Assembly (NCBI RefSeq): GCF_000016745.1
Contig: NC_009483.1
Coordinates: 3,180,001 to 3,212,000 of the forward strand
Reading direction: 5' to 3'
DNA: 32,000 bases
From: Geotalea uraniireducens Rf4
GTDB lineage: Bacteria > Desulfobacterota > Desulfuromonadia > Geobacterales > Geobacteraceae
Shown here: piece by piece, positions 1 to 32,000 of the stretch
Layout: every line of letters begins with the position of its first letter
How positions within the stretch are numbered: the first letter of the stretch is position 1
Translations under genes and position numbers: made by a program
The notes under the pieces: model-generated
What the model saw: the letters and a program-made list of their open reading frames with translations, nothing else
Databases searched by the model: none
Told to the model about the DNA's origin: nothing

Positions 1-151
1 TTGGCATATTTAAAAGCTCCTTAGTAAATCTGGGAACATAATTCTGATTATTCTTCCTATCAAATGGACATCAGTTAGTGTCCCCGGAACATTCATCAGT
101 CCCGGTGGAACGGTGCAGGCGCTGAGCGGCCTTAACCATACCAGCGCCTGG

Positions 152-1831
152 TTAGCCTCCGCCAAGTAGTGCTCCAACTAATGTCGAACCTTTTGCAACC
201 TGATCAGTTCCGCCAAGTTCAGTATATTTATCAAGCACTTTATGTAAAGCATTATCGAGGACTTCAGCTGGAATATCAATCTTTGGCACTTGTGCTAGTG
301 CGTCTGTTATACCATCCTTTGTACCAGCAACCGATATTCCCACAAGCGTTGCTACAAAGAACTTGATGTTTGTTATATCCTTTCTAGGAATATCTACACC
401 GCAGTGTTGCGGTTTGATATACGTTTCCACAGCCTTCATAATTTGAATCACTTTTAAATAGACATCAATGGGTGTATCAAGGCTAAATATCTTTTTGTAC
501 TCGGTTTGAGAGTTGATTAACGTAGAAGGTCGTGCTCTTGCACTATCTGGTTTATTTAATGTTAAGGCCATCATAGCTTGTGCCATATATGGAATGCTAA
601 TGATCTTGGATACAGGCTTGCCTTGGTTTTTATAGAAGTTTTTCTTTCTATCATAGAAAAAACCATTTGCTTTGAGAAAATCTTCAATATTTCTGTGTAT
701 TTCGTCTGAACTGCGGAGGGATGCAGGTGGTATTGAAGTCTGACTGTTTGTAGCCCTGATGATTCGGTCTCTAGCTTCTTCGTTTTCCTCGCGAATAATG
801 CGGACAAGAATTTTACGTTCATCTTTCAGAAGTTGCGCAGCTTCAGAAAAGTGATTGTAAATTTCGTGTGAAGTCTGTAGTCCATTAACAATCTGGGGGT
901 CTTCTATTGTTATTTTTTTCCCAGCTGAAACTGCATTTGGAGTTATAATTGTGACACCATTATTCAAATACCAAAAATCTTCAGATTTTGTATTTGATAG
1001 TGTTTGCTTGATTCCGGTATTAACAACAACACTACCCTGATAGTCTCTGACATTTGATTCGAATATACTTCTGGCTAATGCACCGTCGTCAGATATGAAA
1101 TCATAATATTTATCCAATGAAACTAGACATACGTAGCTACCAGCTTCCGTGCTGATTGGGGTTTCTGCAATTTCTAGAGTTCTACTTGTGGTGGGTATAT
1201 TGCGTGTAAGTTCTAACAATCTACGAGCCCCGATAAATTCGAATTTAAAGGATGACCCACTAAAAAGTGCTAAAATTAAAGATTCCAGTTTCTGAACTTT
1301 TCCGGAAACATTAGGGTGAACTTCGTCTCCTTGGGTCGCATAATAATAACTGATTTCTAGCTTTGGGAAACTGGCAGCAAGTTTCTCATACACAGTCCTA
1401 AATATTATTACTCGTTCGATCAATTCTTGGTTATATCTTTCAGAATAATTATATGGGTCGTTTGAAAGATCAAATAAATCTTCAGCTGTTTCTCTAAATT
1501 TAACAATTGCAACTTCTTTGAAAGTTGTAGACGTTTTTGATTGTATTATCTTTAATTCGATTACGTTCTTTTTTTGATTTACATTTATGTCTGAATCTTC
1601 GTTTATTAATTCACCATTTAGAAGTGTAAATATTGAATCAATACCGCCGTCACCCCCATCACCAACAATACCGTACTTAACATCATCATACGACAAATCG
1701 TGATCTTTCAAAATTTCTGATGCTGTATATATTTCGAAATATTCTGGTTCAGTAATTTCATCGCCTGAATCAGCACACTTACTTTTTATTATCTGATTTA
1801 AAATAACTTGGTCATTTGTTAATTTAGACAT
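152..1831 (-). CDS. AIPR-family abortive-infection (phage resistance) protein
   Basis: Uninterrupted 559-aa ORF. It has an N-terminal FEIY..ILKDHDLS..GIVGDGGDGGIDSIF motif and a central VNGLQTSHEIY motif, both of which I recognise as AIPR-type hallmarks. A GGAG RBS lies about 6 nt before the ATG. The gene is visibly AT-rich: two 60-nt lines I counted were 23% and 40% GC, against 62% on a cytochrome-gene line. Confidence 0.8.
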   Translation of the reverse strand: MSKLTNDQVILNQIIKSKCADSGDEITEPEYFEIYTASEILKDHDLSYDDVKYGIVGDGGDGGIDSIFTLLNGELINEDSDINVNQKKNVIELKIIQSKTSTTFKEVAIVKFRETAEDLFDLSNDPYNYSERYNQELIERVIIFRTVYEKLAASFPKLEISYYYATQGDEVHPNVSGKVQKLESLILALFSGSSFKFEFIGARRLLELTRNIPTTSRTLEIAETPISTEAGSYVCLVSLDKYYDFISDDGALARSIFESNVRDYQGSVVVNTGIKQTLSNTKSEDFWYLNNGVTIITPNAVSAGKKITIEDPQIVNGLQTSHEIYNHFSEAAQLLKDERKILVRIIREENEEARDRIIRATNSQTSIPPASLRSSDEIHRNIEDFLKANGFFYDRKKNFYKNQGKPVSKIISIPYMAQAMMALTLNKPDSARARPSTLINSQTEYKKIFSLDTPIDVYLKVIQIMKAVETYIKPQHCGVDIPRKDITNIKFFVATLVGISVAGTKDGITDALAQVPKIDIPAEVLDNALHKVLDKYTELGGTDQVAKGSTLVGALLGGG

Positions 1832-1967
1832 ATTGATCTCCGATGTCTTAAAAGGTTAACCCTTGCTTGGGGAAAACTACAGCGTCAGACTTTGATTTTG
1901 GATATTTTGGATATTTGAGGAACTTTCTTAAATTAATTGCAACGTAGTTGACATGGCTACCACCGTT

Positions 1968-1997
1968 GCCGGATGCGCTACGCTTCATCCGGCCTAC
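1968..1997. repeat. REP-like palindromic hairpin (GCCGGATGCGCTACGCTTCATCCGGCCTAC) between the TIR and AIPR genes
   Basis: Perfect 8-bp stem, GCCGGATG (1968-1975) pairing with CATCCGGC (1986-1993), with an inner GCG/CGC pair and a trailing CTAC. From memory this is close to the E. coli/Salmonella REP consensus (GCCGGATGCG...CTTATCCGGCCTAC). It lies about 40 nt downstream of the TIR gene stop, so it could also act as that gene's terminator or mRNA stabiliser. Confidence 0.6.
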
Positions 1998-2035
1998 ATT
2001 ACTACATTATGTTCATTTCTGCTTGACTGCCAAAT

Positions 2036-2998
2036 TTAACGCTGAAGCGGCCCAATCAGCAATGACCATAGGTACTCAGCCGCGCCTTCTTCCGTTAACT
2101 GCTTTTCGGGCGGGTTCCCATAATGAGCCGTTCCGAGAGGCTTGAGGTGCAAAGAATACCCGTCGTTTTCAGCAGACAATGATTCATTATATGAACCGTC
2201 GGAGGTGGAGTCGGCATTACTGGAGTAGAGAATGCCGCTTGCAAAAGATGTTCTGCCGCCATGCCAGATTCTGCAACCAGTGATCTGTTGTCCATCGCGG
2301 TAGATCTTCGCGGAAAAGTGGCGCAGGTCAATCCTCGCTCCTTGGGTTTGAATGCCGGGACTCCGCCTCTCCAGCTCCCGAAGGGACTCTTCGAAGAAAT
2401 TACAGATAAAGTTGAAGGCTCCATCGAGGAACACATCCTGATCGTGATCAGAAAATTGCCGGGTGATTCTCAGATTGCTTGAACGAGGAGTGGCTGCGGT
2501 TGAGGGGCGAGATAAGACTACCGGTTCAGTTGCAATTTCAGGCCCCGATTGTGACCGAATTCTTTGTACAGCGTTTTCGATGGCAGCCGTTACCTCAAGA
2601 AAGCCATCATCAAGCGTCGGGAACTTAACTATTGGTTTTCCATCTGTTGTGGCGGCAAGAAGTTTTCCGAAAGGAGCGCCATGCCAGCTGCAGGGACGTA
2701 ATATGACGGGTATAATCGTAGCCTCGCTTCGCTCATGCCTCTCCATCGCGCGCTTCATCTCGATGTCATAGCAATAGTCCGAGTCGAGAAAATCAGAACT
2801 GACGAGGAGCAGGATTATGTCGGCATCTTCAAGGTGGCTGCTGATCTCCCGACTGAAGTCCCCGCCCGCACCAATTCGCCGATCATGCCACGTCTCGATC
2901 AGCCCCTGCCGCTTTATAACGGAAAGGTGTTTTTCAAGCTCGTCTCGAAGCGATTCGTCTTTGTGCGAGTAGGAGAAGAATATATTTGCCATGTTCAT
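2036..2998 (-). CDS. TIR-domain protein with an uncharacterised C-terminal domain of about 170 aa
   Basis: The N-terminus, MNMANIFFSYSHKDESLRDELEKHL...IILLLVSSDFLDSDYCYDIEM..A..IIPVILRPC, is a typical bacterial TIR_2-type domain. The start is placed at the ATG at 2998, which has an AAAGGA RBS about 5 nt upstream; the track ORF extends to 3031. I recognise no motifs in the C-terminal half. Confidence 0.8.
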   Translation of the reverse strand: MNMANIFFSYSHKDESLRDELEKHLSVIKRQGLIETWHDRRIGAGGDFSREISSHLEDADIILLLVSSDFLDSDYCYDIEMKRAMERHERSEATIIPVILRPCSWHGAPFGKLLAATTDGKPIVKFPTLDDGFLEVTAAIENAVQRIRSQSGPEIATEPVVLSRPSTAATPRSSNLRITRQFSDHDQDVFLDGAFNFICNFFEESLRELERRSPGIQTQGARIDLRHFSAKIYRDGQQITGCRIWHGGRTSFASGILYSSNADSTSDGSYNESLSAENDGYSLHLKPLGTAHYGNPPEKQLTEEGAAEYLWSLLIGPLQR

Positions 2999-3091
2999 AC
3001 AATCCTTTGTAGCTGGAAAAGACCAGGACATGAGAATTCCGGGACAGATTTTTTTCGCGGCTGATCTTCCGTCAACTGCTGCACAAATTCA

Positions 3092-3128
3092 AAAGCCGCC
3101 TTCTGCATCATGCTGATAAGGCGGCTTT
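3092..3128. terminator. Strong hairpin (11-bp stem, AAAGCCGCCTT/AAGGCGGCTTT), possibly a bidirectional terminator
   Basis: Stem at 3092-3102 and 3118-3128 with a 15-nt loop. The A/T runs that form the stem ends supply a T-run on either strand. No annotated gene ends here. Confidence 0.45.
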
Positions 3129-3400
3129 AATTACTTCTTTTTCCCCCGGCGTTCGCACTCCATCATCTCCCTCCGATAACACCGCAATATTACGCAAGTT
3201 TAATACACCTTTTAAACCTTAAAGTCAACGAGAAAGCCCTTCCCCGCGGCTACAAGCCCAGATTCCCACATTCTCTCCTCTTGGTTCCATAGTTGGTCAC
3301 CTTTTTGGTTACTTTTTCGATGCCGTGGACTATGGACGATTATTTGGATGGTAAAAGGCCCCCATAAATGGAACCAATTTGGCTACCTTCAAATGCTCCT

Positions 3401-3439
3401 TAACAGAAAAAAGAAAAGCCTCCTTTATGGGGAGGCTTT
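3401..3439 (-). terminator. Rho-independent terminator with no gene assigned upstream
   Basis: Stem AAAGCCTCC (3415-3423) pairs with GGAGGCTTT (3431-3439) around a 7-nt loop. On the minus strand it is followed by TTTTCTTTTTTCTG. Confidence 0.55.
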
Positions 3440-3603
3440 GGGTGGCATCATGGAGTTTGTTCTTCTTGGACTGCCTGGTTTCGCGCCGCTTTAGATTGCC
3501 TTACGGTCAGCTTTTGCTGCCGTGGCCGATGGTCATTGACCACCGCGAGAAGTCACCTCCCCGATTCGCCCCCTGATTCTTCAGCGTGGCACTTTTCGCC
3601 GGA

Positions 3604-3641
3604 CAAAGCAAAAAGAAAAGGCCCTGATTTCTCAGGGCCTT
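3604..3641 (-). terminator. Rho-independent terminator downstream of the tRNA
   Basis: GGCCCTGA/TCAGGGCC stem at about 3620-3640. On the minus strand it is followed by TTTTCTTTTTGCTTTG. It lies about 35 nt past the tRNA 3' end. Confidence 0.65.
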
Positions 3642-3674
3642 TCGTACTTCGCCGGACAGTGCCGGATTTAAAAT

Positions 3675-3751
3675 TGGTGGCGGTGCAGGGACTTGAACCC
3701 CGGACATCACGGATATGAGCCGTGTGCTCTAACCAGCTGAGCTACGCCGCC
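3675..3751 (-). tRNA. tRNA-Met (anticodon CAU, elongator type; tRNA-Ile2/lysidine not excluded)
   Basis: The 77-nt reverse complement folds by hand into a cloverleaf: GGCGGCG TA GCTC AGCTGGTTA GAGC A CACGG CTCATAT CCGTG ATGTC CGGGG TTCAAGT CCCTG CACCGCC A CCA. CCA is encoded. The G1-C72 pair and the anticodon stem argue against an initiator tRNA. There is one C6-A67 mismatch in the acceptor stem. Confidence 0.9.
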
Positions 3752-3768
3752 AAGGCCTATGGTGATAT

Positions 3769-3797
3769 AAAAAACCTCCTTGGCATAACCAAAGAGG
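3769..3797 (-). terminator. Terminator-like hairpin plus U-run just upstream of the tRNA
   Basis: On the minus strand: CCTCTTTGG-TTATG-CCAAGGAGG (9-bp stem, one mismatch) followed by TTTTTT. It could terminate the upstream kinase gene and/or a short transcript from the 3873-3901 promoter. Confidence 0.5.
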
Positions 3798-3872
3798 TAG
3801 ATATTATTTGATTGCGGGGAGAACACTTAGTGAATATCAGTCTTCTTCCTGCGGTCACCTCAGAGTCATAGG

Positions 3873-3901
3873 TATATATAGCATCCTTTTGAGATTGTCA
3901 A
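3873..3901 (-). promoter_or_regulatory. Near-consensus sigma-70 promoter (TTGACA-N17-TATATA)
   Basis: The minus strand reads TTGACAatctcaaaaggatgctaTATATA. The -35 box is at 3896-3901, the -10 box at 3873-3878, and the spacer is exactly 17 nt. It lies about 30 nt downstream of the kinase stop and about 120 nt upstream of the tRNA. Confidence 0.55.
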
Positions 3902-3931
3902 GAAAAAAGGTGGAGGAAAAACCTTCCTGCC

Positions 3932-6721
3932 CTACCCCGGACTATTTTCCAGAATTTCCCGCAACGAGGCTCCCAGTTCCTTACAATTGTACGGCTTGCT
4001 GATGGCGCCGCAGAATCCGTATTGAGCGTAATGTGCCATTATAGGGTCACTTGAGTAACCGCTGGATACAATCACCCTGGCTGCCGGGTCTATCTCGAGA
4101 AGTTTGGCAATAGCATCCTTCCCACCCACTCCTCCAGGTATCGTCAAATCCATTATGACGCCGGCGAATGGTGTTCCTGCTGCCGTTGCCTGCCTGTATA
4201 GTTCCACAGCCTCTATGCCGTCGCCACAGACAGTCGGTTCATAGCCGAGCATCTTGAGTGCGACTTCCATCGACTCGCGGATCATCTCCTCGTCATCCAT
4301 GAACAGAATTTTGCCTTTTCCCGCCCGATGGTCATCAACCTTCTTTTCATTGACGGTCGGCGCCGTTGGTGATGCCGGGAGACGAATGATAAAAGTCGTT
4401 CCCACGCCAGTTTGTGAAACAACCCTTATTTCTCCGTTATGATTCTTGACTATTGAATAAACAGTGGCTAAACCAAGCCCGCTGCCGTGATGCTTGGTGG
4501 TAAAATAAGGGTCGAATATCCGCTGAAGATGTTCCTCAAGAATACCTATTCCCGTATCCTTGATGGTAAGCTGAATTATTCTCCCGTCGTCCGGGTTATC
4601 CCCATCGCTGAAAGTTTCTATATTTTCCGCCTGAATACTGATAACCCCTCCATCCGGCATGGCTTGATCAGCATTGATGACCAGATTGTTTATTACCTGG
4701 CTCATCTGTCCTGCATCGATCTCGGCCGGCCAAAGGTCGGCCGGGATAGCAAATTCGCAGCGAACGTTCGACCCCCTGAGGGCGAACGTTGCAGAATCAA
4801 CGAGAATATGCTCGATGCCGGTCAGCCTCTTCACCGGCGCCCCTCCCTTGGAGAAGGTAAGTAACTGTTGCGTCAGGTCCCGTGCCCGTTCTGAAGCCTT
4901 CTGGGCTCGATCCAAAAGCAGGTAAGCATCATGATCCGGTGGAATTATCATCCTTGCCATAGAGACGTTTCCCAGGATGCCTGTCAGAAGATTGTTGAAA
5001 TCATGAGCGATCCCTCCGGCCAGAATACCCAGAGAGTCCAGCTTGCGCGCCTTGAACAGCTCTTCCTCGATCTCCTTTTTTTCAGTCATGTCGCGGAGCA
5101 CGAGGACAACCCCAATGATGGCGCCTTCCTGATCAAGGATGGGAGCGGCTGAGTCAGCAATCACACGTTCCGAACCGTCACGGGCAACGAGGATAGTGTG
5201 ATTGGTAAGCTCCATTATCATGCCAGTCTTAAGCACCCGACCGACGGGATTATTCACGACAGCCCTGCTTTTTTCGTTTATCATGTGGAAGACTTCGCTG
5301 AGGATCTTCCCCTTCGACTCTTCCTGGCTCCAGCCGCAAAGCTGCTCTGCCACCCTGTTAAGCATGACAATCCGCTCATCGGTATCGACTGTAATGACGC
5401 CGTCACCGATGGAACGCAGCGTTACCCCCAGTCGTTCCTTTTCTTTCTCCAGATCGTCCTTCGCCTTTTTCAGATCGGTAATATTCGTGATAATGCCGAC
5501 CAGTGCCCTGAGATTACCGTCAGGACCTTCCAGCCGCCTGCCGGACAGGTAACCCCAGAAATCACCCCCGTCCTTGCGCACATAGTGTCGTTCGGTGCTT
5601 ACATGATCAATTTCCCCGTCAATCAGTTTTCTCATACGAGCGCCACCGACCATCTTTTCCGACGGGTGCAGATAGTCCTGATAATGGGAGCCGATCAACT
5701 CTTCGTAGGTGCAGCCGAACATTTCCGCCATACGATGATTGGCGAATATAATCCGCCCCACCGGAGAAACCAGGAATATGGACGCCTGAGAGGTCTCAAA
5801 GATGACGCGGAGTTGTTCCTCGCTTTCCCGCAGCGTCTCTTCAGCACACTGATGCTCCGCAATTTCCTGTTCAAGCAGAATCGCCTGCTCGTGAAGTTCT
5901 GTCTCAATCCGCTTGCGCTCAGTGACATCGAGCATAACCCCGACAAGTCCTTGCAAAGAACCATTATTTCCCCAAATCAACGACTTATAAAAGAGTACAT
6001 CACGCAACAATCCATCGGCATATCTCACCTGTGCTTCATAAACCTGCGGATCCCGTTCATGCATTAATTTCATATCTGCATGATGATATATATCGGCAAG
6101 TTCTTTCGGTGCAATATCATAGACCGTAGAACCAATGATTTTCTCCCTGGGAATGCCGAGATATGAACTGAATGCCTTGTTGCAGTTCACATAGACACCA
6201 TCCGCGTTTTTGTAGAATATAGGGTTGGGGATGGACTCGAGAATTGAACCGAGCAGGTTCTTATTCTCTATGAGTTCTATTTCCATTGCCTTGCGATCGG
6301 ATATATCCTCCGCCACCCCCAGATAGCCGATTACCCGGTCTTGTTCATCATGAATAATGGTGATTGTCAATTTAACGAGGAAAACATCGCCATCCTTGCG
6401 GACATAGAACCATTCACGAGTCTCGGCTCCGGTCTGTTTGACGTTTTCCACAAACACATCAAAACCTGAGACATTTCTGCCCAGGGCCCGGCTCATCTCT
6501 TCACCTCGGCCGCGTACTTCGGTTTCCAGATGGAAGAGGTCAATAGAAGCTACGCCGACCACTTCATCTGCCGTATAGCCCAACATACGTTCGGAACCGC
6601 GATTGAACATGGTTATCAGGCCAAGCGTATCAGTTGCAATGATTGAAATTTCCGTTGCCGCATTGAGCACAGCCTGCAATTGCCAATCGGATGCAGCACC
6701 CGAATTAAAGAGTTTCGACAT
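3932..6721 (-). CDS. Hybrid sensor histidine kinase (about 4 PAS domains, HisKA, HATPase_c, C-terminal receiver)
   Basis: 929-aa ORF with repeated PAS-like segments (each ending ...DITERK/DISDRK/DMTEKK), an H-box (IAHDFNNLL), G-boxes (DTGIGI, GSGLGL) and a C-terminal REC domain (ILFMDDEE...DLTIPGGVGG...KP). A GAGGTGA RBS precedes the ATG. Confidence 0.9.
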   Translation of the reverse strand: MSKLFNSGAASDWQLQAVLNAATEISIIATDTLGLITMFNRGSERMLGYTADEVVGVASIDLFHLETEVRGRGEEMSRALGRNVSGFDVFVENVKQTGAETREWFYVRKDGDVFLVKLTITIIHDEQDRVIGYLGVAEDISDRKAMEIELIENKNLLGSILESIPNPIFYKNADGVYVNCNKAFSSYLGIPREKIIGSTVYDIAPKELADIYHHADMKLMHERDPQVYEAQVRYADGLLRDVLFYKSLIWGNNGSLQGLVGVMLDVTERKRIETELHEQAILLEQEIAEHQCAEETLRESEEQLRVIFETSQASIFLVSPVGRIIFANHRMAEMFGCTYEELIGSHYQDYLHPSEKMVGGARMRKLIDGEIDHVSTERHYVRKDGGDFWGYLSGRRLEGPDGNLRALVGIITNITDLKKAKDDLEKEKERLGVTLRSIGDGVITVDTDERIVMLNRVAEQLCGWSQEESKGKILSEVFHMINEKSRAVVNNPVGRVLKTGMIMELTNHTILVARDGSERVIADSAAPILDQEGAIIGVVLVLRDMTEKKEIEEELFKARKLDSLGILAGGIAHDFNNLLTGILGNVSMARMIIPPDHDAYLLLDRAQKASERARDLTQQLLTFSKGGAPVKRLTGIEHILVDSATFALRGSNVRCEFAIPADLWPAEIDAGQMSQVINNLVINADQAMPDGGVISIQAENIETFSDGDNPDDGRIIQLTIKDTGIGILEEHLQRIFDPYFTTKHHGSGLGLATVYSIVKNHNGEIRVVSQTGVGTTFIIRLPASPTAPTVNEKKVDDHRAGKGKILFMDDEEMIRESMEVALKMLGYEPTVCGDGIEAVELYRQATAAGTPFAGVIMDLTIPGGVGGKDAIAKLLEIDPAARVIVSSGYSSDPIMAHYAQYGFCGAISKPYNCKELGASLREILENSPG

Positions 6722-6994
6722 GACTCACCTCGATATCATCGCAGTCTGACGCCGAGAATTGGCCTGAAACTGGCAATATCTGATCGTCACACCATTAAAT
6801 TTACCCACTGCAGGAATTGCCATTCGATTATGCATCGGCATTGTGCCGAAAATTACCATAAATAAATCTTCTCTTGATTATCGAAAATGTTACAAATATG
6901 ATATCCCTTATCGACATCTGCCGATGATACTTTAATGAGACGCGCTGATTTGAGCAGACATATCTTTAAATTTGGTGAATAGACGGGAGTACCA

Positions 6995-7423
6995 GTGGAC
7001 GAACACCTAGAGAAAGAAAACAAGGCAATAAAAGGGACGGTTTTGATCATGGATGATGATGAAGATGTCTGCCTGCTGGTTGATTATGCGCTGAGGTATG
7101 CGGGCTTCAACGTGGAGAGTGCGCCAGATGGTCCTGCGGCAATCGACCTCTACCGAAATAGACTGGAAATGGGGCAACCATACATTGCCGTCATCCTTGA
7201 TCTGAATATCCCCGGTAAAATCGGGGGCAAAGAAGTCATCGGCAGCCTCCACGAACTGAACCCGGAGATAATAGCTTTTGTTTCAAGCGGTTATCCCGAT
7301 GACCCATGCATGGTCAACTTCAAGGACTATGGCTTTTCCGGCGCCATTCCCAAACCCATCATGTATGAAGATATCCTCGATTCATTTATGCATGTGATTG
7401 AAAAGAGAGGAACAGAATTATGA
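6995..7423 (+). CDS. Single-domain response regulator (receiver only)
   Basis: TVLIMDDDEDV...AVILDLNIPGKIGG...SSGY...KP is paralogous to the REC domain of the neighbouring hybrid kinase. It has a GTG start with a GGGAG RBS, and its stop overlaps the next start (ATGA). Confidence 0.8.
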   Translation: MDEHLEKENKAIKGTVLIMDDDEDVCLLVDYALRYAGFNVESAPDGPAAIDLYRNRLEMGQPYIAVILDLNIPGKIGGKEVIGSLHELNPEIIAFVSSGYPDDPCMVNFKDYGFSGAIPKPIMYEDILDSFMHVIEKRGTEL

Positions 7424-8250
7424 ACAAGTGGGGTTGTCGGATCGGGCTGATATCAGCAGGTTTTTTTGCCCTGTCGCTTTCTTTCGAGATGCACGCATCC
7501 TGGGCCGTCGAAAGAGAAGAACTGGGGCAGGTACTGAAAATCATGCCTCCCAACGGCCCTGCTGAGCAATACGGCAATGTAGTCATGCGCCGCAGCAGTA
7601 AAAAATCGGGTATGCCACCGGTCGTATTCCCCCACTGGAGCCACCGTGGCCGCTATACGTGCCGCGTCTGTCACAGTGAGCTGGAGTTTGCCATGCGCTC
7701 GGGTGGAAGCGGGATTACCAGGGGGAAATATCTGGCAGGAAAATTCTGCGGCGCCTGCCACAACGGAACAACGGCGTTCAGCGTCAGAGATGAAGAACCG
7801 AGGCAGTGCGACCGTTGCCATATGAAAGATACGGCCGCCCTGAACAAGCGGTTCCGAAGTTTTGCCGCCGGCCTACCAGCCACATCATTCGGCAACAGAA
7901 TCGACTGGGGAGCAGCGCTGGCCGAAGGTTTGGTTGCTCCGCAGAAAACGTTATCGGGAGGGACGTTGTTGATCAAAACACCTGAAGCTTTACAGAAGCC
8001 GCTCGATCTCGGGACAAGCGCGCCCCGCAGCTCCGTTGCATTTTCCCACGGGGAGCACCTGTCTGAAATGGACTGCAGCATCTGCCACCCTGATATCTTC
8101 AATATCAAGAAAAAGGGAACCAGGCTTTTCTCAATGGAAATCAATATCTATGGACAGTTTTGCGGCGTCTGTCACATGCGGGTAGCTTTCCCCATGAACG
8201 ATTGCCGCAGATGCCATATGGGCATGGGCAAAAACAGTTCCGGATATTAA
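7420..8250 (+). CDS. Periplasmic hexahaem cytochrome c made of two c7-type trihaem domains
   Basis: Signal-peptide-like N-terminus. Six CXXCH motifs (CRVCH, CGACH, CDRCH, CSICH, CGVCH, CRRCH) are arranged as two repeats of F.H..H...C..CH...F...GK.CG.CH...AF...C..CH, which I recognise as the c(7)-type trihaem domain pattern. Confidence 0.8.
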   Translation: MNKWGCRIGLISAGFFALSLSFEMHASWAVEREELGQVLKIMPPNGPAEQYGNVVMRRSSKKSGMPPVVFPHWSHRGRYTCRVCHSELEFAMRSGGSGITRGKYLAGKFCGACHNGTTAFSVRDEEPRQCDRCHMKDTAALNKRFRSFAAGLPATSFGNRIDWGAALAEGLVAPQKTLSGGTLLIKTPEALQKPLDLGTSAPRSSVAFSHGEHLSEMDCSICHPDIFNIKKKGTRLFSMEINIYGQFCGVCHMRVAFPMNDCRRCHMGMGKNSSGY

Positions 8251-8257
8251 AATGAAA

Positions 8258-8298
8258 ACCCGTCTTAGGGGGAGCCTGTCAGGTCACGTAAGACGGGT
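8258..8298. terminator. Hairpin between convergent genes (10-bp stem, ACCCGTCTTA/TAAGACGGGT)
   Basis: Perfect 10-bp inverted repeat (8258-8267 and 8289-8298) with a 21-nt loop, between the cytochrome stop (8250) and the lipoprotein stop (8321). The flanking T-runs are weak. Confidence 0.4.
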
Positions 8299-8320
8299 CT
8301 GCATTGTTCCATTACTTCTG

Positions 8321-8992
8321 CTACTTGATTGAATATGAAACCAACTCCATGTCGCCGTTTTTGACCAGTCCTACCCCGGCAGCATACCAGCTATAGGCGG
8401 GTAAAGATGCAACGGAGCCGACAATGTTAGTTTCCTGTATCTTAATGGCGTTAAAAGAGCCGGCAGCAACTTGTACCGTTTCCGTGCCGACAACGGTCAA
8501 CGTAGTCGTCTTGCCGACCGGGGTTCCACCACCGTCTATTCCGACTAGAAGTGTATAATTAGACGTTTCAACATTACCAACCGTAGTATTGGATGGGAAT
8601 ACAAGGAGCCCGATAGAACTGACATCATATTTTGATGTAAATTCCACCTGGTTTGCATTGATAACGCCGCTTACCGTTTCAAGCGTTAAGACTATCGAGT
8701 TGTTTGATATGGTATAAGTGCTGTATTTAGGTGGTTCACTGCCGACATTGGTTCTGACTCTGCCATCATTTGTTACCAGTTTAGTGACAGCAGCTTGGTC
8801 TGCCTTGCGATAGGTCCAGGTACTACCGGCCGTTAACGGGAAGTAACTGCCTTTCTCTCCGGCAGAAACAGTGACATTGCCGCCGGTGTTGTCATTCGTG
8901 CTACCGCCGGTAATACCGGGAGTGCCGCCACCACTACCGCAGGCAGAAATAAAGAGGGTGAGCAGCACCAATAGAACCAATTTTGTACGCAT
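8321..8992 (-). CDS. Uncharacterised lipoprotein
   Basis: Signal peptide with a lipobox (LFISAC), a Gly-rich linker and a beta-rich body ending ...WYAAGVGLVKNG.... An AGGAGGA RBS precedes the ATG. Confidence 0.7.
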   Translation of the reverse strand: MRTKLVLLVLLTLFISACGSGGGTPGITGGSTNDNTGGNVTVSAGEKGSYFPLTAGSTWTYRKADQAAVTKLVTNDGRVRTNVGSEPPKYSTYTISNNSIVLTLETVSGVINANQVEFTSKYDVSSIGLLVFPSNTTVGNVETSNYTLLVGIDGGGTPVGKTTTLTVVGTETVQVAAGSFNAIKIQETNIVGSVASLPAYSWYAAGVGLVKNGDMELVSYSIK

Positions 8993-9213
8993 GATTTCCT
9001 CCTGACAGCGCGCGATTTGATTACATGTTTCTTATTAAGCAATACTCAGACCAAAGAGGGACCGGCAACACTCAGCACCCCTTGGTCAAGGCATTTTACT
9101 CGTCATATTGAATGGTTACACATTGCATGAGGCGTAACCTTCCAGCTCTTGCCGGGTGAACCGTTACGCCAAATAGCCAGTAGATAGATGATCTTGTGTT
9201 CAATGGAGGGATT

Positions 9214-9636
9214 ATGAAAAAACGGATATTGACAGTATCGGCCATGATAATGCTGGCCGGTTGCGGGGATTTTGAATGGTTCCCGGAAGAGAAACCAGCA
9301 ACAACCATTACGGCATCAACACCCACCGCCGATTCCTCGACCTTCACAAATCAATGCGGGGTGCAGACAAGTACGCAAATAACCTCCAACGCCGTAACGG
9401 TATCGGGAATCACCGGTCCGACATCGATAAGTGTTTCCAACAACAATGACAGTCAGTACTCCATCAATGACGGACCCTTTACCAGCTCTGCGGGCAATGT
9501 CAGCAGCGGCCAGTCGGTCAGGGTCCGCCACATCTCGGCAGCCGACACCGGCACGGAAAACTCCATCGTCACAACCACACTGACCATCGGCGGTGGAAAC
9601 AGCACCTTCAAGACCGACACCAATCCCTGTCCTTAG
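9214..9636 (+). CDS. Uncharacterised small lipoprotein (beta-sandwich-like)
   Basis: MKKRILTVSAMIMLAGC lipobox. A GGAGGG RBS precedes the ATG at 9214; the track ORF starts at 9196. The body is Ser/Thr-rich. Confidence 0.65.
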   Translation: MKKRILTVSAMIMLAGCGDFEWFPEEKPATTITASTPTADSSTFTNQCGVQTSTQITSNAVTVSGITGPTSISVSNNNDSQYSINDGPFTSSAGNVSSGQSVRVRHISAADTGTENSIVTTTLTIGGGNSTFKTDTNPCP

Positions 9637-9672
9637 GGACGATCACGTTTTAACCAATTGTCGACCTCCTTT

Positions 9673-9891
9673 CAGCGTTGTCCGGTTTGGTTTGTGCATC
9701 AAGGTTGTTAAGCCCCATTAGGGGCGTTTGAATGTAGCCGGGGGATTCATCCCCCGGATGAGATGCTATATTTCCCCACGTCACGTACGTGACGTGATGA
9801 TATTTCGCCTGGATGACCGGGGAATGAATTCCCCGGCTACCAGTATTCTGTCCCTACGGGACGTAAGCAAAAACCAAACCGGACAACGCTG
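9673..9891. mobile_element. 219-bp foldback MITE-like element with 21-bp perfect terminal inverted repeats and a 9-bp target-site duplication
   Basis: The left TIR is CAGCGTTGTCCGGTTTGGTTT (9673-9693). Its perfect reverse complement lies at 9871-9891. The direct repeat ACCTCCTTT flanks both ends (9664-9672 and 9892-9900). Each arm carries homologous small hairpins (GCCCCATTAGGGGC / GTCCCTACGGGAC and CCGGGGGATTCATCCCCCGG / CCGGGGAATGAATTCCCCGG). A 20-bp perfect palindrome, CACGTCACGTACGTGACGTG, sits at the centre (9777-9796). There is no coding capacity. Confidence 0.75.
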
Positions 9892-9935
9892 ACCTCCTTT
9901 AGAAGTTTCTGCCCCGTTCAAATCCGCATCTCCAT

Positions 9936-9963
9936 AAAAAACCCCGCCTCTTGCGAGGCGGGG
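9936..9963 (-). terminator. Rho-independent terminator of the giant cytochrome operon
   Basis: On the minus strand: CCCCGCCTC-GCAA-GAGGCGGGG followed by TTTTTT. It lies about 35 nt after the stop at 9998. Confidence 0.8.
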
Positions 9964-9997
9964 CATGATGAAACATCACAGGGCATTGCTGAACACG

Positions 9998-12900
9998 TTA
10001 TCTTGCGGTGTACATCCCACCGGAAGATCTCGTGAGATACCCTTTGAGCTGGCTGATGCTGGTCGGATTTCCATCAGGAGCAGCAGTCCGGGCCGTTGAG
10101 TAGTTCGTGAAGTTGAGGATCTGGTTCACGTCAGCATTGGCAGCCGGTCTGTAGACCGAGCCATTCTGCAGATACTGGACCGAGTCGAAGATCAACGCCC
10201 GCGTGAAGGCACGGTTGTGAACATGGGCGCCCTTCTCAGCCTTGAGGAGCTTGTAGTTCATTGCTGCGCCCATGTTCTGCGCGCCAGTGCCGGCAGCAGG
10301 ACCAACGCCGCCGCCAAGGGTCCAGTTCTTGAGCGTACCACCGATCGCGTTCTGGAAGTAGGGGTAGTTGTCGGTGTAGATCATGTTGTTCTGTCTCAGG
10401 GTCCAGTCGAAGAAGTCCATGGCCCTGTCGAAGATCTTCTTCTCGCCTTCGATGAGCTCTTCGATCGGTTCGCTGGTATGGCAGCCATAGCAACCGCCGA
10501 GTGTGGTGGTGTTGGTGCCGTTCGTGGATTTCGCAGTTTCAGCAGCCCCGAAGGTATGGGTGTTTGCAGGACCCATGTGACAAGAGACACACTGCCCCTT
10601 GTTACCGGAATCAACAATCCTGCCGGGATTTTTGTCGCTCTTGGCAGTGGAGAAGTTGCCCATGCCAAGCTTGCCATGCGACCAGTTTGCATTCCTGCCG
10701 ACCTGGACAGTGCCGTCGGCTTTAACGGCGCCGTACGTTTGATACCGCAGCTTGCCGGTGTTGGAGGTGTACCACTGGAAGCCGCCCTTGCCGTAGAACA
10801 CCGCTGCTGCGCCGAGGTAGTGGGGGTTCTTGAAGCTGGCGTTGGCGAAGTCGGCTACGCCGTTGGCAAGGGACGTTCCGTTTTCGCGGCTGGCGTGGCA
10901 GGTGATACAGATGTTGGACTCACCGACATCTTCGTACTGTACGTAGTTGACGCTGGCAGTTGGAGCGGCGCCGTAATCACCACCGTACACCGCATTGTAA
11001 CCGCCGGCGATGGTCCGGACGCTGGTCTTCCAGGCGGTACTGCTGTGGCAGGCGTCGCAGCCCAGCACCTGTTTCGTGGTATCGCCTGCACCGAAGGAAG
11101 CGCTGACACCGGCGGCGAAGTTGTTGGTTACGCCCTTCACGAAGCCGGCGGTGGTGTGACAGACAACACAGCCTCCGGACCTTGTCTTGAAGTCGTAATC
11201 GGTCCAGGCAAGCCCGTTGATGTCACCATGGGCTGATTCGGCATAGTTCTCCAGGATGCTTGCCGTAGACATTGAAGAGTACAATGCTTTATCGGCCCTG
11301 ACTGCGCTGTAATTAGGCGAATCAGTACCATGACCGTAGCCATGGCAGTAGTTGCACTGCGTGCCGGGTGTTACGAACTGGGCCTGGGTAAACGTCTGTC
11401 CCGGGACCAGAGCACCGGTGGTGTTGTAGTGCGGCGCCTGCTCGACGCCTGGAACAGCTTCACCTGAGAGTGTACTTCCGGTGCCGAAGTGACAGCCCAT
11501 GCAGCCGGGGTTGTTCAACTGGGCCAAGGCCTGGCTGGCCGTTTGCGAGGTGATGACCGTCGGGTTGTAGTACTGCGACGTCGGGGAATTGGCCATGGCC
11601 AGAACAGTGTTGGCCGAGGAGTTGTTTGTGACGTTGTCGTCAAGCCAGTCGATGGAGTCGAAGATGAGTCGCCTGGAGTATGCCGGGTTGTGAACGTAGG
11701 CGGCCTTGTCGGCGGTTTTGAAGAGGTACCAGTTGAACCAGGCGCCTATGTTTTTCTCGGCTATGGCGTTGTCTTTGGTGCCGCGGCTCATGTCAAAGGC
11801 TTTACGCTCAGGAAGAACGTTAACGCCATCCAGCGTGAACCCTTTTTTGACGAGCAGGTTGCCAAGGGCCGCAACTGCTGCATTGAATTCATCCTTCTTC
11901 GCCTGGATGTCCTGGTAGGTGAAGTCAGCCGGGTGGCATTTCACACAGGCAGTGCTGACGATGCCGTTGATCTGACCGGTGATCGCATCTGCCGTTACTG
12001 CTTCCAGAGAGTGCGTTTTAGTTGATGTCATGTGGCAGCCGGCGCAGTTACCCGAGGTAACGCCGGTATTGTTGTAGCCGGTCCCTGTTCCGTTGTTGCC
12101 GATGCGGATGTGACGCATGCGGTCCTGGTATCCCTGTGCGGAGGTGAACTCGTATCCGCCCTTTCCGTCGACGATTGCGGCCGGCTGTGCTTCATGCGGA
12201 TACATGCTCGTTCCCACGGAGTACTGCTTGAAGGCCCCCTGTGCAAACAAGGCCTTGATGCCGGTACCGGCAGCGCGCTGGCTGTGGCAGGGGATACAGA
12301 TGTTGGAGTTCTTGTTGTCGGTGAATTCAAGATTTACGACCATTTTCGCCGGTGCTATCGCCACGGTGCTGTAACCATAGAAAGACTTGACCTTGGCGTA
12401 ACCTGCCGGCAGAGGCCGGACCGCCCCTTTGAAGCTTGTGTGGCAGCCGCTGCAGACAAGGGGTGCGCTGGCTTTATCCAGGGTCTTGGCGACGGGATCA
12501 AGATAGACCTTGTCGATGTTGCTGAAGCCGGAATCCCAGTACTGCGCGAAACCGCGGGCAGAGTGACAGCGGATGCAGTTGGTCTTCTGGGGTGAAACCT
12601 GATAGTTGACGCCGTCACTCCCCTGGCCGTTCCAGTTGTGGCTGGCATTGCTGACGAACGCTGCTGCATCAAGTTTGCCGTGGCCGCCTTCGGCCCAGCC
12701 GGCGTTGATGCTGTTGTTGTGGTAATGGCAGTCAGCGCAGGTGGCGCCACCGGAGGTAATGTAGGAGGCCGTGGGGAAATACCCGCCGGCATCGGCAGTG
12801 CCGGTCTGGAAGTGCGGCGCTTTGCCGCTCTGGTCGGCATTGTAGATACCGTAAGGCGAGTCGGGAGTATGGCAACTCTGGCAACCGGTTGCGGCGACCG

Positions 12901-14803
12901 GGCTAAGAGATGAATATGCCCCGAAGGTAGCCTCGGTCGAATGCGGGTTGTGACAGGCGACGCAGGCGTCCTTGTCCATCCCCTCAAGTTTTGCATTGGC
13001 GCCGGTGAAGTGTGTGGATTTCTCGAAAGCCTTTACAGACCAGCCGTGGTTACCACCTGCATGACAGGTGTAGCACGTGGATTGTGCAGTCGCTGCAAGG
13101 CCGTGTTCATCGTGGCAGGCAATACATGCATTCCCGCCGGGACGTGAGTATACTACCTGGGTGACAGGGTCGGTATAAGTTATGTAGGTAGTGGATTTCC
13201 CGTTGGAGACATATGCTGCGGGGCCGGGTACAGGACCCATGCCGGGCCTGAAGTGGCACCGGTAGGCGCAGGTTACCGTGCTGCCGTTTTCTGTTGTCGT
13301 GTAACTGTCGTTGGCATTGAGATACCCACTTGAATATGTGCCGTGTGACACGACTTTTCCGCCGGTAACGGTCGTGTTAAGTTGGTTCGCGAATTCCGGA
13401 CCATACTCTAAGTTATTCTGCCAGTGCTTGCTGCCGAAGAATTCATTCGGCACTTTGCCGTGCTTGCTCCCGGTGTGGCAGGTTAAGCAGGTCGTCTCGT
13501 ATGTCGCCGAGAGTTTGTGCGGGTCATGGCAGGCAATGCAGCCATCTCCGCCGGGACGTACCTTTACCTTAGTAACAGGGTCAACGTTATTCGTGTCTCT
13601 CTTGCTGGGGTCAGGGCCCATTCCCGGCTTGAAATGGCACCTGTAGTAGCAGGTCATTTGCTTGCCGTTTTCCAGTGTCGTGTAGGTTTCGTTGGCGTTG
13701 GCCTCGCCTGCCACCGCGCCACCGGTAAATTCCGGGCCGTACTCAAGATGGTTGTTCCAGTGGGCACTGGCTTGAAATTTGGTCGTCTCAGCGGAAGAAG
13801 GGGTGTGACAGCTCAAACAGGTATTGTTGTTAGACGTCTTTGTGGTTACGGTGCCGGGGTGGGCGGTTGTTTGAGCTCCGTTATGGCATTCCGTACAGGT
13901 AAGAGCCGATTGGTGCGTTGAGGCTATGTAATCGCTAATCATCTGGGCACCTGCTGTGGTGCTGGAGTGACAACCAGCGCATTGGTTGGAAGCAGCCGCC
14001 GCTGAGTCAAAAGCATTGATCTTGACGGTATCACCGGCAGTGTTGCCCGTGGTGTCTGTCGCCGTCAGCTTAAGAACATACATCCCCGCCACATCGGGAG
14101 TAAAAGTGGCGTTTGCCGAAGCGGGGTTGACGATGCCAGCCGTCGAACCTACAGGCCGGGACTCGACAGTCCATGCAAAGGATGCGATGCTCCCGGCCGG
14201 TGATGTGGCGTTGCCGCTGAGAGATGTCTGCATCCCGGTAATGACACTCTGATCCACCCCGGCTTCGGCGGTCACCCCCTTGAATATCGCAGTGATGGCG
14301 TGGTCAGCCGTGACGTTGGTGAGTGTGTAGGTCATGCCGGCGGGATCGGTGATTGGGACGTCCGCTCCATTATCCTTCAGCTGAAGGATCGTGTTGCCGA
14401 TGTTGGGCTTGATGGTGAACGTCTTGGACTTGCCGTACCCAACCGCCGTGCCGGTGGGGCTGGTGATCGAACCGCCATTTGATTGAACAGCCGTCACCTG
14501 GAAGGTCTGCGCGGCGAAGTAGGCAGTGAGCGTCTGCATCGTCGACCTGTAGGAAACGTTTACCGTGGCTACCTTTCCCTGGTCGACATTGTTCAGGAGA
14601 ACCTTCGAAACTGCATTTCCAGTAATGGGCGTAATGGTAAAGGTCTTGACCGTGTTGGTGGTAAAGTTGGCGTATCCGTTTGGGGATACGCTGCCCATGG
14701 ACGGCTGGGCGGATGTCGCCTTGACCGTCCACGTTGACGCCGCATTGACGATTGCCGGCAAGGCAAACGACAATGTCAGCAGATATATGAGTCTTCTTAA
14801 CAT
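9998..14803 (-). CDS. Giant secreted multihaem cytochrome c (1601 aa; 22 CXXCH plus 2 CX3CH) with N-terminal Ig-like/PKD-like domains
   Basis: Signal peptide (…AIVNA/AS). Residues about 22-270 are haem-free beta-sandwich repeats, followed by a PKD-like segment (FAWTVESRP...YVLKLTATD). I counted 22 CXXCH by hand, plus CYYRCH and CAYRCH. Residues about 346-449 and 458-587 are an internal tandem duplication. Two C-terminal pentahaem modules each end in a (A/G)xVHN..(Y/F)..(R/A)LIFDS helix. A GAGGAG RBS precedes the start. Confidence 0.9.
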   Translation of the reverse strand: MLRRLIYLLTLSFALPAIVNAASTWTVKATSAQPSMGSVSPNGYANFTTNTVKTFTITPITGNAVSKVLLNNVDQGKVATVNVSYRSTMQTLTAYFAAQTFQVTAVQSNGGSITSPTGTAVGYGKSKTFTIKPNIGNTILQLKDNGADVPITDPAGMTYTLTNVTADHAITAIFKGVTAEAGVDQSVITGMQTSLSGNATSPAGSIASFAWTVESRPVGSTAGIVNPASANATFTPDVAGMYVLKLTATDTTGNTAGDTVKINAFDSAAAASNQCAGCHSSTTAGAQMISDYIASTHQSALTCTECHNGAQTTAHPGTVTTKTSNNNTCLSCHTPSSAETTKFQASAHWNNHLEYGPEFTGGAVAGEANANETYTTLENGKQMTCYYRCHFKPGMGPDPSKRDTNNVDPVTKVKVRPGGDGCIACHDPHKLSATYETTCLTCHTGSKHGKVPNEFFGSKHWQNNLEYGPEFANQLNTTVTGGKVVSHGTYSSGYLNANDSYTTTENGSTVTCAYRCHFRPGMGPVPGPAAYVSNGKSTTYITYTDPVTQVVYSRPGGNACIACHDEHGLAATAQSTCYTCHAGGNHGWSVKAFEKSTHFTGANAKLEGMDKDACVACHNPHSTEATFGAYSSLSPVAATGCQSCHTPDSPYGIYNADQSGKAPHFQTGTADAGGYFPTASYITSGGATCADCHYHNNSINAGWAEGGHGKLDAAAFVSNASHNWNGQGSDGVNYQVSPQKTNCIRCHSARGFAQYWDSGFSNIDKVYLDPVAKTLDKASAPLVCSGCHTSFKGAVRPLPAGYAKVKSFYGYSTVAIAPAKMVVNLEFTDNKNSNICIPCHSQRAAGTGIKALFAQGAFKQYSVGTSMYPHEAQPAAIVDGKGGYEFTSAQGYQDRMRHIRIGNNGTGTGYNNTGVTSGNCAGCHMTSTKTHSLEAVTADAITGQINGIVSTACVKCHPADFTYQDIQAKKDEFNAAVAALGNLLVKKGFTLDGVNVLPERKAFDMSRGTKDNAIAEKNIGAWFNWYLFKTADKAAYVHNPAYSRRLIFDSIDWLDDNVTNNSSANTVLAMANSPTSQYYNPTVITSQTASQALAQLNNPGCMGCHFGTGSTLSGEAVPGVEQAPHYNTTGALVPGQTFTQAQFVTPGTQCNYCHGYGHGTDSPNYSAVRADKALYSSMSTASILENYAESAHGDINGLAWTDYDFKTRSGGCVVCHTTAGFVKGVTNNFAAGVSASFGAGDTTKQVLGCDACHSSTAWKTSVRTIAGGYNAVYGGDYGAAPTASVNYVQYEDVGESNICITCHASRENGTSLANGVADFANASFKNPHYLGAAAVFYGKGGFQWYTSNTGKLRYQTYGAVKADGTVQVGRNANWSHGKLGMGNFSTAKSDKNPGRIVDSGNKGQCVSCHMGPANTHTFGAAETAKSTNGTNTTTLGGCYGCHTSEPIEELIEGEKKIFDRAMDFFDWTLRQNNMIYTDNYPYFQNAIGGTLKNWTLGGGVGPAAGTGAQNMGAAMNYKLLKAEKGAHVHNRAFTRALIFDSVQYLQNGSVYRPAANADVNQILNFTNYSTARTAAPDGNPTSISQLKGYLTRSSGGMYTAR

Positions 14804-14902
14804 AGGGATCTCCTCGCATAATAATGTTAAAGGTTTCCATGATGATGAAATACAATCCTAATAACAATCAGGAGAGACGTTTTTAACAACCTAACCGGTC
14901 CG

Positions 14903-15715
14903 TTACTTGTTGTGGCAGGTAACGCACAGTTGCGAGCCGTTCTGCGGAGCGTACACGAAGTAGTTCACCGAGGATTCAGTGCGGCCGCCGGGTGCAGATG
15001 CGTCGACGACCGTGCTTGCCACGTTGTCCTTGTTGTGCACATCATGGCAGCTGGCGCAGGTCATGGTCGTGCCCAGGTGCAATACGTCCTTGATCTGGAC
15101 ATTATTGGGATTACCTGCAAACGGAGTGCTTTCCTCATTGATCCCTTGATTCAGTTTGCCACCGGCATTTTTATCCGCGGTTTTGGCGTCTATATAATTA
15201 AACCCGATCGGATGGTCGCTGATCAGGCTGTCGCCGGCGCCTACTGCGCCATGTTCGGAATCTTTTATGGAGAAGATGTCGCCGGTAAGTTGTGATGTGC
15301 CGGAACCGGTTTCGTTTGCGTTGGTGTAATGGGTATCTATGGCGACGACGCCGTCATGACAGCTCATGCAGAGCCGGGAAGGCCCGATGAGTGGGTCGCC
15401 GATGGACGCTTGCAGGGTGTCGCTCGCATAAGGGGCATAGTTCTTCTTGGTCAGTTCGTGTGACCAGAGCGGTAGGTAGTCGGCATTGTTTGCAGCCGGA
15501 TCATAGGCATGGTGAGGCGTATGGCAGAATGCGCAGACACGCTCCTGCACATCACCTTGAACGGTAAGACCTTCGGTATTCTGTTTTGCGTATGCGTTGA
15601 TGTCATGTCTCGATCCCGTGATACCTCCGCCAGGGGCGGTCCAGGCCAAAGCAGTTGCCGTACCGGCAGCTATAATGGCGGCAAGAGTAAATGCAGCTAA
15701 AAAGTTCTTCTTCAT
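14903..15715 (-). CDS. Secreted tetrahaem cytochrome c of the doubled-CXXCH type (possible OmcS/OmcE-like class)
   Basis: Signal peptide and 4 CXXCH motifs (CAFCH, CMSCH, CASCH, CVTCH). The layout RHD..........CAFCHTPHHA...PLWSH...LCMSCHDGVVA...DHPIGF...CASCHDVHN...LCVTCH is colinear with the N-terminal half of the 584-aa cytochrome at 20599-22353. A perfect AAGGAG RBS precedes the start. Confidence 0.85.
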   Translation of the reverse strand: MKKNFLAAFTLAAIIAAGTATALAWTAPGGGITGSRHDINAYAKQNTEGLTVQGDVQERVCAFCHTPHHAYDPAANNADYLPLWSHELTKKNYAPYASDTLQASIGDPLIGPSRLCMSCHDGVVAIDTHYTNANETGSGTSQLTGDIFSIKDSEHGAVGAGDSLISDHPIGFNYIDAKTADKNAGGKLNQGINEESTPFAGNPNNVQIKDVLHLGTTMTCASCHDVHNKDNVASTVVDASAPGGRTESSVNYFVYAPQNGSQLCVTCHNK

Positions 15716-15939
15716 GATGTGATCTCCTTTTCAAAAGCATTTGAAATGACTTCACTCTGTTTTGTTTCCCGGCTTTCGATTGATATTGTTCTCTTTCAAC
15801 CTTACGAACTACCCATTCCTGCACTGTTTTCATTCCTGAAGGGAAAAACGTTCGGTCACCTCCTTTCACCCCCTGGTTGCACGGAAAAGTTCGTTTGAGT
15901 AATGGGCCGCACGACGCTTTAATTATTTATAATTAATAA

Positions 15940-15955
15940 AGCATTACTGATGCCA
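15940..15955 (-). promoter_or_regulatory. Candidate sigma-54 (-24/-12) promoter, TGGCAT-N5-ATGCT
   Basis: The minus strand reads TGGCATcagtaATGCT, with the invariant GG and GC at the canonical 12-nt offset. It lies about 225 nt upstream of the tetrahaem cytochrome ATG. A sigma-54 activator gene is encoded 1 kb upstream. Confidence 0.55.
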
Positions 15956-16203
15956 CCATTTACACACGGTTGTATGTTTGGTTCCTGTTATTTGTGTGCC
16001 CTTGCGCAAGTTGTCTGTATGACCGCATCTATAAGGGCATGGGAGCCAAGGGCAAATGTCGGAGCCGCTTTCGCAGTAGGATGTACCGACCCGATAACAG
16101 CCGATTGCTCCGGCACAAACGTTACTTAAAAGTAACATCTCGGTGTTATAACGTATCCGCTTGCAGGCGTCCGAGTTTGCACCGAGGGCGATGCACCATG
16201 CTT

Positions 16204-16443
16204 TCAGCGCTTGACGCCTTTCGACCTTTGCCTTATTCCATGGGCGTATACGGCCAGAGGAAGAAGCTTTTTATGTTTGACGAGCACCTCCTCCAGCGAA
16301 CCTGCATCATTGATGATGATGTCGTTTGCACCCAGTGCGGTTTCGGCGCTATGTCGGCCGTTCGGGCAGCTGTATACCATTATGGGGTAATCATTCCCGT
16401 GGATATTGATGAATGATTTGTGCACCAGTATTTTATTTGTCAT
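16204..16443 (-). CDS. Small hypothetical protein (79 aa)
   Basis: A GGAGG RBS lies 5 nt before the ATG at 16443 (the track ORF extends to 16491). I recognise no motifs. It overlaps an implausible Cys/Arg-rich plus-strand ORF. Confidence 0.4.
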   Translation of the reverse strand: MTNKILVHKSFINIHGNDYPIMVYSCPNGRHSAETALGANDIIINDAGSLEEVLVKHKKLLPLAVYAHGIRQRSKGVKR

Positions 16444-16521
16444 GACGCCTCCACCCTGCCACATCCTGTCGACAGGCATTAATTTCATCATTCAAGGGTG
16501 TTGTTCAGACCTTATGAAATC

Positions 16522-16697
16522 GTAACTATTCAGCTTACTGCCAAAACCTATAACCCCACCTGTCCTCCCCTTAAGCTAAGGGGAGGGACGCTATGTTGTC
16601 GCTGTATCGGAAGTCCCAGACGAAGCCGATTTTCACGTCCCCCCTCTTAAGTTAAGAGGGGGACAGGGGGAGTTATCCATCGCTGCTGAATAGTTAC
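16522..16697. mobile_element. 176-bp MITE-like foldback element carrying two GC-rich hairpin units
   Basis: 13-bp terminal inverted repeats: GTAACTATTCAGC (16522-16534) and GCTGAATAGTTAC (16685-16697). The direct repeat ATGAAAT occurs at 16514-16520 and 16698-16704, with 1 nt of slack on the left. Each arm has a hairpin (16562-16589, GTCCTCCCCTTAAGCTAAGGGGAGGGAC; 16637-16664, GTCCCCCCTCTTAAGTTAAGAGGGGGAC) followed by an ACAGG(T/G)GG(G/A)GTTAT tail, in inverted orientation. Confidence 0.65.
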
Positions 16698-16849
16698 ATG
16701 AAATTAAAGAGAGAGGAGCAGTATTAATGCCAAATAATTAGTTATTATTTATTTGAAGAGGGTGGCGAAGAATTCACCGAACTGATAAACAGGAGAAAGG
16801 AGGGAGTTACCCGGGAAGGCATTACCAAGAAAGTAGCAGAAACACGATT

Positions 16850-18208
16850 TCAAACCGCCCGGATACGTTTCAACCGTTCCCACAGAACCTTTCGGGAAAG
16901 GCCCAGGATACTCGCTGAACGGGTTTTATGGCCGCCGACACTATGGAGGACTTTTTCAATGTACTTATTCTCGAAATCTGCAACCGCTTCCTTCAAGGGT
17001 TTGCCGACGGCAAACGATTCGAAAAGCCTGGCGGCCAAGTCGGGATTCTGCATCGAAACCGACAGGTGGCGCGGTTTGATGATTTCTCCGGGATAGAGAA
17101 TGGATATGTGTTCGACGATGTTTTGCAATTCCCTGACATTTCCCGGAAAACCGTAGTTACAAAGTGTTTCCAGGGTCTCGGGAGTAAAATGAGGCTTCGG
17201 GCGGGGATTTTTTTCCTGAAACCGCTTCTGGAAATAGGCGATCAAAAGTGGAATATCTTCCCGTCTTTCCCTTAATGGCGGAATTGTTATCGGCACAACG
17301 TTTATGCGGAAAAAAAGGTCTTCGCGAAATGCCCGTGTACCGGCCAGCACCTTGAGATCCCTGTTGGTTGCGGCTACAAGGCGGAAATCCACGTCATACT
17401 CCATGCTGCCGCCGACCCTGTGGATGGCCTTCTCCCCCAGCGCCCGCAGGAATTTCCCCTGGAGGAAAAGCGGCAATTCTGCGATTTCATCGAGAAACAA
17501 GGTCCCTTTATCCGCCGCTTCCAGGTATCCGCATCGGCTTTTATCCGCGCCGGTGTATGCCCCGCGTTCGACGCCGAACAGCTCGCTTTCGAACAGGGTC
17601 TCCGGTATGGCTGCGCAATTCACCTTGATGCATGGATGTTTGCTCCTGCGGCTTTTTGCGTGAATAATTTCCGCAAGTAAATCCTTGCCGGTGCCGCTCT
17701 CTCCCAGCAGCAGCACCGTGGCATCTGTAGCAGCCACCATTGCGGCCGTCTGCAAAATATCTTTCATAACCGGACTGCGGGTTATGCATTCACAACTCAA
17801 CCCAGCGGCTTCGTCCCGGGAATCGATCTCTTTTTCCACTTGCCTGAATTCCATCACACTCTGCAGTTTCTGGAACAGAGTTTCCATGGTGAACGGCTTG
17901 GTTAAAAAATCGAAGGCCCCCATTTTCATGGCCTTGACCGCCTTCTCTATCGTTCCGTTGCCGGTCATGACCAGGGCCCGGCAATAGGGGGTTTTGCCGA
18001 GAACCTCGCCCATGATATCCAGACCATCGGCATCCGGCAGACCGAGATCTTCCAGCAGGAGATCAAAGCTGTCTTCTGTCAGCGCCTGCAGGGCATCGGC
18101 ACCGCTTTGTGCCAGTCTTACCTGATAGCCGGAGCTTTCCAGCGCCCGCTTGAGGGGCTCGCCCAAAAGCGGCTCGTCATCCACTACAAGTATTTTAATC
18201 CTGCTCAT
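16850..18208 (-). CDS. Sigma-54-dependent response regulator (NtrC family: REC, AAA+, HTH)
   Basis: REC domain (KILVVDDEP...KP), Walker A (GESGTGK), a GAYTGA variant of the GAFTGA sigma-54 contact loop, ESELFG, and a C-terminal Fis-type HTH (RSASILGLSRKVLWERLKR). The start is placed at the ATG at 18208, with a GGGGAGGGG RBS. Confidence 0.9.
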   Translation of the reverse strand: MSRIKILVVDDEPLLGEPLKRALESSGYQVRLAQSGADALQALTEDSFDLLLEDLGLPDADGLDIMGEVLGKTPYCRALVMTGNGTIEKAVKAMKMGAFDFLTKPFTMETLFQKLQSVMEFRQVEKEIDSRDEAAGLSCECITRSPVMKDILQTAAMVAATDATVLLLGESGTGKDLLAEIIHAKSRRSKHPCIKVNCAAIPETLFESELFGVERGAYTGADKSRCGYLEAADKGTLFLDEIAELPLFLQGKFLRALGEKAIHRVGGSMEYDVDFRLVAATNRDLKVLAGTRAFREDLFFRINVVPITIPPLRERREDIPLLIAYFQKRFQEKNPRPKPHFTPETLETLCNYGFPGNVRELQNIVEHISILYPGEIIKPRHLSVSMQNPDLAARLFESFAVGKPLKEAVADFENKYIEKVLHSVGGHKTRSASILGLSRKVLWERLKRIRAV

Positions 18209-19673
18209 TATGCCCCTCCCCATTGATGGGTATCATAACGGTAAAAACGGTTTCACCACGGCGGCTGTCGAGCAGTATGGCGCCATGATGCATATCCACG
18301 ATGGTTTTGCATATGGCCAACCCAATCCCGCTCCCCTTGCCGGACGGCTTGGTGGTGTAGAAGATCTCGAAGATTTTTTCCCGTGCCTCATCGGGCACTC
18401 CTTCTCCTTCGTCCTTAACGGAAAAACAGTAATGGTCGCCGCACAGGAATGTGGAAAACTCGATGGTTCCCTGTGGCGGCGAAGCATCCGCGGCATTTAT
18501 CAATATGTCCAGGACAACCTGATGGAGCTTCCCCTTATCCATCAGGATAGCCACAGGGGGAACGCACATATCCGCTGCTTTCAGCGAAAGAGAATGTTTC
18601 TTCAATGCCATTCCGCCGAAAGAGGCTGCCTCATGAAAGAACAGGTCGCTTCGCACCGGTTGCAAGGCCAGATTGCCGGCATGGCTGAAGTCCGACAACT
18701 GCTTGACGATATTCTGTATCCTGAAAAATCCCTGTTTCAGGGTGTCGATGTCGGCCTGCATTTTTTCCGAAGCGCTTAGTCCGAGATTATAAAGACAGCT
18801 CGAAATGGCTGCCAGCGGGTTGTTCACTTCATGGGCAACCCCGGCAACGAGCTTGCCGGTTAATGCAAGTTTCTCGTTTTGCACCATCGAAAGAACAGCA
18901 CGCTGACGCTCGGCTTCGCTCTGTTTCAAGCGGTCGATCATGGCGCTGAAACTCCTTTGCAACAGGCCGATTTCATCGCGTCTTTGCCCCGGTAGCGAAG
19001 CATCCAGCGTTTCGTGCGTAACATCGGCCATAGCTATGGAAAGTTGCCTCAAGGGACGTGTCATGGTCAAACCGATTATGTAGAAAATCGTTGTACCCGT
19101 AAGAAAGATCAGGGCGGAAAAGCTCCATATCGTTCGCTTCATTGAATCGAGCATTGATTCAAGCGGTGCAAGAGAAAATCCGACACGGAGCGCCCCCCAA
19201 CTTTTCCCGTGGATGTTCAGCGGCATAGCCATGTGAAGAACGGAGTTGCCATCCCCCTCGCCATGAACCTTCATGCTGCGATATTTGTTGTCTGAAAGTG
19301 CTGCAAGGGTAAAAGGATCGTTATACACCTTGCCGTATTCCATCGGACGATTGTGGGCAATAACCTTGCCGTGCTGGTCTGTTATAAAGGCATAAACCGT
19401 CTTGTATTCCCGATTCTCTACGATTTCCTCGAGAAGATTGTCGAGGAAATCGCGTGCTTCATGTGATCCCAGTTCTTCGTTGATGATGGCGTTGATTATG
19501 GGAACCTTCATGGATGTCAAAAGCAATTTCCCGTCACTTTCCAGCTTCCCGGACAGGTTTCTCTCTTCGACATGCAAGAACCATCGTCCCACCGTAAAAG
19601 ACGAGATCGCCACGATTACGGCAGCCGTCAATACGAATTTTGTCTTCAGACTGAATACGAGCCTTGTTCTCAT
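18195..19673 (-). CDS. Membrane sensor histidine kinase (periplasmic sensor domain, HAMP, HisKA, HATPase_c)
   Basis: Two TM segments flank a periplasmic region of about 170 aa. H-box AHEVNNPL. The ATP-binding region includes GSGIGLAI. The ATG at 19673 overlaps the upstream stop (TGATG); the track uses a TTG at 19694. Confidence 0.85.
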   Translation of the reverse strand: MRTRLVFSLKTKFVLTAAVIVAISSFTVGRWFLHVEERNLSGKLESDGKLLLTSMKVPIINAIINEELGSHEARDFLDNLLEEIVENREYKTVYAFITDQHGKVIAHNRPMEYGKVYNDPFTLAALSDNKYRSMKVHGEGDGNSVLHMAMPLNIHGKSWGALRVGFSLAPLESMLDSMKRTIWSFSALIFLTGTTIFYIIGLTMTRPLRQLSIAMADVTHETLDASLPGQRRDEIGLLQRSFSAMIDRLKQSEAERQRAVLSMVQNEKLALTGKLVAGVAHEVNNPLAAISSCLYNLGLSASEKMQADIDTLKQGFFRIQNIVKQLSDFSHAGNLALQPVRSDLFFHEAASFGGMALKKHSLSLKAADMCVPPVAILMDKGKLHQVVLDILINAADASPPQGTIEFSTFLCGDHYCFSVKDEGEGVPDEAREKIFEIFYTTKPSGKGSGIGLAICKTIVDMHHGAILLDSRRGETVFTVMIPINGEGHNEQD

Positions 19674-20551
19674 CAATGACAGCCTTTGCCGCAACTGGAA
19701 GGAATGGTTTTGAACATTCGCGACACCTGCCGGTAGTCTGATAATTTGGCCGTGGTGAAGCCGTATTTAAACGTGTCGTCCCAGTTGCTCATGAGTTTTT
19801 CATGGGAAGGATTGGTCCTGTCCAGCATGAGAAGGGCGTCCGTAACAGCCTTGACAAGCTGCTTCGGCGCGTCGCCCCTCACCACGATCGGGGCCGTCGG
19901 TATGGGATTGGAATATGCCAACACGCGCAGCCCTTCTTTTCGGTACTTTTCTGCCGTTATGTCATTTACCGCGCCGGCGTCGTACTCTCCTCTGAGCACG
20001 GCCCTGGCCACTTCATCATGATTTCTGAGGTTGGTGAACGAGCCGAGTTCCTGCATATAGACCCTCTTGCTCAACAGCAGATAGCGCGGGAAAAGGTTGC
20101 CGGAAGTGGAGTGAAGGTTGCCGAACGCCACTTTTTTGCCTTTGAGGTCCTGCAAGGAATTGAGCGGAGAGATGCGGGGGACAACGATCGCGCTCCGGTA
20201 CGAAGGACGGCCGTCTTCCCTCAGCGGCATGAGAATGGGGACCGCGCCGAAGCGGAGCCGCGCCTCCACAAAGGCGATATCGCCGAGGAAGCCGAGCTGG
20301 GTCGTGCCGTATTTGAGAAATCTCAGGGTTTCAAGGTAGTCGCGGCTGATCTTGAGTTCAAAGCGGTAAGGAGTGTTTTGCGTCAGGTAGTCCATGAGCG
20401 GCTGGTAACGCTTGTACATGCTGATGGGATTGTAACGGAGGTTGACGCCGAAACGGACCACCGGTTTCTCCGTTGTCTTGGAACGCGCGGTAAAGAGCGG
20501 CGCAACGAGTAGCGCCAGGAATACCACTGAAAACAACTGCTTCCTTTTCAT
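19673..20551 (-). CDS. PhnD-like periplasmic substrate-binding protein ending in CGKGCH
   Basis: Signal peptide (MKRKQLFSVVFLALLVAPL), then RFGV...Y.PL..YL......FEL........L..G..QLGFLG...HSTSG, typical of the phosphonate-binding-like (PhnD) fold family commonly paired with kinases. The extreme C-terminus is SSCGKGCH. The start is placed at the ATG at 20551, with a GGGAG RBS. Confidence 0.75.
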   Translation of the reverse strand: MKRKQLFSVVFLALLVAPLFTARSKTTEKPVVRFGVNLRYNPISMYKRYQPLMDYLTQNTPYRFELKISRDYLETLRFLKYGTTQLGFLGDIAFVEARLRFGAVPILMPLREDGRPSYRSAIVVPRISPLNSLQDLKGKKVAFGNLHSTSGNLFPRYLLLSKRVYMQELGSFTNLRNHDEVARAVLRGEYDAGAVNDITAEKYRKEGLRVLAYSNPIPTAPIVVRGDAPKQLVKAVTDALLMLDRTNPSHEKLMSNWDDTFKYGFTTAKLSDYRQVSRMFKTIPSSCGKGCH

Positions 20552-20598
20552 TTCGGAACTCCCTGGTGAAGGTATTCCACACCGGCATGGGCCGGGAA

Positions 20599-22353
20599 CT
20601 AATAACTTCTCGGGTTGGTGGAATGACAACTGACTGAACAGCTTCCTGCGCCATAGACGGCAGTGGGTCCTGCATAGCGTGTATCAAAGTTGATCAGGTG
20701 AAGATTAGCCGCAACACCGTGGGGGTCGTGGCAGGCGGAGCAAGGTGCTTCTTTTCCCGTATGATCAAGCACATGCGCTTTATGCAGGGCAACCGATGGA
20801 GCGTTTGGCGGCCTCGTGGGGTTCAGCAGGTAGTCCGGGTCGTGGCAGCGGAAGCAGAGCGGATAGGTTTTGTCGGCAGACGGATAGGTCTCGCTGTTTT
20901 TTTCTTTCAGCATGTGAGGCTCGTCTGCGCCCATGGGGCTGTGACAATCGCAGCAGTAAATCATGGTCATCCTGGTCTGATACTGCAACAGGAGGCTTTT
21001 CCCAGTCCCTTGGCGACTTCCTGTTACCGGGTGGTAGGACATATTGCTTGCCGCAAAACGAAGGCTTTCGTCCAGCACATCAGATTGCCGCAAAGGACGT
21101 TCTATGAATTTTTTGAAGACGGCGTTCGTATATGCATGGCACTTGAAACAAATCTGGAACTCGGCTGTAGCCGGTGCGACTTCGCTTTTGCCGGATTCGT
21201 CGACGCCTCTCACCCCTCTCAGAGCACCGTTAATTGCCGGCGGAGTTGCAGCAGGAGCAACCAGGGGGGTGCCGGATCCGAATGGAACGCCCTGATAGCC
21301 CGCCTGATGAGGGTTATGGCAGTCCACACATTCCACATGTTTGACCTTGGCCGGCAGCGGTTCGTTCTGCACGTGCCCCCCCTCCCCTGCCGACGGCACA
21401 CTGTGGGTGTAAGCTTTATTGAACAGCGATCTGATATCCCCGTCGGTGTTTGCGCCGTTATGGCAGGTGCCGCTGCCATCGCGGTGAAAGCAGTTTTCGC
21501 CGGGAACGGCGCTCTTCAGCAAATGGACTGCTCCGGGAGCGCTGTGCGGAAAATGGCAGGTGATGCATCCCGATTTCGAGACGTTGGCGCCGTTGGTGGA
21601 ATCTCTTACCCCACCTGTCCGGTGGGTGCTGTCAGGGAGGTTCCACCCCGACTTCCTGTGACAGGCGGTACAGAGCGGAGTGCCGGGATTTTCCCAGGGG
21701 ATGTTGTTTATGACGGTGAAGTTATCGTTCAGGTTATTGTGCGGGTCATGGCAGGAAGTGCATTCGAGGTAGATGCCCTCCGACAGCCTGATCCCCTTGG
21801 CTGCCAACAACTGCGGGTTTTCCAGCTCGGCATCTGCCTCATAGGTGTAAGGGAACGAGATGGGATGATCGTCCGACAGGTCCCACCCCAGGTTGGTTAT
21901 TTTAGCGGGATCGGTGTCGACAGCATCCTTCACCATCTTCGGCATACCGTTGTCCAGATTGTAGGTACCGGTTAATGCGCCGAGAGCCACGGTTCCGTCA
22001 TGGCAGCTCAGGCATAGCCGCGATGCCCCTTTTGGTTGACCGGGCTTTGCCTTGAGGGTTGTCGACCCATACGGAATATAGGTGGTAAGAGTCGAAATCT
22101 GACGGCTCCACAACGGGCCGTCGCCATTGGCATGGTGGGGTGCATGGCAGAAGATGCAGATCTTTTCTTCCTTTGTCGACTGGTACAACGGGGTGTGCCC
22201 TTTATCAGGCGCACCTTTACCGCTCGTGGAGAGATTGTGCGGGGTATCGGCAACATTGGAGCCCCGGTTGGATGCATGGGCCTGCCCCATGCTCAGAAGG
22301 GCAAAGGCGCATAGTATCCAAAATGCGTGCAGTGGCCGTATTTGCCTGTTCAT
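20599..22353 (-). CDS. Secreted multihaem cytochrome c (584 aa; 10 CXXCH plus the variants CSVSCH and C-X8-CH)
   Basis: Signal peptide (…GQAHA). The N-terminal half is a paralogue of the 270-aa tetrahaem protein (PHNL....CIFCHAPHHA..PLWS..LCLSCHDG..DHPISF..CTSCHDPHN..LCTACH). The start overlaps the upstream stop (ATGA). Confidence 0.9.
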   Translation of the reverse strand: MNRQIRPLHAFWILCAFALLSMGQAHASNRGSNVADTPHNLSTSGKGAPDKGHTPLYQSTKEEKICIFCHAPHHANGDGPLWSRQISTLTTYIPYGSTTLKAKPGQPKGASRLCLSCHDGTVALGALTGTYNLDNGMPKMVKDAVDTDPAKITNLGWDLSDDHPISFPYTYEADAELENPQLLAAKGIRLSEGIYLECTSCHDPHNNLNDNFTVINNIPWENPGTPLCTACHRKSGWNLPDSTHRTGGVRDSTNGANVSKSGCITCHFPHSAPGAVHLLKSAVPGENCFHRDGSGTCHNGANTDGDIRSLFNKAYTHSVPSAGEGGHVQNEPLPAKVKHVECVDCHNPHQAGYQGVPFGSGTPLVAPAATPPAINGALRGVRGVDESGKSEVAPATAEFQICFKCHAYTNAVFKKFIERPLRQSDVLDESLRFAASNMSYHPVTGSRQGTGKSLLLQYQTRMTMIYCCDCHSPMGADEPHMLKEKNSETYPSADKTYPLCFRCHDPDYLLNPTRPPNAPSVALHKAHVLDHTGKEAPCSACHDPHGVAANLHLINFDTRYAGPTAVYGAGSCSVSCHSTNPRSY

Positions 22354-23426
22354 TTCTTAGCGCCTCTCACCATTGCGTCACCCAGCTTCAGGTACCTGAA
22401 CACCTGGACCCGGCGGTTATAGGTATCTGCAACATAGATATAATCTTTCCCATCTATGTAAATGCCTGACGGCATCCAGAATTGCCCTTCCTGCCCACCG
22501 TTGCTCCCGAAATCGAGGAGAACCCGGCCTGTTCCGTCAAAGATCTGCACCGCGTCGAATAGCGCATCGCAGACATAAATATGACCTTCGCTGTCAACGG
22601 CAACCCCCTTTGGTTTGGCGAAACTTCCGGAGGAATCGCCGGCCCTGCCGAACACATCCAGCAGCTGTCCATCAGGAGAAAATCTCTGAATTCTGAAATT
22701 CAGCGCATCCGTTACCAGCAAGCTCCCCTGGGCATCCACAAACAGGTCGGTAGGATAATTGAACTGACCGGGCAGATCCCCCCTGACGCCTATCCTCATT
22801 CGCTCCATGCCGTCGAGGCCGAAGGCGATTACCTGGTGAGCCGCGGTATCGGTCACATAGATCAGCTTATTGCGCCGGTTGTAGGCTATCCCCGTCGGTC
22901 TCCCCAGCTTGAAGGGTACAAACGGGGAAAGCTCCTTTCGAATAAGGCTGTATCGGTAGATAGCGCCTGCTGACGAATCCGTTATGTAGACATTCTCCTG
23001 TTCATCCTCCGTAATGGCGATCGGAGTCCTGAAAACGGCTTTGTCTTCTTTCCCGATGAGGAAATATTCCTTGTTTCTCATGTCCATGACGTGAACGACA
23101 GAAGCCCCCACGTCAACGACGAAGAGCCGCTCTTTCTCGTCGCAGAAAACGCCGTACGGCTTGATGATGCGGGTTTTATCCTCTCCGAAAACCAGATCCG
23201 CCAGCCGTTGCCAGAACCCTTTGCTGATCCCTGCATCGCGATAATCGTTAATGTCCTTTACCCATTCTATCCTCGGCTCCAGTGGCAAAGGCGGCCATTG
23301 AAGTTCACGACTCGCAGACCTTTGTCCGGTGGCGGATGAGGATGCACAGGCGGTTACATACAGGCAGGCAAGTACAGCGCAGATAACCTTCATGCTTTTT
23401 ACAAGGACGGATGTTCCCAGTTGCAA
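22350..23426 (-). CDS. NHL-repeat beta-propeller lipoprotein
   Basis: Lipobox (LYVTAC). There are about six repeats of the (F..P.GIA/VAVD..G.IYV.D..N.RIQ.F) NHL pattern. The start is ambiguous: TTG at 23426 directly abuts the AAGGAGG, and the ATG at 23393 lacks a good RBS. Confidence 0.85.
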   Translation of the reverse strand: MQLGTSVLVKSMKVICAVLACLYVTACASSSATGQRSASRELQWPPLPLEPRIEWVKDINDYRDAGISKGFWQRLADLVFGEDKTRIIKPYGVFCDEKERLFVVDVGASVVHVMDMRNKEYFLIGKEDKAVFRTPIAITEDEQENVYITDSSAGAIYRYSLIRKELSPFVPFKLGRPTGIAYNRRNKLIYVTDTAAHQVIAFGLDGMERMRIGVRGDLPGQFNYPTDLFVDAQGSLLVTDALNFRIQRFSPDGQLLDVFGRAGDSSGSFAKPKGVAVDSEGHIYVCDALFDAVQIFDGTGRVLLDFGSNGGQEGQFWMPSGIYIDGKDYIYVADTYNRRVQVFRYLKLGDAMVRGAKK

Positions 23427-23442
23427 CCTCCTTTTCCAAAGG

Positions 23443-23528
23443 CTTCCCCCCTCCCGACCTCCCCCCGCTGGGGGGAGGAAGCAGGTCCCCTCCCCAGGAG
23501 GGGGAGGGTTGGGGAGGGGGCGAGGTGG
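23443..23528. repeat. GC-rich composite palindrome (two hairpin units in inverted orientation)
   Basis: Hairpin 1: CCTCCCCCC-GCT-GGGGGGAGG (23458-23478). Hairpin 2: CCCTCCCC-AGGAG-GGGGAGGG (23488-23508). The flanking G/C-rich tails (23443-23459 and 23509-23528) are approximate reverse complements of each other. It lies between the barrel gene stop and the NHL gene start. Confidence 0.7.
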
Positions 23529-23540
23529 ACCGTTGACAGA

Positions 23541-25526
23541 TCAAAAAAACCTTGTCAACTCCAGCCGCACCTGTTCGTCACGTGTTGAATTGCTTCCCAG
23601 GTCCTGCCAGTTCATCTGCGATAGAAGCGTTATGATAACGTTCCTGACAACCATCTGCATATTAAGACTGACGGAAATAAGATCCCTGCTGACGGACCCG
23701 CCCCTGGAGTTGGCGTAGTCGGTCTTCAATTTCATGTCTGCCATACCAAAAAGGACTTTGCGGTAAAGCATGCCGAGTTTCAGCAGGTTTTCCGAATAGG
23801 CCGTGGAACTCGATCCGGCAAAAGGGTTTACATCGTACATGGTATAGGTGTCCTTCATGTAAAGGGAAAGCAAACCACGGGCAAATCCCCGGTCATGGCC
23901 GGCAAACCCTTCCATGGTCTGGTGTTTGTCTTCCCTTGAATCGTAATTCAGATATTGGGCTCCGAAGGAAACACTCTCCTGCTTGGAATCAAAGCCGAAC
24001 CGGTAAGAGTGCTGTGAACTCAAGCGTATGACGTCATCCCGGCCGGCCAAAAGATCCTGATTCATATCATTGAAGTCGCCGAACAACCTGTAACGTCCAT
24101 CAAGGAAAGAAATATATCCTCCGATACTGCGGGAATATGTCGCATACTTGATTGATGGATTCAGAAGGTACGAATAGGTGACAAACAGGTTGTCACCATC
24201 GTTAATTGTAGGGCTGCTGAGGAATATCAGCCTCGTTTGAGTGCCGATCTGCTCTACCCAATAATCCATCCCGAGGGTATAGCGAATCGAACTTTTAGCC
24301 GGATCCGCACTGCGAACAATGATGCTGTCCGTCACCACATTCCTGTTGATCAGGATATTCTGCTCAAAATACCTGGCAGTGAGCGGTTCATCGATAACCA
24401 ATGCCGTGTTGCCGTCCCTTTTACTGTCTATAACATCGACTCGTTGTGAAAAATTCAGCTTCAGGTTGCTTCTCTGCGGCAATCGCTTCTGATAGCTGAT
24501 GTTGAATGAACCGCCGATATCGTTCTCACTGCCGCTGTTTATATCATTCTGCCTTATCTGGAAAGCCAGGCGGGTAGTCAGGCTTTGAAACAGTCTATGC
24601 TGCAGCCATGCGCCACCGAAATTAGAAATCTCCCGCTGGCCCATGCTCCGATTATGGGTATTCTCATACTCAAGACCTGCATCCATTGCCTTGCCCAGCG
24701 CCATGTTGAAATTTTCCACCCAGATGGAATATGTGTTGTCAATCAGTCCCGATGAGTCATGTAGCTTGTATGAAGAGTTGAGTTCTTTTTTCTGCCCAGC
24801 CCAATTCAGGCGATTCCTGACCGAATATTCACTGCTCGTGAAACGTGCCGAATCAGCGCCACCTATCAGGGCACTACGGTTCTCGCTATGGAAAATGGCG
24901 GCATCGGTCTGACTGATGTCCCTGATTTTGTTCGACATGCTCATTGAAATATTCTCGGTGTCCTGTGTTCTGTCCTGATATTGACCACTGGTTTTACTGT
25001 TTATGACCGAATAATATGCTTTCATAGGTAGAAATCTGTTCTTTATGGAAAGACCTACCCCGTTACTGTCGGTCAGTAAATCATAGCCGCCGGAAAACTC
25101 CCGTTGCACATGATTCCTTGATGAATTGGAGAAGAAGCTGACCGGAAACGGTTTGCGATCCAGTAATATGCCGTCAATGCTGTACTGGAAATTTACAGCG
25201 GAACCGCTTCCGGGCGATGTTCCGCTGGCGGAAAACATCTCCTGATTGAGACTGAAGTCGGCGCTTAAATGCCCCTTGAGTAATCGGTGGGAATATATCC
25301 CATAGGGAATATCGAAGTGATACTTCTCTTCAAAGCGATGCTCTGTTAAGGAAAAATCCCGACTATTGGCGTAGGAGGCGCGTTTTCCGTTGTAGTCATA
25401 TATAAAATCCACTGATTGTTGCAGTTCACCGAGCAGGATAAGACCCCTTTGTTGAGACATTGCCACATCCGGCATTGTTAGAATAAGGATGATGCCCGTA
25501 TGCCATAGGATTTTCTTGAGCCGCAT
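23541..25526 (-). CDS. Large outer-membrane beta-barrel protein (porin-like, 661 aa)
   Basis: Signal peptide (…DVAMS/QQ), pervasive alternating aromatic/hydrophilic beta-strand patterning, Asn/Ser/Tyr-rich composition, and a C-terminal ...LELTRFF with terminal Phe, as in OMP beta-signals. No cysteines or haem motifs. Confidence 0.75.
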   Translation of the reverse strand: MRLKKILWHTGIILILTMPDVAMSQQRGLILLGELQQSVDFIYDYNGKRASYANSRDFSLTEHRFEEKYHFDIPYGIYSHRLLKGHLSADFSLNQEMFSASGTSPGSGSAVNFQYSIDGILLDRKPFPVSFFSNSSRNHVQREFSGGYDLLTDSNGVGLSIKNRFLPMKAYYSVINSKTSGQYQDRTQDTENISMSMSNKIRDISQTDAAIFHSENRSALIGGADSARFTSSEYSVRNRLNWAGQKKELNSSYKLHDSSGLIDNTYSIWVENFNMALGKAMDAGLEYENTHNRSMGQREISNFGGAWLQHRLFQSLTTRLAFQIRQNDINSGSENDIGGSFNISYQKRLPQRSNLKLNFSQRVDVIDSKRDGNTALVIDEPLTARYFEQNILINRNVVTDSIIVRSADPAKSSIRYTLGMDYWVEQIGTQTRLIFLSSPTINDGDNLFVTYSYLLNPSIKYATYSRSIGGYISFLDGRYRLFGDFNDMNQDLLAGRDDVIRLSSQHSYRFGFDSKQESVSFGAQYLNYDSREDKHQTMEGFAGHDRGFARGLLSLYMKDTYTMYDVNPFAGSSSTAYSENLLKLGMLYRKVLFGMADMKLKTDYANSRGGSVSRDLISVSLNMQMVVRNVIITLLSQMNWQDLGSNSTRDEQVRLELTRFF

Positions 25527-25538
25527 ACGACCGTCCTG

Positions 25539-26144
25539 TCATTTCATAAAGTTCGATGCGTTCCCATAGTGCGGGTCGTGACAGTCGGAACAATATATTT
25601 GACGTTCCGACACCTTGTCGTGCAATGCGACCGACAGTCTCTTTTCGCGATGACAAACGGAACAAATCTGATTCTTATCGGCCTTGAGCAAGGACTTGTA
25701 TCTGGAGGTATGCGGCTCGTGACAAGCCAGGCATTCTCCCACTGCGACAGGGCCGTGCACAAAAGAGCCTTTTATGAAATCCTTATGGCACTGAAAGCAA
25801 AGGTCAATTTTAGCTGTAACAAGCCCCCCCTCTTTGCTCTTGTCGTGGCAATCGTCACATTTCTTCTCCTCATAGGGTTGATGTCTCGATGATTGGCCGG
25901 CGCTTTTCCCCGACTCCTCTTTTGCGTGCAGATCATTACCTCCCGCTGCCGTGGTTTTTTCATAATAATCCTTGCAGAATTCATCGGGCGGTGGATAGCT
26001 TGGGACACCATCAAAAACAGTCGACAAAATCTCGTGCCTGCTGACGGCACTGCACCCCGCTGTTACAACAAGACAAATCAGCAAACAGGCCATGAAGCTT
26101 GCCGTGATTTTCCCTTGATTTGCCGAGTGCTTGCCGTCTTTCAC
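25539..26144 (-). CDS. Pentahaem lipoprotein cytochrome c
   Basis: Lipobox (VVTAGC) and 5 CXXCH motifs (CDDCH, CFQCH, CLACH, CSVCH, CSDCH). GTG start 2 nt after the upstream stop. Its stop lies 12 nt before the barrel gene start. Confidence 0.85.
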   Translation of the reverse strand: MKDGKHSANQGKITASFMACLLICLVVTAGCSAVSRHEILSTVFDGVPSYPPPDEFCKDYYEKTTAAGGNDLHAKEESGKSAGQSSRHQPYEEKKCDDCHDKSKEGGLVTAKIDLCFQCHKDFIKGSFVHGPVAVGECLACHEPHTSRYKSLLKADKNQICSVCHREKRLSVALHDKVSERQIYCSDCHDPHYGNASNFMK

Positions 26145-26146
26145 AA

Positions 26147-27337
26147 TTATTTCTTCTCCTGTCCCGCCTCAGCCTTTTTTTGCAGTTCCTTTGTCCCGTC
26201 GCTTCCTTCCTGGACAACTTTCACATCGTCCAGGGCGCTTTTCTGCTGTCCAAGCCCATAAACAGCCACCTTGTTCGGTCCGTACTGATTGATTACGAAA
26301 ATCACGTTCTCCAGTTGAAAAGAAGGATCGGCGAATTTCTGGAAATAATCGAGGTTGTCTCTACTGACGGCTACGCTTGACGGCAGATTCATGGTTCCTT
26401 CCGGCGCCGTGCCCGGATCGCCGAAAAACATCAGCAAGCGTCCCTTATCGTTGAAAATCTGTACATTCTGGTGTGCGGAATCAGCCACATATATGCGGCC
26501 GGCATCGTCAACGGCAACACCCTTGGGTCTGCCGAACTGTCCGAAGCCGTCGCCGAGCTTGCCGAATGACAGGAGGAGATGCCCGTCCCGGTCGAACTTC
26601 ATTACCTTGCCGGTCATGGTATTGGTCACGTAGATAAATCCTTTGCCGTCCACGGCAAAATTCGTCGGGAGTGCCAACCCTTCGGATTGTTCGCTTCCCT
26701 TGCCGATCCGGTCGAGAAGCTTTCCGGTTTTGCTGTCGAGCACCTTGACCTCGGAATGGCCTATATCGACCACATACAGATACTTTCCGTCGACCGCTAC
26801 ATCAGTCGGTTTCATGTCGAGCTCTTTGCCGAAGGCATTTTTAAAATTGCCGGCAGCGTCGTAAACCAGGATCTCTTTCCGTTCAATGTCGGCGATATAC
26901 ATGGCTCCCTCGCCATCGACTGCTATGTTTATCGGCTTCTTGAGTTTGCCGACGCTGAAATTCCCCTTCAAGTATTCGAAGGTTTTCCGGGGGGGATCTA
27001 TTATGGAGACCGTGGCGCCACCGACATCGCAGATGTAGATTTTGCCGTTGCGGGTTGTAACGCCGTACGGTTTTTTAATGGGTTTGACCGTATCCCCTTC
27101 CAGGCTTTTCTGGACGAAAAGGGAAAAACTGCTCTTTTTATCCTCGATATCCTGGGAGTCGGAAATTTTCATGAGATATTGCACCCGTGGGGGATTCGGC
27201 GCGGGTGGGAAAAAGACCGGGCCCGTTGCAGCTTTGGAACCGGCACAGCCGGACAGGGCGGAAGCAAGAAATGGGAAAACAAAGAGAAACCGCAGTTTTT
27301 CCCTGAATACCGAAGTGTTATAAACAAATGTCAGCAT
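26147..27337 (-). CDS. NHL-repeat beta-propeller lipoprotein
   Basis: Lipobox (ALSGC) and repeated NHL blades (…P.GVAVDD.GRIYVADS..H.VQIF…). The start is placed at the ATG at 27337 with a GGAGGA RBS; the track uses a TTG at 27370. The C-terminal tail is Lys/Glu-rich. Confidence 0.85.
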   Translation of the reverse strand: MLTFVYNTSVFREKLRFLFVFPFLASALSGCAGSKAATGPVFFPPAPNPPRVQYLMKISDSQDIEDKKSSFSLFVQKSLEGDTVKPIKKPYGVTTRNGKIYICDVGGATVSIIDPPRKTFEYLKGNFSVGKLKKPINIAVDGEGAMYIADIERKEILVYDAAGNFKNAFGKELDMKPTDVAVDGKYLYVVDIGHSEVKVLDSKTGKLLDRIGKGSEQSEGLALPTNFAVDGKGFIYVTNTMTGKVMKFDRDGHLLLSFGKLGDGFGQFGRPKGVAVDDAGRIYVADSAHQNVQIFNDKGRLLMFFGDPGTAPEGTMNLPSSVAVSRDNLDYFQKFADPSFQLENVIFVINQYGPNKVAVYGLGQQKSALDDVKVVQEGSDGTKELQKKAEAGQEKK

Positions 27338-27384
27338 GTGTCCTCCATAAATTGTACTGATTAGCGTCAATCTTACGCTGAGAG

Positions 27385-27476
27385 CTCCCCCCCTTTAAGA
27401 AAGGGGGGTCAGGGGGGATTTGGTTTGCACCGTCAAAGACAAATCCCCCTAAATCCCCCTTTCTTAAAGGGGGACT
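27385..27476. repeat. GC-rich composite palindrome (two ~35-nt units in inverted orientation)
   Basis: The left unit is CCCCCCCTTTAAGAAAGGGGGGTCAGGGGGGATTT. The reverse complement of the right unit is TCCCCCTTTAAGAAAGGGGGATTTAGGGGGATTT, almost identical. A 19-nt spacer separates the units. It lies 48 nt upstream of the NHL gene ATG. Confidence 0.75.
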
Positions 27477-27557
27477 TTCCAAGAAATTGCTGTTGGCGGA
27501 AGATCCATAAATTGTTGTCGATAAAAGCATGGCCTGAAACCCGTCGGAGTCTGAAGC

Positions 27558-28907
27558 CTATTTCTTGTCATCCAGGTTGTAATCGACAGGGTGTTCCCGG
27601 TCATAACGAAATTTGCGATGGCAGCCCGGGGCGCAACTTCCGCCGGCAGGCGCTATTTCAAAGCGGCTCGGAATTTTCCAATCACCGAATGGGGGGCCTT
27701 CATTGCCGACCAGTTTTTGACCGTTACCGGCATGTGGCTCATGACAGGCCCGACAGGTACGACCCTTGCGCTTGTTGACCACATGAACATAGTGGAGGTT
27801 TTGTTTGCCGTTGCGGAACCTGGTATATATGGTCGTTTCCGGGAAACGGAGCAGGTTCTTGTCGTGGCAGGACAGACAAAAATCATATGCGCCATCCTTG
27901 AAAGGCGCATAAAAGTCACCGGGATAAGGTCCCTTCAGGATTTTTGCGAATTCGGACCCATGGGGGTCATGACATTTTCCGCATTGCCCTTTCTTGACCG
28001 GCTCGTGCAGATCTTTCTTCCCATCCAGTTCTTTTTTCATATTACTCAGTGGAGGCTTGCCGAGACTGTCGTTCCCGTGGCAACCAAGGCATACGGTCTG
28101 TTCGTCGTACGGCAGCAGACCTTTGACTTTGGAAAAATGGGGAGAATGGCAATTGCCGCAGCTCCCTTGCTCCTGGAGCGGCTTGTGCAGGGTTTTCACC
28201 CCCTTTAATTTCTTGTCCACGGCTTCATGGCATTCAAGACAAAGATCGGGCATCTTTTTGTTGAGGATATGGGCGAAGGGTGAGCCGTGTGGATTGTGGC
28301 AGGCTGTGCAGGGATCGTCCTTCACCGGCGGATGGACGATCGGTGCAGCTCCCATTGCCTTGGCAAAGTCCTCGTGGCATTTCAGGCACGTATCGCGGAT
28401 ATTTCCCGCGAGAAGCGATTTTTCCGAAGATTCATGCGGGTTGTGACACTTGGTGCATGCCCCGGCCGCAACGGGGCCGTGCATGAAGTTTGATTTGAAC
28501 CGGGCGTTGTCATGGCACCCCAGGCAAAGCGCTGCCTGGTCTTCTTCCACATCCAGGAGAAAAGGTCCCTGGGCGCCGTGCGGTTTGTGGCAGGAGAGGC
28601 AGTTTCCGTCCTTCACCGGACCATGCACAACCTTCTTTTGCCCCATGGCCGGATGGCACTGTTCGCAGAGTTTCGCTCCCTTGGCGATCAGCTCAAAACT
28701 CTTGCCTCCCCCAAGGATTGGATGCGTCGGGGCGCGCCTCACGTGGCAAGCGAGACAGTCTTCTTCTTTTACCGGTTGATGGAGATTTTTGAGGTCGGCA
28801 ATCGCCTTGTGACAAGCGGCGGTAAAACAGGAGCCGGCGTGGGCAGGTGAAGCAGTGGCAAGCACAACACACAAAGAAAAATAAGTGGTAAATAGATCGC
28901 ATCTCAT
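27558..28907 (-). CDS. Periplasmic multihaem cytochrome c built from c7-like repeats (13 CXXCH plus N-terminal CX4CH and C-terminal CX3CH)
   Basis: Signal peptide (…SPAHA). The unit H.PV..G.C..CH.PH.......L......C..CH recurs, as in Geobacter poly-c7 'dodecahaem'-type proteins. Motifs were counted by hand. Confidence 0.9.
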   Translation of the reverse strand: MRCDLFTTYFSLCVVLATASPAHAGSCFTAACHKAIADLKNLHQPVKEEDCLACHVRRAPTHPILGGGKSFELIAKGAKLCEQCHPAMGQKKVVHGPVKDGNCLSCHKPHGAQGPFLLDVEEDQAALCLGCHDNARFKSNFMHGPVAAGACTKCHNPHESSEKSLLAGNIRDTCLKCHEDFAKAMGAAPIVHPPVKDDPCTACHNPHGSPFAHILNKKMPDLCLECHEAVDKKLKGVKTLHKPLQEQGSCGNCHSPHFSKVKGLLPYDEQTVCLGCHGNDSLGKPPLSNMKKELDGKKDLHEPVKKGQCGKCHDPHGSEFAKILKGPYPGDFYAPFKDGAYDFCLSCHDKNLLRFPETTIYTRFRNGKQNLHYVHVVNKRKGRTCRACHEPHAGNGQKLVGNEGPPFGDWKIPSRFEIAPAGGSCAPGCHRKFRYDREHPVDYNLDDKK

Positions 28908-28967
28908 TTCACTATCCTTGCGTAGCGCATCACACTTAAGGAGTGTTAATTATATGATACTTATCAA

Positions 28968-28983
28968 AGCAAGATGGATACCA
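28968..28983 (-). promoter_or_regulatory. Candidate sigma-54 (-24/-12) promoter, TGGTAT-N5-TTGCT
   Basis: The minus strand reads TGGTATccatcTTGCT with canonical GG/GC spacing. The predicted 5' UTR to the ATG at 28907 is about 50 nt. This is the first promoter-like element upstream of the nine-gene minus-strand block. Confidence 0.6.
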
Positions 28984-29556
28984 AGATATATGGAATGTTG
29001 AAACCTGCACACGAACCCAGCACATGTGGTTTTAATTATCGCACATCAAGACGCGCAAGCCTGGAGCTATGCAGCGACTTAACGTACTCATTTTGCTTGC
29101 CTGTATTTCTGTTTGAGCAGAAAGCATAAGTGGAGCTGCAATGGTAAGTGATGCACATGACAAGGAAGGGGGCTGACTTCTGTTCTGGAATATTGGACGG
29201 TCAGGAAAAACTGGGGCACGGTCATTTGACCAGAACAATGGTTATAACGCACTAATGAACCATCACGGCGAAGTAACGGACTGGTTTTTCAGGAGCGTGG
29301 GCATCCTGCCCGTGTTTCGGGCGGGTTTATGCCCGAATACGGTTTGCTTGTAACCAATTCAAGCGATACATCCGCTTGAAACGCAGGCACGATGCCCGCG
29401 CTCCGGGATATGCTGAATAGTTTCGTCGGTAAAATGGTAATGGCTGTATATGTCGATTGGCGTAGTTGAGAGGATAATGATTGTTCGGCTGTAAGAAATG
29501 ATACGTAAAGCACTGCTGCTTACCGTATGACAAGGGGATCGTTTTTCAGCTACGGG

Positions 29557-30309
29557 TCATCGCTTCCCGCACACCGGACATCCCTGCATGGAGAGTGGTT
29601 TCTCAAGCCGGCATTGGGCAAGCAGGGCTTCGTTCTGGAAAATCTCCCGGGTGGGGCCATCGGCCTTGACCTCCCCCTGGTTGAGTATGATTGTACGCTC
29701 GCAGAGTTCGAGAACCATATCAAGGTCATGGCTGGTGAAGATCTTGGTGTGGTGAAAATCCTTGAGAAGTCCCATGAGCTGCCGCCGTGCGAACGGGTCG
29801 AGTCCGTTGGTCGGCTCATCCATGACGAGAATATCCGGGGACATGGAAAGAACCGTGGCAATGGCCACTCGTTTCTTCTCGCCTCCTGAAAGGTGATACG
29901 GAGCTTTCTCCTGGAGATGAACCGCCCCCACACGCTGGAGCGCATCCATTACCCGCTGCTCCACCTCTGCCCCAAAGAGACCGAGATTCAAAGGGCCGAA
30001 TGCGACATCGTCATAAACCGTCGGCATGAAGAGCTGATCGTCCGGGTCCTGGAAAACCATCCCAACCGTGCGTCGAATCTCCGGCAGGGTTGCCTTGTTC
30101 ATGGGGAAATCGCCGATGCGGATCTCACCAGCGGTCGGGGCCAGATAACCGTTGAGATGGAGCAGAAGGGTCGATTTACCCGCGCCGTTGGCGCCGATGA
30201 TCGCTACGGACTCACCATGGGTGATTCTGAAGGAGATGTCACTCAGGGCTGCCGTGCCGTCGGGATAGACGTGGCGAAGATTTTTGACCTCTACAATATG
30301 ATGACTCAT
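29557..30309 (-). CDS. cbiO: ECF-type cobalt/nickel transporter ATPase
   Basis: Walker A (GANGAGKST), MVFQDPDDQLF, signature LSGGEKKRVAIA and Walker B (ILVMDEP). The ATG at 30309 overlaps the cbiQ stop (ATGA); the track ORF extends to 30390. Confidence 0.85.
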   Translation of the reverse strand: MSHHIVEVKNLRHVYPDGTAALSDISFRITHGESVAIIGANGAGKSTLLLHLNGYLAPTAGEIRIGDFPMNKATLPEIRRTVGMVFQDPDDQLFMPTVYDDVAFGPLNLGLFGAEVEQRVMDALQRVGAVHLQEKAPYHLSGGEKKRVAIATVLSMSPDILVMDEPTNGLDPFARRQLMGLLKDFHHTKIFTSHDLDMVLELCERTIILNQGEVKADGPTREIFQNEALLAQCRLEKPLSMQGCPVCGKR

Positions 30310-31118
30310 CGGGATATTCCTGTGACAAGCGATCCCAGAAGCTGCGAGGCGTTCTGGAGCCGCAAGGTGATGAAGAGTGTTGACCAGCAAAGCAAAAAGA
30401 GGTGTTCTCTTCTGCCGAAGCGGAATTCATGGCGCGTGTGGAATTCGCCGGTGAAACCTCGCGCCAGCATGGCCATATGGATTCGCTCTGCCCGCAGCCA
30501 GGTTCTGAGCAGGAGATGCCCAAGCAGGGAGCCATAGGTTTTCATGCCCAGCCCCTTGTTGCCGAATGAGCGGAGGGCCCGTGCCCGCGACGCCCGCCCG
30601 CCTTCCTCGGTGAGAACGAAGATGTAGCGGTAAAGAAAAAGGAGCTGCACGGCAAACGCCGCCGGCATACCCAACCTTTCCAATGCCCGGCAGATGGCGG
30701 GGAAGCCGGTTACGGCCAATAGAATTATCGCAGCCCCGACGGTGAGAGCGGCTCGAACCACGATAGAAGCACAGGAAATCCAGCCACCGGTTATCCCCAA
30801 TGGACCTAGCTGGACCAGCACTTCCCGGTCGAAAACCGGGTTGAATATGGCGACTACCAGGGCAAAGGGACAGAGAAGTGCGATTTTCCTGGCAATATAA
30901 CCGGCAGGAAGATTGCCGAGCCCGATAATAACCGCCGGGAAAATGAAAAAGGGAACCATGGCGGTCAGCTCATATTTGCCAAAGGAAACTACGGTCACGA
31001 TAAAGACGAAGGTCACCAGAACCTTTGCTCGCGGATCGAGGCGATGGATCGCCGAATCCCCGGTTGCCAGGCTGTCCAGACGCTTGAAATCCAGTAGTAC
31101 CCCATCAATGGATAACAT
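30306..31118 (-). CDS. cbiQ: ECF transporter transmembrane (T) component
   Basis: Polytopic membrane protein with the conserved DPR.K near the N-terminus and the ...A...RGF motif region (MLARGF). It sits between the cbiM-like and cbiO genes. Confidence 0.8.
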   Translation of the reverse strand: MLSIDGVLLDFKRLDSLATGDSAIHRLDPRAKVLVTFVFIVTVVSFGKYELTAMVPFFIFPAVIIGLGNLPAGYIARKIALLCPFALVVAIFNPVFDREVLVQLGPLGITGGWISCASIVVRAALTVGAAIILLAVTGFPAICRALERLGMPAAFAVQLLFLYRYIFVLTEEGGRASRARALRSFGNKGLGMKTYGSLLGHLLLRTWLRAERIHMAMLARGFTGEFHTRHEFRFGRREHLFLLCWSTLFITLRLQNASQLLGSLVTGISR

Positions 31119-31195
31119 AAGCTCTCACAAAACGAGGGAGAGCCAACGGCCCATCCCTCGTTTCCGGTTCTCCTGCAACTCCGGCATTCGGCTCA

Positions 31196-32000
31196 TCAGG
31201 CCGCCTTGTTGCGCTTCTTGAGGAGAAATCCGCTAAAGAAGGCAAGCGCCAGGGTCATCAGTGTGCCGACGATCCCCGCGATACTGGTGCCAAGGTTGCC
31301 CTCCGCCTCTTTTTTCTTCTCTATTGCAGGATTCTCCCCTTTGTTCTTTGGCTCAACAGGCTTTTTAAATGAATAATCAGGCAGGAAAGCGGATTTTTCC
31401 TGGATAGCGGCCAATGCTCCGTGCAGTCCATGTTCCGGTCCTTGCAGCTCTTCTTTGCCCGTTACCCTGGCAATGGCCCATTCAAGGCCATCCGGGTCTT
31501 TCGAGGCAAACCAGGAGACTCCACCGCCGGTGAGGATGGCAGCAGCCAGGAAAGCAAGCAGCACGTTGCGCACCGGATGGTTCCCGATGGGACGGACTTC
31601 CATGGCTCCATGCATGATCTCGGGCCGGGCCTTGTACACGAACGACACCACCGCAACGGTCACAAACCCTTCCACAATCCCGATCGCCAGGTGAATTGGC
31701 TGCATAAGGAGTGCAAACGTGGTGAACGGCAGTGCAGAAATACCGGAGAATAAAGTTTCCAGAACGACGCTGAAAGATCCCAACTGTAACCCGACAACGG
31801 CAGCTATCAGGGTTGCCATTGTCAGACGCTTTTGATCAGGGTTGCTGCCAAGTATTTTTTTATAGACAAAAGGATAGGTAATAAACGCGGGGAAAAAGCC
31901 CATGTTGAAAATATTGCAGCCGAGGGCCAGCAGGCCGCCATCGGCAAAGAAAAGCGCCTGGACAACGAGCACCGAAGCAATGGTCAGAAAAGCGGCGCAG
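31196..32000 (-). CDS. cbiM: CbiM/NikM-type ECF substrate-capture component fused to a PDGLE-domain segment (5' end outside the window)
   Basis: QALFFADGGLLALGCNIFNMG is a CbiM hallmark, and the C-terminal part has the PDGLEW motif. The frame stays open upstream of the track's GTG at 31972 to the window edge (…CAAFLTIASV), so the gene is truncated by the window. Confidence 0.8.
   Translation of the reverse strand, partial: CAAFLTIASVLVVQALFFADGGLLALGCNIFNMGFFPAFITYPFVYKKILGSNPDQKRLTMATLIAAVVGLQLGSFSVVLETLFSGISALPFTTFALLMQPIHLAIGIVEGFVTVAVVSFVYKARPEIMHGAMEVRPIGNHPVRNVLLAFLAAAILTGGGVSWFASKDPDGLEWAIARVTGKEELQGPEHGLHGALAAIQEKSAFLPDYSFKKPVEPKNKGENPAIEKKKEAEGNLGTSIAGIVGTLMTLALAFFSGFLLKKRNKAA

Follow-up and report, generated by a model that had tools for sequence, protein, structure and literature searches.

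An OmcE-like tetrahaem cytochrome and an Ig-headed giant cytochrome form the conserved end of an OmcE-type gene cluster variant in Geotalea uraniireducens

Two adjacent genes of Geotalea (Geobacter) uraniireducens Rf4, encoding a 270-aa tetrahaem cytochrome and a 1601-aa giant cytochrome, close an outer-membrane gene cluster of a variant OmcE type, as its conserved tail, and are not an autonomous unit. Weighing homology, ligand conservation, domain architecture and gene linkage, we favour, with a probability of roughly 0.6, a reading in which this pair, probably joined by a small upstream ORF, encodes the components that face outward in a cluster for extracellular electron transfer conserved in Geobacterales. 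The features on which this reading is based are collected in Table 1. All coordinates refer to the window, that is, the whole 32,000-nt stretch of DNA that was analysed, in which both open reading frames exist as the preliminary description had drawn them.

Table 1. Features of the cytochrome cluster and its surroundings, in window coordinates
Feature	Position	Strand	Basis or remark
Intrinsic terminator at the end of the unit; stem of 10 bp (8 G-C pairs) followed by T6	9941..9964	(-)	Terminator scan
1601-aa secreted cytochrome (giant), 24 haem motifs	9998..14803	(-)	ABQ26922, about Gura_2748
Giant residues 1201-1584: NrfA-like pentahaem module B, duplicate of A	10052..11203	(-)	Identity to A
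Giant residues 732-1085: NrfA-like pentahaem module A with helical tail	11549..12610	(-)	Pfam PF02335, PDB profile search
Giant residues 303-599: tandem ~120-135-aa unit with three haem motifs (one CX3CHFxP and two CXXCH)	13007..13897	(-)	Self-BLAST
Giant, head (residues 22-265): Ig-like beta-sandwich domains, three in tandem, of which the last is a PKD domain	14009..14740	(-)	Pfam, AlphaFold2, Foldseek
270-aa tetrahaem cytochrome, OmcE superfamily	14903..15715	(-)	ABQ26923, about Gura_2749
Sigma-54-like -24/-12 element TGGCATCAGTAATGCT, from the preliminary description	15940..15955	(-)	240 nt upstream of the 270-aa gene ATG
Small ORF, 79-95 aa (79-aa version from 16443)	16204..16491	(-)	Without signal peptide or known family
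Sigma-54-like -24/-12 element TGGCATTAATACTGCT, between regulator gene and small ORF	16717..16732	(-)	Conserved in relatives
Regulatory module: PhnD-like periplasmic binding protein, sCache/HAMP histidine kinase, NtrC-type sigma-54 activator	16850..20629	(-)	Pfam, NCBIfam
584-aa cytochrome, 11 haem motifs, about Gura_2754	20599..22353	(-)	Residues 14-234 form a complete OmcE-like domain
Other five genes of the six-gene OmcE-type block	22350..28907	(-)	Pfam/NCBIfam, haem motifs, signal peptides

The 270-aa protein is a member of the OmcE superfamily. Searched against the PDB, it matched both solved OmcE filaments, 7TFS (E = 4.5e-15, residues 17-231) and 9YUQ (E = 1.1e-8), at ~27-28% identity, and G. 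sulfurreducens OmcE used as a phmmer query recovered it at 1.3e-20. It carries a signal peptide whose end falls between ALA and WT, and its four CXXCH motifs and 13 His, nine of them beyond the motif His, agree with the earlier count. The eight OmcE haem-ligand His are represented by H37, H68, H168 and H227 together with H65, H120, H224 and H268, all of which are kept in the four groups compared. With the non-motif ligands defined as the four His common to both solved OmcE filaments, the combination of four CXXCH and four non-motif His is retained in 118-119 of 119 relatives, in all 17 giant-linked copies and in 120 of 120 OmcE-clade proteins. The protein had been described as OmcE/OmcS-like, of which the OmcE part stands: a PDB search with E-values up to 10 returned no OmcS or OmcZ chain, and OmcE-type chains were the sole cytochrome filaments matched. 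The 584-aa cytochrome is similar over its residues 58-234 to residues 53-270 of the 270-aa protein (32% identity, E = 2e-24), which bears out the proposed paralogy with the N-terminal half of the larger protein.

Membership of the superfamily does not make the 270-aa protein OmcE itself. Orthology to OmcE (GSU0618) was considered and rejected, given that the protein falls in a separate clade, has three extra invariant His and lies at another locus. In a neighbour-joining tree its clade (137/137) is separate from the OmcE clade (120/120). The additional His triad, H69, H86 and H129, is invariant in the first of these and absent from OmcE proper, and thus provides a clade marker that sets these proteins apart. 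An AlphaFold2 model (pLDDT 74.5) is mostly coil with ~19% helix; since the OmcE structure is reported to contain about 17% helix and 80% coil, we counted the model in favour of the OmcE fold class. A Foldseek search of the PDB with this model gave zero matches, 7TFS included, a result that we did not weigh against homology because it is uninformative for a protein that is ~80% coil, but which lends the favoured reading no structural support. It also counts against that reading that filaments have been demonstrated for only two of the thousands of superfamily members, both in another clade than the 270-aa protein. Filament formation by the 270-aa protein is plausible but is not shown by its sequence.

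The giant cytochrome has a Sec signal peptide ending between VNA and AS, no lipobox, 53 His and 48 Cys. Its 22 CXXCH and two CX3CH motifs (the latter at residues 385 and 512) are those previously listed, and 22 conserved non-motif His accompany the 24 haems. The chain is organized into three Ig-like domains, a c7-like unit of variable copy number and two NrfA-like pentahaem modules in which all haems are predicted to be bis-His. The haem-free, beta-sandwich/PKD-like character ascribed to the head was recovered by three approaches: Pfam places a PKD domain at residues 181-263 (PF22352, E = 1e-11); AlphaFold2 (pLDDT 89.6) models three beta-sandwiches at about residues 25-98, 100-176 and 178-265; and Foldseek matches the head to tandem Ig-like arrays (the adhesins SraP and RTX, and titin) and to the PKD domain 2yrl (TM 0.69). 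Both reported duplications were reproduced by segment self-BLAST. Residues 303-461 and 422-599, which cover the repeat noted at nt 13043-13768, share 45-50% identity, and modules A and B share 25-37% identity, with five haem motifs per copy and a single profile (A3) that aligns both. The CX3CHFxP motif is present in one to three copies in most full-length giant relatives and in none in P0141, the most distant of them. The earlier suggestion that the giant serves as a mineral-contacting 'cable' drew no support from the sequence, and a motif search found the hematite-binding motif [ST]-hydrophobic-[ST]-P-[ST] in none of the 270-aa, 584-aa and 1601-aa cytochromes.

Module A scores above the cutoff for Pfam PF02335 (Cytochrom_C552; E = 9.5e-9, 35.1 bits where 24.1 is the cutoff), and the module profile reaches NrfA chains in the PDB at E-values of 8.6e-5 to 1e-2. 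Because both modules match Cytochrom_C552 and NrfA structures, the giant could be read as an enzyme, namely a reductase of the NrfA/ONR type acting on nitrite, hydroxylamine, sulfite or a comparable compound. We consider this highly improbable. The matched region consists chiefly of the final two haems together with the helical tail, CXXCK occurs nowhere in the 1601-aa chain, and each pentahaem module offers five invariant non-motif His for its five haems, so that no open coordination site is apparent. A catalytic NrfA identity was rejected on the last two counts, and the catalytic haem site appears to have been lost from both modules.

Proteins of this kind are uncommon. A genome scan located 34 loci in 185,579 species genomes, and a literature search on Gura_2748, Gura_2749, Gura_2754 and Gura_2756 and their accessions found no paper, experiment or expression data. 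Full-length relatives are few and mainly from Geobacteraceae, the close ones coming mainly from Geotalea and Geomonas genomes and from metagenomes. Overall, the pair lies directly after the six-gene block in about 20 genomes. At least 10 of the 34 species loci have this order, as do three of six further relatives; in a fourth of these six, the 270-aa-type gene precedes the block and the giant gene follows it. In most relatives the pair comes immediately after the 584-aa cytochrome gene, so the two-gene unit proposed earlier holds for its ORFs and terminator but is not independent in evolution. Against the favoured reading, one protein related to the 270-aa cytochrome is encoded as an orphan, outside any such cluster. 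Cobalt-transport and sensor genes flank the window.

The six-gene block itself resembles the omcE locus in composition. Its 584-aa cytochrome matches the OmcE-like family HMM at E = 1.9e-47 and G. sulfurreducens OmcE at 2.7e-24. The remaining genes encode three lipoproteins, namely two NHL propellers of 358 aa and 407 aa and a 5-haem cytochrome of 201 aa, as well as a DmsE/MtrA-like cytochrome of 449 aa with 15 haem motifs and a putative outer-membrane barrel of 661 aa (Gura_2756), which is assigned solely from its signal peptide, its lack of Cys and its C-terminal ...RFF. The block cytochromes and one propeller have homologues at the omcE locus of G. sulfurreducens (E-values of 3.5e-91 and 2.4e-61). 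The putative barrel has no family match in Pfam or NCBIfam, and its homology to the 752-aa protein of the omcE locus was rejected (hhalign probability 0.2%, nothing by BLAST). A preprint (10.1101/2025.10.22.684050) characterises OmcE-type clusters by two multihaem cytochromes, two beta-propeller lipoproteins and a large barrel. All of these are found at 20599-28907, the barrel being putative, and the make-up of the block fits the published minimal OmcE cluster. The signal peptides and lipoboxes of the cluster proteins fit export.

Several elements bear on how the pair is transcribed. The strong terminator claimed after the giant gene is upheld by its predicted RNA fold of -29.9 kcal/mol (z = -3.4), which was equalled by 0 of 200 shuffles, and between the 270-aa and giant genes no attenuator or terminator was detected (fold z = +0.87). 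Together, these two results argue for joint transcription of the pair. A sigma-54 promoter of its own had also been proposed for the unit. The -24/-12-like element at 15940-15955 is present, but it sits in a ~170-nt stretch absent from the relatives L005 and L008, and the conserved site is the one further upstream, at 16717-16732. Counterparts of the latter read TGGCATTAATGCTGCT in L005 and TGGCACCAATAATGCT in L008, both upstream of the small ORF, and that ORF is kept in L005, L007, L008 and L011. Because the upstream site is conserved and the downstream one lies in a stretch that relatives lack, the unit probably starts at about 16732 and includes the small ORF, which would then probably be its first gene. 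The sigma-54 motif is modestly enriched, with two matches in the window against 0.31 expected and at least two in 5 of 100 shuffles, and elements resembling sigma-54 sites lie upstream of the 270-aa-type gene at 7 of 15 loci.

At the sequence level, the region combines a correctly spaced -24 GG/-12 GC element with an adjacent gene for the 457-aa NtrC-type activator, as in a sigma-54 operon, and we take the position of this gene beside conserved -24/-12 elements to favour a regulatory link. Among pair-bearing loci, the regulatory module is found upstream of the pair in L005, L008, L010 and L013 only; it is a lineage-specific insertion. A search of the long leaders for riboswitches or other known RNAs found none, the sole match being a spurious miRNA on a palindrome.

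Under the reading that we favour, the six-gene block would carry electrons across the outer membrane and would export or anchor the surface cytochromes. The 270-aa protein might then form an OmcE-like polymer or dock haem to haem onto OmcE-like partners. The giant would be secreted and act as a wire formed by one chain with about 24 bis-His haems, and its three Ig-like domains would probably fasten it to a surface, to a partner protein or to another cell. In G. uraniireducens, the unit could be switched on via the -24/-12 promoter by the neighbouring module of binding protein, kinase and sigma-54 activator.

Two other arrangements of the same components deserve consideration. The 270-aa protein could stay monomeric, located at the cell surface or inside the barrel, and relay to the giant the electrons that leave the porin-cytochrome conduit, without forming a filament. 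Tight linkage, a ratio of about one 270-aa-type gene per giant gene and predicted co-transcription would suit such an adaptor, and so would the separation of its clade from the proven filament formers and the extra conserved His, which suggest a function unlike that of OmcE. A monomeric tetrahaem protein, however, requires just those ligands that can be satisfied inside one chain, whereas all eight OmcE ligand His are kept here, including the His of the N-terminal arm, which is a candidate cross-subunit ligand only. The 270-aa-type gene is also present twice in some relatives (in tandem in L010, and with a second copy after the giant gene in L008), as would fit a structural subunit. We therefore regard a purely adaptor role as unlikely.

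Alternatively, the cluster could build a heteromeric nanowire, with the 270-aa protein as the shaft and the 584-aa fusion, the giant or both as base, stopper or acceptor-contacting tip. The joints would be made by OmcE-type cross-subunit His-haem ligation, and H69, H86 and H129, with their clade-restricted invariance, would be ligands or contacts for partner haems. Such an assembly would account for the conservation of three distinct OmcE-superfamily or giant components in one cluster, and for a 584-aa fusion whose OmcE-like domain is complete and retains the N-terminal His. A ninth His is found in that domain in 9 of 13 orthologues, and the OmcE literature has proposed 'nine His, four haems' for a stopper while naming no tip candidate in OmcE operons. 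We nevertheless judge this architecture quite unlikely. The giant contains no OmcE-like domain by the family HMM with HMMER speed filters off (BLAST gave just a 26-aa similarity), the surplus His may equally bind a metal ion or be structural, and the intergenic region has no attenuator to yield the excess of shaft subunits expected of a polymer.

Nanowires made of cytochromes (OmcS, OmcE and OmcZ) are central to current models of how microbes respire minerals and pass electrons from one species to another. To our knowledge, no mechanism has been established for their export and anchoring, or for the way in which they are started, stopped and tipped. According to a recent structural study, OmcE operons encode no tip or stopper candidate. 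The present cluster combines an OmcE-type export block, two OmcE-like proteins (one of them fused to seven more haems) and an Ig-headed giant, and therefore offers concrete, genetically linked candidates for nanowire ends. Should the heteromeric arrangement be true, it would supply the still-missing initiation, termination and tip components of cytochrome nanowires. If instead the pair corresponds to OmcP/OmcO, it would offer a structural explanation of the known phenotypes with Fe(III) oxide and in interspecies transfer.

The closest structurally known system is OmcE, represented by GSU0618 (PDB 7TFS) and by DSOUD_2954 of D. soudanensis (PDB 9YUQ). Like these, the 270-aa protein belongs to the class of ~230-270-aa, mostly coil tetrahaem proteins with a Sec signal, and its gene lies beside genes for multihaem cytochromes, NHL propeller lipoproteins and a large putative barrel. 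Besides the sequence divergence and the His triad described above, the differences lie in the genomic setting. G. sulfurreducens omcE (L041) adjoins purHDE-resB/ccsB, whereas the window is not at purHDE...resB/ccsB and has no glycosylation genes near the cluster; the gene order also differs, the barrels have no detectable homology, and a giant cytochrome gene follows the 270-aa gene.

By description only, the pair also resembles OmcP/OmcO (GSU2913/GSU2912; Gmet_0557 with 4 haems and Gmet_0558 with 27 haems), in which a tetrahaem gene is likewise adjacent to one for a ~27-haem protein. OmcP and OmcO are co-expressed in G. metallireducens, which needs the pair both to reduce Fe(III) oxide and to pass electrons to G. 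sulfurreducens, and a survey of Desulfuromonadia (PMC11492766) groups OmcE and OmcP as a single family, 'OmcE/P'. G. sulfurreducens and G. metallireducens were not among the matches of the giant searches, which use shared words or patterns and leave room for distant homology. The giant's modules share with NrfA and octahaem nitrite reductase (PF02335) the region of the last haems and the helical tail. Unlike those enzymes, they have a distal His on all five haems in place of a CXXCK site and are embedded twice in a 24-haem chain. Finally, the giant resembles the high-haem 'nanowire-like' cytochromes of the same survey, which are very long single chains with at least 20 haem motifs and are predicted to be extracellular; the example given there, a 27-haem G. 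metallireducens protein, is set beside the giant by description only. What distinguishes the giant from this class, along with its lack of a hematite-binding motif, is described here: an Ig-like head, two NrfA-like modules and a fixed pairing with an OmcE-like gene.

The 270-aa (ABQ26923/WP_011939599) and 1601-aa (ABQ26922) cytochromes come from Geotalea (formerly Geobacter) uraniireducens Rf4. A 661-aa neighbour is named Gura_2756, which places the pair at about Gura_2749 (small) and Gura_2748 (giant). The preliminary description of a two-gene unit was real and read correctly in outline: both open reading frames are present, the small protein has four CXXCH motifs and 13 histidines in total, nine of them extra as described, the giant has 22 CXXCH and two CX3CH motifs, and a strong terminator lies downstream of the giant. 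The pair is, however, no free-standing unit. It extends an OmcE-type cluster by an OmcE paralogue of the triad clade (defined below) and a giant cytochrome that is rare. The searchable literature yielded no mention of the pair's genes.

Features of the window and their positions
Feature	Position	Strand	Remarks
AIPR-domain gene	152-1831		low-GC stretch
TIR-domain gene	2036-3031		low-GC stretch
tRNA gene	3678-3751	-	adjoins low-GC stretch
Receiver-domain gene and 6-haem c7-type cytochrome gene	6995-8250	+	just past the unit
Nested palindromic element	9672-9892		~220 nt, just past the giant's terminator
Giant cytochrome	9998-14803	-	basic tail at 9998-10030
Small cytochrome	14903-15715	-
Window-specific insertion	15900-16090		~170 nt
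TGGCAT-N5-ATGCT element	15940-15955		within the insertion
Small ORF	16204-16443/16491	-	79-95 aa, no signal peptide
REP-like palindromes	16550-16690		two, GC-rich
Conserved sigma-54-like element	16717-16732		upstream of small ORF
Six-gene block (upstream operon)	20599-28907		DmsE/MtrA-like cytochrome (15 haem motifs); two NHL propeller lipoproteins; 5-haem lipoprotein cytochrome; 661-aa putative barrel; 584-aa cytochrome (residues 14-234, complete OmcE-like domain)
Cobalt/ECF-type transporter genes	29557-31972		CbiM/PDGLE, CbiQ, ABC ATPase

The upstream operon encodes six proteins, the same make-up as that published for minimal OmcE clusters (10.1101/2025.10.22.684050). Its 661-aa protein is taken to be a barrel, given its signal peptide, lack of cysteine and C-terminal ...RFF. 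At least 15 species-level genomes have an OmcE-like tetrahaem gene directly 5' of a giant-type gene. In at least 10 of these the pair comes after the six-gene block, and regulator genes are usually absent between block and pair. We also looked up the neighbourhoods of six further members of the small protein's own group, the triad clade defined below. Three show the block, the triad-clade gene and a large multihaem cytochrome in that order; one gene precedes the block, with a giant after the block; one lies within a fragmentary cluster copy; and one is an orphan. The position of the pair behind the block across relatives makes it the conserved end of a cluster of eight to nine genes. At loci of two Desulfuromonadales MAGs (L023, 9986-22772; L024, 9929-21908), the block faces a row of successive genes for large multihaem cytochromes, with three and two products, respectively, carrying 20-24 haem motifs; an OmcE-like small gene is present at neither. 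The 6-haem c7-type cytochrome was found again beside the cluster at three loci in other genomes (L005, L010, L011).

In a PDB sequence search, the small cytochrome matched 7TFS, the OmcE filament of G. sulfurreducens (E 4.5e-15, residues 17-231), and the 16-chain entry 9YUQ (E 1.1e-8). The latter is consistent with an antiparallel bundle of OmcE from Desulfuromonas soudanensis that a 2025 preprint describes. OmcS and OmcZ chains were absent from the matches, so only the OmcE part of the proposed OmcE/OmcS likeness stands. The proposed paralogy to the 584-aa cytochrome was recovered (32% identity, E 2e-24, with residues 58-234). We aligned 119 close database relatives, 120 OmcE relatives, 17 giant-adjacent copies and 13 N-terminal domains of 584-aa-type proteins. 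The histidines of the four CXXCH motifs and H37, H68, H168 and H227, which are the histidines common to both solved OmcE filaments, are essentially invariant across all four groups. H69, H86 and H129 are ~100% conserved in the triad clade and absent in all 120 OmcE-clade proteins, and a neighbour-joining tree sets three groups cleanly apart. The OmcE superfamily is large: 3048 representatives (50% identity) reach E <= 1e-3, and 5808 proteins match OmcE at E <= 1e-10. The triad clade accounts for little of it, with ~26 of the 75 top representatives and none at lower ranks. The AlphaFold2 model of the small protein (pLDDT 74.5) is mostly coil, as is OmcE, with ~19% helix, and returned zero Foldseek matches, a result given no weight for so coil-rich a protein.

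The giant begins with a Sec signal (residues 1-21), followed by the haem-free head of the preliminary description, confidently predicted as three beta-sandwich domains (residues 22-265, pLDDT 89.6). The last of the three is a PKD domain, and Foldseek matches the head to tandem Ig-like domain arrays, bacterial adhesins among them. The c7-like region that comes next includes a unit of ~125 aa that holds three haem motifs (one CX3CHFxP and two CXXCH) and is present in one to three copies in most full-length relatives. Both described duplications are evident: one in tandem (residues 303-461 versus 422-599, 45-50% identity) and one of a five-haem module (residues 732-1085 versus 1201-1584, 25-37% identity). 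For both five-haem modules, Pfam returns Cytochrom_C552 (35.1 bits; threshold 24.1), and a profile search hits NrfA structures (E 8.6e-5). The absence of CXXCK from the modules, the five invariant non-motif histidines in each and the 22 conserved non-motif histidines for 24 haems across the protein suggest that the giant is an electron-transfer wire and not an enzyme. No OmcE-like domain was detected in it by the OmcE-family HMM. Nor does the giant appear to be a common, characterised orthologue, as it has few relatives and no paper on it was found: ~13 full-length homologues occur among 5.8 billion clustered proteins, and a scan of 185,579 species genomes yielded 34 loci, mostly in Geobacteraceae and other Desulfuromonadales, the weakest partial matches including two MAGs of Nitrospirota and one of Desulfobulbales. 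Orthologues share a basic C-terminal tail (...YTAR or ...RR; ...RP in distant ones), in which no known sorting signal was recognised.

A PhnD-like binding protein, an sCache/HAMP kinase and an NtrC-type sigma-54 activator are encoded upstream of the pair only in the window and at L005, L008, L010 and L013. Two sigma-54-like elements were observed in the window against 0.31 expected. The one proposed as the pair's own promoter is present, but its insertion is absent from L005 and L008, and alignment with these loci shows that the conserved element is the upstream one. Similar elements precede the small gene in seven of 15 loci, some lacking the regulator module. The small ORF, which has no Pfam or NCBIfam match, is conserved before the small cytochrome gene in L005, L008 and L011 and after the giant in L007. 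We found no riboswitch, and no attenuator between the two cytochrome genes. The REP-like palindromes are inserted where the small ORF and the conserved sigma-54 site face each other and are missing from L005 and L008; an Rfam miRNA match there is spurious. The palindromic element beyond the terminator consists of three concentric inverted repeats (arms of 26, 24 and 22 nt) and may represent a MITE or structured RNA. At the window edge, the low-GC stretch (0.35-0.40) and its adjoining tRNA gene (152-3751 in all) look like an integrated defence island.

We conclude, with a probability of about 0.6 for the reading as a whole, that the unit encodes the part of an OmcE-type electron-export system that ends outside the cell. 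The small protein would polymerise or dock in the manner of OmcE, and the giant would serve as a long wire of bis-His haems whose Ig-like head is adhesive. Filament formation by the small protein is plausible from its conserved ligands and cluster context, and unproven because its clade differs from that of the two cytochromes proven to form filaments. The question of a filament's stopper and tip is raised in the OmcE literature, which suggests "nine His, four haems" for the stopper and notes that OmcE operons encode no tip candidate. The three surplus invariant histidines, and another OmcE-like protein with seven additional haems fused to it, are therefore of interest.

The G. sulfurreducens omcE locus (L041) reads purHDE-ppcA-resB-ccsB-MHC-MHC-NHL-omcE-752 aa-glycosyltransferases. 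The cytochromes and propeller encoded there have homologues in the window (E 3.5e-91 and 2.4e-61), whereas the gene order differs and the 661-aa barrel shows no detectable relatedness to the omcE-locus barrel. Since cobalt/ECF-type transporter genes flank it, the window cluster is at another locus than purHDE-resB/ccsB. Two database proteins, P0334 (1400 aa, 16 haem motifs) and P0404 (1450 aa), match an OmcE-like query in 3-4 separate stretches and look like several tandem OmcE-like tetrahaem domains per chain, in effect covalently concatenated subunits. Compared by description rather than sequence, the closest described two-gene analogue of the pair appears to be OmcP/OmcO, through its tetrahaem and 27-haem genes. 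A survey placed OmcE and OmcP in one family (PMC11492766), and Gmet_0557 (4 haems) and Gmet_0558 (27 haems) are both required to reduce Fe(III) oxide and to pass electrons to G. sulfurreducens.

Follow-up and report, generated by a model that had tools for sequence, protein, structure and literature searches.

A probable OmcE-family extracellular electron-transfer module behind a sigma-54-type promoter in Geotalea uraniireducens Rf4

The region described here, part of a 32,000-nucleotide stretch of the Geotalea uraniireducens Rf4 genome (the window; positions are counted from its first letter), is probably an OmcE-family module for extracellular electron transfer, controlled by sigma-54 and a two-component system, a reading to which we assign a probability of about 0.6. 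It most likely relays electrons through haems across the outer membrane and anchors OmcE-type cytochromes. The evidence consists of the parts present, their homologies, a conserved gene order and pairing, and a promoter motif. The original prediction, made from the DNA sequence, was of an electron conduit or a cytochrome export or assembly machine with paired NHL lipoproteins. The general idea survived; the nearest relatives turned out to be others, and the OmcE core had been overlooked, since the last cytochrome of the operon contains a complete OmcE nanowire-subunit domain, with a short OmcE paralogue encoded further downstream. The features discussed are the following.

28968-28983, minus strand: sigma-54 type -24/-12 promoter element, TGGTATCCATCTTGCT, about 60 nt upstream of the cytA start
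27558-28907, minus strand: cytA, 449 aa, secreted multihaem cytochrome, presumed periplasmic relay
26147-27370, minus strand: NHL1, 407 aa, NHL beta-propeller lipoprotein
25539-26144, minus strand: cyt5, 201 aa, pentahaem lipoprotein
23541-25526, minus strand: barrel, 661 aa, outer-membrane beta-barrel
22350-23426, minus strand: NHL2, 358 aa, six-bladed NHL beta-propeller lipoprotein
20599-22353, minus strand: cytB, 584 aa, secreted cytochrome
19673-20629, minus strand: PhnD-like periplasmic binding protein (Pfam Phosphonate-bd, E 2e-66)
18195-19694, minus strand: Cache/HAMP sensor histidine kinase
16850-18223, minus strand: NtrC/AtoC-type sigma-54-dependent response regulator (Pfam Sigma54_activat, E 4e-64)
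16717-16732: sigma-54-like element preceding the 79-aa ORF
16204-16443, minus strand: 79-aa cytoplasmic ORF, function unassigned
15940-15955, minus strand: sigma-54-like element, TGGCATCAGTAATGCT, upstream of E4
14903-15715, minus strand: E4, 270-aa secreted tetrahaem cytochrome, OmcE homologue, candidate filament subunit
9998-14803, minus strand: giant cytochrome, 1601 aa, secreted, with a PKD domain, 22 CXXCH and 2 CX3CH

All six operon genes were found as predicted, on the minus strand and closely packed: the intergenic gaps in operon order from cytA to cytB are 187, 2, 12 and 114 nt, followed by a 4-nt overlap. The run does not stop there. The genes of the PhnD-like binding protein, the histidine kinase and the sigma-54 response regulator continue past cytB in the same direction, with ends that overlap or nearly abut. 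The true start of NHL1 is probably the ATG at about 27337, and that of the PhnD-like gene is likely the ATG at about 20551.

OmcE-type cytochromes and the conserved module

Residues 25-234 of cytB align end to end with OmcE, the nanowire subunit of G. sulfurreducens (7tfs_A, E 2.4e-21; the filament structure is PDB 7tfs), and the protein also matches 9yuq_N (E 2e-15). Beyond residue 234 cytB appears to consist of two further related tetrahaem units: an internal triplication was detected with hhalign probabilities of 96-97%, the repeat alignments being driven largely by haem motifs. Ten CXXCH motifs are present, as predicted; the total of ten haems was too low, for the family alignment gives 12 conserved sites, including a CX8CH at residues 288-298, where 50 of 54 relatives have CXXCH, and a C-terminal CX3CH. 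In related loci, 56 of 62 family members contain 11 CXXCH plus the conserved CX3CH. Homologues of cytB at E 1e-20 or better number 5383, and the closest are found in Geobacterales/Desulfuromonadales (Geotalea sp. SG265, 70%; Geobacter sp. SVR; Desulfuromonas versatilis).

The short OmcE-like gene, E4, is located 4.9 kb downstream of cytB, past the regulators and outside the six-gene operon. Its product matches 7tfs_A at E 4.5e-15 and contains all four CXXCH motifs and four other conserved histidines; all eight ligand positions are conserved in the alignment of OmcE-family proteins. E4 is followed by the gene of the giant cytochrome, which is presumed to reside at the cell surface. The same pair follows the module in related loci L001, L083, L085, L087 and L088.

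A scan for OmcE relatives in one genome per species revealed at least 571 loci, 80 of which were kept for analysis. The dominant module among these 80 has the order short OmcE-like gene, NHL1, pentahaem gene, barrel, NHL2 and cytB-like gene of ~580 aa. It recurs in Planctomycetota, Bacteroidota, Calditrichota, Nitrospirota, Gammaproteobacteria, Verrucomicrobiota and Desulfobulbaceae, as well as in three loci seeded from distant barrel relatives, and in most related loci the short OmcE-like gene comes first. For barrels lying fully inside a locus, a short OmcE-like gene is at most four genes away in 35/37 cases and a cytB-like gene at most three genes downstream in 27/37. Cultured Geobacter sp. 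SVR has the same locus, regulators included. Across related loci the NHL genes are strongly co-conserved with the barrel and the cytochromes, so an objection from lack of co-conservation fails.

Among known systems, the locus is nearest to the omcE minimal cluster and to Uet and Occ, rather than to OmaB/OmbB/OmcB or Ext, the conduits that the original prediction had used as its model. The omcE minimal cluster of Desulfuromonadia (bioRxiv 10.1101/2025.10.22.684050) is built from the same kinds of parts, with a pair of multihaem cytochromes and a pair of beta-propeller lipoproteins alongside an OmcE-family protein and a large beta-barrel. In Geobacter-type omcE loci the homologue of cytA is a cytochrome with 9-10 haems (E 2e-70 to 4e-77), and NHL1 and NHL2 are homologous to the propellers of these loci (E 4e-63 for NHL2). 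The two arrangements differ in gene order and in barrel size (661 aa here, ~750-800 aa there). In addition, the OmcE domain is here fused to eight more haem sites in cytB, the free tetrahaem paralogue stands outside the operon, and the 8-haem cytochrome gives way to a pentahaem lipoprotein.

The uet clusters (Ca. Tenderia electrophaga, Gallionella) and the occ cluster (Ca. Dechloromonas occultata) also combine a tetrahaem cytochrome with a large barrel, two NHL proteins and an undecahaem cytochrome (UetA, tetrahaem; UetC, barrel with 28 predicted strands; UetH and UetI, NHL; UetJ, undecahaem; OccP likewise). Their ~580-aa undecahaem cytochrome preceded by an NHL protein is matched by the NHL2-cytB pair. 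Locus L010, in which gene order mirrors uetA-J, contains an OmcE-like tetrahaem cytochrome, NHL2-class propellers and a cytB-like last gene. Through loci of this type cytB can provisionally be assigned to the UetJ/OccP undecahaem type, with UetJ and OccP themselves compared by description. Trihaem c7 cytochromes (UetD, UetE, UetG), a cupredoxin (UetF) and a prolyl isomerase (UetB) are absent from the ORFs at 16850-28907; the pentahaem lipoprotein and the 13-haem cytochrome are found instead.

The locus thus belongs to a known, widespread class around OmcE relatives, the mechanism of which is unsolved in the literature. The "cytochrome-companion class" proposed earlier was right in spirit, but related clusters (the omcE minimal cluster, Uet, Occ, the D. 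ferrophilus DFE clusters and osc) had already been named, which makes the locus less novel than first thought.

Barrel, partner cytochromes and propellers

cytA has the expected 13 CXXCH motifs, together with a CX4CH at residue 27 and a CX3CH at residue 425, and both cytA and cytB have signal-peptidase-I type signals. Pfam resolves cytA mainly into seven Paired_CXXCH_1 units (E 6e-75), and among solved structures its best relative is MtrA (E 2e-15). The label "poly-c7" given to it is therefore imprecise, and the protein is better described as MtrA/DmsE-like. The description of cyt5 as a 201-aa pentahaem lipoprotein was confirmed: five CXXCH motifs and a lipobox (TAGC) are present, and the lipid anchor is followed by a ~60-aa linker and an MtrA-like paired-CXXCH domain, with MtrA (6r2q_A) again the best solved relative (E 3e-11). 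A pentahaem gene precedes the barrel gene in 20 of 26 related loci.

The 661-aa protein was modelled by AF2 as a closed barrel of ~30 strands (mean pLDDT 90.4), compared to 26 strands in porin-cytochrome conduits. It has the TRFF C-terminus noted earlier and a conserved insert, residues 384-445, that breaks into the barrel. No Pfam or NCBIfam match was found for it, a sequence search of PDB gave no match, and sequence similarity to MtrB was not detected. Foldseek returned generic large barrels only, the best TM-score being 0.44 (MtrB). A 50%-identity representative library contains 1530 relatives. Comparison with the barrels of Geobacter-type omcE clusters (740-806 aa) gave an hhalign probability of 12%, and the two barrels appear analogous, not demonstrably homologous. 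The link to the UetC-like barrel of L010 is also weak (33 bits with high bias in an HMM search; hhalign probability 16%).

ExtABCD comprises a periplasmic multihaem cytochrome, a barrel, a pentahaem lipoprotein and a roughly 12-haem outer cytochrome. More generally, a periplasmic multihaem cytochrome, a barrel and a lipoprotein cytochrome are shared by the porin-cytochrome conduits (MtrCAB, PDB 6r2q; OmaB/OmbB/OmcB; ExtABCD/ExtEFG). The composition of the operon parallels that of MtrCAB-type conduits and of ExtABCD, and it could accordingly be taken for a plain Mtr/Pcc/Ext porin-cytochrome conduit without a filament, in which cyt5 or cytA would occupy the barrel, cytB would be a terminal reductase and the NHL proteins would be stabilisers. 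The MtrA-like character of cytA and cyt5 and the top structural rank of MtrB agree with this, and similar clusters are read so in the uet preprint (bioRxiv 10.1101/2022.05.06.490989) and in a peat preprint. We regard this explanation as possible but doubtful. The NHL propellers and the OmcE domain are without counterpart in MtrCAB, Omb or Ext (the latter two compared by description). A plain conduit leaves unexplained the complete nanowire-subunit domain in the outer cytochrome, the near-constant short OmcE paralogue and the pairing of NHL2 with OmcE-domain genes; a ~30-strand barrel is also wider than an MtrA-sized insert requires.

Both propellers proved to be lipoproteins with Pfam NHL repeats, as predicted (lipoboxes LSGC in NHL1 and VTAC in NHL2), and NHL2 matches the six-bladed NHL domains of TRIM71/Thin (E 5e-52). 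The two classes are strictly positional. In 38 of 42 cases from related loci, the gene of an NHL1-class propeller precedes that of a cytochrome or the barrel; an NHL2-class gene has an OmcE-domain gene immediately after it in 84 of 95 cases, an adjacency that persists even in clusters of other architecture.

Such strict adjacency would also suit a secretion or assembly machine for OmcE-type nanowires, similar to chaperone-usher systems. The barrel would then be an export and anchoring pore, the NHL proteins periplasmic chaperones for unpolymerised OmcE-fold subunits, and the multihaem proteins cargo or charging partners instead of a fixed conduit. A "porin model" has been proposed for OmcE (bioRxiv 10.1101/2025.10.22.684050). 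The osc (omcS companion) operon of G. sulfurreducens, from Shen et al. 2025 as cited in PMC13194489, combines a filament cytochrome with proposed folding (OscH), secretion (OscEFG) and morphology factors; the adjacent NHL protein and large multihaem cytochromes resemble, by that description, those found here. The original prediction had suggested that NHL genes and a cytochrome with more than 20 haems flank omcS, and this is partly backed: NHL gene GSU2505 adjoins omcS (PMC9070056), and the osc operon includes cytochrome GSU2495 (PMC13194489). OmcS itself is a hexahaem protein of a sequence family different from that of the OmcE-type cytochromes here. The barrel is very wide, and ushers are among its Foldseek matches, but these matches are weak (TM-score 0.23-0.29) and neither usher-like plug nor periplasmic domains are evident in it. 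The conserved position of the pentahaem lipoprotein gene just before the barrel gene points to the barrel as a site of electron transfer, and the short OmcE-like gene is outside the operon in this window. We therefore consider an assembly machine rather unlikely.

Proposed electron path and its direction

The preferred reading, a relay and anchor for OmcE-type cytochromes, can be put as a model that covers topology, the occupant of the barrel and possible filament formation. Secreted, MtrA-like cytA would take electrons across the periplasm, and cyt5, on its flexible linker from the outer membrane, would relay them at the barrel's periplasmic opening. The barrel may be wider than MtrB. With its three OmcE-like tetrahaem units cytB could form a haem wire of ~10 nm that passes through the barrel or is held at it and presents OmcE-like surfaces outside the cell. 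The structure model of cytB is poor (pLDDT 62), and we infer the shape and length of the rod from the repeat structure and the published description of UetJ. Extracellular recipients may include the short OmcE-like protein, a possible filament subunit, the 22-24-haem PKD cytochrome, and minerals or electrodes. NHL1 would partner the cyt5/barrel unit and NHL2 the OmcE-fold cytochrome, both propellers acting as scaffolds or chaperones that position or fold their partners at the barrel. Comparable roles for barrel and NHL proteins have been proposed for uet (bioRxiv 10.1101/2022.05.06.490989), omcE clusters (bioRxiv 10.1101/2025.10.22.684050) and D. ferrophilus (PMC5815863). The physiological role of cytochrome filaments is, to judge by PMC11077965, itself disputed.

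The direction of flow is uncertain, because the Uet system (bioRxiv 10.1101/2022.05.06.490989) and that of D. ferrophilus are proposed to take electrons up. Clusters DFE_0448-0451 and DFE_0461-0465 of D. ferrophilus IS5 resemble the present locus by description, as they encode multihaem cytochromes with NHL beta-propeller proteins; unlike here, no barrel is reported. They are induced under electron-donor starvation, and an outer-membrane complex was proposed (PMC5815863). The same apparatus run inward, for uptake from Fe(II), cathodes or minerals, is conceivable, given that electron-uptake organisms possess homologues of the NHL and undecahaem components and that multihaem wires are reversible in principle. 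We judge it unlikely in Geotalea: the closest cytB homologues belong to metal reducers, and there is no sign of lithotrophy in the window.

That barrel and propellers serve polysaccharide/PEP-CTERM export or generic uptake and cluster with cytochromes incidentally is effectively refuted by synteny and highly improbable: the absence of an annotated barrel family and the sub-threshold NCBIfam similarity of the NHL proteins to ScyF, a PEP-CTERM NHL protein (115 and 153 bits, far under the cut-off of 350), are outweighed by the presence of cytochrome and NHL genes on the flanks of the barrel in every barrel-seeded and most OmcE-seeded loci, the barrel never being found away from cytochromes in the loci examined.

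Sigma-54-type promoters and linked regulators

The operon had been predicted to be sigma-54-driven, and this was upheld at the sequence level. The element upstream of cytA, TGGTATCCATCTTGCT, is the sole strict sigma-54 match within the window; it has -24 GG and -12 GC at the correct spacing, and the gene of an NtrC-type regulator lies in the same run, as expected of a sigma-54-type operon. In L001, an 82%-identical locus, the promoter reads TGGTATTTATCTTGCT and stands out as an island, the best-conserved block of the upstream region.

Related loci contain 27 sigma-54 motifs in 2.67 Mb, compared to ~5 expected from motif information content. At least 12 of these loci have a strict motif immediately 5' of a short OmcE-like gene, and sigma-54 regulators adjoin 22 of the 80. 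Geobacter-type omcE loci likewise have sigma-54 motifs upstream of omcE, and a sigma-54-like element precedes E4 here.

The PhnD-like protein, presumed to be a sensor partner, would act with the kinase and the sigma-54 regulator to turn on the operon, their own genes included. Linkage of the PhnD-like gene to the operon is also seen in L001 and in Geobacter sp. SVR. The 79-aa ORF between the regulator gene and E4 is conserved in the same two loci.

Gene organization and promoter elements

All six co-directional open reading frames of the original prediction were borne out, on the minus strand, though some of their descriptions had to be corrected. In the order of transcription they are:

cytA, 27558-28907 (-): multihaem cytochrome, 449 aa, 13 CXXCH plus CX4CH and CX3CH
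NHL1, 26147-27370 (-): beta-propeller lipoprotein, 407 aa, lipobox LSGC
cyt5, 25539-26144 (-): pentahaem lipoprotein, 201 aa, 5 CXXCH, lipobox TAGC
barrel, 23541-25526 (-): predicted beta-barrel, 661 aa, C-terminal TRFF
NHL2, 22350-23426 (-): beta-propeller lipoprotein, 358 aa, lipobox VTAC
cytB, 20599-22353 (-): multihaem cytochrome, 584 aa, 10 CXXCH

Successive genes are separated by 187, 2, 12 and 114 nt, and the last two, NHL2 and cytB, overlap by 4 nt. By Pfam and NCBIfam models the two propellers contain NHL repeats and the operon cytochromes contain paired-CXXCH domains. The same-strand run of genes continues beyond cytB with a PhnD-like binding protein, a Cache/HAMP histidine kinase and an NtrC-type sigma-54 activator, the gene ends overlapping or nearly abutting. 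Downstream of these regulators lie the genes of a 270-aa tetrahaem protein (14903-15715), hereafter the short OmcE-like protein, and, directly after it, of a 1601-aa PKD-domain cytochrome with 22 CXXCH motifs (22-24 haem sites), the pair occupying 9998-15715 (-).

The operon had been proposed to be sigma-54-driven. A strict -24/-12 element, TGGTATCCATCTTGCT, was indeed found ~60 nt 5' of cytA; no other strict match occurs within the window, and in a related contig the element is where the upstream sequence is best conserved. Weaker -24/-12 elements precede a conserved 79-aa open reading frame and the short OmcE-like gene, and counterparts of both were found in L001, a contig encoding an 82%-identical barrel, and in Geobacter sp. 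SVR. Across the related loci described below, strict sigma-54 motifs are enriched, with 27 in 2.67 Mb against ~5 expected from the information content of the motif. At least 12 of the 27 are located directly 5' of short OmcE-like genes, Geobacter-type loci included, and 22 of the 80 related loci analysed have a sigma-54 activator next to them.

Located between the genes of the sigma-54 regulator and the short OmcE-like protein, the 79-aa frame (16204-16443, minus strand) has no signal peptide. It is conserved in L001 and Geobacter sp. SVR, and in all three sequences it is preceded by a sigma-54-like -24/-12 element (16717-16732 in the window). In Geobacter sp. SVR an IS element with an rve integrase and HTH_Tnp_1 (11847-12997 of locus L083) is inserted between cytB and this frame.

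Homologies of the operon products

A search of the PDB revealed that residues 25-234 of cytB cover the entire nanowire subunit OmcE of G. sulfurreducens (7tfs_A, E 2.4e-21) and also match a second filament cytochrome of 218 aa (9yuq_N, E 2e-15). The 270-aa tetrahaem protein is likewise OmcE-like (E 4.5e-15), and in both proteins the four CXXCH motifs and four other conserved histidines are retained. Profile-profile comparison resolved cytB into three tetrahaem units that are related to one another, at residues 30-236, 237-425 and 426-584; the probabilities, 96-97%, come from alignments that depend largely on the haem motifs. The original prediction of a 10-haem protein agrees with the ten CXXCH motifs but not with the haem total, since the family has 12 conserved sites. 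In the window these are the ten CXXCH motifs, a CX8CH in place of CXXCH and a conserved C-terminal CX3CH. The CX8CH is haem site 6 (CFHRDGSGTCH, residues 288-298, 21460-21492, minus strand); it is found in L001 too, while 50 of 54 cytB relatives have an ordinary CXXCH there. The family alignment (A6) contains 16 conserved non-motif histidines for the 12 sites, four more than bis-His ligation requires. This analysis gives cytB as a putative 12-haem cytochrome built of three OmcE-like units. Its structure model was poor (pLDDT 62) and the Foldseek match of that model to MtrA (E 0.09) is not meaningful; therefore, nothing was deduced from the predicted structure. Homologues of cytB number 5383 at E 1e-20 or better and are named only as "cytochrome c3 family protein"; they include proteins of Geotalea sp. 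SG265 (70% identity), Desulfuromonas versatilis, Geobacter sp. SVR and Geomonas sp. RF6.

The best solved relative of both cytA (E 2e-15) and cyt5 (E 3e-11) is MtrA. On this ground and by its domains cytA is MtrA/DmsE-like, and its earlier designation as a poly-c7 cytochrome was dropped. Residues 24-27 of cytA (AGSC) resemble a lipobox; a lipoprotein is nevertheless unlikely because Cys27 lies within the CX4CH motif and a lipobox is missing from most relatives. NHL2 has the six blades of a canonical NHL propeller, with TRIM71/Thin matched at E 5e-52.

The barrel has no match in Pfam or NCBIfam. A model built from an 82-sequence alignment (mean pLDDT 90.4) predicted 18 strands, a conserved insert at residues 384-445 and 12 more strands, ~30 in total. 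Foldseek retrieved generic large barrels only, with MtrB at the top (TM-score 0.44). Homology to the 740-806-aa barrels of Geobacter-type omcE clusters was not significant (hhalign probability 12%), nor was the weak relation to a UetC-like barrel, the counterpart of the barrel of the undecahaem electron transfer (uet) cluster. Word-indexed searches with the barrel alone and then with a 25-sequence profile returned four proteins, as if the family were rare; an exhaustive profile search of 1.84 billion representatives (50%-identity library) found 1530 relatives and ruled this out. Assignment to polysaccharide or PEP-CTERM porins was rejected on synteny.

Related loci and known systems

The L001 contig carries the same nine genes together with the 79-aa frame, the short OmcE-like gene and the giant cytochrome, and the complete genome of Geobacter sp. 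SVR (AP024469) has the whole locus including the regulators. On an incomplete contig with a 34%-identical barrel (L002) the order cytA, NHL, pentahaem, barrel is kept. A scan with an OmcE alignment, one genome per species, yielded at least 571 confirmed loci, of which 80 were analysed; Geobacter-type loci among them (L003, L004, L006, L013 and L015) served as stand-ins for the GSU0612-0620, osc (omcS companion operon), ext and omb/omc regions of G. sulfurreducens. By iterated HMM search the barrel family was present in 56 of the 80 loci, or 59 of 82 with L001 and L002 counted.

The dominant order in the 80 loci is short OmcE-like tetrahaem, NHL1, pentahaem (often with a lipobox), barrel, NHL2 and a cytB-like protein of ~575-595 aa. 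It was seen in Planctomycetota, Bacteroidota, Calditrichota, Ignavibacteria-like bins, Nitrospirota, Gammaproteobacteria, Verrucomicrobiota, Acidobacteriota and Desulfobulbaceae. Where the barrel gene was fully internal, a short OmcE-like gene occurred within four genes of it in 35 of 37 cases and a cytB-like gene no more than three genes downstream in 27 of 37; cytochromes immediately 5' of the barrel were pentahaem in 20 of 26. The original prediction had tentatively placed the locus in a cytochrome-companion class, and the propellers do keep their context across related loci: NHL1-class genes are followed by a cytochrome or barrel gene in 38 of 42 cases and NHL2-class genes directly by an OmcE-domain gene in 84 of 95. 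Three loci seeded from distant barrel representatives (L085, L087 and L088) all have the order NHL, pentahaem, barrel, NHL, cytB-like. In the first two there follow a short cytochrome of ~260-270 aa and a giant multihaem cytochrome; in L088, a small frame without a haem-domain match and a 965-aa PKD cytochrome. This architecture appears to be the commonest among OmcE-associated clusters in genomes and spans many phyla.

The pair of short OmcE-like protein and PKD cytochrome is found again 3' of the module in L001, L083, L085, L087 and L088, with the exception just given for the short frame of L088, and locus L066 has a similar NHL/tetrahaem/21-haem grouping. The pairing may correspond to Gmet_0556-0558 (NHL, OmcP, OmcO) of the literature.

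Similar sets of genes have been described. The smallest omcE clusters always contain two multihaem cytochromes, two beta-propeller lipoproteins, OmcE and a large barrel (bioRxiv 10.1101/2025.10.22.684050). The uet cluster encodes tetrahaem UetA, the 28-strand barrel UetC, NHL proteins UetH and UetI and undecahaem UetJ (bioRxiv 10.1101/2022.05.06.490989), and the occ cluster of Ca. Dechloromonas occultata encodes undecahaem OccP and 6-NHL proteins. Cytochromes occur together with NHL proteins in D. ferrophilus clusters (PMC5815863), a Geoalkalibacter locus combines MtoA-like and OmcE-like cytochromes with two NHL proteins, and a 2026 peat preprint describes a "porin-scaffold-cytochrome" system with OmcE-like cytochromes. 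The same companion theme is seen in the osc operon, as far as it is cited in PMC13194489, and in the NHL gene GSU2505 adjoining omcS (PMC9070056). The accounts of these systems consulted here, that of osc as cited, contain no experimental test of a propeller or barrel role and do not describe the undecahaem protein as an assembly of OmcE-like units. The published uetA-J gene order is reproduced in a Thiohalomonadaceae MAG (L010, 9935-20684), where the UetA-like protein is OmcE-like and the last gene is cytB-like, which connects Uet with the OmcE family.

Mechanistic reading and neighbouring genes

The original prediction interpreted the operon as a candidate conduit, on the logic of Omb/Ext-type porin-cytochrome systems, or a cytochrome export/assembly machine. 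This interpretation is supported in part: an outer-membrane electron-transfer role in a companion class is upheld, but the locus belongs with the OmcE/Uet/Occ-type clusters and is probably not an Omb/Ext-type conduit. It thereby adds a member to a known, mechanistically unsolved class and does not represent a new kind of system.

Mechanistically, we favour a trans-outer-membrane haem relay. The components, their homologies, their conserved order and pairing and the promoter motif are observed features, from which we infer the topology, the occupancy of the barrel, the direction of flow and filament formation. Electrons from cytA would reach cytB by way of cyt5, at or through the wide barrel, and would be handed on outside to the giant cytochrome and the short OmcE-like protein. 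NHL1 and NHL2 would be dedicated scaffolds or chaperones. Among the less probable rival readings, inward electron uptake would employ the same parts in the opposite direction. A pure secretion/assembly machine would share with the relay the chaperone role proposed for the propellers, and would make the multihaem proteins its cargo or charging partners. A plain porin-cytochrome conduit, with which MtrA-like cytA and cyt5 beside a barrel are consistent, is also less probable, as it would not account for the nanowire-subunit domain of cytB.

A bolder and improbable version of the relay makes cytB a covalent three-subunit OmcE wire at the base of OmcE-type nanowires. Here cytB would thread the ~30-strand barrel and be charged in the periplasm by cyt5 and cytA; the OmcE-like unit and the surplus histidines of cytB would prime and anchor extracellular polymerisation of the short OmcE-like subunit into a putative filament, and NHL2 would be a chaperone for the OmcE fold. 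The 2025 OmcE preprint discusses a porin model for filament mounting and leaves filament initiation, anchoring and electrical connection to the periplasm open (bioRxiv 10.1101/2025.10.22.684050); if true, the cytB base would explain all three. The locus bears on three questions in extracellular electron transfer: the route by which multihaem nanowire cytochromes traverse the outer membrane, their site of anchoring and the function of the ever-present NHL propellers. It offers experimental handles in the 12-haem three-unit cytochrome, the strict pairing of NHL2 with OmcE domains, the unannotated barrel family and the sigma-54 regulon, with Geobacter sp. SVR, Desulfuromonas versatilis and Geomonas sp. 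RF6 as cultured hosts.

Immediately upstream of the operon, in the window as in L001, are CbiO/CbiQ/CbiM-type ECF cobalt/nickel transporter genes (29557-31972, minus strand). L001 has an extra 264-aa CarboxypepD_reg gene, the window counterpart of which is ~570 nt of non-coding DNA. At 7420-8992 a hexahaem c7-type cytochrome of 276 aa (plus strand) adjoins a DUF3108-like lipoprotein (minus strand), and 3932-6721 (-) encodes a hybrid histidine kinase of 929 aa in which a receiver domain accompanies at least four PAS domains. Two genes at 152-3031 (-), one for a 559-aa AIPR-family protein and one for a 331-aa protein with a TIR domain, occupy a low-GC stretch (35-40% against ~52%) and look like a small anti-phage defence island.
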